A stretch of DNA of 64,000 bases from Saprospiraceae bacterium. Its GTDB lineage: Bacteria; Bacteroidota; Bacteroidia; Chitinophagales; Saprospiraceae. The stretch lies in the NCBI GenBank assembly GCA_036479655.1, contig JAZGFO010000056.1:20451-84450 (forward strand), read 5' to 3'. Shown here piece by piece: positions 1-64,000 of this stretch (positions within the stretch are counted from its first letter, which is position 1; the number at the start of each line of letters is the position of its first letter). Both the position numbers and the translations under genes were made by a program. The notes beneath the pieces are model-generated. The model saw only the letters and a program-made list of their open reading frames with translations. It searched no databases and was not told the origin of the DNA.

Positions 1-1277
1 GAGCATGGGAATCTCGCCCTTTATTAATAGATAATGCGCTATTGGGTGCGAAAGTAGAATATAATATTAATGACAATTGGAAAATTAAAGGATTTAGTGG
101 GAAACAAAAATTTCTTTTTGATGTCAATCCTGGTATAATAAAAGGTGGATCCATTGATGGTTTTATCTCATTAGGCAATGAGGAGAGTCCTATAAGTCTT
201 AGTCCTGGTATTGGGTTTGTTAATCGTACTTTATCAGATGAAAGTATGAACAAAATCATTTCTAATGTAAAAACTTACTTAACTAATGAGCAAATAACAC
301 CTGTCTATAACACCTACCTTACAACATTGTACAACACCCTTAGTTACAAAAGTATAACTTGGTATGTAGAAGGTGCTTATAAGTCTCCCGAAGCATTTTT
401 TGATAGTACAGAGCCAAGAACTGAGCCGAATGGCAAAAAAACATTTGGAAAATTTAGAAAAGAAGCAGGTTCGATTTTGTACACCAGTCTATCCTATGCC
501 AAAGGGAAATTAGGGGTTACTGTAGAAGGGAAACGTACCGAAAACTTTAACTTTAGATCAGATCCAAATCTATCTCTAAATAGAGGTTTAATTAATTATA
601 TTCCTCCTATGAATAGATTAAATACTTATAGATTGACAGCAAGATATGCTCCTGCAACTCAAGACTTAAGCGAATTGGCATATCAAGCTGACGTAAGATA
701 CAGGTTTTCTAAAAAAATAAATGCTCACGCTAATTACTCTAATATTACTGAGCTTGACGGCAATCTACTTTATAGAGAAATACTTGCAGAAATAGAATAC
801 AAATATAAAAGAGCTTGGAAAATAACAGGTGGATTGCAATTGCAAAAGTACAACCAACAAGTGTATGAGGTAAAACCAGAGGTGCCATTGGTAAGTACTG
901 TAACTCCATATCTTGATTTTTTATATAAATTAACACGTAAAAAGTCTATCCGATTTGAAACTCAATATATGGCTACAGATCAAGATTTTGGTAGTTGGTG
1001 GTTTGGTCTTATAGAATTAGGATTAGCTCCTCACTGGATATTCGAAAGTTCCATAATGTACAATATCAAACCATCTAAAAAATCTCCAAAAAATCCAGAT
1101 ACTGGTGAAAGTCTTAATATTATATATCCTACATTAGGTGTTGTATATGTCAATAAGTCAAATAGATTTAGCTTGAGATATGTCAAACAAGTAGAAGGTA
1201 TAGTATGCTCAGGTGGAATATGTAGATTAGAACCTGCATTTAGTGGCGTTAAGTTTTCTATTGCATCTAATTTTTAA
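1..1277 (+). CDS. Outer-membrane beta-barrel protein, 5'-truncated by the window edge (possibly DUF6029-like)
   Basis: The frame is open from nt 3 to the track start at 42 (a TTG) with no stop, so the gene continues upstream. Alternating polar/hydrophobic beta-strand pattern rich in Y/N/G/R. C-terminal ...VKFSIASNF ends in Phe, as in OM barrels. Confidence 0.6.
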   Translation, partial: AWESRPLLIDNALLGAKVEYNINDNWKIKGFSGKQKFLFDVNPGIIKGGSIDGFISLGNEESPISLSPGIGFVNRTLSDESMNKIISNVKTYLTNEQITPVYNTYLTTLYNTLSYKSITWYVEGAYKSPEAFFDSTEPRTEPNGKKTFGKFRKEAGSILYTSLSYAKGKLGVTVEGKRTENFNFRSDPNLSLNRGLINYIPPMNRLNTYRLTARYAPATQDLSELAYQADVRYRFSKKINAHANYSNITELDGNLLYREILAEIEYKYKRAWKITGGLQLQKYNQQVYEVKPEVPLVSTVTPYLDFLYKLTRKKSIRFETQYMATDQDFGSWWFGLIELGLAPHWIFESSIMYNIKPSKKSPKNPDTGESLNIIYPTLGVVYVNKSNRFSLRYVKQVEGIVCSGGICRLEPAFSGVKFSIASNF

Positions 1278-1300
1278 GAAACATATAAAAATAATATATC

Positions 1301-2134
1301 ATGAAAAATATAATCGTTCTATTAGTAATAGTCGCTGCCTTGTTTTCTGCATGCGAAGAAAAACCTGTAATAATTCCAGAGTTTATACCTATCGAAACAG
1401 GTAAAGTCCTTCTTGCCGAAGAATTGACAGGAGTCAGATGTCCAAATTGTCCTGCAGGTTCTGCAAGGTTAGAGACAATTTCTGATAAATTTCCAGGAAA
1501 TGTTATCATAGTAGGCATTCATGGTATTGATCTTGCAAAACCACTTGACGAAAGCAAATATGATTTTAGAAATGAAGATGCTGCGGCATTAGAAGTTTAC
1601 CTCAAACCGTTTTTAGGAAAACCAGCAGCATACTTTAATAGAGTCAAATTTGAAAATCTTGGTGGAGAGTTTGGAAGTATATTTCAAGGACAGTGGGAAG
1701 GTGTTGTAGAAGAAGAATTAAATAAACCTCAAGTTACTCATATTGCAATAGATAAATCTTATGACACCAATACACGAGTATTAGAAATCACGATAACTGT
1801 TAGCCCAATAATTGATATACCGGGAGAAATCAAATTGTCACTAATGCTTACTGAAAGTGAAATTGAAGATGCTCAAGATGATCAATTTGAAATCGTTGAA
1901 GATTATACTCACGAACATGTTTTGAGAGATGTAATCACTACTTTTAATGGTGATTTTTTTGCAGATGGTCTTACTAAAGGAGAAAATGTTAAAAAAAGCT
2001 ATACCTACACTGTACCAGAAAGTGATGATGGATTGTGGAGAGCAGAACATATAGATATCGTGGCATTTGTAGCCAATACAGAAGGTGAGTCTGAAGAAGT
2101 CCTGCAAGCAACTACAGAGCCTCTTTTGGATTAA
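1301..2134 (+). CDS. Omp28-related / thioredoxin-fold lipoprotein with CxxC
   Basis: Lipoprotein signal MKNIIVLLVIVAALFSAC. The motif ELTGVRCPNCPAG (CxxC) lies in a thioredoxin-like context. Sits 24 bp downstream of the OM barrel gene. Confidence 0.6.
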   Translation: MKNIIVLLVIVAALFSACEEKPVIIPEFIPIETGKVLLAEELTGVRCPNCPAGSARLETISDKFPGNVIIVGIHGIDLAKPLDESKYDFRNEDAAALEVYLKPFLGKPAAYFNRVKFENLGGEFGSIFQGQWEGVVEEELNKPQVTHIAIDKSYDTNTRVLEITITVSPIIDIPGEIKLSLMLTESEIEDAQDDQFEIVEDYTHEHVLRDVITTFNGDFFADGLTKGENVKKSYTYTVPESDDGLWRAEHIDIVAFVANTEGESEEVLQATTEPLLD

Positions 2135-2241
2135 AGAACTATTTAACCCAAATTTTGTTAATAATTGAGAAGATTGACAGATTTATTATTGAGAAGTAAA
2201 TCTCAAAATCATCATTTATAATACTAGATTAAAAAATAATT

Positions 2242-3426
2242 ATGAAATATTTACAAACTTTTATTTTACTCCTATTTATTAGTTCTATAGCTATATCACA
2301 AGGAATATCATTTGAATCTTCAACATTTGATAAAGCCTTAGAAAAAGCAAAATCGGAGGACAAACTTGTATTTATTGATGCCTATACTACTTGGTGTGGT
2401 CCTTGTAAATGGATGTCAAAAAATGTATTTACTGATTCTGATATTGGTACATATTTCAACGAAAAATTTGTAAATATGAAGATTGATATGGAGAAAGGAG
2501 AAGGGAAAAGTATTTCTGATAGGTATGATGTAGTTTCTTATCCGACACTATTGTTTGTAGATGGAGATGGAAAAATAATACACAGATCTATTGGTTCTCG
2601 ACCTGTTGCAGATTTTTTGGACTTAGGTAAAGCAGCAAATGATCCAGAAAGACAGATTAGTACATTAACTGCCCGATATACAAAGGGAGAGAAGTCGTCA
2701 GAATTTTTAAAAATATATACTGCCGCTCTTACTTCAGCTGGCAATAAAATATTCGCTGAAATAGCTGAAGAATATATGAATACACAAAAAGATTGGACTA
2801 ATGAAGATAATATGATGTTTATCTATGAGTATTCTGATGCAAGTTTGGACTCAAAATTATTTCAATATATGCTCAAACATAAAGATAGTTTTATTGCCAA
2901 AATTGGTAAAGATAGTTTTGAAGAAAAGGTCGACTGGGCAGCAGACAAAGATAGGTCTAAAATTGGAATTGCCAGAGATGACATATCTGGTTTAAAAAAA
3001 CACTTTGTTAAATATTATGATGGGGAAAAAGCTAATAACAAAGCTATGGTTACATATTTCCGCCAAGCAATGTATGCTAAAGATAAAGTGGGTCAAGAAA
3101 AATTTAAATCAGAAATTCAATTATTCTTAGCTGCATTACCTGATGTAGGATCGAGATTTTACAATAGTGTAGCATGGCAAGTATATGAAATAACTGATGA
3201 TAATGATCTTTTAAAGAAAGCTGCTATTTGGACCGAAAAATCAATAGCCGAAGAAAACAACTCTTATAATAATGATACATTAGCAGCTATACTATTCAAA
3301 TTAGGTAATATTAAAGATGCTAAAAAATATGCCCTCAAATCAATCGAACTGGCAAAAGAAGAAGGCAATGACTACAGTGCCACAGATACATTATTAGAAA
3401 AAATTAATACTAAACTAAAGGGGTAA
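2242..3426 (+). CDS. Exported thioredoxin-family protein with C-terminal helical (TPR-like) region
   Basis: Signal peptide MKYLQTFILLLFISSIAISQ. Canonical thioredoxin motif YTTWCGPCKWM followed by SYPTLLF. The C-terminal ~230 aa are helical repeat-like. Confidence 0.75.
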   Translation: MKYLQTFILLLFISSIAISQGISFESSTFDKALEKAKSEDKLVFIDAYTTWCGPCKWMSKNVFTDSDIGTYFNEKFVNMKIDMEKGEGKSISDRYDVVSYPTLLFVDGDGKIIHRSIGSRPVADFLDLGKAANDPERQISTLTARYTKGEKSSEFLKIYTAALTSAGNKIFAEIAEEYMNTQKDWTNEDNMMFIYEYSDASLDSKLFQYMLKHKDSFIAKIGKDSFEEKVDWAADKDRSKIGIARDDISGLKKHFVKYYDGEKANNKAMVTYFRQAMYAKDKVGQEKFKSEIQLFLAALPDVGSRFYNSVAWQVYEITDDNDLLKKAAIWTEKSIAEENNSYNNDTLAAILFKLGNIKDAKKYALKSIELAKEEGNDYSATDTLLEKINTKLKG

Positions 3427-3593
3427 ATTTACTAAAATTGAGAATTAAACCATAAAATAGGTACAACCTTGCCAATGAATATCATTGAATGATTCTATCG
3501 TGGTTTAGATTCGTCAACTATCTTATTACAAAGTTCTCTGAAATTAATTTTTCAAATGTAACATAAGTCACAACTAACACCTTTTATACCTTA

Positions 3594-3601
3594 TACATTT
3601 G
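3594..3601 (+). promoter_or_regulatory. Candidate Bacteroidota -7 promoter box (TACATTTG)
   Basis: Exact match to TAnnTTTG, 66 nt upstream of the ATG at 3667. No good -33 TTTG at the expected spacing. Confidence 0.3.
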
Positions 3602-3666
3602 CACTTATATTAGGCTAACTATCTGAGTATATCACTTGATAATAATAGCATTATTTAATAAATAAA

Positions 3667-4284
3667 ATGAAAAAAATGAAAAAAACATTACAATCTTTAG
3701 GTTTAGCATTATTAGTAACAATAATTACAATTGGACAAGTATCATCCCAAAAAGCAGAAATTGTTGTTAATGAAGGAGAAAGTACTTTTTTACCTTTTCT
3801 TAAGTCTGGATTTAGACCAGCAATAGGCATAGCACCAGTAGCTGGAATAGTAAAATTTGATGATGCTGACCAAACACTTACTGCGTATGGTTTAGAGATA
3901 TCATTGCAATGTCCTATGTATCAATGTAAGACTAATTATATACGTCAACAAATATCAATAGTATTGGCAAAAAATGATGAATTTAGTAGCTTGGCTTTAG
4001 AATTAGCGCCACATTATAGACTTCCATTAGGAACATCATTAGAGTTAGGAGTAGGACCTCATTTGGGTGCAAATATTATTAAATTAGATCTGATAGATAC
4101 AGCTACTGATACAGAAACAGTATTTGCATATGGTGCGGGTACTAGTATTAATTATTTCATGGAAAGGGTGTACTTTAGTACTGAAGCTAGATATACACTA
4201 ACTACAGAAGCTGAATTTGAATCTGGCTACACTTCTAATTATAATAATCTAAGAGTACTTGGAAAAGTAGGCATCAGATTTTAA
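3667..4284 (+). CDS. Small outer-membrane beta-barrel (porin-family) protein
   Basis: Signal peptide ...LVTIITIGQVSSQ. 205 aa with alternating beta-strand pattern. C-terminal LRVLGKVGIRF ends in Phe. Confidence 0.6.
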   Translation: MKKMKKTLQSLGLALLVTIITIGQVSSQKAEIVVNEGESTFLPFLKSGFRPAIGIAPVAGIVKFDDADQTLTAYGLEISLQCPMYQCKTNYIRQQISIVLAKNDEFSSLALELAPHYRLPLGTSLELGVGPHLGANIIKLDLIDTATDTETVFAYGAGTSINYFMERVYFSTEARYTLTTEAEFESGYTSNYNNLRVLGKVGIRF

Positions 4285-4304
4285 TAAGGTTATAACCAAT
4301 AACT

Positions 4305-4344
4305 AAAAAGGCATTTGTGAATATTCACAAATGCCTTTTTTTTT
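4305..4344. terminator. Bidirectional intrinsic terminator between convergent genes
   Basis: Perfect 26-nt palindrome ggcatttgtgaatattcacaaatgcc (4310..4335), flanked by A5 upstream and T9 downstream. Confidence 0.85.
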
Positions 4345-4358
4345 AGTCTTTTCCTTTG

Positions 4359-5102
4359 TTAATATGAAGTAGGAGCTGCCATAGCTGCTCCTACAATACC
4401 AGCATTATTAAGCAATTTTGCCGGTTCTATTGGAGCAGAAGTCTTAAGATATTCAGCATATTTATCAAATTTTCTACTTACGCCCCCTCCAATAAATATT
4501 TTGTCAGGCGATAATATCTTTTCTATATGTTTAATCACTTTATTCAACTCTTTTCCCCAAGATTTCCAGCTTAGATCTTTTATTTCTCTAGCCCCATTAG
4601 AAGCATATTTTTCTGCGATACTATCTTTATAGTAGATTTGTCCAAACTCAGTATTACTAAGCAGGTTACCATCGAGAAACACTGCTGATCCAATACCTGT
4701 ACCAAGAGTTAGTAAAATTATTAATCCACTTTGATCGATATGTCCACCAAATTCCATTTCTGCAATTCCTGCAGCATCTGCATCATTAATTACATTGATT
4801 GGACTTTTTAATTTGGTGGTAAGATATTCAGCAATTGGAAAATTTACCCACTTTTCATCAATATTACTCGCTGACAATACAACACCATTTTTCACAATGG
4901 CAGGAAAACCCATGCCTATTGGCTTACCTTTCCAGTTAAGGTCCGCAACGATTTGTTTCATTACAACTACCATGTTTTCAGGTGTTGCTGGTTTTGGTGT
5001 TGGGTATTTGATTCTATCAGTAATTAGTATGCCTTTTTTTATATCTACAATTGCTCCTTTAATACCAGTAGCTCCAACATCTATACCTAATATTTCTCTC
5101 AT
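4359..5102 (-). CDS. ROK-family sugar kinase (polyphosphate glucokinase-like)
   Basis: N-terminal ILGIDVGATGIKGAIVD ATPase motif and LTLGTGIGSAV motif. The 247-aa length is typical of PpgK-type ROK kinases. Confidence 0.8.
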   Translation of the reverse strand: MREILGIDVGATGIKGAIVDIKKGILITDRIKYPTPKPATPENMVVVMKQIVADLNWKGKPIGMGFPAIVKNGVVLSASNIDEKWVNFPIAEYLTTKLKSPINVINDADAAGIAEMEFGGHIDQSGLIILLTLGTGIGSAVFLDGNLLSNTEFGQIYYKDSIAEKYASNGAREIKDLSWKSWGKELNKVIKHIEKILSPDKIFIGGGVSRKFDKYAEYLKTSAPIEPAKLLNNAGIVGAAMAAPTSY

Positions 5103-5128
5103 ATAATTAAGTTATTCTTTTGTGATTA

Positions 5129-6052
5129 TTATCTTACTACTCTTACTTTAAGAATTTTTACATCCTCTTTTGGTCTATCTCCTGGATGTGTCTGCACTGC
5201 TGCTATTGCATCTACAATATCTAATCCTTTTTCAATTATTCCAAATACCGTATATTCCATGTCTAAAAAAGGAGTGCCTCCGTATTTTATCAATGAAGCT
5301 CTAGCTTCTGGGCTATATTTTATTCCTTTTCTTGACTCCAAATCATCTATACTATCATCCGATACTTCTCTCCCATGGACAATATAAAACTGTGAACCAG
5401 AAGATTTTTTCTTAGGATTTGCACCATCTCCTTGACGAGCTGCAGCCAATGCACCTTTTACATGTACGTTTTCGGCACTTATTTCTTCATCAATTTTATA
5501 TCCAGGACCACCAGATCCAAGACGTTGATTTGGTTTAGCGTTTTTAGAGTCTGGGTCTCCACCTTGTATCATAAATCCATCAATTACTCTATGGAATAAT
5601 AGTCCATCATAAAATCCAGTTTCCGCTAATTTTATAAAGTTGTCTCTGTGCTTAGGTGTACTATCATATAATCGTATTGTTACAGATCCCATAGTAGTCT
5701 CCATAGCTAATATACAATCATGTGGCGGATCTATAAGAATTTCTCGTTCGCTCATACTTTCATTTTTACCTTTTTTAGCTATTAATTTGACGTTATATTT
5801 TCCTGACATAAAATACTTATGTTCTGGAGATTCGTCAGTTGACGTGTTACCGTCCCCAAAATCCCAAAAATATGATTCTGCCTTTTCAGAATTATTGACA
5901 AATTTTATATTTGTAGGTGCTTCATTTCTATATTCAGTTATTTGAAATTTTGAAAAAGGTTTGGCACATGATGACAATATCAAAACTGCAATTATCACTA
6001 CTAAAAACTTACTGTTATACATATTATATTTTTTTTCTAATTTGTAACTCAA
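5129..6052 (-). CDS. PKD-domain / cyclophilin-type peptidyl-prolyl isomerase fusion lipoprotein
   Basis: Lipobox ...VLILSSC. PKD signature YFWDFGDGNTSTDESPEHKY. Cyclophilin core FHRVIDGFMIQGGDP ... SSGSQFYIV. The start may be the internal MYNSKF. Confidence 0.85.
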   Translation of the reverse strand: MSYKLEKKYNMYNSKFLVVIIAVLILSSCAKPFSKFQITEYRNEAPTNIKFVNNSEKAESYFWDFGDGNTSTDESPEHKYFMSGKYNVKLIAKKGKNESMSEREILIDPPHDCILAMETTMGSVTIRLYDSTPKHRDNFIKLAETGFYDGLLFHRVIDGFMIQGGDPDSKNAKPNQRLGSGGPGYKIDEEISAENVHVKGALAAARQGDGANPKKKSSGSQFYIVHGREVSDDSIDDLESRKGIKYSPEARASLIKYGGTPFLDMEYTVFGIIEKGLDIVDAIAAVQTHPGDRPKEDVKILKVRVVR

Positions 6053-6697
6053 CTATTTAGATGCTACTATATTCATTTTTACATCTTTTACTGGTCTATC
6101 TCCTGGTTGAGTAGGCACATTAGCCAATTTATCTATAAGGTCAAATCCTTCAACAACTTCGCCATAGACAGTATATTCCATATCCAATGCTGGAGTTCCT
6201 CCGATTGTTTTATATTTTTCTCTTTGCTCTGCATTATATTTAAAGCCTTTACTTTTTTCAAAACTGTCTAATTGAGCATCCGTTTGTAATTTACCATGGA
6301 CTAAATAAAACTGAGATCCAGAAGACATTTTTTCAGGGTTTCCTGCCCCTCCTGTTCTAGCGGCAGCTATAGTGCCTTTAAAATGTGGTGCACCAATCTC
6401 AGCATCAATTCTATATCCTGGTCCACCACCACCTAATCTGGCTTCAGGGCTTGCATCTTTAGATTTTGGATCACCTCCCTGAACCATAAATCCTTTAATA
6501 ACTCTATGAAAAAGAAGGTCTTTATAATATCCTTCTTTTGCCAATTTCATCATATTGTCCTTATGTTTCGGTGTCGATTCATAAAGTTCAACTTTTAAGT
6601 TGCCAAATTCCGTTTCTATTGTTACGTAAGATTTTTTTTCTCCACATGAAGTAATTATTCCTATTGTCAATAGTATTGCTAATAATTTGAATTTCAT
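6053..6697 (-). CDS. Cyclophilin-type peptidyl-prolyl isomerase lipoprotein
   Basis: Lipobox IGIITSC. Cyclophilin core FHRVIKGFMVQGGDP ... SSGSQFYLV. Paralog of, and directly abutting, the preceding gene. Confidence 0.9.
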   Translation of the reverse strand: MKFKLLAILLTIGIITSCGEKKSYVTIETEFGNLKVELYESTPKHKDNMMKLAKEGYYKDLLFHRVIKGFMVQGGDPKSKDASPEARLGGGGPGYRIDAEIGAPHFKGTIAAARTGGAGNPEKMSSGSQFYLVHGKLQTDAQLDSFEKSKGFKYNAEQREKYKTIGGTPALDMEYTVYGEVVEGFDLIDKLANVPTQPGDRPVKDVKMNIVASK

Positions 6698-6724
6698 TTT
6701 TTAGTTTTTTATAAGTTACATTTT

Positions 6725-7129
6725 TTATACAATATCAAAACCTCCATTCTGGCTTTCTAATCCATTAAAATATCCGATGATTTTTTGCTTCAAAAAATTT
6801 TCTTGTTCATCAGTCCCTACTACATCAAATGATTTTAATTCTTTCCAATGCGGCCAACCATCATGGTCTCTACCTTTAAAAATATAAAAGCCATCATCTT
6901 CTAATAATGTACATATTGCTATGTGCATCAAATCTTGTTTTTCTTCTTTAGTAAAATTAGATTCTGGATTCCATCTACCTAATTCTTGAATTCCGATAAG
7001 GTATAGAATTGATTGTAAATCTGGAAGGGATTGTTTTTGCATCGATACTTTTACAATTTCTCGCACTCTACCCCACTCAAATTCTAATTGCCAATCTTTA
7101 TTTTGAATTTTTTCTTTTGTTACTTTCAT
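6725..7129 (-). CDS. Hypothetical cytoplasmic protein (134 aa)
   Basis: Clean ORF with non-repetitive composition, closely spaced (27-bp gap) upstream of the cyclophilin genes on the same strand. No motif recognised. Confidence 0.55.
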   Translation of the reverse strand: MKVTKEKIQNKDWQLEFEWGRVREIVKVSMQKQSLPDLQSILYLIGIQELGRWNPESNFTKEEKQDLMHIAICTLLEDDGFYIFKGRDHDGWPHWKELKSFDVVGTDEQENFLKQKIIGYFNGLESQNGGFDIV

Positions 7130-7389
7130 ATTGTTTCTCCATCGTCACCAACACCAATGACATTCAAAATGGTATAAGTGTCACAAATATAATATTTATG
7201 AGTAATTAAATATTAATTTAGTTATCAATATTTCAAATTACAAAAAATTTAAATAAGTACATAAAATTAGCTTAAAAAGTGGGGAACTTTACCCTCTAAG
7301 TCTATTCTGCATACTTAATTTTGGGCTAAAAATAGTACTGTTTGTAAAATCGCTTCTTAAAAGAGACTGTTATATTAATAAATTAACCT

Positions 7390-7397
7390 TACATTTG
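7390..7397 (+). promoter_or_regulatory. Candidate -7 promoter box (TACATTTG) for tatA
   Basis: Exact TAnnTTTG match 21 nt upstream of the first ATG of tatA. The -33 element is not convincing. Confidence 0.3.
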
Positions 7398-7417
7398 CAT
7401 TACAAAAAAATAAAATT

Positions 7418-7624
7418 ATGGGTAATTTATTTATTATGTTTGGTATGCCGGGTGGCCCAGAGATGTTATTAATTGCATTTGTCGTGTTATTATTATTTGG
7501 TGGAAAAAAACTTCCAGAATTAATGAGGGGCTTAGGCAAAGGAATACGTGAATTTAATAATGCCAAGGCAAATATTGAAACAGAAGTAAAAGAAAGCATG
7601 AGGGAAATAGACGATAAAAAATAA
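7418..7624 (+). CDS. tatA: Twin-arginine translocase subunit TatA/E
   Basis: [30 protein letters not shown] is the canonical TatA TM helix plus amphipathic helix. The true start may be a downstream Met (7436 or 7445). Confidence 0.9.
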
Positions 7625-7630
7625 CTAACT

Positions 7631-9919
7631 TTATTTCACATTGTAAAGTATAGTTAATCCTGAATAATAATTTATAGGATTGCCCGGATAATAATATCGC
7701 GGTTCTTTACCTCCAAATCCTTTGGCATTAATTAATATTTGTGAGGCATATTTTTCATTAAATACATTACCAATTCTCGTGTAAATATTTACTGAAATTT
7801 TATCACTTAATAGATATTTGTAACCAATCTTTACATTAGCGATTTTATAAGAATCAGAATACAAACTATTACTATCGGTAATAGGCATGCTGCTTATATA
7901 TTGATAATTGATATGTCCATATATCCCACTTTTTGAGGAAACATCTATTCCTGTTTGCATAATATTTGAAGGTACTCCTGTAAGCTGATTCCCAGAATAA
8001 TCATTTCCTGAATCGACAAAATTATTGAAGTAAAAATTATTTAGTGTGTATGTTAAATAGCCATTTATAGTTACCAATTCATTTTCTACCATTGTACTAC
8101 TAATAGACAATTCTAATCCCTTGTGGTGTGTATTGCCTGCATTGACACCGATATATTGATCTTCTGACAATCTTTTGGCTATAAGCAAATTGTCAATATC
8201 CATAAAGAAAAGTGCTACATTAAAATATACTTTATTGCTAAATAGTTTTCCCCTCGAACCAATTTCATAATTCCAACCAATTTCAGGTTGTATTTCTGTG
8301 TTTATTTTTCCATCGGGTAATAATGTCTCTGTAATACTTGGTGGAGAAAACCCTTGACTAATATTTGAATATATGTAAACATTATCAAATAATTGATGAG
8401 AGACACCAATTTTTGGGGATATTATTCCATCAAATTCATAATCTCCTGATTGATTATTATTACCTATGTTCTTATCCGTTAATGTGTAAGAAGTCTTATT
8501 ATAATTGACCCCAAATGTTACTAATGAACGATCTGATATGTGAAAAATACTTTCAAAAAACAAATTGGAATACTTTCTCAACTCCTTATAATTTGTTAAC
8601 AATGTCCCTTTTACACTTCCAGTTTCTTGAGGATAATCCTTATACAGATTAATAAAAGTTTTTGATTTATGATTATCAAAAAACAACTCGCCACCGATGG
8701 TCCAATCTACCGCTCTTTTGAATAGTCTATTCTTTCCGATTACTCGAGATCGCATGCCAAATGCAAATGTATTTTCTTCTAATATGTTAAAAGGACGGTC
8801 CTCATCAGAATTTCTATATGAAGTAAATACGCTTGTAAAATGCTTAATCTGGTCACTGTATTTATGCTTCCAAGAAACACCTAATAACCCACGATTTACA
8901 TCTTCTTTTCCTTGAGATTTCGCCCATGTAAAAGCAGCAGATTTTGGGTTACTTATATATTTTTCTTCATCTATAGAACTCGGTATCTGAGCTTTAAGAT
9001 TGGTATAATTTCCCAATACTGTAATTTCATTTTTAGCATTGATATAGTGGTTTGATGACAGGGTCACGGTTTGCCTGTCGTATTTATTATTGTCTCTGTA
9101 CCCATCAATATGTGTATCACTATACAATATCTTCAACCCATGCTTTGCGTTACTAATATTTAGATCTAAATAACCTTTTCTCAACCCAAACGAACCAATT
9201 GACAATCCAGCTTTAATAGAAGTTTCTTTTAGATAAGAAAGATTAGGCATCATGTGAATCGCACCACCAAGTCCTGCACCATATATACTTGAGTTTGCTC
9301 CTTTAATTATTTCAATTCTACCAATAGCCTTTAACTCAAATTCTTCTATATTGGTTTCCCCACTACCTGTAGTCAAAGGAATGTCCCCAAAGTAAGCTCT
9401 AATTTTAGAAGTGCCATACAGATTTCTCGAGCCTATTCCTCTTATGGTAATTCTATTAGTATTAAGCGCTCCAGTATGCATGTATAGACCTGGTATTGTA
9501 TTCAATACTGCTGCCATATTGACTTGACTTTTACGCTGAATCACTTTGTTAGGTATAATATTTATAGTTGAAACAGCTTGATTAAGTTTAGTCGACAATT
9601 GATTTGTGGAGACCATGACTTCGTCTAATATAGTGAAATTTGGTCTTAATTGAATTATGGCTGGGCCAGTACTTAATAATTGTACTTCTTTAGAGTAATA
9701 GCCAACAGCCGAAAATCTATATTTAGCACCAATTAACAATTTAAATTGACCATCAATATTTGCTATATACGTCGTACTGTCCTGGGTATTGATTATAAAC
9801 ACATTTGGAATTGCAGCATTATTATCAATGTCAATAATCTGTCCTGTTAACTCATACTGAGCAGTTAAAGAAATTGTATATAGAAAAATAAAAAGTAATA
9901 AAGCTCTTTTTTTGAGCAT
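7631..9919 (-). CDS. TonB-dependent receptor with N-terminal carboxypeptidase-regulatory-like domain
   Basis: Signal peptide, a CarbopepD_reg-like segment (LTGQIIDIDNNAAIPNVFII...), a plug (ILDEVMVSTNQ ... RITIRGIGS) and a long beta-barrel. Starts 31 bp downstream of the 995-aa T9SS gene. Confidence 0.85.
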   Translation of the reverse strand: MLKKRALLLFIFLYTISLTAQYELTGQIIDIDNNAAIPNVFIINTQDSTTYIANIDGQFKLLIGAKYRFSAVGYYSKEVQLLSTGPAIIQLRPNFTILDEVMVSTNQLSTKLNQAVSTINIIPNKVIQRKSQVNMAAVLNTIPGLYMHTGALNTNRITIRGIGSRNLYGTSKIRAYFGDIPLTTGSGETNIEEFELKAIGRIEIIKGANSSIYGAGLGGAIHMMPNLSYLKETSIKAGLSIGSFGLRKGYLDLNISNAKHGLKILYSDTHIDGYRDNNKYDRQTVTLSSNHYINAKNEITVLGNYTNLKAQIPSSIDEEKYISNPKSAAFTWAKSQGKEDVNRGLLGVSWKHKYSDQIKHFTSVFTSYRNSDEDRPFNILEENTFAFGMRSRVIGKNRLFKRAVDWTIGGELFFDNHKSKTFINLYKDYPQETGSVKGTLLTNYKELRKYSNLFFESIFHISDRSLVTFGVNYNKTSYTLTDKNIGNNNQSGDYEFDGIISPKIGVSHQLFDNVYIYSNISQGFSPPSITETLLPDGKINTEIQPEIGWNYEIGSRGKLFSNKVYFNVALFFMDIDNLLIAKRLSEDQYIGVNAGNTHHKGLELSISSTMVENELVTINGYLTYTLNNFYFNNFVDSGNDYSGNQLTGVPSNIMQTGIDVSSKSGIYGHINYQYISSMPITDSNSLYSDSYKIANVKIGYKYLLSDKISVNIYTRIGNVFNEKYASQILINAKGFGGKEPRYYYPGNPINYYSGLTILYNVK

Positions 9920-9950
9920 AACTATTGGTTTTTGTAGTAAATAATGGTCT

Positions 9951-12938
9951 CTATCTTACTACTGTAATAGAACCTGAAAGTACTTTTTCTTCGCCATTAC
10001 CAAGCGTATAATTGACCATAAACACATATACCCCAGGTATTACAGGACTACCATTGAAAGTACCATCCCAACCATTTGTCATTTCATTAAATAATAATCC
10101 AGATTGCATAAAGACTAATTCTCCTGCCCGATCATAAATCTGTAAAGCATACATAGTTTCTGGATTACCACTGTTAAAAAGCATAAATAAATCATTTTGT
10201 CCATCTCCATTGGGACTAAATACGTTTGGATAATGTATTTCTACTTCATAATCTATCATTACTGTTATCGTAGCAGAGGCAATACATCCATTCAAGTCTT
10301 CTAATTCTACCAATAATATTTGATCCGTATCAATATATATTTCTAAAGATTTACCTTCCCCTAAAAACTGACCAGTTTCATCATACCAATTGATATTTAA
10401 TACTTGATCATCCGCAACATTATAATCTACTTCAAATTCATGTTTTGTTTTGTAAGATGCTTTTACAGACGGGTTCGTAATTATTTCTATTCCCAACTTA
10501 TCTTCTACGTAAAACTGTTTATTAACGATACATCCATACGCATCTATGATATGTATTTTTTGATCTCCCGTCTTTAACAAAATAGAATCTTTATGTTCAT
10601 AATTGACCCCATCATATAATAAGGTATATGGTCCTGTACCTCCAGAATAATCTATCGATTCTATTTTTGCATCCAGCTCACCATTACACGAGGGTTTTGA
10701 TGTGATGATTTCAAAGTCTAAAAATGGAATTGGGTCATCAATTATGTTTATAGTATCATAACCAATGCAATTAGTAATATTATCATAAGTTGTCAATATA
10801 TATGTTCCTGTAGAAGATACAATAATATTATTGCCATCGAGTTCGAAAATTCCATCTGTACTTGACCAAGAATAGTCAAGAGTTGGATTGTCAATGTTTT
10901 GAGATATATCAATGGGCATCAATGCACTATTACATGTCCAAATATCATCCAAATTTAAATTTAACGATGGATTATAAACAAAATCAGAAACCGTAAATTG
11001 TTTTTCACTCGTACATCCATTTTGAGCCGTAATTGTTAATTGATAAGTACCAATAGATTCAAGATATAGAATTTCTGAAGCAGAAACACTACCATCTGGA
11101 GATACCCATTCTATATTTGATAAGTCAGCGTTTGTTATAAAATCTGCACTTTTAATTTCTTCATAACAATCAAAGTTGGTATAGTTTATTTCTAATGTAG
11201 GTATTTCAAAATCTCCATTTACTATCACTTCTTTTGCAAATAAACAACCATTGGCACCTACTCCAGAAATATTATACACACCACTATCACTAACAACCGG
11301 AGAAAGGTCTGTGGACATATATCCGTTAGGACCTGTCCAATTTACGGATGCAATTGCTGCTGTAGTCGATGCTAATATAGTAGCACTTGTATTATTACAA
11401 TCAAGAGTTGGTGGCATAATATCTATTATTGGTATATCGTCATCTTGAACTATAATATGCTCCAAAGTTACTACACACAACTCTCTGTCTTCTGGCACTA
11501 AGTGCAATGTATATACTCCTCCAGTACTCGCAGTATAAGATTGATTATATGATACTGTATCACCAGTTTCAGAAATCCAATAGGCAGCTATATTCTCAGA
11601 ATAGTTAGTTGCCCACTCCGCATCAATAATAGCTTCGGAATTGTTACAATCAATCAATGAATCTTTTTGAATCAATGTTGGGATTAGCTCCAAATCAATA
11701 AGCTCAAATAAGTAGGATTTGTTACAGATAATTTCATCAGGGACACTAAAAACATTCTCTGTACAGTAGTCAACTCCATTAAATTCAAAACATACACCAT
11801 CACAAATATAAAAATCCCCTATATCTTCAAATTCTATGGGTTTTGATATAATATTTTGTATTTCTACTTCGCAATTCGCTCTATCATAGCAGGTAATTTC
11901 TGCATCACTACAATATGTCACATCACAAAATTCGTGACAGTCCCCTGGACATAATATAACATCGGGTAATATGATCAAATTAGTAGGAGATACTGTAACT
12001 ATAAATGCATCGTCAAGCGCACAAGTACAACTAAGTCCACAAGTAGAAAATTTGGGATTATAGGTAATAATAGGTCTTATGGTATATGTTCCCGGTTCGT
12101 GCCAGGTTACAGTTAACTTTGGTCGTTCGCTAAGACTATCTATCACTTGAGGGTTATCGGAGCTTATCGTAAACTCTGTACCTGAATTTGGCAATATTTC
12201 CCATTCTATACAAGCAATAGGCTCAATGTCAATATTGCTATATTGATGACAAGAATTTTGGGAAGCAATGGTAATTTGCTCTAACAATGTACTTAATACA
12301 TAAGTTTCTGTAATACCTACACATGCCAATGAGTCGCCATAAGTATTTGTTACCTTACAGTTATTGTCACAATTGTCATTGACAATAGGAGCTTCTGTAC
12401 ATACACCATTAATAACATTAATAGTATAATCGCAGATAGCACCGCCATAACCATCAATATAAAGATAATATATTTCACCTGGTATTACTAAAGCAGGATC
12501 TGCAATGAGATCTAAATTTATCTGTGAATATACTGTCTTACAAGCAACTTTTTCCCCACTAAAATCACACGAGCTATAAATACCAGCTTGAAGCCCAACT
12601 CCTGCATTGCCACTATGGCACCCACTAAATGATAATTCTAATTCAAGATTAGAATTATCTGCAACAAACGAAAACCACACAATATTGTCTATTTCTCCTT
12701 GATTTGGACATCCCGGTAAAGGTTGGATACCAGCAGTATTATCTTCTACTAATGTACTACTGTATCCATCTAATTCGCTACCACAAAGAAAAAGAGCTTG
12801 ATCACATATTAGACTCAAACTATCTAAGGGTAGAAATGGACATTGTGCAACTACCAAGGATAATTGACCACTAATTATGAAGATTAAAATTGTAAATATT
12901 TTTCTCACTCGGATGTTAGAATTACTAAGAAAATGCAA
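9951..12938 (-). CDS. T9SS type-B (gliding-motility C-terminal domain) secreted protein, 995 aa
   Basis: Signal peptide ...SGQLSLVVAQ. C-terminal YPNVFSPNGDGQNDLF ... YDRAGELVF ... GVYVFMV sorting domain. Cys-rich Ig-like repeats. The N-terminal ~150-aa domain is shared with 28537..31863 and the giant ORF. Confidence 0.9.
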   Translation of the reverse strand: MHFLSNSNIRVRKIFTILIFIISGQLSLVVAQCPFLPLDSLSLICDQALFLCGSELDGYSSTLVEDNTAGIQPLPGCPNQGEIDNIVWFSFVADNSNLELELSFSGCHSGNAGVGLQAGIYSSCDFSGEKVACKTVYSQINLDLIADPALVIPGEIYYLYIDGYGGAICDYTINVINGVCTEAPIVNDNCDNNCKVTNTYGDSLACVGITETYVLSTLLEQITIASQNSCHQYSNIDIEPIACIEWEILPNSGTEFTISSDNPQVIDSLSERPKLTVTWHEPGTYTIRPIITYNPKFSTCGLSCTCALDDAFIVTVSPTNLIILPDVILCPGDCHEFCDVTYCSDAEITCYDRANCEVEIQNIISKPIEFEDIGDFYICDGVCFEFNGVDYCTENVFSVPDEIICNKSYLFELIDLELIPTLIQKDSLIDCNNSEAIIDAEWATNYSENIAAYWISETGDTVSYNQSYTASTGGVYTLHLVPEDRELCVVTLEHIIVQDDDIPIIDIMPPTLDCNNTSATILASTTAAIASVNWTGPNGYMSTDLSPVVSDSGVYNISGVGANGCLFAKEVIVNGDFEIPTLEINYTNFDCYEEIKSADFITNADLSNIEWVSPDGSVSASEILYLESIGTYQLTITAQNGCTSEKQFTVSDFVYNPSLNLNLDDIWTCNSALMPIDISQNIDNPTLDYSWSSTDGIFELDGNNIIVSSTGTYILTTYDNITNCIGYDTINIIDDPIPFLDFEIITSKPSCNGELDAKIESIDYSGGTGPYTLLYDGVNYEHKDSILLKTGDQKIHIIDAYGCIVNKQFYVEDKLGIEIITNPSVKASYKTKHEFEVDYNVADDQVLNINWYDETGQFLGEGKSLEIYIDTDQILLVELEDLNGCIASATITVMIDYEVEIHYPNVFSPNGDGQNDLFMLFNSGNPETMYALQIYDRAGELVFMQSGLLFNEMTNGWDGTFNGSPVIPGVYVFMVNYTLGNGEEKVLSGSITVVR

Positions 12939-13149
12939 ATTTACTAATTAAGATTTATTATAAACATATAAAGGATGTTAATAATTTAATTATTGCTGCA
13001 TTAAGAAGAATTATTCTATTTACTAAATATTATTGTTATAGATTAATTTATGCATTTAGTCGATTTTTTAGATTAAAACAATATACGAATAACAATTTTT
13101 AGAAAGTATTTATATCTTACAGTATCCTAAATTATTAAATATATAAATT

Positions 13150-14907
13150 ATGGTTAGATCCTATAGGTTAAAACGACCTGTTGTTCTGTTTTTTGCACTT
13201 CTGTTTATGACAAATATTGCATTTAGTCAAAATAGTGATGATGCTCGAGATGTTACGACTACTTATTTTATTAAAAATGCTTTTGTGGTTCAGAAACCTG
13301 GAAAAATACTTCCAAACACTTCAATATTAATTAAAAATGGACTCATTATTGATGTTGGAGCTCATATAAAACCACCTTATGATGCGAAGATTATAAATGC
13401 AGATTCAATGTATGTCTATGCGGGATTTATTGATGCTTGTTCACATACAGGAATAAAGAAGAAAGAGGATAAAGAAAGAAAAAATGTATCAAATCCTGGT
13501 AATCCACCGAAAAACTTGGCAGGAATTACACCTCAAAACACAGTAAGAAATCAGATAGGAGACAAATTGGACAAGTCAATGAGTGAATTATTGGATTTGG
13601 GTTTTGGATATGTACATGTTGTCCCAAGAGGAAGGATGTTACCTGGACAAGGGAGTATATTATCAACAAGTAACAAATTACCTGAAAGTACAATTATCGT
13701 AGAGAACATAAGTCAATTTTCTCAGTTTAAACCAGCAAAAGGAATGTTTCCAGGGACTACAATTGGAGTTATGTCACAATTTCGAGATTTATTCAAAAAT
13801 GCAGAATTATCAAAAAAATATAGTAACTCATATAGCGCTAATGCAAAAGGAATGGCAAGGCCTAATCAATCAGAAGAATTAACGGCGTTATATTCGGTGG
13901 TGGATAAATCTATGCCTGTGTTTTATTATACGCCAAAAATCAAAGATGTAAATCGAGCATTGATACTTCAAGAAGAGCTAGGTTTTAAATTAGTGCTTAC
14001 TGGAGTACGTCAAGGTTGGCCATTATTAAAAGATATAAAGTCCAAAAATATCTCAGTAGTTTTATCTCTTAAGTTGCCTAAAGATTTAGCAGAGGGAAAG
14101 AAAGAAGATAAAAAAGATGATGATACTAAAGATACAGACAAAAATACAGACATAGATAAGGACAAAACTAAAGAGAAAGAAAAGAAAGCTAAGAAGAAGC
14201 CAAAGAAGAAAAAGGAATCTGCAGAAACGATAGCATTAAAAGAAAAAAGAAAAAAATCCTACGATCAGTATGTAGGTCAAGCTAGAATTTTCGAAAAAAA
14301 TAAATTAAAGTTTGCGTTTTCTACATTGGATACAAAAACCAAAGATATAAAACCAAATATATTAAGAATGATAGAGGGTGGATTGTCTGAAAATGGAGCA
14401 TTAGCTGCACTTACTACCAATGCAGCAACTTTATTAGGTATATCTGATGTAGCAGGCACGCTCGAAAAAGGAAAAATCGCAAATCTATTTATTACCGACA
14501 AGCCCTATTTTGAAGAAAAATCTAAGATAAAATACATTTTCAATGATAGTAAATTGAAAAAATCGAAAGAAAAGAAAAAGAAAAAAGTTGATGGTGATGT
14601 ACCACTTTCTGGAGAATGGTCTTATGAAGTCGAAGTCCCTGGACAAACACAGACTGGAATAATATTAATAGATGGTGAAGGAGATAATATGACAGTAGAG
14701 ATAGATAACTCTTCACAACCAGGGGACTATAATTCTGCAACAAGTGTTTCGATAGAAGATGGTACAATGGATTTAGAGTTTAGTTTTGATGGAATGTCAC
14801 TGTCCCTTACTTTAGAATTTGAGGGTGCGGATTTTGAAGGTACTGTAAATGTTCAAGGAATGGGAACATTTCCTATAACAGGAACTAAAAAAGATGTTCC
14901 AGAATAA
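13150..14907 (+). CDS. Secreted amidohydrolase-family paralog with degenerate metal site and K/D/E-rich insert
   Basis: Signal peptide. GFIDACSHTG replaces the HxH motif. C-terminal ...LEKGKIANLFITD resembles the amidohydrolase end. Has a low-complexity insert and an extra ~100-aa C-terminal beta domain. Confidence 0.7.
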   Translation: MVRSYRLKRPVVLFFALLFMTNIAFSQNSDDARDVTTTYFIKNAFVVQKPGKILPNTSILIKNGLIIDVGAHIKPPYDAKIINADSMYVYAGFIDACSHTGIKKKEDKERKNVSNPGNPPKNLAGITPQNTVRNQIGDKLDKSMSELLDLGFGYVHVVPRGRMLPGQGSILSTSNKLPESTIIVENISQFSQFKPAKGMFPGTTIGVMSQFRDLFKNAELSKKYSNSYSANAKGMARPNQSEELTALYSVVDKSMPVFYYTPKIKDVNRALILQEELGFKLVLTGVRQGWPLLKDIKSKNISVVLSLKLPKDLAEGKKEDKKDDDTKDTDKNTDIDKDKTKEKEKKAKKKPKKKKESAETIALKEKRKKSYDQYVGQARIFEKNKLKFAFSTLDTKTKDIKPNILRMIEGGLSENGALAALTTNAATLLGISDVAGTLEKGKIANLFITDKPYFEEKSKIKYIFNDSKLKKSKEKKKKKVDGDVPLSGEWSYEVEVPGQTQTGIILIDGEGDNMTVEIDNSSQPGDYNSATSVSIEDGTMDLEFSFDGMSLSLTLEFEGADFEGTVNVQGMGTFPITGTKKDVPE

Positions 14908-14939
14908 TTATATTTTATAATAAAGAAAATAATAAACTT

Positions 14940-16313
14940 ATGAATAATTCAAAAGTTGTGAAGTATATCGTGTTTTTAGGTATTGTACTTTTGTCCACTA
15001 TTGGTAAAGCACAAGAAAAAGGAGACATATTAATTAAGAATGGTACTGTGATTACAATTACTGATGGGGTGAAAGAAAATACAGATGTTTTAATATCTAA
15101 TGGTAAAATCAAATCAATAGGTAAAAACCTTAGCGCAGGATCCTCTGTCCGTATTGTAGATGCAAAAGGTAAATACGTAATGCCAGGTATAGTAGATGCG
15201 CACTCGCACATTGCACTAGAAACAGTAAATGAAGCTACTAATCCTGTAACTGCAGAGGTTTTTGTCGGTGACGGTATTGATCCTCAAGATGTAGGCATAT
15301 ATAGAGCATTGGCTGGTGGAGTAACCGTATCACATGCCATGCATGGCTCAGCAAATGCCATCGGTGGAGAATGTGAAACAATAAAGCATAGATATGGAGC
15401 ATGGGATCCGGACGAATTGAGGATGCAAGGTGCTCCAAGAACTATAAAATTTGCATTGGGCGAAAACCCAATGAGGGTACATGGTGAAGGTAATAACTTA
15501 ACACCTAGCACAAGAATGGGTATGGAACAAATATTTAGATCTGCATTTTCATCAGCACAATTATATCAGCGAGAATGGAAAAATTATAAAAGCGGGAAAA
15601 CCAAAAAACCACCTGTTTACAGTAGAAGAATGGAAACTTTGTCAGAAATATTAAATGGCAATGTAATTATTCATTGTCATTCTTATAGAGCAGACGAAAT
15701 TGTAATGTTGATGAATGTACTATCTGATTATAATGTGAATAAAATATGTTTTCAGCATGTCAATGAAGGATTTAAAGTAGCGCCAGAATTGGCTAAGTTT
15801 GGTGCTGGTGCTTCCGTATTTTCTGATTGGTGGGCATACAAATTTGAAGTGTATTATAGTACAGCTTATAATGCTTCAATATTGACTAAAAATGGTGTAG
15901 TAACATCAATTAATTCTGATAGTGGTGAGTTGATTAGACATCTATATCATGAGGCAGCAAAGACACAACGCTATGGTAATCTGGCAGACAATGAAGCATT
16001 AAAATTAATAACAATCAATCCTGCTAAACAATTAGGAATTGATAAAAGAGTAGGTTCATTAGAAGTTGGAAAAGATGGAGATATTGCAATATTTAGCGCT
16101 CACCCATTATCAATATATACTATCCCTCAGATGACTATTATTGATGGTGTAGTTAGATTTGACATTGATAATGATTTATCTGATATGAGATTGGACGTAG
16201 ATCCGGAAGAAACAATATCTGCTCAATATATAGAACAATCTACTCATGATGAAGAGCGATGTATGCAAGATGCATTTGAATATATATTCCTTGGAGAATC
16301 TTCCCATCACTAA
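14940..16313 (+). CDS. Secreted amidohydrolase (canonical metal-binding motifs)
   Basis: Signal peptide. PGIVDAHSHIALE (HxH) and GSLEVGKDGDIAIF C-terminal Asp motif. Confidence 0.85.
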   Translation: MNNSKVVKYIVFLGIVLLSTIGKAQEKGDILIKNGTVITITDGVKENTDVLISNGKIKSIGKNLSAGSSVRIVDAKGKYVMPGIVDAHSHIALETVNEATNPVTAEVFVGDGIDPQDVGIYRALAGGVTVSHAMHGSANAIGGECETIKHRYGAWDPDELRMQGAPRTIKFALGENPMRVHGEGNNLTPSTRMGMEQIFRSAFSSAQLYQREWKNYKSGKTKKPPVYSRRMETLSEILNGNVIIHCHSYRADEIVMLMNVLSDYNVNKICFQHVNEGFKVAPELAKFGAGASVFSDWWAYKFEVYYSTAYNASILTKNGVVTSINSDSGELIRHLYHEAAKTQRYGNLADNEALKLITINPAKQLGIDKRVGSLEVGKDGDIAIFSAHPLSIYTIPQMTIIDGVVRFDIDNDLSDMRLDVDPEETISAQYIEQSTHDEERCMQDAFEYIFLGESSHH

Positions 16314-16352
16314 TTCTAAGCTAATAAAACTGATATTCTAAAATTAGAAACT

Positions 16353-17639
16353 ATGAAACATATAAATATACTTTTTGTCTTTTTGTTAATCAGTTGTACT
16401 GCAAATGCCCAAATAGTTAAAAAAGCAGTAAAAGGTACTTTTTTATTAAAAAATGCAACCTTACACACCATTACGAATGGTACTATACAAGGTGATCTCT
16501 TAATACAAGATGGATTGATAGCTGATATTGGCTCAGTATCCGATAGAAGTGCCACAACTATCGAATGTAAGGGAAAACACGTATATCCAGGATTTATTGA
16601 TGGTGGTACTAATCTTGGATTAAGCGAAGTAGGATCAATATCATTAACTAGAGATTATAGAGAGCTAGGTGATTTTACACCACATATGCAAGCACTCACA
16701 GCAGTAAATCCAAATTCAGTATCAATACCAGTTACAAGGACAAATGGTGTGACTACTGTGATATCAAAAACTGCTGGAGGTTTATTTCCTGGTACGGCTG
16801 CACTTATCAATTTGTATGGATACACTCCACACAAGATGTATGCTGGATTTAAAGGAGTTCAATTGAATTTTCCTTCAAGCGGTAAAAGAGGAAGATGGGA
16901 TCGAAGGTCAGAAGAAGACATCAAAAAAGATGAAGACAAAGCTTTCAAAAAGGTCAATGAAATCTGGATAAAAGCAGTAGAATATTCGAGGATAGATTCT
17001 GCAGCTAATGCCCAAGGCAAAAAACGATTAGATTACAATCCTCAAATGGATGCTTTGCTCAATGTAGTCCGAGGAAAACAAGCAATTATGATCGAGGTTA
17101 ATAAAGAAAAAGATATCCTCAATGCAATAAAATGGGTAGAAGAACGGAATGTTAAAGCAATATTTACAGGCGTAGCTGAGGGATATAGAGTATTAAATAA
17201 ATTAGCAAAATCTGGAATTCCTGTTATTACTGGTCCTATATTATCTATACCAAGAAGACAATCAGCAAGATATGATGTAGCTTATAAAAATGCTGGATTA
17301 ATGCAACAGGCTGGAATCAAAGTAGCTATAAGGACAAATGAAATTGAGAACGTTCGTAACCTACCATTTAACGCAGGTTTTGCAGCGACTTATGGAATGG
17401 GAATAGAAGAAGCATTGAGAGCAATAACAATTGTGCCCGCCGAAATATTTGGCATAGCTGATCAGTTAGGTAGTTTGGAAAAAGGGAAAATAGCTAATTT
17501 ATTTATTTCTGATGGCGATCCATTTGAAACTAAAACTCAAGTAGAACATCTGTTTATCAATGGGTTTAGTGTACCGATTGAAAGTAGACATACTTTACTC
17601 TATGATGAATTTTTGGATAGAGATAGTGGCGAGAAATAA
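16353..17639 (+). CDS. Secreted amidohydrolase-family paralog lacking the HxH motif
   Basis: Signal peptide. PGFIDGGTNLGLSE at the HxH position. GSLEKGKIANLFISDGDPFE closely resembles the first paralog. Confidence 0.7.
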   Translation: MKHINILFVFLLISCTANAQIVKKAVKGTFLLKNATLHTITNGTIQGDLLIQDGLIADIGSVSDRSATTIECKGKHVYPGFIDGGTNLGLSEVGSISLTRDYRELGDFTPHMQALTAVNPNSVSIPVTRTNGVTTVISKTAGGLFPGTAALINLYGYTPHKMYAGFKGVQLNFPSSGKRGRWDRRSEEDIKKDEDKAFKKVNEIWIKAVEYSRIDSAANAQGKKRLDYNPQMDALLNVVRGKQAIMIEVNKEKDILNAIKWVEERNVKAIFTGVAEGYRVLNKLAKSGIPVITGPILSIPRRQSARYDVAYKNAGLMQQAGIKVAIRTNEIENVRNLPFNAGFAATYGMGIEEALRAITIVPAEIFGIADQLGSLEKGKIANLFISDGDPFETKTQVEHLFINGFSVPIESRHTLLYDEFLDRDSGEK

Positions 17640-17646
17640 TTTCTTT

Positions 17647-18150
17647 CTAATTTAATTGATTTCTATCCCAATCATACTTATCCTTAGCTGATTGGGCTAA
17701 TGCTAATAATTCTGTATGATATGCAAGACCAGATTTTTTGGCTAAGACCCTCCCTTTTGTGTCCAAAAATAACAATGTTGGATATGAACTAACTTCAAAA
17801 ATAGCTGTCAAATCAGGCCCATTTAGTTTTTCACCATTTACTTTATAACTGATAAAATCCTTGTTTATCACATTCGCAGTTTCTTGGTGAGAAAATACAT
17901 CTTTATCCATCATTTTACAAGGTAAACACCATGATGTATATATATCAACAAAGATTAATTTATCTTCATCAATAGCTCTGTCTAATATTGGTATAAGAGT
18001 AGGTGATTCCAAAAAATCAAAAGCAAATGTATTTACTTTTGTAATTCTATCATTTGTTCTTGTTACTTGCTTTTTGGACTTACAGCCCACAGATAACATC
18101 ACTGCTAAAACAAAGAATATCTGCGCAAAGTATAAATTTGTAGTTTTCAT
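17647..18150 (-). CDS. Thioredoxin-family lipoprotein
   Basis: Lipobox MLSVGC. YTSWCLPCKMM and SYPTLLF thioredoxin motifs. Confidence 0.8.
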   Translation of the reverse strand: MKTTNLYFAQIFFVLAVMLSVGCKSKKQVTRTNDRITKVNTFAFDFLESPTLIPILDRAIDEDKLIFVDIYTSWCLPCKMMDKDVFSHQETANVINKDFISYKVNGEKLNGPDLTAIFEVSSYPTLLFLDTKGRVLAKKSGLAYHTELLALAQSAKDKYDWDRNQLN

Positions 18151-18249
18151 CTGGTAATATTTATTTTAAATACACATTAAGTATTATTGTAATATGTATC
18201 AAAAACTAATCCAAAATTGAAAAATTACTAATATTAAGCAAGATTTCAA

Positions 18250-19164
18250 TTATAAGTCAAAATGTGTGAGCGATTTAAACGTTTGCATTCTTGCATTTAT
18301 TTCTTCATTAGATAGGTTTCTTAGTTTTTCGATACTAAATTCTTCTACACAAAAAGAAGCCATACAAGAACCATAAATGATAGCACGCTTCATATTATCA
18401 AATGATAAATCATTAGTATGAGCTAAATAACCAATAAAACCACCTGCAAAAGTATCTCCAGCACCAGTAGGATCAAAAACTTGTGCCAAAGGTAAGGCAG
18501 GAGCTGCAAACATATTTCCATCATGAAAAAGTAAAGCTCCGTGCTCTCCTTTTTTAATAATTACATATTTAGGCCCCATTTTATGAATTTTGGCAGCAGC
18601 ATTTACCAATGAGTATTCGCCAGATAATTGTCTTGCCTCTTCGTCATTAATAGTTATTAGATCAACCTTTGCTATCGCTTCCAACAAACTATCTAAAGCA
18701 ATATCCATCCAAAAGTCCATTGTATCTAAGGCAATTAATTTTTGAGAACCATCTAACTGATTTAATACTTGAAGTTGAATTTCTGGAGTCAAGTTACCAA
18801 GAAGGATATACTTACTATCTTTATATTTTTCAGGAAGTGTAGGATTAAAATCATCTAACACATTGAGATCTGTTGCTAATGTGTCTCTTTGATTCATATT
18901 CTCATGATACTTTCCTGCCCAAAAGAATGTTTTTCCATCTTGTTTTACTTGTAACCCTGCCATATCAACGCCTCTGTTTTCTAAAGCAGTAATTTCTTTC
19001 TGCGGAAAATCAGCACCTACAATCGAACATAATCTTATGTTGTCAGTAAAATACGATGCTGCATAACTCGCGTAAGTGCATGCTCCTCCAATAGCCATTT
19101 CTGCTTTTCCAAATGGTGTCTCAATATTATCAAATGCTACAGTTCCAATAGTTAGTAAACTCAT
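18250..19164 (-). CDS. PfkB-family carbohydrate kinase
   Basis: C-terminal DPTGAGDTFAGGF motif and ribokinase-like length (304 aa). Confidence 0.85.
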   Translation of the reverse strand: MSLLTIGTVAFDNIETPFGKAEMAIGGACTYASYAASYFTDNIRLCSIVGADFPQKEITALENRGVDMAGLQVKQDGKTFFWAGKYHENMNQRDTLATDLNVLDDFNPTLPEKYKDSKYILLGNLTPEIQLQVLNQLDGSQKLIALDTMDFWMDIALDSLLEAIAKVDLITINDEEARQLSGEYSLVNAAAKIHKMGPKYVIIKKGEHGALLFHDGNMFAAPALPLAQVFDPTGAGDTFAGGFIGYLAHTNDLSFDNMKRAIIYGSCMASFCVEEFSIEKLRNLSNEEINARMQTFKSLTHFDL

Positions 19165-19439
19165 ATTAAATATTTTTATATGTTTCTAATGTTTTGCAAA
19201 AGTAGTATTTATTTTTGACTTTATAGAAAACTCAAAATACGTCATATTTAATATTGCATAATGGTTAGTGTAGCTATAGCAAGATGACATCCCAACTGAG
19301 TTGAAATTTAAATAGAAACTACTCATAAAATATCAAACTATTAGTTGTATTAATAATATACTATTGTATTTTGGTATTATATTGGTAAAAATCAATTAAC
19401 GAACTTAGGAGAATATAAAAACAAAACTAATATCATTAA

Positions 19440-19901
19440 ATGAAAAATAAAATAAGTTATTCAAAAGTGCTTCTCGTTAATGCAAAACCAACATTAGTAT
19501 TCAAAGCCATAACTGTAGAAATTGACAAATGGTGGACTGTATATTCAAATAAAACTAAAAAAACAGGAGATAAACTATCCGTCAAATTTGGGGAGAATAC
19601 TTTCAAAACAATGAAACTAACAAAAGTGATATTAAATCAAGTTATTCATTGGAAAGTAGAACAAGCCAATATTGACATTAAGGGTTTGTCTCGAAAAAAT
19701 GAATGGGTTGGCACTACTATAAAGTGGGAAATAGAAAAAAATAAAAATGGTAGTAAAATTAATTTTACGCACCAAGGATTAATTCCTGAATTTGAATGTT
19801 ATAATGCATGTGAAGGTGGTTGGGATTACTTTTTAAATAGTTTAGCAGATTTTTTAAACAAAGGAAAAGGAACACCACACTTTATTAAAAATAACAATTA
19901 A
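19440..19901 (+). CDS. SRPBCC / AHSA1-like small protein
   Basis: 153 aa. The pattern ...AKPTLVFKAITVEIDKWW... with a C-terminal GWDYFLNSL is typical of Aha1/START-like SRPBCC proteins. Confidence 0.55.
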   Translation: MKNKISYSKVLLVNAKPTLVFKAITVEIDKWWTVYSNKTKKTGDKLSVKFGENTFKTMKLTKVILNQVIHWKVEQANIDIKGLSRKNEWVGTTIKWEIEKNKNGSKINFTHQGLIPEFECYNACEGGWDYFLNSLADFLNKGKGTPHFIKNNN

Positions 19902-20020
19902 ATTACATATTATAAAAATACCGAAAAAATTGGTTTCAAACATTCATTTAATTAGTTTGGCACATCAAAGTTGATTTATATCAATTTTTAAAAACACAGC
20001 AACTATAAAACTAATAAGAA

Positions 20021-21931
20021 ATGAGTAATTACCATATCAAGCATTTAGAAGAATATTACAAAGTATATCGTAAATCAGTTAGAGAACCAGAAGTTTTTTG
20101 GGGAGAGATTGCTGAAGAGCATTTTAGTTGGCACAAAAAATGGGACAAGGTCTTAGAATGGGATTTTAAAAAGCCAGAAATAAAATGGTTTGATGGTGCA
20201 AAATTGAATATTACTGAAAACTGTATTGATAGACACCTAAGAACCAAAGGAAATAAAACGGCAATTTTATTTGAACCAAACGATCCAAACGAGGCAGCTC
20301 AACATATCACTTTTAGCCAATTGCATAAACGAGTAAATCAATTGGCAAATGTACTCAAAGGTCAAGGCATTAATAAAGGAGATAGAGTATGTATATATTT
20401 ACCTATGATACCAGAGTTGGCAATATCGTTATTGGCTTGTGCTCGTATAGGAGCTATTCATTCAGTAGTATTTGCTGGTTTTTCTGCAACTGCATTATCA
20501 ACAAGAATAAATGATTCTGATTGTAAACTTGTGATTACAAGTGATGGTTCTTACCGTGGAAGTAAAACTATAGATCTAAAAGGCATTGTAGATGAAGCTA
20601 TGGAAGAATGTCCAAATGTAAAATCGGTATTGGTTGTAAAGAGAATAAATACAGATATAAATATGAAAGATGGTCGTGACTTATGGTTACAGCCATTGTT
20701 GGATACTGCATCAGTAGATTGTATGCCAGAGATTATGGATGCAGAAGATCCATTATTTATTCTTTACACTTCTGGGTCTACTGGAAAGCCAAAAGGCATG
20801 GTACATACAACTGCAGGCTATATGGTATATACTGCATATACATTCAAGAATGTATTTAATTATAAAAGCGATGATGTTTTTTGGTGTACCGCTGATATTG
20901 GTTGGATAACCGGGCATAGCTATATTGTCTATGGCCCTTTGGCAAATGGAGCAACTACTGTAATGTTTGAAGGAGTGCCTTCTTATCCAGATTTTGGTAG
21001 ATTTTGGGAAATTATAGAAAAGCATAAGGTAAATCAATTTTATACAGCACCAACTGCAATTAGAGCTATTGCAAAACAGAGTTTAGAATTTGTAAACAAT
21101 CACGATTTGTCGTCACTCAAGGTACTTGGCTCAGTCGGAGAACCAATAAATGAAGAAGCATGGCATTGGTATAATGATAATGTTGGCAAGAAGAAAAGTC
21201 CAATTATTGATTCTTGGTGGCAAACAGAAACGGGTGGAGTAATGATATCTCCAATTCCATATGTAACACCTACAATACCTACCTATGCCACATTACCATT
21301 GCCCGGCATACAACCATGTCTAATCGATGAAAAAGGAGAGGAGATGAAAGGAAATCAAGTCGAAGGTAGATTGTGTATCAAATTTCCTTGGCCATCAATA
21401 GCAAGAACTATTTGGGGTAATCATCAACGATACAAGGACACTTATTTTTCGGCTTATGCTGACAAATACTTTACAGGAGATGGAGCATTACGTGATGCCG
21501 TTGGTTACTATCGTATTACAGGAAGAGTAGATGACGTAATTATTGTATCTGGTCATAATCTTGGTACTGCTCCTATAGAAGATGCGATAAATGAGCATCC
21601 TGCAGTAGCAGAAAGTGCAATTGTCGGATTTCCTCACGATGTAAAAGGAAATGCCCTATATGGATATGTAACACTAAAAGAAAGTGGAGAAGGTAGAAGA
21701 CATGATAATCTTAGAAAAGAAATCAACCAAATGATTACAGAGCATATTGGACCAATTGCGAAGTTAGATAAAATTCAATTTACAAATGGATTGCCAAAAA
21801 CTCGATCAGGTAAGATCATGCGTAGAATATTAAGAAAAATTGCAAGTAATGATACTAGTAATTTGGGAGACACATCGACACTACTTAATCCTGAAATAGT
21901 ACAAGAAATCATAGATAATAATGTATTGTAA
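20021..21931 (+). CDS. acs: Acetate--CoA ligase (acetyl-CoA synthetase)
   Basis: 636 aa. N-terminal YKVYRKSVREPEVFWGEIAEE, AMP-binding YTSGSTGKPKG, WWQTETGG, and C-terminal LPKTRSGKIMRRILRKIA. Confidence 0.95.
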   Translation: MSNYHIKHLEEYYKVYRKSVREPEVFWGEIAEEHFSWHKKWDKVLEWDFKKPEIKWFDGAKLNITENCIDRHLRTKGNKTAILFEPNDPNEAAQHITFSQLHKRVNQLANVLKGQGINKGDRVCIYLPMIPELAISLLACARIGAIHSVVFAGFSATALSTRINDSDCKLVITSDGSYRGSKTIDLKGIVDEAMEECPNVKSVLVVKRINTDINMKDGRDLWLQPLLDTASVDCMPEIMDAEDPLFILYTSGSTGKPKGMVHTTAGYMVYTAYTFKNVFNYKSDDVFWCTADIGWITGHSYIVYGPLANGATTVMFEGVPSYPDFGRFWEIIEKHKVNQFYTAPTAIRAIAKQSLEFVNNHDLSSLKVLGSVGEPINEEAWHWYNDNVGKKKSPIIDSWWQTETGGVMISPIPYVTPTIPTYATLPLPGIQPCLIDEKGEEMKGNQVEGRLCIKFPWPSIARTIWGNHQRYKDTYFSAYADKYFTGDGALRDAVGYYRITGRVDDVIIVSGHNLGTAPIEDAINEHPAVAESAIVGFPHDVKGNALYGYVTLKESGEGRRHDNLRKEINQMITEHIGPIAKLDKIQFTNGLPKTRSGKIMRRILRKIASNDTSNLGDTSTLLNPEIVQEIIDNNVL

Positions 21932-22297
21932 TATGCATATCAAAAAATAACACCAAATCAACATGATGCATATGAAAAACCATTTTAACCACTTAACTTG
22001 TTTGTTAAAAGAAGATACTTATGAAGTATAATATTCTATTTGCCATGTTGACAACCCACATATTGAATTTAAGGCAGAAATGATAAACAAAGACCAGTTA
22101 ATAGAAATGTAACCAACTATCCTTGGGCTACGAACTAAAAAAAATGATTCAATTGATGAAGATAAAATATTTTATTCACCTTAATTAGACTTTAAAAATA
22201 TAAGTGATAATCATTTTGAATGATTTTCTTAATCAATAATACTCAACAATTGAATTGAAAGTGAATGAATCTGACACATAATACCAATAGGGTTTAT

Positions 22298-22711
22298 CTA
22301 AAATTTTGCTATACATTGTTCTTCCATGGCACTCATTTTTAAGCTCTCCTCTTCTGATTTATCCCCATATCCTAATAGATGTAGCAAACCATGTGCTATT
22401 ACTCTAAGTAATTCGTGTTCTATAGCAGTTTTGTAAGTTTTTGCGTTTTCTATTACTCTATCTATGCTGATAAATATATCGCTTTCTATTTGTTTTCCTT
22501 CTTTGTATGGAAATGTGATAATATCTGTATAAAAATCATGATCGAGGTATTCTTTATTGATATTGAGTAAGTATTCGTCACTACAAAAAATATAGTTGAT
22601 ATTTAATATTTCTTTGTTCTCAGCAATAGCAATATCAATAAGCCATTTTTCTAATTTTTGGTTATCTGGGATAGTGTATTCAACGTCTTCATGATGAAAT
22701 AATACTGGCAT
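22298..22711 (-). CDS. ybeY: rRNA maturation RNase YbeY
   Basis: 137 aa with HGLLHLLGYGDK zinc-site motif in the form I recall from flavobacterial YbeY sequences. Confidence 0.85.
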   Translation of the reverse strand: MPVLFHHEDVEYTIPDNQKLEKWLIDIAIAENKEILNINYIFCSDEYLLNINKEYLDHDFYTDIITFPYKEGKQIESDIFISIDRVIENAKTYKTAIEHELLRVIAHGLLHLLGYGDKSEEESLKMSAMEEQCIAKF

Positions 22712-22733
22712 AAAAATTCTTTGTTTTGAAATA

Positions 22734-22764
22734 TAAAAAAAGCCTCAGTATAACTGAGGCTTTT
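22734..22764 (-). terminator. Intrinsic terminator downstream of the RsbW-like kinase gene
   Basis: Stem agcctcagt / actgaggct (22741..22761) with a 3-nt loop. On the minus strand it is followed by a T7 run (the A-run 22734..22740). Confidence 0.8.
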
Positions 22765-22785
22765 ATGGTTTTTTGTACTGTTGTA

Positions 22786-23187
22786 TCAATTAAGTTTAAA
22801 AAACATTCGGACAGTACTACCATTGTTTTCAAATGACAATTTGTCCGTCAATCGAGACATAATAAAGACACCTCTTCCACCACAGCAATCTATATTGCAC
22901 GGCGATGTTGGGTCGGGTACTTTGTCTGGATCAAAGCCTTTTCCTTCGTCTGATACAGATACGGCTACTCCTGATGATTTTTCCTCCATAATGATTTTAA
23001 CTTGTTTGCTTTCGTCTGCATTATTCCCATGTAATATGGCATTATTTACAGCTTCTGTTATACTTATCAAAATGTCAGGAAATCGATTTTCATCAATTTG
23101 CCAATCGGTTTGCACATTTTTCAAATAGGTTTCTACTTGAAAAATATTGTTTGGGTTGGATTTAATGATTAACATTATACTACTCAT
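22786..23187 (-). CDS. Anti-sigma regulatory factor-like Ser/Thr kinase (HATPase_c, RsbW/SpoIIAB-like)
   Basis: 133 aa. N-box EAVNNAILHG, G1 DEGKGF, G2 GGRGVF. Confidence 0.8.
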   Translation of the reverse strand: MSSIMLIIKSNPNNIFQVETYLKNVQTDWQIDENRFPDILISITEAVNNAILHGNNADESKQVKIIMEEKSSGVAVSVSDEGKGFDPDKVPDPTSPCNIDCCGGRGVFIMSRLTDKLSFENNGSTVRMFFKLN

Positions 23188-23237
23188 TTCATTATTGTTA
23201 TAAAATATGAAGGTAGGAAAATTTTAAAATGAAGAAT

Positions 23238-26200
23238 TTACTTAGCTTTTAGAGCTTTGTAATATTCATCTACAAGATATTTATAATACGGACGCAATGC
23301 TGGTGATACGGTTTTGTACATTTCTAACTCGGCTTCTCTCTTTTTGATATACTCTTTGAGAGAAGGCGGCATTTCTCTTTTTTTCTCCGATGCGACTTCT
23401 GCCTTGCGTTTGTTATCATATTCTCTTTGTCTTTCTGCTTTTTCAGCTTCCAATAATCTTGTCGTGATATCTTGCTGACGTTTCAGCATTTCACTATCGA
23501 GACGTTTATTTACTAAATCGGTCTCGATTTTATTCATTTGATCTATTATTCCTTCCAGCTCTTTTGTACCTCTTCCTTGTTCCTTGGCCTCTTTTTGCAT
23601 TTCTTTTAATGCTTTTCTCATCGCTGCTTGTCGAGCTGCTGCTTGGGCAAAATCTTTGGAAGAAGGTTTTTGTCCTTTTCCCATTTTTTCTTGCATTCCT
23701 TGCATCATCTTTTCCATCCCCTCACTTCCTTTACTTATTTTATCTCCTGGAACCTTTCCCGCTTTTCCTGGTCCTTTTCCTCCTGGTTTATTACACATTT
23801 GTGATCCAGGCATACTTGCCCCTGCGTCTTTTTGCATTTCTTCCATTGATTCACTAAGCATAAGTGCTAAGTCATTGACGTTTTTCATTGTTCGCCTTTG
23901 GTTGTCAGCTGCTTGAGAAGTTTTTCTTTCTTCAAGATGGGTAAGACTTTTATTCATATTAAGTTTTACCTCTGCTACTTTTTCTAAAACAAAACTTTGT
24001 ACCTTATCGTTCCTATTCGCTAAAGCAGTGAGACTATCTTCTACTAATTTAAAATCATCTTTTAATTTAAATTGTATTTGTACAAGGTCTACATATTTTG
24101 GTGCTTTGCGCTTAGTCTGGCTAAATTCTGAAATTAAGTCTTCTTGATCAAATGATAAGTTGACAAGATTTTCTAACAATTGTCTGATCATCTTTATGTC
24201 TTCTGATTGTTGTTCTTGGTCACCTCCTTCCATACTCTCTTGCAAACTCCCTGCCATATCTTTCATTTTTTTAGCAGCGTCCTTTTGTGCCCCTGAAGCA
24301 CTCTTACTATCCTTCTGTTCCATTTTGTCACTAGCATCCTCCATATCCTCTTGGATATCCTCCATTTTCTCTTCATTTTCATCTCCGAGATCCTTGGGTT
24401 GCTCTAGCTCTTCATTCTTTTCTTCTAATTCTTCAATTTCTTCTTTTAACTCTTCAAATTTTTCATTGAGTTTTTCTTGTTCTTTTTTTAATTCTTCGCT
24501 TGGGTTTTCTTCTTTTTCGGTTTTTTCAGCAAGTTTTTCTTGTTCTTCTGCTAATTTTTCTAACGCTTCAATTTTCTCTTTTACTTCTTTTTCAAGCTCC
24601 AACTGTTTGTACAATTCCATCAGTCGATCCATCTCTTTTTCTTGAGTCTCATTGTTCATTTCCATCTGCTCCATCATCTCTATTGCTTGTTCTTTCTTCA
24701 ATTCCTGCATCAATTCTTGGATTTTATCCATCAATTCCTGAGTTTTAGGATCCTTTGCTTCTTCAAACAATTCTTCGAGTCTTTCTTGCTTTTCTTCTAT
24801 TTTTTCATCTTGTTTTTTGATCTCATCTTGATTCTTCAGGTTCTCTTCAAACTTCTCCTTCGCCTTTTCCAATTTTTCTTGGATTTTCTTTTGCTCTTCA
24901 AGTAACTTTTCTAATTCCTTTTTATCCTTCCAATCTAATTCTTTTTTCTGCAAGAGTTTTTCTCTCATTTTACGATAGTTCTCTTGAAGCTTTTTCATAT
25001 CTTTTAATGACTCTTTGAGATTGTCTTTGATATCTTCTTCGTTTTGCTCTTCTTGCTCTTTTAGATCTTCGATACTAGGTTTGGCAAAGCTCATGATACC
25101 CGTTTTGGCAGATTTACTACCATTTACACCGTCATTATCTTTCACTTCAAAATAGTAAGTTACATTTTCACCTGCCTCCAGATTTAACTCTTCTATATCA
25201 AAGGTGTACTCATATTGTGCTTCTCTCGATGTTGGATCTGATAACTTTATTGTTTGTAATGGCTTACGAGAACCTTTATCAGAAGTAATATTATAATTAA
25301 ATGTAAGGCTATTTAGCCCATAATCATCACTTGCTCTACCCACAAAAAACACAATAGACTTTTCGAGGCTATCACCAAATGATTCAACCGAGATACTTGG
25401 GTATTGATCCTTGATAACATTAAGAGCGTATCCAACTGAATCTCCGTTAATTACATTTTTATTCGAAATGTAAACTTTGTAAAGATCATTATTTCTTATC
25501 CTTTTCTTAAATGAAAAATCATTTTCACCTTTTTGCTCTGCTATATGTCGGTCTGATTTTGATCCAAATTTTATTTCTACACGCTCCGTATTTAATGTGT
25601 TAAAATTCCATCTTACATAAGTCCCTTCTGGCAATACCAAATCACCAAGGTTATTTAGTACTTCATTTTTTCTGCCAGTATATTTAGGATAGTTAAGACT
25701 GACTTTAAAATTTGAAAGATTAGGTTTTGCTAATACTTTTAGTGTTTTAGTCTCTGATGTAACAGAGCCTGAAAATACTCTAAAAGGAGTATCTTTTTGG
25801 ACATTCCTTAATGTATAACTATAGGTTTCAGCATCTTCTTTTTGTAATCTATATTGAAAATTATCAACTTCAATAAATACTTCATTAGGCAATATCTTTC
25901 CTTCTATCTTTACATTTACCTTGTAATTATCATATTGAATAATAGTTGGATTGTCTTCCGATAATAAAAACTTGTATGGTGCTTCTTTCTCAAATTCTGT
26001 AGAATTATTGATAAGTCTATGCGTACCTTCTTTTATTATACTAGGTGCAGCAAATAAAATCACTAAAAAAGCTAATAAAGGAGGAAGTGCGTATTTGAGA
26101 TATTTTCTATTATTTGCAAGGTCGATTGCAGTTTTAAATGGCACTAATTTTATTGACTCTGTTTTTTGCTCAATACTTGCTTCCAAAAGTGCAATATTTG

Positions 26201-26576
26201 AAGCATTTGATTTTTGTTCTTTTAGTTGTAATATGTTTACCAGTTTATCTTCAACACCTTGAAAATGATTCCCTATAATATTAGCTGCCTGATGATGAGA
26301 TATTGTCTTTCCTAATCTAAAATATTTGGTGAGCGGGAAAATCACCCAATAAACCAACGCACTTAAAGATGTAATAATAAATGAGCCAAAAAGTATTTTT
26401 CGAATTCCTGTACTAAAATAAAAATTGTATTCCATTATGTTAAACACTAAAAACAATGCCAACACTAACCCTAAGGTATACAGACTACCTCTTATCAATT
26501 TATTTATATAAAATTTTCGGATAAACTGATCTAATTTATTTATCAGCTTATTGTAATTTACATTGCTATTGCTCAT
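23238..26576 (-). CDS. Large membrane-anchored coiled-coil protein (possibly DUF4175-like), 1,112 aa
   Basis: Predicted TM helices near the N-terminus (LYTLGLVLALFLVF, ILFGSFIITSLSALVYWVIF, LPPLLAFLVILFAAP). Then a beta-rich segment, a ~270-aa E/K-rich heptad-like region and a helical K/R/E-rich tail. The family name is from memory, not searched. Confidence 0.7.
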   Translation of the reverse strand: MSNSNVNYNKLINKLDQFIRKFYINKLIRGSLYTLGLVLALFLVFNIMEYNFYFSTGIRKILFGSFIITSLSALVYWVIFPLTKYFRLGKTISHHQAANIIGNHFQGVEDKLVNILQLKEQKSNASNIALLEASIEQKTESIKLVPFKTAIDLANNRKYLKYALPPLLAFLVILFAAPSIIKEGTHRLINNSTEFEKEAPYKFLLSEDNPTIIQYDNYKVNVKIEGKILPNEVFIEVDNFQYRLQKEDAETYSYTLRNVQKDTPFRVFSGSVTSETKTLKVLAKPNLSNFKVSLNYPKYTGRKNEVLNNLGDLVLPEGTYVRWNFNTLNTERVEIKFGSKSDRHIAEQKGENDFSFKKRIRNNDLYKVYISNKNVINGDSVGYALNVIKDQYPSISVESFGDSLEKSIVFFVGRASDDYGLNSLTFNYNITSDKGSRKPLQTIKLSDPTSREAQYEYTFDIEELNLEAGENVTYYFEVKDNDGVNGSKSAKTGIMSFAKPSIEDLKEQEEQNEEDIKDNLKESLKDMKKLQENYRKMREKLLQKKELDWKDKKELEKLLEEQKKIQEKLEKAKEKFEENLKNQDEIKKQDEKIEEKQERLEELFEEAKDPKTQELMDKIQELMQELKKEQAIEMMEQMEMNNETQEKEMDRLMELYKQLELEKEVKEKIEALEKLAEEQEKLAEKTEKEENPSEELKKEQEKLNEKFEELKEEIEELEEKNEELEQPKDLGDENEEKMEDIQEDMEDASDKMEQKDSKSASGAQKDAAKKMKDMAGSLQESMEGGDQEQQSEDIKMIRQLLENLVNLSFDQEDLISEFSQTKRKAPKYVDLVQIQFKLKDDFKLVEDSLTALANRNDKVQSFVLEKVAEVKLNMNKSLTHLEERKTSQAADNQRRTMKNVNDLALMLSESMEEMQKDAGASMPGSQMCNKPGGKGPGKAGKVPGDKISKGSEGMEKMMQGMQEKMGKGQKPSSKDFAQAAARQAAMRKALKEMQKEAKEQGRGTKELEGIIDQMNKIETDLVNKRLDSEMLKRQQDITTRLLEAEKAERQREYDNKRKAEVASEKKREMPPSLKEYIKKREAELEMYKTVSPALRPYYKYLVDEYYKALKAK

Positions 26577-26789
26577 ATTTCTTCTTATTACAATCTCTTC
26601 ATGTTAACAAAGTTATGCTACGATAGTTTCCCAATCGTTACTATATCTACAGTTAGTGTATAATATCATTAATCGAACTATAAAGTTAAATATAATATTG
26701 TGGATTGTCAAGGTGTGGTTACATAAAAATTAAAATCTCCTGTCTTTATTATATCATTCATCAAGCAACATCCTTTTGAGACTACAGAA

Positions 26790-28226
26790 TTAGTATTCTA
26801 TTTTTACCAAGCTAAGCTTAAAGTTTCTCTCACTTGGCACCAAAAATGCAGAAGAGGAAATCTGAACACCATCTCTAAATCTAAGTTTAAGGTTTTGATA
26901 GTCCGTATTGAGAAGGCTATTTCTTTCCGTATTCCCCATAGGATCTATAACATATTCACTAACTGTGTTATTTCTTTTTATTTCATCATTATAGATCAAT
27001 CTTAATCTACTAGGTGTTTTGAATAAAAAATAAGAACTAAATACACCATCATCATCTTGAGAAAATTGTTTTTTATACAATACTTTTTTCCAATATTCCG
27101 TCCCATTTGGATTAAAAGAAAAAACGATCAAATCCTCGTTGTAAATATCCAGCCACCCTCTTCCACCTGATTGATTACCTGACATTCTTGTGCGCCCATT
27201 AAATGCTGATCTTCTATAATATTCTTTATTCATTTCAGCAATCAACAAAAAACCTCCATCGCCACGTAGTACAATATCTTTAGTAATAAAATTATTTAAT
27301 CGTTTTTTCTTACTAAGTTTTTTACCATACAGATTTTCCAAAAATGAAATTTCAAACTCCTTGGACTCTATAGTCATCTCATCTTCTAATTGGCTAAATG
27401 GTATGGTCACATAAAAAAAACTTGTTGCGTCTTTTTCACTTTCTTCTGATAGTAATCCCCCAAGAATTAGTCTTTGATTTTGATTATCAATATCCATTTC
27501 AAGATCGATGGTTATCTTATTATCAAAGAAAAATTTTTGCTCAAAAAATCCTTCTTTCTTGTCTAATCCATATAATACCAAATGGTGATTGTCCCTGTCT
27601 CTATATATATTATCAACATCAAAAAGTGTAAAAACTTTTCCCTTGTTGGAAATACAGACTTTTTTAAAATCCTTTCGAACATCTAAATCGTAAATTTTTG
27701 ATTCTTTAGTCCATAAAAGATCCAAGGTATTATTATCTATTACATAAGTGTAAAACAAATTATCCTTCCTACCAGCAAATAATAGCGTTTTGGATCTATC
27801 CTGAGATACTTTAAATTTAAAAAACTTGATTTTAAAATCCGCAATTCCATTTAGCAGTGTGGTGCTGTCTATTAGGTTTACATTTTGATCATATTTTAGT
27901 GCTCGCAAATAATACAGCTTCTTTTTTCTATAGCCATATAGTATGGTAAATGATGTGTCCTGTGGAATAATCGTGTATATGTCAAGTCGATTTTCTTTAA
28001 GCTGTAGCTCTTTTCGAAACAAAAACTCCAACTCTCCATCAAATACTTCTACAATTCTCTCTTTGCCTAAGTCTCTGTATATTAATATATTATTCTCTAT
28101 TTTTCCAAGAATATCATAAGCTTTGTCATTTCTTATTTTCATTTCTTTAGACACTGTTACACGTTGTGTTTCACCATCTACAAGATACGCAAAAAAACAA
28201 ATTACTAATAAAGTGATTCTAAACAT
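26790..28226 (-). CDS. Hypothetical secreted protein (478 aa)
   Basis: Signal peptide MFRITLLVICFFAYLVDG. Long beta-rich ORF with non-repetitive composition. No motif recognised. Confidence 0.6.
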   Translation of the reverse strand: MFRITLLVICFFAYLVDGETQRVTVSKEMKIRNDKAYDILGKIENNILIYRDLGKERIVEVFDGELEFLFRKELQLKENRLDIYTIIPQDTSFTILYGYRKKKLYYLRALKYDQNVNLIDSTTLLNGIADFKIKFFKFKVSQDRSKTLLFAGRKDNLFYTYVIDNNTLDLLWTKESKIYDLDVRKDFKKVCISNKGKVFTLFDVDNIYRDRDNHHLVLYGLDKKEGFFEQKFFFDNKITIDLEMDIDNQNQRLILGGLLSEESEKDATSFFYVTIPFSQLEDEMTIESKEFEISFLENLYGKKLSKKKRLNNFITKDIVLRGDGGFLLIAEMNKEYYRRSAFNGRTRMSGNQSGGRGWLDIYNEDLIVFSFNPNGTEYWKKVLYKKQFSQDDDGVFSSYFLFKTPSRLRLIYNDEIKRNNTVSEYVIDPMGNTERNSLLNTDYQNLKLRFRDGVQISSSAFLVPSERNFKLSLVKIEY

Positions 28227-28484
28227 ATCACTAAAGTAATGAAAAACTTACGAGTTATATAATATTGTGGTTTACTTACTATCTAAGTGTTGAAAAAATG
28301 TAGTAATTATGATCTACAAATCTAATGTCAAAATAAAAGAACACCTAATGTTATTCCTTTAATAAAAAATAATTTTTAAAACATAACACCGTTTAATTAT
28401 CTCTACTATACCATTGAAATTCCATCTATTACAATTTATGATTTTTTTTAATAACTAAATACATGAATTTCAACACAATAATTT

Positions 28485-28492
28485 TAAATTTG
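28485..28492 (+). promoter_or_regulatory. Candidate -7 promoter box (TAAATTTG)
   Basis: Exact TAnnTTTG match 45 nt upstream of the TTG start at 28537. The -33 element is weak. Confidence 0.3.
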
Positions 28493-28536
28493 CTCTTCGT
28501 TCTATAAAAAACATATTTTAACATTGAAAATCAATT

Positions 28537-31500
28537 TTGAGAAACTATTACAAGTTTATACTTCTTTTTATTGTTAGTATTAGTATTTATACTATTGGTC
28601 ATTCGCAATGTAATGATCCGGTTCCATCACCAGGATTGTTTTGTAGTACTGATCACCCTGACAGTCCAGCTCCTATTATATGTTCACTTGATTGTTTGGA
28701 TGGATTTATGGGAACGTTACCTGACACTTTAATGATGCCTCAACCAGACCCACTTTGTGATGGTGGTATTCCTAATAATTTGTCGTGGTTTGCATTTACT
28801 GCTGGTAGTGAAATAATTGACATTTCTATCATTCCTTCTAATTGTACATTACCATTAGACGACAACGGTAACCAAACCACAATAGGTATTCAAGCGGGAA
28901 TTTATCAAGATTGTTCTTGGCAAAATAGTATAGTTTGTGCTACAGATGGTTGTCTTGATATGGTAGCAGAAACAGTCAATTTGTTTAGTAATGATTTTGT
29001 AATTGGTCAAACTTATTATCTTTTTGTAGATGGTTGTGGTGGTAGTGTGTGCGATTACACTGTTGTTGTAAATGCAGGGGATCAAGCTTTTGAAATGCAA
29101 GAAATAACAACAATTTCAAATGATTTGAATATTGATATTGAAAACGACACACTTTGTCAAAACATTGATATTACATTTACTCTTGATGACTTAGACTTTG
29201 ATGTAAATTTTGATTGGACTATTTTTCCAAGCACTACAGATTATCCTTCGGGGTCTCACCCAGTGATTGATACTAATTCTGTAACATTTACATTTAGTGA
29301 TACTGGCAGATTTGAAATTTATGTATACGCATACAATTTTTGTGACGCATCTACGACTGATACTTTTGAAGTCTATGTACAAGCACTTTCTGACGAATAT
29401 TTTAGTGATATTACGATTTGCCAAGAATGTTTTCCGATTATGTTGATTTCTCCAGGAGATGGATGTCTCAATACACCTATTGGCGGTACTCCAACTATAC
29501 TTACAGAAGACCCCAATGGAGACGGAGTACCGGGTTGGTTAGGTACTTCACTTATACATGGTCCAGGCTTAGATACTAATCTGGTCAATGTCAATGGCTG
29601 CGAATATCTGCAAATTGTAAATGTAATAGAAATACCAATCTCTCCTAGAGTAGAAGTAGATTATTACTTTTGTTTAACCGATTTTCCCAAAACAATAAAT
29701 GGTATAATTTTTAACGCACCTGGTGACACAAAAAACCTAACATTGGACGGTGCCGCTTCAAGTGGGTGCGATAGTTTGATAAGTATTACGGTGCATGCCA
29801 TCGACCTTTTTGGCACTACAGAAATTGGAAATTGTGATGATGGAATGGTAGAGTTGGGTTATAATATTATTAATATACTACCATCAGACTACGAAAATAT
29901 TGAATATGAATGGTATGATGAAAATGGAGATATAGTCTTGGATTCTGATGGTATTGATTCTGTGCTTATGGTAGGAGGGATCGGTTCTTATTCCGTCAAA
30001 ATAACTATCACTAAAGATGGTACTTCTTGTGCTCAAACCTTTGGTCCATTTATGGTCGATGTAGATAATCTTTCTCCAGAAACTCCAACAATTACATTTT
30101 CTCCTATCGAGATATGTCAGACATTGAACACCGCTCAAATATATGTTGCTACTCAAAATTTAGGCGAGGATTATATCTGGACTGTATCACCCAATCTACC
30201 ATTTTTGACTGGAAGTTCTTCAGATACTATTTTTGTAGATATTACCAGTGGGCAAGATTTTGAATTTTGTGTTCATGCTGTCAATGGTTGTGGTATTAGT
30301 GATTCTATTTGTGCAGAAGTTATTGTTAATTTGTCTCCTGAGTCTATATTTACGGTAAGTGCCGAAAACTGTATTGATAGCATCGTAACAGTTACATATA
30401 ATGGTACTAATGGACAATTGCCAAGTAGTAACTTTTTTTGGAATTTTAATGGCGGCACTATTGTAAATGGGGCAGATATAAATAGTGCTGGACCTTTTCA
30501 ATTAAGTTTTATAGCTGAGGGAATGTATAATATACAACTAGTAATAGAAGAAAACGGATGTCTCTCCGATACAACTATTCATCCATTATCAATATTTATG
30601 CCTATAGATCCTCCAATTATTAACTGTACAAGCAATGCAGGTTCTGTAGTATTTAGTTGGGATAGTACAGGTATTGATGCTGTCCAAATCAATGTAGTTA
30701 GTGGTCAATCCTATACTACGACAAATGATACTTCAATAGTTATAAATGGTCTTACGTCTTCAGAAATGGTAAGTATAGAGTTGCTTTTTAATGCGGATGA
30801 TGTTTGTGGAGGTGTTTATTCATCATCTTTGTGTTCTTCTCTTCCTTGTCCAACTGTAGAGTTACAGTATATTAGTATAGATAGTGTATGCTTATCATCC
30901 AATACTGACAACATAGTATTAGAAGTTAATATTATTGGAGATAATTCTGGTATAGGAACTTGGTCATCACCAATGATAATTAATGATACAATTTTTGATG
31001 TTTCTGCTTCAGGATCTGGACAATTTCCAATATCATATTCTTATATAATTGGAGATTGTATGTTTACAATGGATACAACAATATATATATTTGATACTCC
31101 AAGTTTTGATTATCAGATCAATTTTCCTCTTTGTCAAGAAGATGGAGGTTTAAGCATGGACATTATGACTGATTCTGATAATGTAACAACGCTCAATGGA
31201 ACAGTAATCACTAATAATATTGGAATACAAATAGACCAAGGATCAGAATATACGATCGAAGTTTCTAACCTCAATAATTGTGTTGTTTCTGAAGTCTATT
31301 CTTCACCAATTATTGAAATAATGGATCCTACTATATCAATAATTGGAAATGAAAACATATTGCTTGGCGAATCAGAAAATTTTAGCATTGATACCGATAT
31401 TACTATTGATAATATTCAATATATCTGGGTATATGACATGGATACAATATGTGTAGATTGTGAATCTGTTTCTATTTCACCTGACTATAATGGAGCATTA

Positions 31501-31863
31501 TGTGTGTACGGTTATTATGGCGACTTTTGTCAAATAAGTGATTGTATAGCCATCAATCTTACCATAGAAACAGATATACATATACCTAATATTTTTTCTC
31601 CAAATAATGATGGAATGAATGATCAGTTTATCTTCCAAACAAATAGGCAAGAAACAATGGTGCTATCTTCAACAGTTTTTGACAGGTGGGGTAATAAAGT
31701 GTACCAGACTACTGGTTACTTACTCACAGAAAATAGTATAGGTTGGGATGGAAAATTTAATAATAAAAATTGCCCTCCTGGAGTATATGTCTATCTTATA
31801 CAATACTTAAATCAAAATGACGAAGTTAAAATTAAGAAAGGAGATGTGACATTAGTCCGATAA
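28537..31863 (+). CDS. T9SS type-B (gliding-motility C-terminal domain) secreted protein, 1,108 aa
   Basis: Signal peptide. N-terminal domain paralogous to 9951..12938 (NLSWFAFTA, GIQAGIYQDC, GQTYYLFVDGCGGSVCDYTVVV). C-terminal IPNIFSPNNDGMNDQF ... FDRWGNKVY ... GVYVYLI. Confidence 0.9.
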   Translation: MRNYYKFILLFIVSISIYTIGHSQCNDPVPSPGLFCSTDHPDSPAPIICSLDCLDGFMGTLPDTLMMPQPDPLCDGGIPNNLSWFAFTAGSEIIDISIIPSNCTLPLDDNGNQTTIGIQAGIYQDCSWQNSIVCATDGCLDMVAETVNLFSNDFVIGQTYYLFVDGCGGSVCDYTVVVNAGDQAFEMQEITTISNDLNIDIENDTLCQNIDITFTLDDLDFDVNFDWTIFPSTTDYPSGSHPVIDTNSVTFTFSDTGRFEIYVYAYNFCDASTTDTFEVYVQALSDEYFSDITICQECFPIMLISPGDGCLNTPIGGTPTILTEDPNGDGVPGWLGTSLIHGPGLDTNLVNVNGCEYLQIVNVIEIPISPRVEVDYYFCLTDFPKTINGIIFNAPGDTKNLTLDGAASSGCDSLISITVHAIDLFGTTEIGNCDDGMVELGYNIINILPSDYENIEYEWYDENGDIVLDSDGIDSVLMVGGIGSYSVKITITKDGTSCAQTFGPFMVDVDNLSPETPTITFSPIEICQTLNTAQIYVATQNLGEDYIWTVSPNLPFLTGSSSDTIFVDITSGQDFEFCVHAVNGCGISDSICAEVIVNLSPESIFTVSAENCIDSIVTVTYNGTNGQLPSSNFFWNFNGGTIVNGADINSAGPFQLSFIAEGMYNIQLVIEENGCLSDTTIHPLSIFMPIDPPIINCTSNAGSVVFSWDSTGIDAVQINVVSGQSYTTTNDTSIVINGLTSSEMVSIELLFNADDVCGGVYSSSLCSSLPCPTVELQYISIDSVCLSSNTDNIVLEVNIIGDNSGIGTWSSPMIINDTIFDVSASGSGQFPISYSYIIGDCMFTMDTTIYIFDTPSFDYQINFPLCQEDGGLSMDIMTDSDNVTTLNGTVITNNIGIQIDQGSEYTIEVSNLNNCVVSEVYSSPIIEIMDPTISIIGNENILLGESENFSIDTDITIDNIQYIWVYDMDTICVDCESVSISPDYNGALCVYGYYGDFCQISDCIAINLTIETDIHIPNIFSPNNDGMNDQFIFQTNRQETMVLSSTVFDRWGNKVYQTTGYLLTENSIGWDGKFNNKNCPPGVYVYLIQYLNQNDEVKIKKGDVTLVR

Positions 31864-32152
31864 TTATTTTCATCTTATTTATGGAATTACATAATATAAG
31901 TTAACTGTATAATTCTACAAATCAAGCTGCAAAAATAAGCTATAAAGTCGTTCCTTAAAAACTTAAATTTTTCAAAAACACAATAATAACGAACAATAAA
32001 CAGTTATTAACCCAATCATATTATTCATAAAAATATTTAGCCTATTGATATATTATACATTTAAGATTTAAATATCACTGATTATAAAAAATTACATTTA
32101 ACGTGTGACAATATAATTGTGATAATTCCAAAAATGTCGAAAATATATCATT

Positions 32153-33664
32153 ATGAAGCTACCAACAATTATTTTACTATTCTTTTTCGGGTTCTCAATC
32201 AATGCAAGTGCTGGATGTATAAAGGGAAATTGTAAAAATGGAAAAGGTGTACTAATATCTCATTCTGGAGATAGATATGAAGGAAATTTTAAAAATAATA
32301 ATCTAACTGGAAAAGGAAAATGGAAATCTAAATCGGGAGATAGATATCGTGGAGAATTTGTGAATGGGAGAATCGAAGGAAAAGGTAAAATGACTTTTAC
32401 TAATGGAGATTATTATATCGGTGAATTTGTAAATGGACAGTTTCAAGGCCGAGGAAAATATACCTATGCTAATGGTCAGTATTCTATTGGCTCGTGGATC
32501 AATGGTAAAATTAGACAAGAATCTAATACAAACAATACAACATTTGTAGATAATAAAAGTGAAAATAATAACAATAGTTATACCAATACCACAATCAATA
32601 ATAATGAAGGAGCACCAATAGGATTTGCTAATATTACTAAAGATTGTACAATGAAAAATTGTCATAACGAATTAGGGGTATACAATTATTCTGATGGGTC
32701 TAGATACTTAGGTCAATTTATGAATGGATCACCTAAAGGAGAAGGAAGATGTGAATATTTCAATGGAGATCTTTATGAAGGAAGTTGGGCATTGCATGCT
32801 CCTCATGGAAAAGGAGTAATGACATTTTCTTCAGGTAAAAAGTATGCCGCTATCTGGGATTATGGCAATCCAAAAGAACAATTACTAGAGGATATTAACT
32901 ATGTTCCTAAGATCAATTCTAATAAACCCAAATTTTCAGAAGAAGTAAATGTGTATGCATTGGTAGTAGGTGTAGCAAGTTATCAGCATTTGTCTTCTCT
33001 TAAATATACTGACGATGATGCTTATCAAGTATATGCATTTCTCAAGAGCCCAGAAGGAGGAGCAATACCCAATGATAATATCAAAGTACTTATTGACGAT
33101 GTAGCCACTAAGAATAATATACTGATGTCGATGGAACAGTTATTCTCAAAAGCAGATGCTAATGATGTAGTACTACTATACTTATCTGGTCATGGATTTG
33201 ATGGCGCTTTTGTACCTAGTGATTTTGATGGTTATAAGAATCAATTGCCTTATAATGATATTATGAATGTACTTCAAAAATCAGATGCCAAATACAAATT
33301 AGCAATCGCAGATGCATGTCATTCTGGAAGTATTGTTAATAATAAAGGAATAGATTATGCACCAGCATTGGAATCTTACTATAATATATTAGAAGATTTG
33401 GACAATGGTGGTACAGCATTATTATTGTCTTCAGCAGCTAGCGAAGTCTCTTTAGAATATTCGGGGTTGCGCCAAGGAGTTTTTAGTCATTATTTGATGA
33501 ATGGACTTAAAGGTGCCGCAGATAGTAATCAAAACAAAGTAGTTACGCTTACAGAATTGTATGGTTACATCTACAGCAATGTAAGAAACTATACAGCTAA
33601 TAAACAAAGTCCAATATTGACTGGAAATTTTAATGGTAACATGCCTGTTGCAGTGATCAGATGA
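32153..33664 (+). CDS. MORN-repeat / caspase-family (peptidase C14) exported lipoprotein
   Basis: Signal plus lipobox-like INASAGC. Repeated YxGxxxxGxxxGxG MORN units in two blocks separated by an N-rich linker. C-terminal caspase fold with LYLSGHG (His347) and IADACHSG (Cys389). Confidence 0.85.
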   Translation: MKLPTIILLFFFGFSINASAGCIKGNCKNGKGVLISHSGDRYEGNFKNNNLTGKGKWKSKSGDRYRGEFVNGRIEGKGKMTFTNGDYYIGEFVNGQFQGRGKYTYANGQYSIGSWINGKIRQESNTNNTTFVDNKSENNNNSYTNTTINNNEGAPIGFANITKDCTMKNCHNELGVYNYSDGSRYLGQFMNGSPKGEGRCEYFNGDLYEGSWALHAPHGKGVMTFSSGKKYAAIWDYGNPKEQLLEDINYVPKINSNKPKFSEEVNVYALVVGVASYQHLSSLKYTDDDAYQVYAFLKSPEGGAIPNDNIKVLIDDVATKNNILMSMEQLFSKADANDVVLLYLSGHGFDGAFVPSDFDGYKNQLPYNDIMNVLQKSDAKYKLAIADACHSGSIVNNKGIDYAPALESYYNILEDLDNGGTALLLSSAASEVSLEYSGLRQGVFSHYLMNGLKGAADSNQNKVVTLTELYGYIYSNVRNYTANKQSPILTGNFNGNMPVAVIR

Positions 33665-33676
33665 TTCAAAATTATA

Positions 33677-35326
33677 TTATTGAGCCATTTTGGAATGATT
33701 AATTTCTATTAAATACCTATTCCGTATATTTTCTTTACGGCTCTTAGGATTAAGAAATTTTATATTGAGCCTGGTCACAGCAAAATCCTCGTAAGCTTGA
33801 ATGATTTTGTATGATATATTTCCATTTTCTAATTCCAGCAAACCAATATCATCAGTGTATAAGTACTTATCGTTAAATGTGAGTTCAGATATCGAACTTT
33901 TAAATGAAAATGTTTTCCCTCCTTGAAAATCTATCGCATGCATATGCTTTTTAAAGCAAGTAAAATGTATCTTTTCTTTTGGGTGATCTTTAAGCCATTT
34001 ACCAACAATCGATGTACTTTGATAGGTCAAAAGACTTGGATACGTATGACCATTGAGAATAAGATTGATTCCAATAGCTGTTATTGCTGTTGCAAAAACA
34101 ACAGCTTTGAAGTTTTTTAATCTAATAATTATCCATATAACTAAACCAAGCAATGCAATACTTACTGATGCTACAAACAGACTAACTGGAGTAAATACGT
34201 AGAATAAAAGCACAAAAGCAATAATCCATAATAAACCCAAAATTGCAAATTGCCCATATTTTAGAATAAAATTAGTCTTTTTTATTTTATCAATATACGC
34301 TGCTAATAGCATTGCTGCCAATGGAAATACCACAAAAATATAATGTGGTAATTTGTACTTTGATATCGAAAATGCAATAAAAGGCAGTAAGAATCCGAAA
34401 ATACTTATATACTCTGAATATTTAGACTTTTTTCTGTAATTCCTTAGACGATCAACTAATGCAGGGATTAAGATTAATGTCCAAGGTAGGAATGCCCATA
34501 ATAATGTATGAATAAAGAAAAATGGACCAGCATTATTAGACCATACATTTTCTCCTGTTAATCTTCCAAAGCTCTGTTCCCAAAAATAAAAATATACTCC
34601 ACTGACCCCAGTTTTACCATTTACAAAAATTTCTGGATGGCTATCAAATTGGGTATAGAGACCATAGGTCATTGGTGATAATATTAATGCTATTGTTCCA
34701 AGTCCAATAATCCACTGCCATTTAAATATGACTTTCCATTGTCTATTCATCAATACATCACCTCCAATAGCTAAAAACGGAACCATTATTCCTATTGGTC
34801 CTTTAGCAAGCATTGCCAATGCTATACCTATAGAACCTAAAAATAAGTTTTTATAATTTTGTTTTTCAATGTATTGAGACAATTGCCAAATTGCAAAAGT
34901 CACCGAACCTATTAAAATAGAGTCAGTCCTTACATCTAATGTTATAGAATATAATCCTTGTACTGAACCAATAATAATAGCTGCTATCAGACCTGCCCTA
35001 TTTCCGTAATAATACTTAGTTAATTTGTATGTCGAAAAAATCGTCAATAAAGCAAATAGAAAAGATGGAAATTTGTAAGCAAAATTAGATACCCCAAAAA
35101 TCTTGAAACTAAATGCGGATAACCAAAACAACAATGGCGGTTTGTCCAAATATGGCATTTGCCTATGGTATAATTGCAGCCATTGTCCATCTTGAACCAT
35201 CTCCTGTGCTATCGAAGCATATTGGCTAGCATCGATATCCATGACATCTACAAATAGCCCCATAAAATGAACAAGAATAATGGCAACTATTAAGTAAAGA
35301 TGAATTTTGTGTTCATCTAGTTTCAT
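33677..35326 (-). CDS. GT39/ArnT-like membrane glycosyltransferase
   Basis: 549 aa and polytopic. N-terminal DASQYASIAQEM ... YLDKPPLLFW motif typical of PMT/ArnT-type transferases. Confidence 0.8.
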   Translation of the reverse strand: MKLDEHKIHLYLIVAIILVHFMGLFVDVMDIDASQYASIAQEMVQDGQWLQLYHRQMPYLDKPPLLFWLSAFSFKIFGVSNFAYKFPSFLFALLTIFSTYKLTKYYYGNRAGLIAAIIIGSVQGLYSITLDVRTDSILIGSVTFAIWQLSQYIEKQNYKNLFLGSIGIALAMLAKGPIGIMVPFLAIGGDVLMNRQWKVIFKWQWIIGLGTIALILSPMTYGLYTQFDSHPEIFVNGKTGVSGVYFYFWEQSFGRLTGENVWSNNAGPFFFIHTLLWAFLPWTLILIPALVDRLRNYRKKSKYSEYISIFGFLLPFIAFSISKYKLPHYIFVVFPLAAMLLAAYIDKIKKTNFILKYGQFAILGLLWIIAFVLLFYVFTPVSLFVASVSIALLGLVIWIIIRLKNFKAVVFATAITAIGINLILNGHTYPSLLTYQSTSIVGKWLKDHPKEKIHFTCFKKHMHAIDFQGGKTFSFKSSISELTFNDKYLYTDDIGLLELENGNISYKIIQAYEDFAVTRLNIKFLNPKSRKENIRNRYLIEINHSKMAQ

Positions 35327-35432
35327 GCTAATCAGTTTTTTATATCAACACAATGTAGGAAAGATTTTTGGGTGTATGTAATCCTGTGTAATTATATTAA
35401 CTGTTCTTTATTTAATATATCCAGTTCAAAAC

Positions 35433-35465
35433 AAAAAAGAGACAATCTAAATATTAGACTGTCCC
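35433..35465 (-). terminator. Intrinsic terminator of the peroxiredoxin gene
   Basis: On the minus strand: gggacagtcta-atatt-tagattgtctc (11-bp stem with 2 G-U pairs) followed by T6. Confidence 0.7.
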
Positions 35466-35494
35466 TTTAAACTATACTTGGTTTCAATATAAGT

Positions 35495-36151
35495 TTATAA
35501 ATCTCTTTTACATAAATAGAAATCAACTTTTTCACAAGAAGTATCATTGATTCTTTGATTCATTTCGTCAAGATTTTTTGGTGGAGGAATAATTACTTTA
35601 TCACCTCTTTTCCAGTTTAATGGCATTGCACATTTATTAGCATCAGATACTTGAAGTGCATCTAAAGCTCTTAATATTTCATCCATATTTCTACCTACAT
35701 TCAATGGGTAATACATTATTAAACGTATTTTTTTTGATGGATCAATAAAGAACACTGCTCTTACTGCTGCAGTTTCACTTTCGTTAGGCTGTAGCATACC
35801 ATATAGCTTTGATACTTTCATATCAATATCTGCTATTATTGGAAAATCTAAATATACACCTGTGTTGTTTCTTACATTATTAACCCATGCTAAATGAGAG
35901 TGAATACTATCAATACTTAGGCCGATAAGCTCTGTATTAAGTGCTGTAAATTCATCTTTTCTCTCGGCAAATCCAGACATCTCAGTCGTACAAACTGGAG
36001 TAAAATCTGCTGGATGAGAGAATAATACAATCCAATTGTCCTTAGCAAAATTTGAAAATTTAATCTTTCCTTTAGTCGTCACAGCTTCAAAATCTGGAGC
36101 TTGATCACCTATTCGAGGCATAATATTAGCCGTTTGTTCTACGTTTTCCAT
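35495..36151 (-). CDS. 1-Cys peroxiredoxin (Prx6-type)
   Basis: FSHPADFTPVCTTE active-site motif. 218 aa with the long C-terminal extension typical of 1-Cys Prx. Confidence 0.9.
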   Translation of the reverse strand: MENVEQTANIMPRIGDQAPDFEAVTTKGKIKFSNFAKDNWIVLFSHPADFTPVCTTEMSGFAERKDEFTALNTELIGLSIDSIHSHLAWVNNVRNNTGVYLDFPIIADIDMKVSKLYGMLQPNESETAAVRAVFFIDPSKKIRLIMYYPLNVGRNMDEILRALDALQVSDANKCAMPLNWKRGDKVIIPPPKNLDEMNQRINDTSCEKVDFYLCKRDL

Positions 36152-36346
36152 ATGTTATTATTTTATAGTTTTAATGTGAAGCAAAGATAAAGACAGATCA
36201 ACTATAAAACAAATTAATAGTATCTATGACAATATAGATAATGTCTATATTGTGCACGTGAAATAATAAACATCAAGAATACTTACTTAGTTGTGTAACA
36301 AGGGTGCATGAAAGAAATGCAGGATCCAGTATCAATATAATAATGA

Positions 36347-36385
36347 AAATGAAGTTTAAAAATGAAGTTTAAAAATGAAAATAAA
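36347..36385. repeat. 13-bp tandem repeat (aaatgaagtttaa x2 plus a degenerate third unit)
   Basis: Direct reading: aaatgaagtttaa (36347..36359), aaatgaagtttaa (36360..36372), aaatgaaaataaa (36373..36385). Confidence 0.8.
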
Positions 36386-36390
36386 AAAAA

Positions 36391-36443
36391 GTGGGGTTAG
36401 AAACAGGCGTTTCTGACCCCAGCTATCACGATAAACCAATTAC
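36391..36443 (-). repeat. Hairpin element copy 1 (terminator-like; candidate small RNA 3' module)
   Basis: gtggggttagaaacaggcgtttctgaccccagctatcacgataaaccaattac. 12-bp stem 36393..36404 / 36409..36420 with loop aggc. On the minus strand the hairpin is followed by T8. Confidence 0.75.
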
Positions 36444-36510
36444 GACTTACATCAATTTTATTCTAAAAAACTGATTATATATTATTTAAAGTTGTAATAA
36501 ATTCGATAAA

Positions 36511-36563
36511 GTGGGGATAAAAACAGGCGTTTTTACCCCCAGCTATCACGATAAACCAATTAC
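36511..36563 (-). repeat. Hairpin element copy 2, exactly 120 bp from copy 1
   Basis: gtggggataaaaacaggcgtttttacccccagctatcacgataaaccaattac. Same 23-nt flank and same loop. One stem pair shows a compensatory G:C to A:T change relative to copy 1. Confidence 0.75.
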
Positions 36564-36692
36564 ATCTTAAATTGTCAATGTTATAGAAACAAACATCGCT
36601 ATTTTTTTTTAAAAATCAAAAGAATACAAGATAAAAAATTAACATTTTCTTAATATATCAATTTTATTGTTGCATAATATTGATTACACCTA

Positions 36693-37649
36693 CTATAATG
36701 TTGCTTTATACTTTTTAAGCGCCTCCGTCAATCTAGGTACTATTTCAAATAAGTCACCTAACACACCATAGTCAGCTGCTTTAAAAAATGGTGCCTCTGG
36801 GTCTTTATTAATCACAACGATAACCTTAGAATTATTAACTCCTGCCAAATGTTGTATTGCTCCACTTATCCCTGCGGCTATATAAAGATTGGGTTTTATA
36901 GCTACACCTGTTTGCCCTACGTGTTCATGGTGTGGTCTCCATCCAATATCAGCTACTGGCCTGCTGCAAGCTGTAGTTGCACCTAATACTTGAGCCAATT
37001 CTTCAATTATTCCCCAATTTTCAGGACCTTTCATTCCTCTCCCAGCTGACACGACTAACTCTGCTTCTGGTAACGGTACTGATCCTTCTTCACGTTTTGT
37101 CTCTATTACTTTTACCGATGCTTCAGGTATTTTGATATCAATAGATTCAGCAGTAACAGGAGAACCAATTTCTCGAATTTTAAAAGAATTACCAGAGAGC
37201 GACAAAATTAATTTTTCAGATTTTACTTCGTATTCCCCTATTGCTTTTCCCGAAAATAAAGATTTTTTTACTTTGTAGCTTCCATTATAAGTTGGGACAC
37301 TATTGACACTTGATACAGATCCTGCATTTAATCTTATTGCCAATCTACCTACTAAAGATTTCCCATTTGCAGTGTGCGATACAATTACCACTTTTGCATT
37401 TACATTATTTGCAACTTGAGATATTATATTTGTATGTGCTTTACTATCAAAATCAGAAATACTATTTATATGTATTACTTTATCTGCTCCATATATTCCA
37501 AGATCACCAGCAGAATCTGTATTTCCTAATACAAGTGCTACACAATCTACGCCAAGTACTTCTGCTACTTTTTTACCATAGAAGACACATTCTTGAGCTG
37601 TTTTTTTAATTGTATTGCTTTGTGCTTCTGCATATATTAATACTGCCAT
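36693..37649 (-). CDS. etfA: Electron transfer flavoprotein subunit alpha
   Basis: C-terminal FAD-binding PNLYIAAGISGAIQHLAG ... INKDPEAPFF. Confidence 0.95.
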   Translation of the reverse strand: MAVLIYAEAQSNTIKKTAQECVFYGKKVAEVLGVDCVALVLGNTDSAGDLGIYGADKVIHINSISDFDSKAHTNIISQVANNVNAKVVIVSHTANGKSLVGRLAIRLNAGSVSSVNSVPTYNGSYKVKKSLFSGKAIGEYEVKSEKLILSLSGNSFKIREIGSPVTAESIDIKIPEASVKVIETKREEGSVPLPEAELVVSAGRGMKGPENWGIIEELAQVLGATTACSRPVADIGWRPHHEHVGQTGVAIKPNLYIAAGISGAIQHLAGVNNSKVIVVINKDPEAPFFKAADYGVLGDLFEIVPRLTEALKKYKATL

Positions 37650-37685
37650 ATTTTTATTTTTAAAAGTTCTTTACTAATTTTTAAT

Positions 37686-38426
37686 CTAGATTACCTTCGC
37701 TTCTTCATTTAGTAATCTTACTAATTCTTCCATATTTTCAGCATCAATCATTTTTACACCAGACTTAGTTTCTGGCTTACTATATTTTATAATTTCAACT
37801 GGATTATCAACGACAGAAGGAGAAACAACATTAAGTGGTTTTCTTTTTGACATCATTATTCCCCTCATATTAGCTATTCTTTGTTCTGCCAATCCTTTAG
37901 CAGCGGATAATACAAACGCTCCATTAACTTCTGATACTTCAACACCACCTTCTATTTCTCGAGTAATAGTTGCTGTATTTCCATTAACTTCCATATTACT
38001 AACATAAGACAAAAAAGGTAGATCAAGCAATTCTGCTACCATAGCTCCCACTTGAGAACCATTAAAATCTATCGTCTCCTTTCCAAAGAAGATAATGTCA
38101 TAAGCTTCATCTTTTATATGATTCGCTATTTGGCTAGCAGTATAGTATGCACTGAGCGCCTCTGTGTCTATTCTTGTAGCATCATCTGCACCTAATGCAA
38201 GACCTTTTCTGATTATAATATCATTAGCAGCTGGGCCTACACTCAATAAAGATACTGTACCTTCATTTGCCTCTTTCAATTCTAATGCTCTTACTAACGA
38301 GTACCATTCATCATAAGGATTCATGATATATTGTACACCATCAGAATTAAACTGTGTGTCATCATTGGTAAAAGTAATTTTTGCAGTTGTCTCAGGTGTT
38401 TTACTTATACAAACTAATAATTTCAT
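37686..38426 (-). CDS. etfB: Electron transfer flavoprotein subunit beta
   Basis: MKLLVCISKTPETTAKI ... MNPYDEWYSLVRALELKE. 246 aa, immediately upstream of etfA. Confidence 0.95.
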   Translation of the reverse strand: MKLLVCISKTPETTAKITFTNDDTQFNSDGVQYIMNPYDEWYSLVRALELKEANEGTVSLLSVGPAANDIIIRKGLALGADDATRIDTEALSAYYTASQIANHIKDEAYDIIFFGKETIDFNGSQVGAMVAELLDLPFLSYVSNMEVNGNTATITREIEGGVEVSEVNGAFVLSAAKGLAEQRIANMRGIMMSKRKPLNVVSPSVVDNPVEIIKYSKPETKSGVKMIDAENMEELVRLLNEEAKVI

Positions 38427-38545
38427 ATATACTTTTTTAGGTAATATTTATCAAAATAGCTAAATAAGGGATCCCTTACACTATTCATTACAAATGTAAA
38501 TATATTGTGAATCTACCAATTAAAAGAGTACTATGTATATTTTAT

Positions 38546-38869
38546 TTATAGTTCGATTTCTAAGTTCGTCTTGACTGTGTGTAATTCTGACAAAGCATGA
38601 AAATCAGCTTGCTTTTTGGCAATCTCAATTCCTTCAGTATAAGTTGTTAAAGCGGATTCTTTGTCGCCCAATTCGATTTGTAGCGCACCTAAGTGATAAT
38701 ATAGCCCGACATAATTGACATCCATTGATTTTAGATCTAAGTAAGTTTCTAATGCTGCTTTTAGTGTTCCTATTTTTTCATATTCTTTAGCTAATGCAAA
38801 CATGATAAAGCTATCTTCTGGATCTTCTGCCAAAAACTGTTTAAGGGTTTCTATACGATTAGTATTCAT
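38546..38869 (-). CDS. Small TPR-like helical protein
   Basis: 107 aa with TPR-like helix pairs (FALAKEYEKIGTLKAALETY, YYHLGALQIELGDKESALTTY). 5-bp gap to the LytTR regulator. Confidence 0.6.
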   Translation of the reverse strand: MNTNRIETLKQFLAEDPEDSFIMFALAKEYEKIGTLKAALETYLDLKSMDVNYVGLYYHLGALQIELGDKESALTTYTEGIEIAKKQADFHALSELHTVKTNLEIEL

Positions 38870-38874
38870 GGGTT

Positions 38875-39618
38875 TTATTTTAATAGACGCATTACGTATG
38901 GTTTTTTTCTTATAGATACTGGGACCATACTATCATCTTTCATTGTAATATAACCACCCTCCGTTTTGACGTATGCTTTGACTTGATCCATATTAATAAG
39001 GTGAGATTGATGGACTCTGACAAAACCAGATTCACCAAGCATTTTATCGTATTCTTTTAATGTTTTAGTGATAAGAAGTTTTGTGCCGTCTACAAAAAAG
39101 AATTGTGTGTAATTAGTCATCGCTTCCATCCGTATAATATCTTTAATTGCTATCACAACTATCTTTTCGGAAGTATGCAATGCTATTTTATTTAGCGTTT
39201 TTGATTTATCAAGACCATCCTTTAATATTTCTAATTGTGCTTTGCGTTGCTGTTTTTGATTAGATATTTTACCTACCGCTTTGATCAGCAATTCTGGATC
39301 GATGGGTTTGAGCAAATAATCAAATGCAGAATACTGAAAAGCTTTTAGCGCATAATCTTGTCTTGCCGTAACAAATATTACAGATTGTATTGATGATGGT
39401 AATATATCTAATAGATCAAAACCTGTCCCGTCTTCCATTTCTATATCCAAAAATAAAATATCAGGTACTATGTTTTTTAATAATTTTGCTGCTGACAAGA
39501 CTCCTTCTGCCTCTCCTATTACCTCTATGTTAGGGCAGTGATCATTGATGTCTGCCTTTAATGACAACCTCGCCAATTCCATATCATCAATAATTATGGC
39601 TGTTAATTTATTTTCCAT
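38875..39618 (-). CDS. LytR/AlgR-family (LytTR) response regulator
   Basis: REC domain (IIDDMELAR ... LFLDIEM ... K) plus C-terminal LytTR motif FVRVHQSHLIN. Confidence 0.9.
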   Translation of the reverse strand: MENKLTAIIIDDMELARLSLKADINDHCPNIEVIGEAEGVLSAAKLLKNIVPDILFLDIEMEDGTGFDLLDILPSSIQSVIFVTARQDYALKAFQYSAFDYLLKPIDPELLIKAVGKISNQKQQRKAQLEILKDGLDKSKTLNKIALHTSEKIVVIAIKDIIRMEAMTNYTQFFFVDGTKLLITKTLKEYDKMLGESGFVRVHQSHLINMDQVKAYVKTEGGYITMKDDSMVPVSIRKKPYVMRLLK

Positions 39619-39620
39619 AG

Positions 39621-40154
39621 TTATGTGTTTTCTCTATAATACTTTGAAGCTTCGACATAACCTTGAGCCGTTTTTTTGATATAATAGTCCGCTTTTTCGG
39701 CGTCTATTTTTTTAAGCTTTTTTGCTGGAACACCTGCATAAAGATATCCCGATTCTAATCTTTTTCCTCCAGTTACTACTGCTCCAGCCGCTACTATTAC
39801 ATTGGATTCTATTACTACATCATCAAGTACTATTGCTCCCATACCTATCAATACATCATCATGAATAATACATCCATGTACTATTGCTCTATGACCGATT
39901 GATACATTATTACCTATTATAGTATCTCCTTTGCCATCACTACCATGCACAATAGCACCATCTTGAATATTGACATTGTCCCCAATAATGATCTTATTGA
40001 CATCACCTCTTATTACTACTTGATACCAGACACTACTTTGCTTTCCGATAACTACATCACCAGTTATTGTAGCATTGTTAGCTATCCAGCAGTTAAGTGC
40101 AAATTGAGGTGTTTTCCCTCCGATTGAAATTATATTTCTATTGCTAATATCCAA
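39621..40154 (-). CDS. Gamma-carbonic-anhydrase-family / hexapeptide-repeat protein
   Basis: Left-handed beta-helix hexapeptide repeats (IGDNVNIQDGAIVHG, IGNNVSIGHRAIVHG). 177 aa. Confidence 0.85.
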   Translation of the reverse strand: MDISNRNIISIGGKTPQFALNCWIANNATITGDVVIGKQSSVWYQVVIRGDVNKIIIGDNVNIQDGAIVHGSDGKGDTIIGNNVSIGHRAIVHGCIIHDDVLIGMGAIVLDDVVIESNVIVAAGAVVTGGKRLESGYLYAGVPAKKLKKIDAEKADYYIKKTAQGYVEASKYYRENT

Positions 40155-40155
40155 T

Positions 40156-41100
40156 TTACTTCTTATTTGAAACAGGTGACAATTTATATCCTACTTTTCT
40201 CAACAAATGAATTACACCGTTTTCTCCCGCAAGATGTGCTGCTCCAACAGCAAAAAATGTTGGTGTTGTTGCCATTGATTCTTCCATTGTACTTATCCAT
40301 TTTGCATTTCTTTTGGTAAGTAGTATATCTTCAAACTCTGATATGTCTTGATCTTCATCCATTATTGCCGTTATCATTTGATTGATACGCTGCGTAGTGT
40401 ACATTTTTATCATTTCTGCAAATTCATCGCTTCCTGCATCACTATTCTTTATAGACTCCACAAGCATATTTGCTTGGGCTTTATATGGAATACTATCAAA
40501 TACAGACATTTGAAATTCGATAGTTTCTAATCCACCTGTTGGCTTATTTGACTCATTAGCAATTTCTAAAAATTCCATCTCGTATGATTTCATACTTCCT
40601 GATTGCAACCCAGATGGATCCATATCACCTGATGCGAATACTGATAAAAACATTGGTTTGATTCTTTGAAGCATTGTTAATGGCAAACCAATTTTTGAAA
40701 AATGATTGTCTACTAACTTATAATCTTCTTCAGATAGCAATGATTCTAATGTTTGTCCCTCAGACATAAAGGCTTTTGACATCAGTCCCATCATTTTGCT
40801 CATATCATTCATCTCATTCATGTCTATCTCAAACATCATTTTGTCTGTATTGTCGATTGCTGATAATGTGCCCTTAGGATAGAAAAAATCTTTAGAATCT
40901 ATTATATGGATTGTACCATATAGATATGATGGCTTTGTTAATTTGTTGCCTTCTATTTTCCATAACAATGCATCTTCTAATTTTTTATATTTAATTCCAG
41001 ATTGCTCACTCCCTGACAAATCTTTGGTTGTCTTACAGCTTCCAAATGTTATTGATATTGCTATTATTGCAAATAATAAAAAACGATTGAATAATTTCAT
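40156..41100 (-). CDS. TraB/GumN-family protein (exported)
   Basis: YLYGTIHI and FFAVGAAHLAGENGVIHLLRKVGY motifs. I place the start at the ATG at 41100 (MKLFNRFLLFAIIAISITFGSC signal/lipobox), not the track start at 41160. Confidence 0.8.
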   Translation of the reverse strand: MKLFNRFLLFAIIAISITFGSCKTTKDLSGSEQSGIKYKKLEDALLWKIEGNKLTKPSYLYGTIHIIDSKDFFYPKGTLSAIDNTDKMMFEIDMNEMNDMSKMMGLMSKAFMSEGQTLESLLSEEDYKLVDNHFSKIGLPLTMLQRIKPMFLSVFASGDMDPSGLQSGSMKSYEMEFLEIANESNKPTGGLETIEFQMSVFDSIPYKAQANMLVESIKNSDAGSDEFAEMIKMYTTQRINQMITAIMDEDQDISEFEDILLTKRNAKWISTMEESMATTPTFFAVGAAHLAGENGVIHLLRKVGYKLSPVSNKK

Positions 41101-41256
41101 ATTAACTTTATAGTTGATGTAATAAAATGTAAGGATACAATTTCTCATACCATTTCCCATAGTTCAACTATGTATTATTCCTGTGAGTTCATTTTAATTG
41201 ATTAAAATCGACCGAAGAAGCAGATAAACCAACTAACAACTCATTTTTTAGAACAT

Positions 41257-41787
41257 TTACTTTTGTATTTTTCTGATTTGCTTCAATATTTTTTTTCCTC
41301 TGGCTCTAAAACCTGAACTTCCATGAGGTAAATGTTCTTCTATAATTATAGAAAGCTCATTAACCAATTCAGGATGAATCATTACTATATTAGCAGCAGT
41401 TGTCATTGCAAACACCCTAATAGCAATAGCTTGTTTTAAATCAAGGAGATATTCAATACTTATATCATATACCCTACCTTCAAACTCTTCTGGAATATCA
41501 ATATACTGAAGTACTCGAAAAGTATTGCGAACAACAGCATCGTGCATTGGATTAGATAAGTTGGCAACCATTTTTTCCAAATACGGGTATATGATTAGAG
41601 GACTTGTATCAACCACCTTGGATACTACCCATGATGCTCTTTGGCAAATTCTAATTTCTTTACTAAAAAAACATGCCATCAATTCTTTAACTTTATCAGG
41701 ATTGCTGATTACTTCATTCGATAAGATTTTACCTATAGCGTGATTATAATCTTTATTGAAATATTGAAGAAATGAGGAATCTGACAT
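41257..41787 (-). CDS. Hypothetical helical-repeat (HEAT-like, possibly AlkD-like) protein
   Basis: All-helical composition. Weak resemblance to DNA alkylation repair HEAT proteins. Start placed at the internal ATG MSDSSFLQYF, since the track extension MDFYIVFLVDKSKKQ looks spurious. Confidence 0.5.
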   Translation of the reverse strand: MSDSSFLQYFNKDYNHAIGKILSNEVISNPDKVKELMACFFSKEIRICQRASWVVSKVVDTSPLIIYPYLEKMVANLSNPMHDAVVRNTFRVLQYIDIPEEFEGRVYDISIEYLLDLKQAIAIRVFAMTTAANIVMIHPELVNELSIIIEEHLPHGSSGFRARGKKILKQIRKIQK

Positions 41788-41874
41788 TTGTTTTTTGCTT
41801 TTATCAACTAAAAATACAATATAAAAGTCCACAAACCCTATTTAAGAGATTGCGACTTATATTTTATGTGTTAA

Positions 41875-42981
41875 CTATTTTATATCCGTTAAATAATCTT
41901 TGATAATCTCCGATAGATAACTACTAGCATTTTGCATTGAATCCTCAATATCTTTACTTCTTGACATTATGGTTTTAATCTCTATTTTAAGATTAAGGTT
42001 ATCTACAATGCTATCTCCTACTATTAACAACACAGGTTTATTGTGTTTTTTTGCCAATTTTAGAATAGCTCCAGTCACTTTTCCATTGATTGATTGATTA
42101 TCTAATCTTCCCTCACCGCTAATGATCAAATCACTTTGTAAAATATGATACTCCAAATTTGTACTTTCCGATATCATCTGCCATCCACTTTTTATATTCG
42201 CATTACACAGTCCAAATAATCCGGCTCCAATACCTCCTGCTGCTCCACCTCCACTTATTGCCGATATATCAACTGAAAATTTATCATTGACAACATTTGC
42301 AAATTCTTGTAGTCCAATATCTAAATATTCAATATCTTCTGCAGACGCACCTTTTTGAGCTCCAAATCCGTAAGCAGCTCCATTAGGACCAAATAGTACA
42401 TTTGTTACATCAGTAAAACAATTTATTGTAATTTTTGAAAAATCTATTTTAACATCTTTACTGTCAATATCTACAATTTTGACCAAGCTATCCCCTATTG
42501 GCAAAAGGGTTAATTGTTTTTCATCATAAAATTTAAATCCCAATGCAGCTGCAATACCAATACCAGCATCATTAGTGGCGCTCCCTCCAATAAATAAGTT
42601 GATTGTCGTATTCCCCTTTTTTATCGCATGTAATATTTGCTGTCCTGTTCCAAAAGTGCTTGTATATCGTGGATTTTGCTCATCTGTCGGCACTAACAAA
42701 AGCCCCGATGCTTTCGATAATTCTATATATGCACTCTTTTTATTTTCATAATAATATGTTGATATTTCTCTACCTTTACTATCAATTACCTCCGTTTCTA
42801 CTTTCGACAATTTTAAACTTGAGGCCAATATATCAATAGATCCTTCCCCTCCATCTGACATTGGGTGATTTATTATTTCTATAGTTTTATTGTAGCGCAG
42901 AATTCCAATAGACAATGCCTTACAGACCTCTTCAGCTGTCAATGATCCTTTAAATTTGTCCGGTACTAATAATATTTTCAA
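41875..42981 (-). CDS. glxK: Glycerate kinase
   Basis: (M)KILLVPDKFKGSLTAEEV ... MSDGGEGS ... GEGRLDNQS. A TTG start at 42981 gives the canonical N-terminus. The longer track ORF (to 43107) runs through the giant gene's terminator. Confidence 0.85.
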   Translation of the reverse strand: MKILLVPDKFKGSLTAEEVCKALSIGILRYNKTIEIINHPMSDGGEGSIDILASSLKLSKVETEVIDSKGREISTYYYENKKSAYIELSKASGLLLVPTDEQNPRYTSTFGTGQQILHAIKKGNTTINLFIGGSATNDAGIGIAAALGFKFYDEKQLTLLPIGDSLVKIVDIDSKDVKIDFSKITINCFTDVTNVLFGPNGAAYGFGAQKGASAEDIEYLDIGLQEFANVVNDKFSVDISAISGGGAAGGIGAGLFGLCNANIKSGWQMISESTNLEYHILQSDLIISGEGRLDNQSINGKVTGAILKLAKKHNKPVLLIVGDSIVDNLNLKIEIKTIMSRSKDIEDSMQNASSYLSEIIKDYLTDIK

Positions 42982-43062
42982 AATAGTAGTTCTAGTTACA
43001 AATACGCTCCGTATAAATTGGGTAGATTCAAGTAATAATGTCAAAGAAACAAAATTAGAATT

Positions 43063-43096
43063 AAAAAAGTGGAGCCATTTACTAACGACTCCACTT
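43063..43096 (-). terminator. Intrinsic terminator of the giant ORF
   Basis: Stem aagtggag / ctccactt (43067..43074 and 43089..43096) with a 14-nt loop. On the minus strand it is followed by T6 (the A-run 43063..43068). Confidence 0.65.
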
Positions 43097-43155
43097 ATAC
43101 TTATCATTTTGTCTCTTTCTTATCAAATTGACAAAAAACAAACTTTCATTTTTTA

Positions 43156-46100
43156 TTATTCAGTATCTATCACTGTTATATCGCCTGAGAATTCTTTTAC
43201 AGTACCGTCAATGAACAACAGCTCTGTATAGAATACATACACTCCTGAGACAACTAATGTTTCTTTAAACATTCCGTCCCAACCAACACTTGGGTCTCTC
43301 GGTGGCGCATTCTCTATATCAAACAGCTTTTCTCCCCATCTATCAAATATTTTTAAACTCAATACCGACTCTACATCATCACTCTTAATATAGAACACAT
43401 CATTATCACCATCTCCATTTGGAGAGATAATATTAGGGAATGCTACATCCACTATTTGTTCTAATTGAATTTGAATTTCGTCATGTGCCTCACAACCGTT
43501 TTCATTGGTTACTTGTACATAATAAGTTGTTACATTCTGTGATGGAGTAACTTCTATACTTCCACATTGTAATCCTTGACAGATCGTATCAGTATTATCT
43601 TCAAAATCTGTCCATACAATATTAGTAACTAAGGTACTATCATAGTCAATCGATAATGTAAATGTTTCTCCCAAGTCTCCAACTATATCAGCTCCTGCAT
43701 CAACATAGATAGCTGCAGGTTCTGTAATTGAAAATTCATATTCTTGGATACATCCATTTCCATCCATTATCGTCACTGTATAATCATTAGCTGGCAATGT
43801 ATTCCATGTTGAAGGATCCGTTACTGGTGCTCCCCCATTAAGAGAATATGTATAACTACCATCTCCACCAAACTGATTTATCAATTCTACTCCTCCATCA
43901 TCAAATCCATTACATGATATATCCGTAGGATTTACATCCATCTGAGGTAAATCATCAGAAGTAATAACTTCTACTTGATCTACATCAGTACAACCAGTAG
44001 CACTGTTTATTACAGTTAATTCATAAATTCCTTCATTCATTGCCGTAAAATTAATATCCGTTCCTACTTCAGTACCAGTATTAGTATTAACCCAACTATA
44101 AGAGATATCATCTCCTGTACTTGTCCCTGAATCTCCTAATTGTGCTGATGTAACATCACAATCCAACATCTTAGTATCTCCCGCATCAGCAGTTGGGTTA
44201 GGATCTAGGATCACTGTCACTGTTGTCTGGACATCAGGACAAGGTGCATTATTATCAATTATATAATCAAATGAATATGTACCTTCAGATTGTCCATCAG
44301 TATTGAATGTTGCATTTGCATCATCAAATCCTGTACTTCCAGTTGTTTCTACCCATGTACCTCCAGCATCTTGACCAGACAACTGAGCATTTAGATCTAT
44401 CACTTCTGCAAGTCCTGCACATAATCTGTAATCTTCTGCAATACCAGAGTTTGCTGGTTCTCCGATTAGAATACTAACTACTTCCGTTTCTGGACAATCT
44501 GGCAATGGTGATGTAATTGTATAAGTAAGATCGTAACTTCCTGCCACTACACCATCTATATCTAACATACTTCCAGATATAGTAAGTTCTGTAGAGCTCC
44601 AAGTACCCGGATTATTAATATCATCATATTGAGCTAAATCTACTGGTCCGTCCGTATTACAAACATCATCAGGATCTAATGGATTTATTGGAGGACAATT
44701 ACACTCATCTATAACTGTTACTGTTACTGTATGTACAAAATCTTCACAAGGATCAGCATTGTCGATGGTATATAAGAATGTATATATTCCTACTGGCACA
44801 TTTACAAAACTCGCATTTTGTTGTTCTATTAAAGTGCCAATTGGTACTCCCGAACTAGTTACTTCAGACCAAACTCCAGCACCAGCATTATCTACCAATG
44901 TTGTAAAGTTTACCATAGTAACTCCATTACCAGAATCATCATTACATACTTCTACTTCATCTATTCCATCTGTAAGTTGGTAATTAGAAACATTAAACAT
45001 AACTGACAATGATTGAGTACAAGTACCTGTTACCACTTGATCAAGCGTATATACTATTGTGTATGTACCTGCATTTAAATCAATGGCATCAAATGTGTTA
45101 CCAGTAATTCTATCAGATATGTCTGTTCCTCCAGAAGTAAACACTTCAAATGTACCTGGATCAGAACCATCTGCCAATATCTCTAATTCAAAAGAATCTG
45201 AATCATTACATACATCTGCTGGTGGAACTAACATTATCGGTGGACAATTACAATCTCCAACTGTAATTGTAATTACTGTAGATATATCTGTACATGGCTC
45301 AACTGCTACATTAGTATTAAAAGTAAAAGTAAACATAGAACCAACTGGCTGACCATCAAAATCTACATTTGAGATACCCGCACTTACCTCATCAATAGGT
45401 AAAGTTGGAGTTCCACCAGTCTGCGTCCAAGTACCAAGGGAAGATTCAGAATCTAACCAATCATATAAATTTGATACCGTAGAACCATTACCCGTATCCA
45501 TACTACATGGAGTAGGTCCTGTAATTGGAATAATAACTGGTTGTTTTCTAATTAACAATGAATTTATATAGGCCAATTCACAAGTAGGACCTGCACTATT
45601 ATTCAATGTCCATGTTATATCATATAGACCAGATGGTATATCTGCAGGATCTACCATACTAGTACCCATCAATGTAAGCCCTGAGGCTACTGACCAAGAC
45701 CCTAATAATCCTTCTGGATTTACCAATAAATCATTAAGATCAATAGGTAGTCCATTGTTACACAACGTATCTGTCAATACAGCTATTAATGGGCAATTGC
45801 AATCTCTTACTACAACTGTTACCTCCACAACTGCTGGCGGACACGGAGAGCCTACTGGCGCTTCTGATGTGTACTCAAATGTGAATGTCTCAGGAAAGTC
45901 TGTAAGACTGCTGCTTGATATCATTGATCCACCAGTAATATTTATATTAGTACCTGTCAATTGTGCCCATGTCCCTCCATCTGAAACACTATTAGATATC
46001 AAATCAAATAAGTCCATAGAAGTCGGTGAAGTCTGACCTTCAATATTACATAAATCGCCATCTCCAACAACTGATACTGTAGGCACTTCAAATACAGTAA

Positions 46101-49100
46101 ACATCTGCTCTGAATATTCTTCACATGCAGGTCCTCCTGAATTATCAAGTGTGAACCTTACAGTGTACACTCCTCCTACAATTCCGTTTGCATCAAATAT
46201 AGACCCAGTAATCAAGCCATTAATATCTTGAGCGACTGGTCCCGAAATAACACTCCATGAACCAGGATCTCCTGTCAATACAGACAGATTTAAATCATAA
46301 TCATCATCATTACACATATCTGGCACAAGTGATGTTGCTGGACTCGGGCATGGGCAAGCGACTACATTTACTACCATCACTTTTGATACATCCATACAAG
46401 GTTGCTCCGCATCATTAGTTGTGAATTCAAATACATAATATCCAGTTTGAATTCCTTCAAAACAAACATTATCTAAACCAAAATCACTAAAGACAAAACC
46501 AGGTATAGCACTTACTTGACTCCAAGTACCATTGCTACCACTTACTTGATTATTAAAATTGACACATAATGAATCTACACCACTATCTTCTCGACACACA
46601 TTTACAGTATCAGTAACAGTAATTATAGGTGTCGCAAAATCCATTACTTCAAATGATCCAAATGCATCACATCCAGAAACAATATCAATTGCAGAAACTG
46701 TAAATGTACCAGGGCCTGAAATAGTAAAAGTATTAGTTGTACTTAATACTGTAGTACCATCACTCCATTCAAAATTTATAAAATCTCCATTTACTTCTAT
46801 CGTTTCTCCTATTCCATCACAAATATTTACATCTCCTAAATTAATAGGTATATTATCATCTTGTATAAATGTGACTGTAGAATCATTGGTACATCCATTA
46901 ATGTCAGTTATTGTAAGTGTAACTGTAATCTCAGTAGAAACCGTAATCTCTGGTCCTGTTATAGGAAATTCTGGTGATGTAGATGTCCATACATAAGATA
47001 CTCCACCACTACCTGTCAATGTAGCAGAACTTCCAGCACAGAATACTGTTGATCCCGCCATATCTAATTCAGGAGGAGTATTAACATTAACTGTAAATAT
47101 CTCAATACTTGTACATCCCGTCAGATCAGTCGCTTCTACTTGATAAGTAGCTGTACTATCCGGTGAGAATATAACCGATCCTGTACTCCCAATATCAGGT
47201 GTCCAAACAAATGTATCAAAATCACCAGCATTGGTAACAGTAATCGTTGCTTCATCACCTATACAAATATTTTCAGTACCCGCTATCTCAATAGGTGTAC
47301 CTGTTGTAAGTGGTATATCTATCTCAATACTACTACTACATCCTGCAGGAGTACTCGCTACTATAGTATAACAAGTATAAGATAGCAAATCTACAGCAGG
47401 GAATGTAAATGTTCCAGAATTAGAAAACCCGTCTTCAAGATAATCTTCTTGTGGACATCCTCCGTATAGTACAAAGTCGGTAAGTGGGTTACCAAGAGCA
47501 TCAAATCCAACTATATTTATCAATGCTTCGGTATCTCCACATTCTATATCAAATACAGAAACATTTAGAAGTAATTCTCCTGTAATATTTACTGTCACAC
47601 ATACGGTCTCAGTACACCCAAAAAAGTCAGTCACCTCAGCACACAATTCATATGGACTATTAAATTCAGAACTCGCTTGTTCATTAATTATATATGTCTC
47701 GCCAAATCCACCAACTTCACCTACTAATCCTATAGGGCTAGAATTCCAAACTACATTATAAGGTGCAGATCCACTCAAGTAATCTATCGTCACAAAATAA
47801 TCTGGATCAAAAGGAAAGAAATTATCATCTTTACATACTTCTATTTCATCAGGTAATTCTATAATTACTGGTGGTTTTACATCTACTTGTACTTCTGCAA
47901 TATCTTCACATCCTAAATCATCAGTAACTGTCACAAAATAAGTGGTAGGAACTAATGGACAAACATTGATAGATGCTGTAGTTTCTCCAGTACTCCATTC
48001 ATAAGAATATGGCATACCAAAACCTCCAATAACATCTGGGGTAATATCTGTACAAAATCCATCACATATATAAACATCTGGAGGAAATGTAGCCATTAAT
48101 TCTGGGTATATGGTTACTATTATTTCGTTTTGAGGTCCTGGACAAGGTAATGTTTCATCCTCAGAATACACAGTATAGGTTACCATCTGTATATCATTTG
48201 TAAGATTCGTAAGATCATCTTCTATTGTACCCGTTCCATTTTCAAAAATATATGTCATTTCTCCACTTACGTTAGGATTATCTTCTACTTCAACAATAAT
48301 TGTATTAGTCGATCCGTCTACGGTAGATACAAAAATATTAGTAGTTCCATTAAAGCATATTTCTTCATCTTCTCCCTCTACAGCCGGTGGTGCTTCACAC
48401 TCGACTAACCATGGATAACTCACCATTGCTTTATCAATTAGGCATTCCCCAACTGGATCTTCCCAACATCCACCAACTCCATCAGAAAAGGTTTGGAAAC
48501 TAATCTGAAGATCTCGATTATCAATACAATCTTCATAAGAGTCAAAAGTTTTAACAATAAGAGTAAATTCCCAATCAATCTGAGACATAGTAGATCCAAT
48601 ACCCCATGCTTCCCCTGGAGAGCAATCATTATCACATCCAGCATTGCCACCATTACTAATCCAGAAATATCCACTCGGTAATATATCTCCCTCTACCATA
48701 AATTGTTGATCACATTCACTACAGTTTTCACACAATAGATTACATAGTCTCAATACACCGTTATTATCAATATAAGTACACATATGTGGTAAAGGTTCTT
48801 GGAGAATTGGAGCACAAGCACCACCTTCTTCGAACCAAGTAGCGACTCCTGCAGGTGTACCTGTCGGAGCATTTGCAACATAATCAAAATTTTCAAGATC
48901 CCATCCGGGTCCAAATTTAGGTACAATACCTATTAACCAATCTTGTCCAGTCAGTGTAGCATCGTAGAAGAAACTAATATTTATTGTTACTTCTTCTCCA
49001 GCACAAAATGGTCCTTCTAATGCTCCTTCATTTTCTCGTTCGATTACTTCCATTACAAGAGATGGATCTGTACAATCACTTTCATCTCCTAAGCATATTA

Positions 49101-52100
49101 CCGCATTTATTACTGATGCTACACATATCTTAAAAGTTCCATCATCAATATTTCCATCTTGAGGTAATGATGCTGGATCTACAGTAACTGCTACCCAATA
49201 AGTAGAAAATGCATCTTGAACAGGAGTTTGATGCAATTCTGGTGTGTTATCACCATTACTACAAGGAGGAGCACCTCCAAAAGCCATCACTTCTAAAGAA
49301 GAACAATCATCTCCTCCATAGACAGACCATATAGGTGTCCAGTTTCCTTCTGTTTCTACTGTTGTAAATAATTGAGCTGCCTCATCGTCAGTATTTACTT
49401 GAAACCAAACTGTCGGCATATTAATCATGTCTGGGCATCCTCCAAAATTATCATCTTCAGGACATCCAAAATCAATACAAGATGTAACACAAGTATATAT
49501 AATATCAAATGTCTCTGGTGTCTCCGGTTCAATTGGGGCTGCATCAGCAGTATCGATACATTCGTCCGACATGTCTCCACAAGTAGCAGGGTTAATTGTC
49601 AGAATAAATTCTCCGCATTCATCATCAGCATCATCAGTTGTAACTTTTACAAATAGTATTTGACCAGGATCAGAACAATTTCCAATCTTAATATCTAAAT
49701 TAGTATCTGTACAGGAAGAAGCAATAGTTTCTCCAAATCCACTACATCCTTGGTTTGGTGTCCCCCAATAAATTTCTACAGTTACATTGCCACCAATTCC
49801 ATCTGGCCCACCAACTTCCTCAAGAAAAATTTGATATCCATCATCATCTTCATTAGGCGTATAAGTATACCAGACTGCTGCATCTTCTGTAGCTGCACTA
49901 CAATCGACATTTTCAAGATCAGCAAGTGATCCATCTTCATTTTCATCTTTTGGTCCTCTAGCACAACAAGTCGTTCCTTGATGAGATCCACCACCTGTAA
50001 GGTCAAAAGGAGGATTATCATCCGTATCACAAGGGTCGTCATTTATTGGCGGCACCTCTATTTTGATATTTAAAATAAATCCACCTTCGATATCTGTTTC
50101 TGATCCTACAGCTATATAATAAGTTGTATTATCTTGAATATTTATATCTTCTTCAATAGCTGATGTACCTCCTTCTGTAGTTACGCATATTACATCATTA
50201 TTTACAGCAGTCGGTAGATCAGGACAACCATCATCAATAAATAATCCCCATGTAGGATCAATAATTGGTTCGGGAGACCCATTGTCAGGCTCTATTTCTA
50301 TACTTACAGTAGATGCATTGGCTGGTGTAGTAAATGTAAACCATACTACAGCACTTTTATCAAAAGCACACATATCTCCTGGATCAGCAAATTCTTCAGG
50401 ACAAGCCTGAACATTACAATCTGAAAAATCTAACCATTTACAAGTTTCTGAAACATCTAATACTGTTGCAAATCCACAATCATCATTTACAGAGCAAGGA
50501 TCTGTCTGTAATGTCTCTGTAATCAATATATCAAATTCTCCTTCATCTCCTTCAGCAGATGATACTTGAATCAAATAAGTATTTCCAGCAGGTGGACAAT
50601 CTACCTCTATCGGCTCTATATTTGACGGTTGTCCACATTCTTGACCTGCCATAATTACTTGGACTTGAGAACAATTCGCTGCATCATACTCTAACACTGT
50701 TAGTACTACACCATTCTGTATACCCATAGTCGGATCATTTGTATAGAATACTGTAAAACTTCCAACTCCATCAGGTACTGTATAAGAAAAATATACTGTA
50801 CTATTAAACATATCAGCATCACTACAATCACCTGTTACATAATTCCATGTTTCAGGAGTTGCTGCTACATTGTTATCACAATCTAAAGCAATTGAACCTA
50901 CACCATCTCCATTGACTAATGGATATGGAGAACAAGGATCATCATTACAACTTGTAACTACATTTACACATAAGTCAAAGTCTCCACCAATTTGATCTAC
51001 ATTATCTAAAGCTACAGCAATAATATAAGTAGTATTTGCATTTACTTCCATTCCAGTAAGATTGGCAGCTGACCCATCTCCTTCAACACATAGTGACTCT
51101 GCTGTTTCAGCTGTTGGCGGTTCTGCACATCCAGCTTGAAATACTGAAAATATCGGATTGCCATCAGCACTACTTAGTATCACAGACATGGTAGCGTCTT
51201 CTGCAAGCGCATCAGTTGTTATTTCATAAAATACTGTTGGTAAATCATTATATGCACATACCGCTGCAAAGAAATTTTCAGGACATGCATCAATATTACA
51301 ATCTGTAACACACACTTGACCTCCGTCTGTAATCGGGGTAGCTGTTGGAGCTGTATCATCTGCATCAGAACACAAATCATTATCTACACACAATGGATCT
51401 GGTACAATAGGATCTATGGTAAGATCAAAATCTCCTGCTTCAGCATCATTTGTACTAACCATAATAAAAGCCATTGTATTCTCTTCAAGACAATCAAACT
51501 TCATTTCTACTCCACCTTCTGCTCCACATTCTGTCAATTGGTCTGCATCTAAGAAGGTAACATTTCCACCACCACATGCTGTGTTTTCAAATACACCAAC
51601 TGCAAAATCTTGCCCAGTACCTGTACTTGTCAAAGTTGCTATAAAACCAGTTGTTCCAGCAGGGATAGTATATTCGTACCAAACAGAATTTTCGTCTTGA
51701 GTACCACAAGTAGTATCATCAACATCCATTGTTGCACATGTAGTAGTTCCAGAGACTACAGTATTTACGTCTCCTGCTGTTGTTATTTCTTCTGCTGTAC
51801 ATGGATCATCATTCATCGGTGGTACAAGTACCTTAATCTCAAACATTATACTTGCAGAACCATTGATATTATCAGCTCCAATACCTATTAAGTAGGTCAT
51901 TGGAGGATTGGCCAAAATGTCTATATCTGTAACATTATTTCCAACTGATATTTCACACGCTCCAGATATTGAAGTAGGAACCAAGTCACTACAGTCAGCA
52001 GGATTGCCAGCAAAAACTGAGTAAAAGCCATTACCTGTTGCAGAACTAATTAAATTAATTTGAATCTCCGAAGCATCATCATTTGTGACATCTATCTCAT

Positions 52101-55100
52101 ACCAAACTACTGGAAAATCGTCAAATCCACAATCTGAAGCAAAATCAAATTGCTCCGGACAAGCGTCTATTGTAGATGCATCTACTGGATACCAAACACA
52201 AGTAGGATCAACTACAATTACTGTAGGGTTACTACACATATCATTAGCTACTGGAGATGTGTACTCTGTTGCTAAAATATCAAACCCACCTGAATTGAAG
52301 TCGGAAGTAGATATTCTTATAACATATGTTCCTGGTCCGATACATTCAAAATCTTCCACCAAAGTACCAGAAGTACTACAAGCTTCTTCTTCAAAAGTAG
52401 AGTTATCTGCTATACATCCAGCTGCTGTACTTTCAAATACTACAATATTTACATCTCCCATAAATCCATTGGTCGCTGTAGATGTAACTGTAAGGTCAAA
52501 TCCATTGACTCCATCTGGCACAGTAAATTCATACCATACAGTATTTTCTTCATCAACATCATTACATACATTACTATCAAAAGGTATGATTGCTTGGGTA
52601 GCACAAGTAGTAGTACCCATTGTTGAAACGCCATTATTAAGTATAACACCATCTACACATTCATCATTTGATGGTGCTACTAATACTTTTATTTCAAATT
52701 GAATACTATTTGATCCATTTATATCATCAGCTCCTACACCTATCAAGTAGGTCATTGGTCCATTGGCCAAGATATCTATAATTGTTCCATTATTACCTAA
52801 AGCAGTTTCACATACTCCAGATATTGAAGAAGGAATCAAGTCATTACAATCTATTGGATTACCAGCAAAAATTGAGTAAAATGCATTTCCCGAGGCAGAA
52901 CTAATTAAATTAATTTGTATTTCTGTTGCATTATCATCAGTTACATCTATTTCGTACCAAACTACTGGAAAATCGTCAAATCCACAATCTGAAGCAAAAT
53001 CAAATTGCTCTGGACATGCGTCTACTGTAGTTGCATCTACTGGGTACCATATACACACAGGATCTATTGTGATTACTGTAGGGTTACTACACATATCATT
53101 AGCCACTGGAGATGTGTACTCTGCAGCTAAAATATCAAATTCTCCTGCATTAGCCTCTGATGTAGATATTCTTATTACATATGTTCCAGGTCCGATACAT
53201 TCAAAGTCTTCCACCAAAGTACCAGAAGTACTACAAGCCTCTTCTTCAAAAGTAGAGTTATCTGCTATACAGCCAGCAGCTGTACTTTCAAATACTACAA
53301 TATTTACATCTCCCATAAATCCATTGGTCGCTGTAGATGTAACTGTAAGGTCAAATCCATTGACTCCATCTGGTACAGTAAACTCATACCATACAGTATT
53401 TTCTTCGTCTTGATTCGTACAAACATTACTATCAAAAGGAATAATCTCTTGAGTAGCACAGGTTGTTGTCCCCATTGTTGAAACGCCATTATTAAGTATA
53501 ACGCCATCTACACATTCATCGTTTGCAGGTAGTTCGTTAATTTTTATTTCGAATGAGTGTGGACCTTCTATATCATCTCCAATAGCTATTAAGTAAGTCT
53601 GTCCGGACATGATATCGGTAGGACCGTAAGGGCCTGTTCCAAAAGCACAAGTAAAACCAGCTAAAGCAACAGGATTATCACAATCTGCTGTTGACTCCAT
53701 AATCATTGTAGATACTGTACCTGTACCATTTGTATTTTGTATTTCAACAGTTATTGGATTGGTAGTTGTCGGTGCTGTAAATGAATACCAAACAACAGGT
53801 ATTTGTTCCAAAGTACAAGAATTGAATGTAAAATCCTCAGGACATGCATTTGCAGTATTACCATTTATAGTTTTCCATTCACAAGTATTATCCAGTGCTG
53901 GATCCCATATGCTTAATGCATCAGTACATTCATCATTATTATCATTAGGTTGGGTAGTGTTTTCATTGGTTATAATCGTAAAATCCCCTTCTTCTGTAAC
54001 TGCACTTCCTACCATAATTATAATAGTAACCCCTTGTTCTATACAATTAATAGATGCCATATTACCCAATATATTACAATAGTCGGCTACTGTCGTACCT
54101 TCAAAAATTGTCATTGCATTACAATCATCTGTAAATACTACCATAGATAATCCTGTAGCGGCAGATCCATTAGAAGCATCTCCAGCAAATGTAATTTCTA
54201 AATCTACATTTGCAACTGTATTATTAGTATATTCATAAAATACTTGGTGGTCATTAGCAATAGTTTGTCCACAAAAGTCAAAGTTACCTGTAGCACAATT
54301 TGTAGAACCAGTTGCTGTAGTAAAAATGTCAGGATTAGTAGCTGAATCACAATCATTATTTATAGGTGATTCGTTAATTTTTATATCAAAAGAATGTACG
54401 CCCTCGCCTCCTGGATCAGCTACAGCTATCAAATATGTAGTACCTGATACTATATCATAAGGTCCAAATGGTCCAACTCCACTATTACACATTGCAGTTG
54501 GTAATACAGTTTGTACATCACAATCTAATGTCATTTCAAATATTGTAGCATATAATGCGCCTATTCCAGATAAGTTTTGCATTTCTACTGAAAGCGAGTT
54601 TGTAGAAATTGGTGCAGTAAATGAGTACCAAACTGTAGGGTCATCATCATAATTGCATCCTACCAAATTAAAATCTTCGGGACATGCTTCTGCAGTACTT
54701 CCATTAATCGTTTTCCAAGAACACGTATTGTCAGCTGGAACATTATCTCCATCCCATATCAATAGTGCATTGCTACATTCATCATTATCATCTGTAGGTT
54801 GAGTATTAATTACATTTGTCAATATATTAAAATCACCTTCATCACCATCACTACTTCCAACAACAATTATAATTGTTTCTCCATTTTCAATACAATCAAT
54901 CATATTTGCAGTACCTAAAACATTACAATAATCTGATGCTGTAGTGCCATTAAAAAGTGTAAATGCATTACAATCCGTTATTACCAACATTGATACATTT
55001 GCTGCTGGTGTACCATTAGTTGCATCTGCTGAAAATGTAACTTCTAAATCTATATTAACTCCAGTACTATTAGTATATTGATAAAATACTTGATGGTCAT

Positions 55101-56961
55101 TTGTTGTAGTCATCCCACAAAAAATCACCTCTCCATCAGCACAAGTAGTGCTACCCATAGTTGTCGCTGTTATATCAGGATTAGTCCCTAAGTCACAATC
55201 ATCATTGGTAGGTGCACTTGTCAATTCTATATCTAAGTTAAATGTCCCTGACATTTGATTTGTCTGAGGTGCAACTGCTATATAATACTGCGTATTTGGC
55301 AATAGAGTAATATTAGCTTCTATGCCATCTGTCTGACAACTATTTACTATAGATCCAGTACAACTACCTTCAATTATAGCAAACATTCCTGCTCCCATTG
55401 ATATCGAAGTAAGATTAACCTCAGCTTCTTGGGTAGTTACTGTATTAGTAGTAAAAGTGTACCATACTGTAGCTTCCGTATCAAAAGCACATGTACCTAT
55501 AGCAGCAGCTTCTGGACAAGCATTCTCTGTTGTTCCTGATACTGAAAAAGTAGTACAGTTAGGCGGTATTATAACTGTCGGAGCTGAAGAAATAGGATCA
55601 TTAAACAAGTCTGCATTCATACATCCATCATTAGTAGGTGGTGTACTTGCTGTCAATGTCATAGAATAATTGCCCTCAAAAGCATCACAAGATGCTACTT
55701 GAATAAGGTAAGTACCTGGCATAAGACAAAAATCTTCATTTGTATTTCCATTATATTCATAACCATTAAAAGCTGTTGCATCTGTACATGCTGTCAAAAT
55801 AGTTACTTGAGAAGTTGAAATCGTTCCTTCATTATAGTTAAGATTAACATTTGTATTCCCTGTGCCACCTATTGTAAATTCATAATAAACAGTACTATAA
55901 GAACCCGAACCACAGCCCGCTATTAAACCAGGAGTAAAGGATTCTGAAGTCGAAGAGGCTCCAAAGTTATCAACTTGTGTTATTGATGTACCAACTCCAT
56001 CTACTAATGTTCCTAAAGCCTCTGGAATACTACAATCATCTCCCACCAATGGTGGTAAAGGACTATTTACACATATATTAAATGATCCATCAGAACCATA
56101 AGGATATGCAACTTGTAAATAATAAGTTTGACCAGCAATCAACATGTCTTCTAACATCAAATTACCATTATTATCGCATTGTACTAATGTCAATCCACCA
56201 CAAGCACCTGAATAAAGTGCTACAGATAAACCTGTACCTGTTGTGTTTTCGACATACAAATCATCACCCGCAGTAAAACTATACCACATCGTAGCTTCGT
56301 TGTCAAAAATACAAACTCCATCAGCAACCATATCCCCTTTTAATTCTTGAAAATTATTAAGTGTTGTACCTGTAATATTGTTGGCACAAGTAATGACTGT
56401 ACCATCTGTACCTGGGTCAAGAGAAACTGCATTAGCACAATTATCTCCAAGTGCCAATGATGGTTGTCCTCCACTTAAGCCAGCAGTAACAGTAAGATCA
56501 TATGCGCCTTGATTGGCAGCATCGGTCAATATCACTATATAATAGGTAGTGCTCTGTGTAAAGCAGTTCTCAAATGTTTGAGGATTCATAATATTAGGAT
56601 CATGACAAGCCAAAAAAGTATTCATATTAGGCGTACCACAATTAGCTAAAGAAGCTTCAATAATTACAGCAATATGCCCTGCTCCAACTAAATCAATAGT
56701 TATATCGTTTTCATTGACAAGATCAATTCTATACCACTCATCTATAGTAAGTGTAGTAGGATTGTCACAGGATGCTGTCATTTGTGGAGCTCCACCCCAA
56801 AAACCACTTGCTGTATTATCAGCTGTAGTACCAGAAACAAGATTGCCAGAATTCAAATCAGCTGCACCTAAGGATGTAGCCGTGTTACAATCTTCTGACT
56901 GGGCAAAACTTATGTTAATAAGTGCCAAAATAAGGGAAAAGCCGAGTATTAGTCGTCTCAT
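43156..56961 (-). CDS. Giant (4,601 aa) T9SS type-B cargo / surface repeat protein
   Basis: Uninterrupted 13,806-nt ORF. Signal peptide MRRLILGFSLILALINISFAQ. 18 Cys-rich ~140-aa domains, a unique hub and Ig-like repeats. C-terminal FPNIISPNGDGDNDVFYI ... FDRWGEKLF ... GVYVFY sorting domain. Confidence 0.95.
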   Translation of the reverse strand: MRRLILGFSLILALINISFAQSEDCNTATSLGAADLNSGNLVSGTTADNTASGFWGGAPQMTASCDNPTTLTIDEWYRIDLVNENDITIDLVGAGHIAVIIEASLANCGTPNMNTFLACHDPNIMNPQTFENCFTQSTTYYIVILTDAANQGAYDLTVTAGLSGGQPSLALGDNCANAVSLDPGTDGTVITCANNITGTTLNNFQELKGDMVADGVCIFDNEATMWYSFTAGDDLYVENTTGTGLSVALYSGACGGLTLVQCDNNGNLMLEDMLIAGQTYYLQVAYPYGSDGSFNICVNSPLPPLVGDDCSIPEALGTLVDGVGTSITQVDNFGASSTSESFTPGLIAGCGSGSYSTVYYEFTIGGTGNTNVNLNYNEGTISTSQVTILTACTDATAFNGYEYNGNTNEDFCLMPGTYLIQVASCDAFEGNYSMTLTASTPPTNDGCMNADLFNDPISSAPTVIIPPNCTTFSVSGTTENACPEAAAIGTCAFDTEATVWYTFTTNTVTTQEAEVNLTSISMGAGMFAIIEGSCTGSIVNSCQTDGIEANITLLPNTQYYIAVAPQTNQMSGTFNLDIELTSAPTNDDCDLGTNPDITATTMGSTTCADGEVIFCGMTTTNDHQVFYQYTNSTGVNIDLEVTFSADATNGTPAANVSMLVITDCNAFTLFNGTTASDYCNVLGTANMIDCIENGETIIIVVGSSDGDEGDFNILTNVINTQPTDDNDECSNALLIWDGDNVPADNTCSWKTINGSTAEACPEDFNLVGCNYDDDPTVWYSFTAPISTNSLSVEMQNLSGIGALYATIFEMTLDCDVQTVLPTAMCNSGVGPFGPYDIVSGTTYLIAVADPGGEGVHSFDIKINESPINNDCDSATNPDIFTTATGSTNCATGNFDFCGQTIANDHQVFYEYTNNTVANVDLEITFAGDASNGSAATGLSMVVFTDDCNAMTIFEGTTVADYCNILGNMASINCIEQGVTIIIMVGSAVTEEGDFTIITNENTTQPNDNNDECTDALSIWDPALDNTCEWKTINGNTANACPEDFTFNSCTLEQIPVVWYSFTAPTTTNPITVEIQNTNGTGTVSTMIMESTADCDNPVALAGFTCAFGTGPYGPTDIMSGQTYLIAIGDDIEGPHSFEIKINELPANDECVDGVILNNGVSTMGTTTCATQEIIPFDSNVCTNQDEENTVWYEFTVPDGVNGFDLTVTSTATNGFMGDVNIVVFESTAAGCIADNSTFEEEACSTSGTLVEDFECIGPGTYVIRISTSEANAGEFDILAAEYTSPVANDMCSNPTVITIDPVCIWYPVDATTVDACPEQFDFASDCGFDDFPVVWYEIDVTDDNATEIQINLISSASGNAFYSIFAGNPIDCNDLIPSSISGVCETALGNNGTIIDILANGPMTYLIGVGADDINGSNSIQFEIKVLVAPSNDECVDGVILNNGVSTMGTTTCATQAIIPFDSNVCNDVDEENTVWYEFTVPDGVNGFDLTVTSTATNGFMGDVNIVVFESTAAGCIADNSTFEEEACSTSGTLVEDFECIGPGTYVIRISTSDFNSGGFDILATEYTSPVANDMCSNPTVIVVDPTCVWYPVDASTIDACPEQFDFASDCGFDDFPVVWYEIDVTNDDASEIQINLISSATGNGFYSVFAGNPADCSDLVPTSISGACEISVGNNVTDIDILANPPMTYLIGIGADNINGSASIMFEIKVLVPPMNDDPCTAEEITTAGDVNTVVSGTTTCATMDVDDTTCGTQDENSVWYEYTIPAGTTGFIATLTSTGTGQDFAVGVFENTACGGGNVTFLDADQLTECGAEGGVEMKFDCLEENTMAFIMVSTNDAEAGDFDLTIDPIVPDPLCVDNDLCSDADDTAPTATPITDGGQVCVTDCNIDACPENFFAAVCAYNDLPTVFYEITTDALAEDATMSVILSSADGNPIFSVFQAGCAEPPTAETAESLCVEGDGSAANLTGMEVNANTTYIIAVALDNVDQIGGDFDLCVNVVTSCNDDPCSPYPLVNGDGVGSIALDCDNNVAATPETWNYVTGDCSDADMFNSTVYFSYTVPDGVGSFTVFYTNDPTMGIQNGVVLTVLEYDAANCSQVQVIMAGQECGQPSNIEPIEVDCPPAGNTYLIQVSSAEGDEGEFDILITETLQTDPCSVNDDCGFATVLDVSETCKWLDFSDCNVQACPEEFADPGDMCAFDKSAVVWFTFTTPANASTVSIEIEPDNGSPEPIIDPTWGLFIDDGCPDLPTAVNNDVICVTTEGGTSAIEEDINIQDNTTYYIAVGSETDIEGGFILNIKIEVPPINDDPCDTDDNPPFDLTGGGSHQGTTCCARGPKDENEDGSLADLENVDCSAATEDAAVWYTYTPNEDDDGYQIFLEEVGGPDGIGGNVTVEIYWGTPNQGCSGFGETIASSCTDTNLDIKIGNCSDPGQILFVKVTTDDADDECGEFILTINPATCGDMSDECIDTADAAPIEPETPETFDIIYTCVTSCIDFGCPEDDNFGGCPDMINMPTVWFQVNTDDEAAQLFTTVETEGNWTPIWSVYGGDDCSSLEVMAFGGAPPCSNGDNTPELHQTPVQDAFSTYWVAVTVDPASLPQDGNIDDGTFKICVASVINAVICLGDESDCTDPSLVMEVIERENEGALEGPFCAGEEVTINISFFYDATLTGQDWLIGIVPKFGPGWDLENFDYVANAPTGTPAGVATWFEEGGACAPILQEPLPHMCTYIDNNGVLRLCNLLCENCSECDQQFMVEGDILPSGYFWISNGGNAGCDNDCSPGEAWGIGSTMSQIDWEFTLIVKTFDSYEDCIDNRDLQISFQTFSDGVGGCWEDPVGECLIDKAMVSYPWLVECEAPPAVEGEDEEICFNGTTNIFVSTVDGSTNTIIVEVEDNPNVSGEMTYIFENGTGTIEDDLTNLTNDIQMVTYTVYSEDETLPCPGPQNEIIVTIYPELMATFPPDVYICDGFCTDITPDVIGGFGMPYSYEWSTGETTASINVCPLVPTTYFVTVTDDLGCEDIAEVQVDVKPPVIIELPDEIEVCKDDNFFPFDPDYFVTIDYLSGSAPYNVVWNSSPIGLVGEVGGFGETYIINEQASSEFNSPYELCAEVTDFFGCTETVCVTVNITGELLLNVSVFDIECGDTEALINIVGFDALGNPLTDFVLYGGCPQEDYLEDGFSNSGTFTFPAVDLLSYTCYTIVASTPAGCSSSIEIDIPLTTGTPIEIAGTENICIGDEATITVTNAGDFDTFVWTPDIGSTGSVIFSPDSTATYQVEATDLTGCTSIEIFTVNVNTPPELDMAGSTVFCAGSSATLTGSGGVSYVWTSTSPEFPITGPEITVSTEITVTLTITDINGCTNDSTVTFIQDDNIPINLGDVNICDGIGETIEVNGDFINFEWSDGTTVLSTTNTFTISGPGTFTVSAIDIVSGCDAFGSFEVMDFATPIITVTDTVNVCREDSGVDSLCVNFNNQVSGSNGTWSQVSAIPGFVFSDFGLDNVCFEGIQTGYYVFEFTTNDAEQPCMDVSKVMVVNVVACPCPSPATSLVPDMCNDDDYDLNLSVLTGDPGSWSVISGPVAQDINGLITGSIFDANGIVGGVYTVRFTLDNSGGPACEEYSEQMFTVFEVPTVSVVGDGDLCNIEGQTSPTSMDLFDLISNSVSDGGTWAQLTGTNINITGGSMISSSSLTDFPETFTFEYTSEAPVGSPCPPAVVEVTVVVRDCNCPLIAVLTDTLCNNGLPIDLNDLLVNPEGLLGSWSVASGLTLMGTSMVDPADIPSGLYDITWTLNNSAGPTCELAYINSLLIRKQPVIIPITGPTPCSMDTGNGSTVSNLYDWLDSESSLGTWTQTGGTPTLPIDEVSAGISNVDFDGQPVGSMFTFTFNTNVAVEPCTDISTVITITVGDCNCPPIMLVPPADVCNDSDSFELEILADGSDPGTFEVFTSGGTDISDRITGNTFDAIDLNAGTYTIVYTLDQVVTGTCTQSLSVMFNVSNYQLTDGIDEVEVCNDDSGNGVTMVNFTTLVDNAGAGVWSEVTSSGVPIGTLIEQQNASFVNVPVGIYTFLYTIDNADPCEDFVHTVTVTVIDECNCPPINPLDPDDVCNTDGPVDLAQYDDINNPGTWSSTELTISGSMLDIDGVVAGSYDLTYTITSPLPDCPETEVVSILIGEPANSGIAEDYRLCAGLAEVIDLNAQLSGQDAGGTWVETTGSTGFDDANATFNTDGQSEGTYSFDYIIDNNAPCPDVQTTVTVILDPNPTADAGDTKMLDCDVTSAQLGDSGTSTGDDISYSWVNTNTGTEVGTDINFTAMNEGIYELTVINSATGCTDVDQVEVITSDDLPQMDVNPTDISCNGFDDGGVELINQFGGDGSYTYSLNGGAPVTDPSTWNTLPANDYTVTIMDGNGCIQEYEFSITEPAAIYVDAGADIVGDLGETFTLSIDYDSTLVTNIVWTDFEDNTDTICQGLQCGSIEVTPSQNVTTYYVQVTNENGCEAHDEIQIQLEQIVDVAFPNIISPNGDGDNDVFYIKSDDVESVLSLKIFDRWGEKLFDIENAPPRDPSVGWDGMFKETLVVSGVYVFYTELLFIDGTVKEFSGDITVIDTE
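44200..46365 (-). repeat. Four in-frame ~170-187-aa modules each opening with C(N/P)CP
   Basis: Module starts read in translation: ACPCPSP (~46365), DCNCPLI (~45805), DCNCPPI (~45255), ECNCPPI (~44710). Each contains a GxW(S/T) and a G(x)Y(x)(I/F)xYT pattern twice. Confidence 0.7.
51821..53530 (-). repeat. Young in-frame tandem duplication, 2 x 855 bp (285 codons)
   Basis: Units 52676..53530 and 51821..52675. The offset was measured from identical strings (attactgtagggttactacacatatcattagc at 52217 and 53072). The core is about 95 percent or more identical, including a ~90-nt run with no difference. Confidence 0.9.
53531..55222 (-). repeat. Older in-frame tandem duplication, 2 x ~846 bp
   Basis: Units 54376..55222 and 53531..54375 encode the same two-domain module (NDDCDLGTNPDITATTMGSTTCADG... 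versus NNDCDSATNPDIFTTATGSTNCATG...). Roughly 60-65 percent aa identity by eye. Confidence 0.8.
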
Positions 56962-57544
56962 AGTAGTTAGTATGTTAATTCAATAATAAATTTAATGCAC
57001 GCAATGTATGCTTACACGTAAGATGGGAAACCGCCTGTCTGGAACAAAGAAAATGGAAAATGTCTTTGTTAAAGTATTCGTATTGTCATGCAATATAAGA
57101 AATATTATATTGAAAAAACAAATAAAAGTAAAATCAAATATTTATAAACCATATGACCATCTTCAATATGATATAATAAACTCCTCAAAATTAACGAAGT
57201 CAGATTATTATACATTAAAAAATATTAGATAAACAATAAAAAAATTAAAAGCTTTTAACATTAAGAATACTCAATTATTGGGCAAAATATTTATTATTTG
57301 CATTTATATATGTGTAAATACGATCCAAAATATTTCTAAATGAGAATTTTTTATTTAAAAATGATAGTTTACTTCAATTAAGTAAAAGTTATTTCCTAAA
57401 AAAATCAATAAATTATGTCATAATAACAAATGAAATATCTTTTCAAGCTCTAATATATTTTAATAAAGAAGGAAAATAAACAGGATAAACACACCCTTCA
57501 AACAACAACAAAGCCCCAACAAATGAATGCTGAGGCTATGTTTG

Positions 57545-57617
57545 TGGTGCCTCCCAGATTTGAACTGGGGACACATGGATTTTCAGTCCATTGCTCTACC
57601 AACTGAGCTAAGGCACC
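57545..57617 (-). tRNA. tRNA-Phe (anticodon GAA)
   Basis: The reverse complement GGTGCCTTAGCTCAGTTGGTAGAGCAATGGACTGAAAATCCATGTGTCCCCAGTTCAAATCTGGGAGGCACCA folds as a 73-nt cloverleaf. Acceptor GGTGCCT/AGGCACC, D stem GCTC/GAGC, anticodon stem ATGGA/TCCAT with loop CTGAAAA, T stem CCCAG/CTGGG. CCA is not encoded. Confidence 0.97.
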
Positions 57618-57640
57618 TTCCATGCTTTTGGAAGCGAGTG

Positions 57641-57671
57641 CAAATTTAGAGGTAATTTTTAGATCACCAAA
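57641..57671 (-). promoter_or_regulatory. Bacteroidota-type promoter of tRNA-Phe (-33 TTTG / 19 nt / -7 TAAATTTG)
   Basis: The minus strand reads TTTGgtgatctaaaaattacctcTAAATTTG. The -7 box ends 23 nt upstream of the mature tRNA 5' end. Confidence 0.6.
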
Positions 57672-57828
57672 CAAAATCAATAAAATTTAGAAAAAGGTTT
57701 TATTTTTTTAATAGCCCGAAAAATCTTACCTTTGCAAATCTTTTGGGTTTTATAATTATAAATTCCATTACATTATTTACAAAGTCTTGATTTAAAGACT
57801 ATTATAAAAACAAGTTAATTACTAACAC

Positions 57829-59955
57829 ATGGCATTGATTGGAAAAATAAGAAACAATTTTTGGTTTGTATTGCTTCTATTAGGTTTTGCACTAGCTGCA
57901 TTTATACTTATGGACATTGATAATGCAGGAAATCAAGGAGGAATTGGTCCTAAACAAATCGTAGGTGAGATAGCAGGAACAAAGATAGATTATCGTGATT
58001 TTCAAAAAGCAGAAACTGCCCTTTATAGTGGAGGAGATAATTTTGCTGGAAAAACAGGAGCATGGAATTACTTTGTAGAAAAAGCAATTATTGATAAACA
58101 AGCAGAAAGCATAGGACTTAATGTAAGTGTTCCTGAATTAATGGAATTGCAGTTTGGAAATAACCTAAGTCCTGTAATCCAAAACTACTTCAGAAATCGT
58201 CAGACAAATCAAGTCGACATGCAACAGCTATTAAATGTAAAGCAATCAATAGAAAGTGGTGATAGATTAAATCCTGACTTTGAAATGAAATGGATAGAAT
58301 TGCAAAAGCAAATAATCAAAACTTCGAAGCAAGATAAATTAAGCAATTTGGTATCCAAGGCAATATATACACCAAACTTTGTTGCAGAGAGAGCTGGAAT
58401 AAACACAAGTACGAAAGCTACTTTTGATTATGTAAAAATTCCTTTTTCAAATATTCCTGACAATGGTATAGAAGTAAAAAATAGTGATCTTGATGCATAC
58501 ATAGCAAACAATAGTACACTATATACTAATGATGAAGAAACAAGAGTATTAGACTATCTCGTACTCAATGTATATCCGACAGCAAATGACTCTGCTAAAG
58601 TATTTGCTGATCTTGCTGGAAGATCTGAAACATTTAAGAATAAAGCAATAGGAACTGAAGATTCTATATATACTATTAACAATGAAGGTTTTTATAGTCC
58701 ATTCTATTCTGCTACTGATAAATTGACAGGTAGTATTAAATCTAATGTGTCAACAATGAATATCGGTGATGTGTATGGGCCATATATTGATAAAGGTGCT
58801 TACTTTTTAGCAAAATTAGTTGGAAAGTCCGTAGTACCTGATAGTGTATCTGCAAGTCATATTTTAAGATCAGTAACGGATGGCAACGTAGCACAATTAT
58901 TAGCTGCAAATAAAATTATCGATAGTTTAGAGAATGTAGTAAGAAGTGGCAAGACAAGTTTTGCTGATTTAGCTAAAGAATATAGTCAAGATCCTGGATC
59001 TGGAACTAAAGGTGGCGATTTAGGAACATTTGCTCAAGGAACTATGGTGCCAGAGTTTAATAAAGCATGTTTTATCAATAGCAAAAATGGTGGTTACTAT
59101 AGAGTTACTACCCAATTTGGAGTTCACTGGATAAAAGTTAAAAATAGAATATTTAACAATAGAGATCCTAAATACAAAATGGCATTTATAAGAAGTGTAA
59201 TCCTTCCAAGTGAAGACACACAAAATGCGCTTTATGAAAAAGCTGATCAAATCAATACTGAAAATAGAACATTAGAAACACTAAAAACAGCTATTGCAGG
59301 TCAAAGTAATATGAGTATTGAATCTTCTAGTCCTTTAAAATCTAACGATTTTGTAGTTGGCAATTTAGGCAGTGGAGAAACTTCAAGAGAAATGGTAAAA
59401 TGGGCTTTTGACGATGAAATTGCAGCAGGGAAAGTTTCTGGAAGTATATACACTTTCACAGATCCTGTAAATTATTTTAACAGCAAATACGTAATTACTG
59501 GATTGAATAGAATAAATAGTGCAGGTTTAGCAAAAGCGGATGATGTAAGAGCATCTATTGAAGCAACTGTAAAAAATGAACTGAAAGGTAAAAAATTAGC
59601 GAGTCAAATTTCGGGAAGTGACCTTGAGGCTATTGCTGGCCAACACAATGGTTCATATGATACTGCAAGCGATGTGCTTTTCTCTGCATCTGGCGTTACT
59701 GGATTAGGCAATGAGCCAAAAGTATTGGCAGCTGCATTTACATTGGCTGAAGGTGGAGTATCAAAACCTATCATTGGTAATACAGGTGTATACATTATAA
59801 AAACAACTGCTAAAACTGAAGGAGCTATACCGTCAAATGTCTTATCACAAAAAAGACAACTAAACAACTCAAATAGAAATAGAGTAGGATACGGTTTAAT
59901 GAATTCTTTAAAAAAGTTATTTAAACCTACCGATAACAGATCAAAATATTTCTAA
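57829..59955 (+). CDS. PpiD/SurA-like periplasmic chaperone with parvulin PPIase domain
   Basis: N-terminal TM anchor FWFVLLLLGFALAAFILM. Parvulin domain ASHILRS ... DLAKEYSQDPGSGTKGGDLGTFAQGTMVPEFNKA. 708 aa. Confidence 0.85.
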   Translation: MALIGKIRNNFWFVLLLLGFALAAFILMDIDNAGNQGGIGPKQIVGEIAGTKIDYRDFQKAETALYSGGDNFAGKTGAWNYFVEKAIIDKQAESIGLNVSVPELMELQFGNNLSPVIQNYFRNRQTNQVDMQQLLNVKQSIESGDRLNPDFEMKWIELQKQIIKTSKQDKLSNLVSKAIYTPNFVAERAGINTSTKATFDYVKIPFSNIPDNGIEVKNSDLDAYIANNSTLYTNDEETRVLDYLVLNVYPTANDSAKVFADLAGRSETFKNKAIGTEDSIYTINNEGFYSPFYSATDKLTGSIKSNVSTMNIGDVYGPYIDKGAYFLAKLVGKSVVPDSVSASHILRSVTDGNVAQLLAANKIIDSLENVVRSGKTSFADLAKEYSQDPGSGTKGGDLGTFAQGTMVPEFNKACFINSKNGGYYRVTTQFGVHWIKVKNRIFNNRDPKYKMAFIRSVILPSEDTQNALYEKADQINTENRTLETLKTAIAGQSNMSIESSSPLKSNDFVVGNLGSGETSREMVKWAFDDEIAAGKVSGSIYTFTDPVNYFNSKYVITGLNRINSAGLAKADDVRASIEATVKNELKGKKLASQISGSDLEAIAGQHNGSYDTASDVLFSASGVTGLGNEPKVLAAAFTLAEGGVSKPIIGNTGVYIIKTTAKTEGAIPSNVLSQKRQLNNSNRNRVGYGLMNSLKKLFKPTDNRSKYF

Positions 59956-59985
59956 AAACCTTCAGGGAACCTTTAAACCAGGTAT

Positions 59986-60019
59986 GCTTGATCAATTAAT
60001 TTTGGTCAAGCTTTTTTTT
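59986..60019 (+). terminator. Intrinsic terminator after the PpiD-like gene
   Basis: Stem gcttgatcaa / ttggtcaagc (one G-U pair), loop ttaatt, then T8 (60012..60019). Confidence 0.8.
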
Positions 60020-60082
60020 ATACTTTAGTAAAGAGCATATTTAGATGAAATACTTATCTTTACGATAGAAAAAAAATAAAGA

Positions 60083-60874
60083 TTGAGAGCTAAGAAATCA
60101 TTTGGACAACATTTTTTAATTAATGAACCATTATCTGAACAAATTGCCTATTCACTTCGGCGAGAAGCAGGATATAAAAATGTATTAGAAATAGGTCCTG
60201 GAAAAGGGGTACTTACTAAGTATCTTTTGAAGCAAGATATCAATCTAAGAGTTGTCGAAGCAGATAAAGATATGGTCAGCTATTTAGAAGGTAACTATCC
60301 AAAATTAAAGGATAATATTATTTTCTTAGATTTCTTAAAACTTAATATGAAAAAGGTTTTTGATGGAGAACCATTTTATCTTATAGGCAACTATCCATAT
60401 AATATATCTTCTCAGATACTCTTCAAAATGGTTAAACATAGAGCATTGATTCCAGAGATGATAGGGATGTTTCAAAAGGAAGTCTCAGATAGGGTAATCT
60501 CTCCCCCAGGTAATAAAACGTATGGCGTAGTAAGTGTATTGATACAAGCTTTTTATACTGGAGAGACTGTTGTAAAAGTAAGTCCAGGATCGTTTAACCC
60601 TCCACCTAAAGTCAATTCTTCAGTAATTAGACTTACTAGGAGAGAGAATTATGAATTAGGCTGTGATTATAGCTACTTTAGACAAGTTGTTAAAATAGCA
60701 TTTAGTCAACGACGAAAAATGATGAGAAACACGTTAAAAGGATTGGTTACAGATACATCAATACTAAAAGAAGATATTTTCACCAAAAGACCCGAACAAC
60801 TTGGTGTTGAAGAATTCGTAGCATTGACATTAAAAATAGCAGATTCCAATGGGCACAAAATGCAGGGGTCTTAA
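60083..60874 (+). CDS. rsmA: 16S rRNA (adenine1518/1519-N6)-dimethyltransferase
   Basis: KKSFGQHFL N-terminus, SAM motif VLEIGPGKGVLT, and NYPYNISS. TTG start. Confidence 0.92.
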   Translation: MRAKKSFGQHFLINEPLSEQIAYSLRREAGYKNVLEIGPGKGVLTKYLLKQDINLRVVEADKDMVSYLEGNYPKLKDNIIFLDFLKLNMKKVFDGEPFYLIGNYPYNISSQILFKMVKHRALIPEMIGMFQKEVSDRVISPPGNKTYGVVSVLIQAFYTGETVVKVSPGSFNPPPKVNSSVIRLTRRENYELGCDYSYFRQVVKIAFSQRRKMMRNTLKGLVTDTSILKEDIFTKRPEQLGVEEFVALTLKIADSNGHKMQGS

Positions 60875-61494
60875 AGAGATTGCGATTTCCATAAAAACAC
60901 TAATCCAAAAATCATAAGACCAACTCCTGCCACCTTACTGATTAAGGTGAAATGATGGACTTTTAGCCGATTCCTAATTAGTTTTGCTAAAAATACTTTT
61001 ATAAAATCAGTAACAATAATTACCATCATTATAGCTCCAAAAAATATGGTAGCATCACTATTTGAAATTTTTTCCCCTATTACCTTAGTAGATATCACTG
61101 TAAGCCAAAAAATCAAAGTGAATGGATTAATAGTATTGACTAAAAACCCTTTTGAAAAAAAGGTGAAGTAATCATTTTTCGTATGTTTTTGTTTTTCAAA
61201 ATTCAATTTTGAATTATTAAAAAAAGTAGCTACACCAAATACAATTAAAACAAAACCTCCAACTAATCCCATCCAATAGGTAAAGGTGGAGTCTGAAATA
61301 AACTGGTCAATTTCTTTTATAAATAGATAGGTCAAAATTATAAATAAAAAATCACTTACCCATACACCAGCGCAAGATGTCAGTCCTGCTTTAGACCCTT
61401 TTTGCAAAGATAACTGGATTACAGTAAAAAATATTGGACCTAATAGTATAGCCAGTGTAAGTCCGAATAAGATGCCTTGTAATAGTAAACTCAA
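60871..61494 (-). CDS. LysE-family amino-acid exporter
   Basis: Polytopic ~207 aa if started at the TTG at 61494 ((M)SLLLQGILFGLTLAILLGPIFF, the typical LysE N-terminus). The track ORF extends to 61620 with a hydrophobic, probably spurious extension. 4-bp convergent overlap with rsmA. Confidence 0.7.
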   Translation of the reverse strand: MSLLLQGILFGLTLAILLGPIFFTVIQLSLQKGSKAGLTSCAGVWVSDFLFIILTYLFIKEIDQFISDSTFTYWMGLVGGFVLIVFGVATFFNNSKLNFEKQKHTKNDYFTFFSKGFLVNTINPFTLIFWLTVISTKVIGEKISNSDATIFFGAIMMVIIVTDFIKVFLAKLIRNRLKVHHFTLISKVAGVGLMIFGLVFLWKSQSL

Positions 61495-61770
61495 ATTAGA
61501 TGTTTTTTTTGGATGTTGTGTGCTCTCAAAGATAACAGTAACTATGTTTAATCTTACCACATAACATATAAACAAATAAAAATGAAATTGTTTAAATAAA
61601 AATAAGATAATAAGGTGCACATTTTTTATATGCTAATTAATTTAGTCCCATTGGTTATTGAAAACCTATTTATAACACCATAAAATGTCATTATTAAGGT
61701 TAAAAACAACAAAGTATATCCGTTAATAATTTCTATATTTACAATCCTATTCAAAAATTAAATATTTTTT

Positions 61771-62949
61771 ATGAAAAATGTATATATCGTATCAGCAGTA
61801 AGAACACCTCTGGGTAGTTTTGGTGGATCATTATCATCTCTAAGTGCTCCTCAGCTAGGGAGTATTGCTATCAAAGGCGGACTTATAAAAGCTGGTATAG
61901 AAGCTAAAAATGTAGATGAAGTTTTCTTTGGAAATGTTTGTCAGGCAAATATTGGACAAGCACCTGCAAGACAAGCGGCATTGGGTGCAGGATTGTTAGT
62001 AAATGTTCCCTGTACTACCGTCAACAAAGTTTGTTCGTCAGGTATGAAGTCAGTAATGTTTGGTGCTCAAAGTATTATGCTTGGTCAAGCAGAAATAGTA
62101 ATAACTGGAGGCATGGAAAGCATGTCAAATATTCCATATTATATACCAAAGGCTAGATGGGGACATAAATATGGGCATGGACAAATAATAGATGGATTAC
62201 AAAAAGATGGGCTTACTGATGTCTACAACCAAGAATCCATGGGCATATTTGCAGATGCTACAGCAAAGAAATTAGATATATCAAGAGAAGAGCAAGATGA
62301 ATTTGCTATTCAATCTTATAAAAGATCTGCAAAAGCAACAGAAGAAGGAGGTTTTAAAGATGAAATCATACCAGTTAATGTTCCTCAACGAAGAGGTGAC
62401 GATATAATAATTAGTGAAGACGAAGAGTATAAAAAAGTGAAGTTTGAAAAAATACCAGCTTTAAGACCTGCATTTAGTAAAGAAGGGAGTGCCACAGCGG
62501 CAAATTCTTCAACAATCAACGATGGTGCGTCTTCAATAATCTTAGCTAGTGAAGACGCAGTACAGAAATACGGATTAAAACCTATTGCAAAAATACTATC
62601 GTTCGCTGATGCTGCTCATGAGCCTGAATGGTTTACTACAGCACCAACATTGGCAGCTCCTTTGGCTTTAAAAAGAGCAAATCTAACTACTTCTGATGTT
62701 GATTATTATGAAGTAAATGAAGCGTTTGCAGTAGTAACATTAGCGTTTAATAAAAAATTAGGAATATCTGAAGATAAGGTAAACGTAAATGGTGGTGCGG
62801 TATCACTGGGTCATCCGCTTGGAGCATCTGGAGCAAGGATTTTAACAACACTTAATCATGTATTACACCAAAAAAATGGAGAAATTGGTTGTGCTACTTT
62901 GTGTAATGGTGGTGGTGGAGCCAGTGCAATAGTTATACAAAAAGTATAA
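61771..62949 (+). CDS. Acetyl-CoA C-acetyltransferase (thiolase II)
   Basis: Active-site VNKVCSSGMKS, NGGAVSLGHPLGASGAR, and C-terminal CNGGGGASA. Confidence 0.95.
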   Translation: MKNVYIVSAVRTPLGSFGGSLSSLSAPQLGSIAIKGGLIKAGIEAKNVDEVFFGNVCQANIGQAPARQAALGAGLLVNVPCTTVNKVCSSGMKSVMFGAQSIMLGQAEIVITGGMESMSNIPYYIPKARWGHKYGHGQIIDGLQKDGLTDVYNQESMGIFADATAKKLDISREEQDEFAIQSYKRSAKATEEGGFKDEIIPVNVPQRRGDDIIISEDEEYKKVKFEKIPALRPAFSKEGSATAANSSTINDGASSIILASEDAVQKYGLKPIAKILSFADAAHEPEWFTTAPTLAAPLALKRANLTTSDVDYYEVNEAFAVVTLAFNKKLGISEDKVNVNGGAVSLGHPLGASGARILTTLNHVLHQKNGEIGCATLCNGGGGASAIVIQKV

Positions 62950-62951
62950 AA

Positions 62952-63869
62952 GTGAAGGAAATTAATTTTCCAGATCCTATAATAAAAGACCTGACTGGCT
63001 GTATGGCATGGTCGGGTCTTTCTGTATTAAGAGATGATATAGTACATCCTTATATTTCTGGAAATAAATGGAGAAAACTCAAAGGAAACCTTGCCCATCT
63101 TGCTGAAAACAATATAAAAACAATTGTCACTTTTGGAGGTGCTTTTTCTAATCATATACACGCTACTGCTGCTGCCTGCTATCACTATAATATTCAATGT
63201 GTTGGTATAATAAGAGGAGAATACGATAAAGACAACCCAACTCTTGCATTTGCCAAATCTCAGGGTATGATACTCCATTTTGTGGATAGGCAAAGCTATA
63301 GAGAGAAGGAAAAAAGTCAAGTTGTTAAAAAAATTCTAACTCAGTATTCCAACTATTTTCTAATTCCTGAAGGAGGATCTAATCAATACTCTTATCAAGG
63401 ATTAGCAGAATTATCCCAAATAATAAATAAAACAGATTTTGATGTTATAATGGTTTCCGCTGGGACTGGATATACAGCTGCTGGTATTCTTAAAAGTTTA
63501 AAAGAGGAAAAAAAACTATGGGTTTTTCCTAGCCTAAAAGATACTTACATAAAAGATAAAATATTATCGCAAAGTCCTAAAAATAAGCACAATCAATTAA
63601 CTTATTATTATGATTATCATTTAGGTGGATATGCTAAAGTCAGTGAAAAATATATTGCGTTTATCAACCAATTTGTTAGACAAACTGGTGTTGAAATTGA
63701 CCCGATTTATAATGCCAAAATACTGTACGGGTTTTATGACTTAGTAATAAATAAAAAGATAGATGTAACAAAAAAGTATTTATGGATTCATACTGGTGGT
63801 TTACAGGGAATAGATGCTTATAATTACATGTCAAATAAGAAAAATTCAATGCCTATAAATAGGTTATAA
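62952..63869 (+). CDS. PLP-dependent ACC deaminase / D-cysteine desulfhydrase-family protein
   Basis: SGNKWRKL (PLP-lysine motif) and FGGAFSNH. 305 aa with a GTG start 2 nt after the thiolase stop. Confidence 0.8.
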   Translation: MKEINFPDPIIKDLTGCMAWSGLSVLRDDIVHPYISGNKWRKLKGNLAHLAENNIKTIVTFGGAFSNHIHATAAACYHYNIQCVGIIRGEYDKDNPTLAFAKSQGMILHFVDRQSYREKEKSQVVKKILTQYSNYFLIPEGGSNQYSYQGLAELSQIINKTDFDVIMVSAGTGYTAAGILKSLKEEKKLWVFPSLKDTYIKDKILSQSPKNKHNQLTYYYDYHLGGYAKVSEKYIAFINQFVRQTGVEIDPIYNAKILYGFYDLVINKKIDVTKKYLWIHTGGLQGIDAYNYMSNKKNSMPINRL

Positions 63870-63922
63870 ATGGAAAATTAGACTATTGTCTTTATACTCA
63901 CATCTAAATCCACTTAAAAATA

Positions 63923-63956
63923 AAAAAGCTACCTCAAATTAATGAAGTAGCTTTTT
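63923..63956 (+). terminator. Probable intrinsic terminator
   Basis: aaaaagctac / gtagcttttt arms around a 14-nt loop, followed by a T-rich tail. The loop is long, hence moderate confidence. Confidence 0.5.
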
Positions 63957-64000
63957 ATTTCTTAAAGAAAATATACTAATATCTTAGCTTTTTTTCTTGT

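Follow-up and report, generated by a model that had tools for sequence, protein, structure and literature searches.

The gene at 43156..56961 (-) of the 64,000-nt stretch of DNA from an uncultured Saprospiraceae bacterium analyzed here (the window) encodes a 4,601-aa protein in which a signal peptide is followed by 18 Cys-rich repeats, a unique domain that we call M, an Ig-like array and, at the C-terminus, a sorting domain (CTD) of T9SS type B. We consider it on balance probable that this T9SS cargo belongs to the SprB/GhpA class and forms a long, adhesive, outer-membrane-anchored filament whose distal module is new. In Bacteroidota, giant T9SS type B proteins serve as moving parts in gliding (SprB) and in ixotrophic prey capture (GhpA), and to our knowledge these two are the only ones understood in depth. 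The locus represents a third recurrent architecture of the same order: a GhpA-like stalk joined to a different outer half and to a conserved M domain without known match. Should the proteins described here be surface appendages, the Saprospiraceae, a family abundant in both marine and wastewater environments, would have a wider range of contact and capture devices than is now known.

The gene is a single ATG ORF of 4,601 codons whose translation contains no internal stop, as a sequence-only reading of the window had claimed for an uninterrupted minus-strand frame of 13,806 nt. An ORF of 13.8 kb cannot arise by chance in DNA of ~35% GC. The predicted protein (485 kDa) is very acidic, with a pI of ~4, and is identical to MEE9438046.1 from a Saprospiraceae MAG, which carries the NCBI name 'gliding motility-associated C-terminal domain-containing protein'. 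Residues 1-20 (MRRLILGFSLILALINISFA; 56902..56961 (-)) form a predicted Sec signal peptide: the MRRLILGFSLILALINISFA/Q N-terminus shows by eye the n-, h- and c-regions (MRR, a hydrophobic core and SFA/Q), cleavage is predicted before Gln21, and the N-termini of orthologues are similar, in agreement with the cleavable signal peptide proposed earlier. The protein contains 187 Cys, mostly at conserved columns, and many disulfides are therefore expected. Searches of Pfam and NCBIfam returned no catalytic or toxin family, just as no such motif had been recognized in the sequence.

Following the signal peptide, aa 21-2628 (49078..56901 (-)) consist of tandem Cys-rich domains of ~145 aa. An iterated HMM divides aa 20-2628 without gaps into exactly 18 domains (E 1e-27 to 1e-44 each), which bears out the 18 Cys-rich ~140-aa domains over ~2,600 aa that had been counted without profiles. 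Alignment and an identity matrix reveal two subtypes alternating along the array. Each repeat has ~5 conserved Cys, and an N-D near the repeat start is at least 90% conserved in both subtypes. On the whole protein, PF23759 (GBD clan) reaches 32.6 bits, with a cut-off of 27; on single repeats it gives weak matches to 7 of 18 (best E 2.5e-4) and PF04151 (PPC) to 3 of 18 (best E 0.002), all below the gathering threshold. Single-sequence searches of the PDB with a repeat pair or with the entire N-terminal half yielded nothing meaningful. A repeat pair modeled with AF2 (pLDDT 84) has the tandem collagen-binding domain of ColG (5iku) as its top Foldseek match, with E 1.2e-9, and reaches a TMt of 0.74 against the PPC domain 5sv5. 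The 18 repeats are thus predicted, on the modeled structure, to be jelly rolls like PPC and collagen-binding domains (CBDs), a fold common to ColG s3a-s3b (5iku), the B. anthracis PPC domain (5sv5), PF04151 and PF23759. Sequence identity to the collagenase CBD/PPC domains is ~12-14%, and unlike those domains the repeats occur here in 18 tandem copies, each with its conserved Cys and with no protease attached. The conserved N-D may be the equivalent of the motif that binds Ca2+ at the N-terminus of the ColG domains. A literature search on PF23759 and on PPC-containing T9SS adhesins of Saprospiraceae yielded no relevant work. By per-region identity to orthologues, repeats 17 and 18 (R17-R18; aa 2305-2628; 49078..50049 (-)) are the best-conserved pair, and representative architectures and the coverage of matches show that R17-R18 together with M form a unit also found in short relatives with a type A CTD.

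The M domain (aa ~2632-2875; 48337..49068 (-)) corresponds to the non-repeated, Cys/Trp-rich segment of ~240 aa singled out by the sequence-only reading. Its identity to orthologues, 47-75%, is the highest of all regions of the protein. No match to M was found in Pfam, nor in the PDB by sequence and profile searches. Its AF2 model is confident (pLDDT 86, pTM 0.83), and Foldseek returned no significant match to it in the PDB (best E 2e-3, TM <= 0.36) or in BFVD, a viral structure library; the beta-sandwich, pilin and AgI/II-type matches among the results were rejected as insignificant (TM <= 0.36). A diverged copy of the N-terminal (A) repeats or of the ~183-aa (B) repeats described below was ruled out, hhalign showing no relation, and the MopE metal-binding motif was dropped as a clue to M, since in the short relatives its position is a long way C-terminal to M. 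An exhaustive search of cluster representatives with the M profile produced 363 matches; a word-indexed homologue search produced 5, and 1 with a 35-sequence alignment. Profile searches and structure prediction on individual segments, which had been put forward as a check, have thus given a predicted PPC/CBD-like fold for the repeats, and M appears from these sequence comparisons to be a conserved, family-defining domain without a Pfam or PDB match.

Downstream of M lie 5-6 Ig/PKD-like domains (aa 2876-3366; 46864..48336 (-)), including the Ig_7 'CHU_C-associated' type, with weak Pfam matches to Ig_7, PKD_5 and K319L-like_PKD. They are followed by five repeats of ~183 aa (aa 3367-4254; 44200..46863 (-)), each made of two Ig-like domains and detected by iterated HMM at E 1e-60 to 1e-75; a C-x-C-P motif opens four of the five in the alignment. 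The pre-CTD Ig-like segment (aa 4255-4506; 43444..44199 (-)) contains a marginal SprB repeat and a single Ig_7 domain, scoring 28.7 bits with PF13573 (cut-off 28) and 22.2 bits with PF19081 when searched alone. The Ig/PKD-like part, five double-Ig repeats included, extends over ~1,630 aa, close to the ~1,600 aa estimated beforehand, and the C-terminal ~1,700 aa contain about 18 Ig-like domains. A phmmer search of the PDB with the C-terminal 1,716 aa as a single sequence gave nothing meaningful. The protein ends in the CTD (aa 4507-4601, with the stop codon 43156..43443 (-)), where aa 4507-4587 score 41.8 bits with TIGR04131 (cut-off 35) and 49 bits with PF13585 (CHU_C; cut-off 27). Both profiles exceed their curated cut-offs, and the earlier assignment to the TIGR04131-type T9SS type B sorting domains holds.

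GhpA, grappling hook protein A of Aureispira sp. CCB-QB1 (PDB 9flp and related), is a heptameric, outer-membrane-anchored T9SS substrate of 5,898 aa with N-terminal distal hooks, and its bundle is reported to measure 240 nm (Lien et al., bioRxiv 10.1101/2024.01.29.577165). The C-terminal halves of seven orthologues of our protein, combined into a profile (A6), matched GhpA (9flp_A) with E 6.7e-134 and 451 bits. The match is thinly spread over 18 stretches of Ig stem, base and CTD (15-63 bits per stretch, high bias); its CTD part is common to type B cargos in general, and two further cargos of the window score better than GhpA in that profile region. Positions 551-850 of A6, from the aa 2876-3366 region into the first B repeat, account for 15 matches along the GhpA stem and base. 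The region over B3-B5 aligns to GhpA 4780-5779, and the last three stretches run roughly in GhpA order (1124-1718 to 4780-5366, 1359-1783 to 5348-5779 and the CTD to 5803-5884). The orthologue profile alone revealed GhpA, which single-sequence phmmer did not find; a profile built solely on the five 183-aa repeats of our protein did not find it either and gave only a weak Ig-like match, All3314 in 7b5h. The homology of stalk and CTD to GhpA strengthens the earlier suggestion of a very long surface filament or adhesin, a function that the protein may well have.

The surroundings of the gene are those of a monocistronic unit, as had been supposed. An intrinsic-terminator-like hairpin with 13 pairs and a T-run (43067..43096 (-)) lies 60 nt past the stop codon, where a terminator at 43063..43096 had been called from the sequence; shuffled sequences give 0.1 such sites. 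It lies between genes, since the true start codon of the glycerate kinase downstream is TTG 42981. On the other side, the AT-rich upstream region previously put at 580 bp is a leader or promoter region of 582 bp and 23% GC (56962..57543 (-)) between the ATG and a tRNA-Phe (57544..57617) that bounds it, and it contains one copy of the motif TAnnTTTG, 232 nt upstream of the ATG. Neither PorP/SprF or PorE genes nor T9SS core genes were found in the window, in ~10 kb further on each side or beside the orthologues. With no PorP/SprF-type partner gene nearby, the protein is therefore an 'orphan' among type B cargos. [quoted passage not shown] The window shows no synteny with the orthologous loci.

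In the anchored filament that we favor, the protein would be exported by the Sec pathway through its N-terminal signal peptide and would fold in the periplasm with formation of many disulfides. The type B CTD would be recognized by the T9SS together with a PorP/SprF-like shuttle or anchor protein whose gene would lie at another place in the genome, and attachment to the outer membrane would be retained via the C-terminus. The Ig-like C-terminal ~1,700 aa would form a stalk of fixed length, from which M and the 18 PPC/collagen-binding-like modules would project outwards. Scaling from GhpA (240 nm for 5,898 aa) and from typical domain sizes, we estimate that the filament could be ~140-190 nm long. 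It may serve in adhesion at a distance and in the capture or holding of cells or particles, possibly in a Ca2+-dependent manner. R17-R18-M is located mid-molecule in the giant proteins and not at the tip, and the arrangement is therefore a poor fit to a simple 'binding head at the tip'.

The likeness to GhpA raises the question of whether the protein is a true GhpA-type heptameric grappling hook that catches prey, with the Ig stalks bundled, M as the neck and the PPC arrays as capture arms in ixotrophic predation. We regard this as unlikely. Both proteins come from Saprospiraceae, to which the ixotrophic genera Aureispira and Saprospira belong, and both combine a Sec signal peptide, a long Ig_7-type array, many Cys and a C-terminal T9SS sorting domain. 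Beyond the profile match to the GhpA stem, base and CTD, the abundance of conserved Cys would suit such a device, GhpA using inter-domain disulfides, and the repeat fold resembles a Ca2+-dependent one while ixotrophy is itself Ca2+-dependent. The nine giant orthologues have 10-21 repeats, and from the start of M onward they measure ~1,960-2,003 aa in six and 1,574-1,818 aa in three, so that the distal array varies while the stalk length is fixed in six of the nine. The AgI/II-like hook module of GhpA (residues 26-1402), however, has no counterpart in our protein, which carries 18 PPC-like domains and M instead, and the repeat-pair (A4) and M (A2) profiles had no match in the full-length 5,898-aa GhpA (none at E <= 1 and E <= 5). 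GhpA has 52 Ig-like domains compared with ~18 here, and it is heavily glycosylated, whereas our protein is depleted in the O-glycosylation sequon. The genes ghpB (PorP) and ghpC (PorE) lie directly downstream of ghpA, in contrast to the terminator and glycerate kinase found here, and no T6SS genes occur in the window and its flanks. Our protein is most likely not an orthologue of GhpA, nor of SprB. A further proposal, which we likewise hold to be improbable, is that A(n)-M-Ig-CTD proteins are a second, previously undescribed kind of multimeric capture appendage in Saprospirales, with a GhpA-like stalk bundle, M as neck or ligand hub and 10-21 Ca2+-stabilized PPC arms acting as tentacles, whose length would tune reach or prey range.

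Somewhat more doubtful is an SprB-like motile adhesin driven along the cell surface by the gliding machinery. SprB of Flavobacterium johnsoniae and our protein are both giant, repetitive cargos with a type B CTD that are expected to be held at the surface by a PorP/SprF-like protein; gliding occurs in Saprospiraceae, and both the 'gliding motility-associated' name given by NCBI and the marginal SprB repeat point in this direction. That repeat is the only one, though, and in the whole protein PF13573 finds this single stretch at 24.1 bits, under the cut-off of 28, whereas SprB has many SprB repeats (PF13573). The repeat families of the two proteins probably differ. SprB is encoded in an operon of the sprC-sprD-sprB-sprF type; the gene described here is monocistronic, with tRNA and terminator on its flanks and no sprC/sprD/sprF-type operon. 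Moreover, its family was found in Saprospirales MAGs only, in the searches run, and has a defining domain of its own.

The A(n)-M-Ig-CTD architecture recurs in these Saprospirales MAGs, and the gene belongs to a sizeable Saprospirales family with giant and short forms. The short relatives (P0162, P0170 and P0177, for example) are Saprospirales T9SS type A cargos of 0.7-1.8 kaa, annotated as 'MopE-related protein', 'TIGR01451 repeat protein' or 'T9SS type A sorting domain-containing protein'. They have the R17-R18-M-Ig core in common with the giant protein, with 45-63% identity for most matches over 41-100% of a 1,062-aa query. They differ in having only ~2 repeats before M, in lacking the five 183-aa repeats, and in ending in DUF7619, sometimes MopE motifs, and a type A CTD (PF18962). 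If the giant proteins are surface appendages, R17-R18-M would be a compact module, present in short proteins as well, that could be expressed and tested for ligands; if they are merely another long adhesin, the result would still improve the annotation of several hundred unannotated protein clusters.

The type A CTDs of the short relatives imply that these proteins reach the surface or the medium by another route, and such CTDs lend some support to a reading, in our view more doubtful still, in which the giant protein is a released or loosely attached scaffold that binds insoluble protein or polysaccharide. The predicted PPC/CBD fold is also that of the binding modules of secreted proteases, and the conserved aromatic residues of M may suggest sugar binding. 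Against such a scaffold, there is neither a catalytic partner domain nor a degradative gene neighborhood, and type B CTD proteins studied to date remain bound to PorP-like proteins (PMC9143113).

That the ORF is a pseudogene or an assembly artefact of collapsed or expanded repeats, as the short-read metagenome source and the duplication of one repeat pair (85.7% nucleotide identity) might suggest, is very improbable and largely refuted. The sequence-only reading had named frameshifts or stops in independent assemblies as grounds for refutation; three records have the 4,601-aa ORF, the two others each one residue off the window protein. Moreover, the duplicates share no identical run longer than 95 nt, the remaining repeats are 12-40% identical to one another except for an older pair duplication at ~60%, and intact collinear orthologues range from 3,057 to 5,302 aa, two of them on one 8.07-Mb contig (title 'chromosome: 1'). 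Codon differences within the duplicated pair, 53 synonymous versus 38 non-synonymous, fit purifying selection.

A single ATG-initiated minus-strand ORF, 43156..56961, encodes the giant; it is present in our ORF list and translates into 4,601 aa with its terminal stop as the only stop, bearing out the uninterrupted 4,601-codon frame of the sequence-only reading. The mature protein has a computed mass of ~485 kDa and a pI of ~4.05, with 187 Cys, 15.3% Asp+Glu and 1% Lys+Arg. The parts delineated in that reading were all recovered on the minus strand: a cleavable-looking signal peptide (aa 1-20, MRRLILGFSLILALINISFA, predicted cleavage before Gln21); the 18 Cys-rich domains of ~140 aa, which we find as 18 contiguous ~145-aa 'A' domains (aa 20-2628, E 1e-27 to 1e-44); the non-repeated ~240-aa Cys/Trp-rich segment, here the unique domain M (aa ~2632-2875); and the ~1,600 aa of Ig-like repeats. 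The latter comprise five or six Ig/PKD-like domains (aa 2876-3366), five 'B' repeats of ~183 aa with two Ig-like domains apiece (aa 3367-4254; C-x-C-P at the start in four of the five) and three further Ig-like domains including one marginal SprB repeat (aa 4255-4506). The C-terminal domain (CTD, aa 4507-4587) passes both type B T9SS sorting-domain models (TIGR04131, 41.8 bits against a cut-off of 35; PF13585, 49 bits against 27), as had been proposed. Consistent with that reading, in which no catalytic or toxin motif was recognised, Pfam and NCBIfam returned no enzyme or toxin family in the giant. The first Ig-like domain of a B repeat (45805..46359, minus strand) has a weak profile match (E 2.6e-4) to an Ig-like region of All3314 in 7b5h, a contractile injection system anchored to the thylakoids of Anabaena; we treat this as generic Ig-like similarity.

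Two A-domain subtypes alternate along the array, one beginning with P-x-N-D-x-C and containing G-T-T-x-C-A, the other containing A-C-P-E-x-F and V-W-Y. Pfam model PF23759 (GBD_T9SS_assoc, galactose-binding-domain-like) matches the whole giant at 32.6 bits (cut-off 27). Individual repeats give weak matches, 7 of the 18 to this model and 3 to PF04151 (PPC). The sequence-only reading had suggested profile searches and structure prediction on individual segments. We modelled repeats R9-10 with AF2 from an alignment that combined the window's repeat pairs with those of relatives (pLDDT 84, pTM 0.77), and Foldseek ranks ColG's tandem collagen-binding domain (5iku, E 1.2e-9) first among its PDB matches. 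The model also matches the collagenase PPC domain 5sv5 (TMt 0.74), and its remaining PDB matches are tandem jelly-roll or CUB-like pairs. Within a repeat pair ten Cys are invariant or nearly so, and an N-D near each repeat start is at least 90% conserved; this motif may resemble the N-terminal one through which ColG collagen-binding domains bind Ca2+.

The M domain has no Pfam match in the window sequence or in 34 relatives, no PDB match in sequence and profile searches, and no kinship to the A or B repeats in profile-profile comparison. Its AF2 model, from a 35-sequence alignment, is confident and mostly beta (pLDDT 86, pTM 0.83), and Foldseek found nothing significant for it in PDB (best E 2e-3, TM at most 0.36) or BFVD. 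As far as these two databases go, the predicted fold thus appears to be without a significant match, which does not establish a new fold. No other region of the protein is as well conserved: M shares 47-75% identity with eight orthologues, whereas values elsewhere are mostly 24-68%. Trp, Gly, Pro and Cys are frequent in its conserved columns, which include the stretch C-N-x-x-C-x-x-C-x-x-C (C109-C119). Because no alignment column holds an invariant His, Ser or Lys, M does not resemble a standard hydrolase, and we suggest that it may have a binding or assembly role.

The C-terminal half of the giant is homologous to grappling hook protein A (GhpA) of Aureispira sp. CCB-QB1. A profile of this half from the window protein and six orthologues (A6) matches GhpA (PDB 9flp_A, 5,898 aa) over 18 stretches with a score of 451 bits (E 6.7e-134). 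The Ig_7-type domains at A6 551-850 give 15 matches between GhpA residues 1138 and 4950, A6 1124-1718 aligns to GhpA 4780-5366, A6 1359-1783 to 5348-5779, and the CTD to 5803-5884. Individual stretches are modest (15-63 bits, high bias), a single-sequence phmmer search with the giant's C-terminal part gave no GhpA match, and the CTD part reflects type B cargos in general: two others in the window match that A6 region at 117-177 bits. Neither the A-pair profile nor the M profile matches GhpA. GhpA forms heptameric 240-nm hooks anchored in the outer membrane, with an AgI/II-like N-terminal hook module, 52 Ig-like stem repeats, dense O-glycosylation and inter-domain disulfides, and ghpB (PorP-like) and ghpC (PorE-like) lie directly downstream of its gene (bioRxiv 10.1101/2024.01.29.577165). 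Given these matches, non-matches and published features, the two proteins have stalk and sorting signal in common, but the giant lacks the head, stem length and gene neighbourhood of GhpA. A further contrast lies in the sequence: whereas GhpA is reported to be heavily glycosylated, the giant is strongly depleted in Asp-Ser/Thr and hence in the Bacteroidota O-glycosylation sequon D[ST][AILVMT] (31 would be expected and 11 are present, z = -3.8). The depletion recurs in six of eight giants among the orthologues (loci L001, L003, L008, L011, L018 and L020; z -3.8 to -4.8) but is absent from the remaining 37 ORFs of the window (z = +1.2).

We consider it probable that the giant is a long surface filament for adhesion or capture. 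It would be exported via Sec and then T9SS and anchored by its C-terminus, with the GhpA-like stalk proximal and, distally, M and a variable array of PPC-like modules, disulfide-braced and probably Ca2+-stabilised. The A6 match strengthens the very long surface filament or adhesin proposed earlier. Architecture, folds and homology have been demonstrated by this analysis; secretion, anchoring, orientation, length and ligand we infer. A true multimeric grappling hook with PPC 'arms' would draw on the same stalk homology and would have to dispense with the GhpA head; we hold it unlikely, though first among the alternatives. Behind it comes an SprB-like motile gliding adhesin, a doubtful candidate to which the type B CTD and the marginal SprB repeat would point. 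A released substrate-binding scaffold, suggested by the collagen-binding-domain-like repeats, ranks lower again and seems improbable, PorP-like proteins being known to retain type B cargos on the surface (PMC9143113).

That an artefact or pseudogene underlies the ORF is very hard to credit, given its recurrence in further records and orthologues. NCBI MEE9438046.1 ('gliding motility-associated C-terminal domain-containing protein', Saprospiraceae MAG) is identical to the giant, and its 90% cluster holds two more members of 4,601 aa, which lie on an 88.6-kb and a 53.8-kb contig and are each one residue different from the window protein; these bear on the earlier concern about frameshifts or stops in other assemblies, although the three records are not fully independent because the assemblies may share samples. 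Intact collinear orthologues of 3,057-5,302 aa occur in other Saprospirales MAGs, two of them (L001 and L002) as tandem copies on one 8.07-Mb record titled 'chromosome: 1' (OZ246013.1, 2.319-2.354 Mb). These two giant paralogues, of 4,209 and 4,341-4,374 aa, lie ~13.5 kb apart and are followed by another large Ig/CHU_C-type gene, with a short-form relative elsewhere on the record. The A repeats of the window protein are mostly 12-40% identical to one another, and pair duplications show how the array grows: an older one relates R5-6 to R7-8 (~60% amino-acid identity), and a recent tandem one relates R9-10 to R11-12 (92% and 80%). The latter spans 51820..53529 (minus strand), as an 855-nt unit at 85.7% DNA identity; its copies are identical over at most 95 nt in a row and differ synonymously at 53 codons and non-synonymously at 38.

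An exhaustive profile search gave 363 M-family cluster representatives (E <= 1e-3), of which 141 reach E <= 1e-30, and their architectures form two groups. Giants (3.4-5.2 kaa) are A(10-21)-M-B(3-8)-CTD(type B), whereas short forms (0.7-1.8 kaa) have 0-3 A repeats ahead of M, DUF7619, sometimes MopE motifs and a type A CTD (PF18962), and are annotated as 'MopE-related', 'TIGR01451 repeat protein' or 'T9SS type A sorting domain-containing protein'. A scan of one genome per species yielded 21 loci, all in Saprospiraceae, Saprospirales or Lewinellaceae MAGs except one in a generic Bacteroidota MAG (L010) and three on contigs of 36-39% GC with Saprospirales-like genes (L004, L009 and L014, in MAGs assigned to Proteobacteria-type taxa and named for Halioglobus, as L009's, or Deltaproteobacteria, as L014's). 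These three contigs were probably mis-binned; horizontal transfer is the less likely explanation. Nine giants carry between 10 and 21 A repeats, and the part that runs from M to the end of the protein measures ~1,960-2,003 aa in six of them and 1,574-1,818 aa in three; the stalk is therefore largely conserved and the outer array variable. The conserved R17-R18-M unit of the giants lies mid-molecule, not at the tip, a position that fits none of the readings proposed neatly.

Giant T9SS adhesins are common, and giant type B surface proteins are already known as a kind, such as SprB and GhpA. What sets this one apart is the GhpA link and the M domain, with a function that we deduce. The PPC-array outer half, the unannotated conserved domain and the orphan gene layout are new; the architecture recurs across Saprospirales, and our literature search found no paper describing it.

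The transcription layout agrees with the sequence-only reading, which had given the gene its own terminator and a ~580-bp AT-rich upstream region. An intrinsic-terminator-like hairpin of 13 pairs with a T-run lies at 43096..43067 on the giant's strand (0.1 such sites expected in shuffled sequence). The next ORF, a glycerate kinase by NCBIfam match (mechanical ORF 41875..43107, minus strand), is over-extended by 42 codons; since the family alignment begins only at residue 43, the in-frame TTG 42981, the hairpin is intergenic. Upstream, a 582-bp leader of 23% GC is bounded by a same-strand tRNA-Phe (57544..57617), and a monocistronic gene, as suggested before, is a reasonable conclusion. One promoter-type TAnnTTTG motif lies 232 nt upstream of the ATG, but it is common across the window. 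Public gene calls place a 74-aa gene without family match in the leader (L022 4057..4281, plus strand, equivalent to about window 57008..57232), which is probably spurious.

The giant's neighbours are housekeeping genes (SurA-like PPIase, RsmA, LysE transporter, thiolase, glycerate kinase and a TraB/GumN protein), and ~10 kb of source contig beyond each window end hold nothing relevant. No PorP/SprF, PorE, T9SS core or T6SS gene occurs in the window, in these flanks or directly beside orthologues. This is compatible with a type B cargo, because three 'orphan' type B cargos of F. johnsoniae share an unlinked shuttle (PMC12618676). Two further type B cargo genes of the window likewise have no PorP/SprF gene beside them: one of 995 aa (9951..12938, minus strand), followed by a TonB-dependent-receptor-like gene (7631..9919), and one of 1,108 aa (28537..31863, plus strand; TIGR04131 52.6 bits), both with PF13585 within 57-62 bits. 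A 1,112-aa protein (23238..26576, minus strand) has DUF4175 as its sole match and adjoins a 478-aa ORF without family match (26790..28226), and a 503-aa protein at 32153..33664 (plus strand) has both MORN repeats and a caspase (Peptidase_C14) domain.

Follow-up and report, generated by a model that had tools for sequence, protein, structure and literature searches.

Eighteen tandem PPC-like domains, very probably divergent copies of PF23759, in a giant protein with T9SS sorting features from a Saprospiraceae bacterium

Two giant proteins are the closest described counterparts of the one analysed here, namely SprB of F. johnsoniae and GhpA of Aureispira (Saprospiraceae), with which it has in common a size in the range of 4,600–6,500 aa, a Sec signal peptide, long repeat arrays, richness in (here predicted) disulfides and a C-terminal T9SS sorting domain. 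GhpA is a giant T9SS cargo with an N-terminal distal binding module, a disulfide-bearing Ig-like stem and a C-terminal sorting domain (bioRxiv 10.1101/2024.01.29.577165), and another report describes PorP-like proteins as anchoring cargo with a type B C-terminal domain (PMC9143113). At the level of the single domain, close counterparts are PPC domains and the clostridial collagen-binding domains (CBDs). Cys-stapled PPC variants exist, e.g., those with two disulfides in M9A collagenases; collagen binding by the ColG CBDs requires Ca2+, whereas in Grimontia collagenase a PPC segment with disulfides binds collagen in the absence of Ca2+ (PMC6168687). For the Pfam family PF23759 (GBD_T9SS_assoc), our literature search found neither papers nor a published function or ligand of any member.

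[quoted passage not shown] By inspection of the translation, the putative signal peptide has a basic n-region, a hydrophobic core and a small-x-small pattern preceding Q21. Downstream of the array, 20 of the 150 top homologues show conservation of aa 2622–3100, and a second array (aa ~3440–4260), for which we found no Pfam match, has its C-x-C-P motifs at aa 3536, 3721, 3904 and 4087. The whole protein had no match among PDB sequences. Its repeats set it apart from GhpA and SprB, whose repeats are described as Ig-like (GhpA also having an adhesin-like hook), as opposed to the PPC-like domains found here.

Table 1 Features of the giant protein and its gene (window coordinates; U, unit; AF2, AlphaFold model).
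Feature	Residues (aa)	Window position	Strand	Basis
Whole gene, giant, predicted secreted protein of 4,601 aa		43156..56961	-	single uninterrupted ORF
Predicted Sec-type signal peptide, MRRLILGFSLILALINISFA cut before Q21	1-20	56902..56961	-	translation, by inspection
Unit 1, deviant, 5 Cys	20-167	56461..56904	-	family HMM E 9e-15; AF2 pLDDT 74.8
Unit 2, canonical 'M-type' Cys pattern (c25 + c141)	168-302	56056..56460	-	family HMM E 4e-30
Unit 3, deviant A-like	303-439	55645..56055	-	family HMM
Unit 4, subtype B (ACPE)	440-581	55219..55644	-	family HMM, motif
Unit 5, subtype A (GSTTCA)	582-721	54799..55218	-	family HMM; 60% identity with U7
Unit 6, subtype B	722-864	54370..54798	-	family HMM; PF23759 21.7 bits, best single unit
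Unit 7, subtype A	865-1004	53950..54369	-	family HMM, motif
Unit 8, subtype B	1005-1142	53536..53949	-	family HMM; 59% identity with U6
Unit 9, subtype A, modelled jointly with U10	1143-1283	53113..53535	-	motif, family HMM
Unit 10, subtype B	1284-1427	52681..53112	-	motif, family HMM
Unit 11, subtype A, recent U9 duplicate	1428-1568	52258..52680	-	91% aa identity
Unit 12, subtype B, recent U10 duplicate	1569-1712	51826..52257	-	81% aa identity
Unit 13, subtype A	1713-1856	51394..51825	-	motif, homologue comparison
Unit 14, subtype B, 9 Cys	1857-2001	50959..51393	-	motif, homologue comparison
Unit 15, deviant A-like, 7 Cys	2002-2154	50500..50958	-	nearest relatives in other proteins
Unit 16, subtype B	2155-2302	50056..50499	-	best PPC (PF04151) match, 19.4 bits
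Unit 17, A-like (GTTCCA), 8 Cys	2303-2457	49591..50055	-	motif, homologue comparison
Unit 18, subtype B (GCPED), 9 Cys	2458-2621	49099..49590	-	motif, family HMM
Conserved Cys-rich region after array	2622-2867	48361..49098	-	no Pfam or PDB sequence match
PKD_5-like domain	~2868-2954	48100..48360	-	PF19406 33.1 bits (cut-off 25)
Ig_7 (CHU_C-associated Ig-like) domain	3228-3297	47071..47280	-	PF19081 31.3 bits, segment scanned alone
Second array, about four ~185-aa repeats joined at C-x-C-P motifs	~3440-4260	44182..46644	-	self-comparison
SprB repeat, sub-threshold	4344-4378	43828..43932	-	PF13573 24.1 bits (cut-off 28)
T9SS type B C-terminal sorting domain	4507-4587	43201..43443	-	PF13585 CHU_C 49 bits (cut-off 27); TIGR04131 41.8 bits (cut-off 35)

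A first-pass annotation of the sequence had recognised an array of 18 copies of an unassigned Cys-rich domain at 49101..56898, and our analysis bears this out: this interval corresponds to aa 22..2621 of one ORF, and we delimit the copies here as 18 abutting units of 135–164 aa (aa 20–2621; 49099..56904, minus strand). A family HMM built almost entirely from copies in other proteins found exactly these 18 units, each near full length and with independent E-values of 9e-15 to 5e-33, and no further units elsewhere in the 64-kb window. This recovery is far beyond chance, and the HMM envelopes leave no linkers between units. The N-D-x-C / VWYxFT / TYYIxV / GxFxI core of the family is common to every unit, and all motif strings quoted from the translation at first pass (W-box, TYYI-V box and terminal G-x-F-x-L/I) are present in it. 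Some details have to be corrected. The units contain 5–9 Cys instead of 4–6; the P-x-N-D opening ascribed to each of them has a strict N-D in 14 of the 18, with E-D in U1, D-N in U2, D-D in U3 and S-D in U18; and the cut points suggested for two example units (52676..53100 and 53101..53530) lie 5–12 nt off the boundaries found here.

We conclude that the units are very probably divergent copies of PF23759, a beta-sandwich domain of ~135–150 aa and of the PPC/collagen-binding type. The whole protein matched PF23759 with 32.6 bits (cut-off 27; E 1.1e-7) in 3 stretches, the best of which (aa 173–285, in Unit 2) spans profile positions 3–103 of 116. When the 18 units were scanned singly, eight matched at E<1, all of them sub-threshold (best 21.7 bits), and none reached the gathering score of 27 bits. 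A profile of the 18 units aligned end to end with PF23759-matching stretches of other proteins (hhalign 99.5%, E 3.2e-22, columns 2–141 vs. 1–129), a comparison that is not fully independent because these proteins were retrieved with the unit HMM. The comparison set comprised five stretches (bits listed 32.5–148.9), four of them above the PF23759 cut-off and two at 97–149 bits; their Pfam scores are independent of the unit HMM. A strong match between complete units and a curated family is thus reached only indirectly, and the direct Pfam match is weak both for the protein as a whole and for each unit. The first-pass view that the Cys framework and motifs correspond to nothing nameable does not hold for the motifs and the core cysteines: the PF23759 stretches likewise begin with P-x-N-D-x-C, carry the VW(Y/F)xFT and G-x-TY(Y/F)(L/I)xV boxes together with the Cys pair, and end in F-x-I.

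In short, the units and PF23759 appear to be the same domain from end to end, sharing the cysteines c46, c92 and c104 as well as the motif boxes, and both form long arrays of tandem copies in proteins that carry T9SS sorting domains. They differ in that the Pfam model fits copies of the 'M-type', whose putative third disulfide is c25-c141, with scores of up to 149 bits, whereas the A and B copies described below reach at most 21.7 bits and have their own third Cys pair, their own motifs (GTTxCA and ACPE) and an alternating order. The subtypes with the ACPE motif and the GTTxCA Cys are thus poorly represented by the Pfam model. In the precomputed annotation of public contigs, PF23759 is given only as 'faint'. 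The striking 7.8-kb repeat is therefore real and regularly organised, yet it is not a new kind of domain or an unknown fold: it very probably belongs, as a divergent branch, to a very large and functionally unstudied family that was curated recently and is related to collagen-binding PPC domains, an identity that does not overturn current understanding.

The jelly-roll fold of the PPC/collagen-binding kind guessed at first pass agrees with structure prediction and with profile searches, and on the predicted models the units are jelly-roll beta-sandwiches of this type. For the model of U1 (pLDDT 74.8), the top Foldseek matches were the ColG CBD (1nqj) and the PPC domain of B. anthracis collagenase (5sv5), together with 1nqd (E 5e-4 to 2e-3, target-normalised TM 0.61–0.75); for the joint model of U9 and U10 (pLDDT 82.8, pTM 0.77), the top match was the tandem CBD of ColG (5iku; E 4e-10). 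Searched against PDB sequences, a 40-sequence family profile matched the PPC domain of a Vibrio metalloprotease (2luw) at E 1.4e-6 and 5sv5 at 0.009, while the best match of the 18-unit profile was a collagenase PPC domain at E 0.47 (a SAM-synthase match in the latter search was spurious). Thus, both the single and the tandem models have their best PDB matches in domains of the same beta-sandwich fold, and the sequence relation to PPC can be detected from the W-box through the C-terminal strand. The PPC model PF04151 itself matched 3 of the 18 units at E<1, including U16 (19.4 bits, E 0.002, profile positions 3–69 of 70) and U9 (16.2 bits), and none of the 18 reached its gathering score of 25.9 bits. 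Compared with PPC and ColG domains, the units have ~30–40 more residues and an additional N-terminal segment that bears Cys; they also lack an attached peptidase and occur in 18 copies vs. 1–3. Further Foldseek matches of the U1 model included CBM6, CBM29, a porphyran-binding CBM and other jelly rolls (E ~1e-3 to 1e-2), meaning that the fold does not fix the ligand. As specific relatives we rejected CBM6/CBM29, CUB/neuropilin, the SIDT1 ectodomain and botulinum HA70, all of them generic jelly-roll matches with poor superposition.

Co-occurrence of cysteines over 1,226 domain instances yields a testable disulfide map. The associations obtained were c8/c92 (phi 0.91), c25/c141 (0.71), c46/c104 (0.63) and c36/c117 (0.54), and c117 and c141 were mutually exclusive, with 3 co-occurrences. 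The cysteines c8, c46, c92 and c104 are common to the units and to PF23759 copies, whereas the remaining pair is c25-c141 in canonical copies, c36-c117 in A and c25+c36 in B. From the co-occurrence pattern, we think it rather probable that two disulfides (c8-c92 and c46-c104) are invariant and that a third is specific to the subtype, linking c36 to c117 in A, c25 to c36 around the ACPE motif in B, and c25 to c141 in PF23759 copies of the canonical kind.

The start of the domain is well conserved, with N in 93% and D in 90% of family instances. In a weak hhalign alignment with the ColG s3a/s3b sequences (E 0.003, low probability), this N-D falls on N903-D904 of ColG and the G-T/S of the units on G921-S922. 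The Ca2+ site of ColG reportedly consists of an N-D and an acidic cluster before the aromatic box (E899, E901, N903, D904, D927 and D930), and the N903/D904 and G921-S922 positions were reportedly described as Ca2+ ligands by Wilson and colleagues in 2003. In the same weak alignment the second ligand cluster of ColG is only partly conserved: the D927 column is 38% acidic and D930 aligns with a hydrophobic (Val) column, so that the site is at best partly retained. By analogy with N903/D904, we tentatively propose that the nearly invariant N-D may help to form a Ca2+ site where neighbouring domains meet, although we consider this somewhat less probable than its opposite.

Two subtypes of unit do alternate, as had been noted at first pass. 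The GTTxCA type (A) comprises U5, 7, 9, 11, 13 and 17 and the ACPE type (B) comprises U4, 6, 8, 10, 12, 14, 16 and 18, while U1–U3 and U15 deviate from this typing. The closest relatives of each unit in other proteins are of the same subtype as that unit, and A and B are two conserved sub-lineages. The proposal that the true repeat is a pair of ~285 aa is likewise supported, by DNA repeat periods of 846–855 bp, by pairwise identities (U9/U11 91%, U10/U12 81%, U5/U7 60% and U6/U8 59%, with remaining pairs at 21–44%) and by homologue mapping, in which U9 and U11 map to one module of the closest homologue and U10 and U12 likewise to one. The array thus grows by duplication of A+B pairs. Across 149 typed representatives among the top 150, 40 (about a quarter) are A/B-rich, and transitions between neighbouring units were AB in 81 cases, BA in 67, AA in 52 and BB in 3. 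In a homologue with 53% overall identity, the positional counterparts of U13–U18 are 59–69% identical to them, whereas these units are 21–44% identical to their own neighbours.

It is possible, if doubtful, that the A+B pair is a module in its own right, both structurally and functionally, in which the two domains are obligate partners, i.e., a PF23759 sub-family beyond current curated models with its own disulfide wiring (c36-c117 in A and a c25-c36 'ACPE' staple in B). Packed into a rigid heterotypic unit, such a module would give rise, in Saprospiraceae-like Bacteroidota, to a surface filament of a new type, highly acidic and free of Lys/Arg, with a specific ligand or assembly role. The A+B module also offers a defined construct for finding ligands of abundant giant T9SS cargo proteins.

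An exhaustive HMM search retrieved 8,162 representative proteins at E<=1e-3; at the stricter limit of E<=1e-30 there were 585. Many of the proteins contain 10–22 copies. Given that the Pfam model misses most A/B-type copies, sub-family models would better annotate thousands of giant surface proteins of Bacteroidota. Word-indexed searches brought up only 2 fragments for the unit alignment and 3 for a four-unit segment, and are uninformative on distribution; a scan of genome contigs with the whole protein found a single locus, in a Bacteroidota MAG, at 40% identity. Looking up the giant protein by exact identity gave no record. The nearest named homologue of the giant protein comes from a Saprospiraceae MAG.

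With moderate confidence, our best overall explanation is that the PF23759/PPC-type array is the N-terminal half of a giant, T9SS-exported surface protein, and by analogy with the systems above this protein probably serves as a surface filament or adhesin. The chain would be exported by Sec, and its domains would fold and form disulfides in the periplasm. The T9SS would then secrete the folded chain, whose C-terminal domain would keep it on the outer membrane via a partner of the PorP/SprF type encoded at another locus. In this arrangement a proximal stalk would be formed by the Ig/PKD-like C-terminal half and the distal, exposed part by the 18 PPC-like domains, possibly with Ca2+ at inter-domain junctions stiffening the linker-free array. 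The N-terminal end is also where GhpA has its distal binding module, although homology to GhpA has no support (there was no PDB sequence match, the PDB set possibly being without GhpA chains, and the architecture differs by description). Most likely, the array makes up the distal, adhesive portion of a giant surface filament, stapled by disulfides and possibly binding Ca2+. Its units, diversified and conserved by position, most likely offer polymers or particles a multivalent surface for adhesion or binding, instead of serving as interchangeable spacers.

An unlikely alternative is that the array is a structural extender only, i.e., a rigid, protease-resistant rod that keeps another functional part at a distance from the cell, as do the Ig-like extenders of RTX adhesins or the stem of GhpA, with unit divergence and A/B alternation serving only to prevent misfolding between neighbours. 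Abutting units, three predicted disulfides in each, the pTM of the A+B pair model and the scarcity of BB neighbours (3 of 203 A/B transitions, as expected if identical neighbours are avoided) all fit such a rod, and the GhpA stem is also disulfide-rich (bioRxiv 10.1101/2024.01.29.577165). However, the array is N-terminal and far from the anchoring CTD, with only the signal peptide beyond it, so that there is no other 'head' to present; where domains of this fold have been solved (the ColG CBD and, in Grimontia collagenase, the PPC segment), they are binding modules; homologues show conservation of individual unit positions; and AA neighbours are common, meaning that avoidance of like neighbours is not strict.

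We regard as improbable the idea that the units are carbohydrate-binding modules with a CBM6-like cleft for marine polysaccharides (agar, porphyran or xylan-type), which would make the protein a polysaccharide-capture filament. Pfam does place PF23759 among 'galactose-binding domain-like' folds, and CBM6, CBM29 and the porphyran-binding CBM were matched by Foldseek at E 3e-3 to 1e-2, but these matches rank below PPC/CBD and superpose poorly (TM 0.3–0.4, rmsd about 10 A), and no CBM family in Pfam was matched at E<=1 by any of the 18 units. Moreover, window ORF scans showed no glycoside hydrolase or PUL (SusC/SusD) genes adjoining the giant gene, and the conserved aromatics W55, Y56, F58, Y124 and F138 lie in predicted strands and therefore look like core rather than cleft residues. 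Finally, that these are classical pre-peptidase C-terminal domains, assisting the secretion of a protease and then cleaved from it, is suggested by the weak PF04151 matches and by PPC being the best structural and sequence match in the PDB, but this reading of the protein as a protease precursor is effectively refuted, as a Pfam scan found no peptidase family in the 4,601 aa, the PF04151 gathering score was missed, and the domains are N-terminal and reiterated 18 times instead of lying C-terminal to a catalytic domain.

Pfam scans of 27 other ORFs in the window showed that the genes flanking the giant gene are housekeeping genes, a glycerate kinase gene being one neighbour, and found no PorP/SprF-like gene among these ORFs (for type B cargo such a neighbour is common but not obligatory); this differs from the ghpABC cluster, in which PorP/PorE-type genes (ghpB/ghpC) are present. 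ORFs on the opposite strand within the array (e.g., 52085..52702) were treated as by-products of the long gene. Two public assemblies both carry the identical 4,601-residue gene product.

The Cys-rich domain that the first-pass annotation had left unassigned at 49101-56898 lies in aa 22-2621 of a single giant protein. We divided aa 20-2621 into 18 tandem units (U1-U18, numbered from the N-terminus; see Table) of 135-164 aa each and aligned them, and all motif strings quoted in that annotation were found among them. Its count of 18 copies also held: a family HMM of 1,226 domain instances, of which other proteins contributed 1,208, recovered exactly 18 units, each near full length (E 9e-15 to 5e-33), with no further match in the window outside U1-U18. 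Two details needed correction, as the units contain 5-9 Cys rather than 4-6, and the N-D opening ascribed to every unit is strict in 14 of the 18 but not in the other four.

The whole giant protein scored 32.6 bits against PF23759 (GBD_T9SS_assoc, 'galactose binding domain-like'), above the Pfam cut-off of 27. Scanned singly, 8 of the 18 units matched PF23759 and 3 matched PPC (PF04151), none of the 18 reaching either cut-off (best 21.7 and 19.4 bits, respectively). Run as an exhaustive HMM search, the 18-unit profile matched 8,162 representative proteins at E<=1e-3; of these, 3,050 reached E<=1e-10 and 585 reached E<=1e-30, and many carry 10-22 copies. PF23759 was above cut-off in six of nine such proteins scanned, two of which scored strongly (P0136, 148.9 bits in 5 stretches; P0098, 96.9 bits). 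The PF23759-matched stretches carry P-x-N-D-x-C, VW(Y/F)xFT, a Cys pair, G-x-TY(Y/F)(L/I)xV and F-x-I-C, as the window units do. A profile-profile comparison of the window units with five such stretches, which come from proteins retrieved with the unit HMM, gave an end-to-end match (99.5% probability, E 3e-22). Because of this match and the shared motifs, the array domain is, as judged from sequence, a member of the curated family PF23759, in a branch poorly fitted by its model.

In the unit-HMM alignment of 1,226 near-full-length instances (1,208 from the 150 best proteins plus the 18 window units), the most conserved columns were N5 (93%), D6 (90%), C8 (94%), C46 (87%), C92 (94%) and C104 (72%), together with A11, V54-W55-Y56, F58, G121, Y124 and F138. 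Cysteines co-varied most clearly between alignment positions c8 and c92 (phi 0.91; 1,145 instances with both, 12 with one only), with phi of 0.63 for c46/c104, 0.71 for c25/c141 and 0.54 for c36/c117; c117 and c141 occurred together in just 3 of the 1,226 instances. This co-occurrence predicts two fixed disulfides and a third in alternative forms, which would be c25-c141 in canonical PF23759-type copies (M), c36-c117 in subtype A and c25-c36 around ACPE in subtype B. Subtype A is marked by G-[ST]-T-x-C-A plus a late Cys ahead of the TYYI-V box, and subtype B by A/G-C-P-E. Among 149 typed representatives and the window protein there were 76 M-type and 40 A/B-rich arrays, and A/B neighbour transitions were AB 81, BA 67, AA 52 and BB 3. 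The PF23759 score follows subtype: M arrays score high, while three of five A/B arrays scanned scored 36-45 bits and two had no match. Pfam already lists the domain, and such an architecture is common in public data, where giant homologues have also been deposited. The A/B sub-family, strictly paired and with a predicted Cys wiring of its own, has yet to be described, as has any function of the PF23759 family.

The alternation of the two subtypes proposed earlier is strict in U4-U14 and U16-U18, but U1-U3 and U15 deviate from it; the closest relatives elsewhere of each window unit share that unit's subtype. The proposal that the A+B pair is the repeat is supported. DNA repeat periods in the array are 846-855 bp, i.e., one A+B pair, and unit identities are 91% for U9/U11, 81% for U10/U12, 60% for U5/U7 and 59% for U6/U8 (remaining pairs 21-44%). 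In the nearest homologue, P0003 (MDF1696034.1, Saprospiraceae MAG; 53% identity over 4,587 aa), U13-U18 map one-to-one (59-69% identity), whereas U9/U11 map to one unit and U10/U12 likewise to one, so the array grows by duplication of A+B modules. We also noted that U9U10 to U11U12 is a lineage-specific tandem duplication of a whole module; it is absent from this closest homologue, which has 21 units in total, and copy number therefore varies among relatives.

An AlphaFold2 model of U1 from the 18-unit alignment (pLDDT 74.8) had as first-ranked Foldseek matches in the PDB the ColG collagen-binding domain (CBD; 1nqj, 1nqd) and the B. anthracis collagenase PPC domain 5sv5 (E 5e-4 to 2e-3, target-normalised TM 0.61-0.75). 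The model of the A+B pair U9+U10, from 26 aligned A+B modules (pLDDT 82.8, pTM 0.77), best matched the ColG tandem CBD s3a-s3b (5iku, E 4e-10), with a different domain orientation. Against PDB sequences, a 40-member family profile matched the Vibrio-type metalloprotease PPC 2luw (E 1.4e-6) and 5sv5 (E 0.009). From these model and profile matches, the initial guess of a jelly-roll/PPC fold was correct at superfamily level.

The identical 4,601-residue product is called in NCBI GCA_044240345.1 and ENA ERZ25083849, both with this contig. Its N-terminus is a Sec signal peptide of typical form (MRRLILGFSLILALINISFA, followed by Q), and at its C-terminus lies a T9SS type B sorting domain (CTD; PF13585 49 bits, TIGR04131 41.8 bits, both above cut-off). 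Because about 20 top homologues share this CTD and the conserved post-array region, the giant protein is, by sequence comparison, a recurrent family; NCBI labels its homologues only 'gliding motility-associated C-terminal domain-containing protein'. Aa 2622-3100, including a PKD_5-like domain, matched 20 of the 150 top homologues (E 1e-36 to 1e-229), and the Cys-rich part of this region may be an undescribed domain. Repeats of the second array are linked at C-x-C-P motifs (aa 3536, 3721, 3904 and 4087), each apparently comprising two Ig-like halves, and a Pfam scan of that array gave no family match.

Features of the window, with residue ranges in the giant protein where applicable
Feature	Position	Strand	Residues (aa)	Remarks
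Giant gene	43156..56961	-		single uninterrupted ORF, 4,601 aa
18-unit array	49099..56904	-	20-2621	U1-U18
U9U10 to U11U12 duplication	51826..53535	-		855-bp period
Post-array Cys-rich region	48361..49098	-	2622-2867	no Pfam or PDB sequence match
Second, distinct repeat array	44182..46644	-	~3440-4260	~4 repeats of ~185 aa
CHU_C (type B CTD) protein	28537..31863	+		Lys+Arg 1.6%
CHU_C (type B CTD) protein	9951..12938	-		Lys+Arg 3.2%
MORN/Peptidase_C14 protein	32153..33664	+		503 aa
Highly charged protein	23238..26576	-		1,112 aa
tRNA-Phe (GAA)	57544..57617	-		

The giant protein has an extremely acidic composition and carries 18 abutting, linker-free PPC-like sandwiches as well as a Sec signal and a type B CTD. 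Proteins with a type B CTD are exported through the T9SS and retained at the surface via PorP-like proteins (PMC9143113). GhpA, a giant T9SS cargo, has its distal binding module at the N-terminus and a stem made of disulfide-linked Ig-like repeats (bioRxiv 10.1101/2024.01.29.577165); by analogy, we infer that the C-terminal PKD/Ig-like half would be a proximal stalk and the 18 units the distal, exposed part. Collagen binding by ColG CBDs requires Ca2+, and the disulfide-containing PPC segment of Grimontia collagenase binds collagen without it (PMC6168687). We aligned the ColG s3a/s3b sequences, checked against the PDB, to the family profile: G-T/S fell on G921-S922, and because N-D fell on N903-D904 but D930 on a Val column, at a weak score (E 0.003), a Ca2+ site at the unit junction is plausible but unproven. 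For the array as a whole, we favour multivalent binding over a pure spacer because unit positions are conserved across homologues while neighbouring units are divergent, although this is the weakest step of the proposal. A more novel reading makes the A+B pair an obligate module in its own right, belonging to an acidic surface filament of a new kind; we consider this less likely than not.

Basic residues are nearly lacking in the giant protein (28 Lys and 17 Arg, or 1.0% of its 4,601 aa), and the array has 0.73% Lys+Arg vs 15% Asp+Glu. Lys is normally abundant in a genome of 32% GC such as this one, and the window ORFs of at least 250 aa other than the giant protein and the two CHU_C proteins have 7.9-16.7% Lys+Arg. 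Among the homologues checked, Lys+Arg was 0.6-1.2% in four of A/B type and 2.1-4.7% in four of M type. The giant protein has fewer copies of the Bacteroidota O-glycosylation sequon, D-(S/T)-(A/I/L/V/M/T), than its shuffles do (11 vs 31.8 +/- 5.1), and so does the array (4 vs 18.3 +/- 3.7); the GhpA stem, by contrast, is heavily glycosylated, and the depletion points the opposite way.

The giant gene is flanked by housekeeping genes (glycerate kinase, TraB/GumN, hexapeptide transferase, LytTR regulator, SurA-like PPIase and KsgA), with no PorP/SprF gene among the window ORFs scanned. The tRNA-Phe gene lies ~580 bp upstream on the same strand, inside an 867-bp gap ahead of the divergently transcribed SurA-like PPIase gene. 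Elsewhere in the window, the highly charged protein (Lys+Arg 16.7%, Asp+Glu 18.6%) has only a partial DUF4175 match, and a protein that has both MORN repeats and a caspase-like Peptidase_C14 domain adjoins a 1,108-aa PKD/CHU_C protein.
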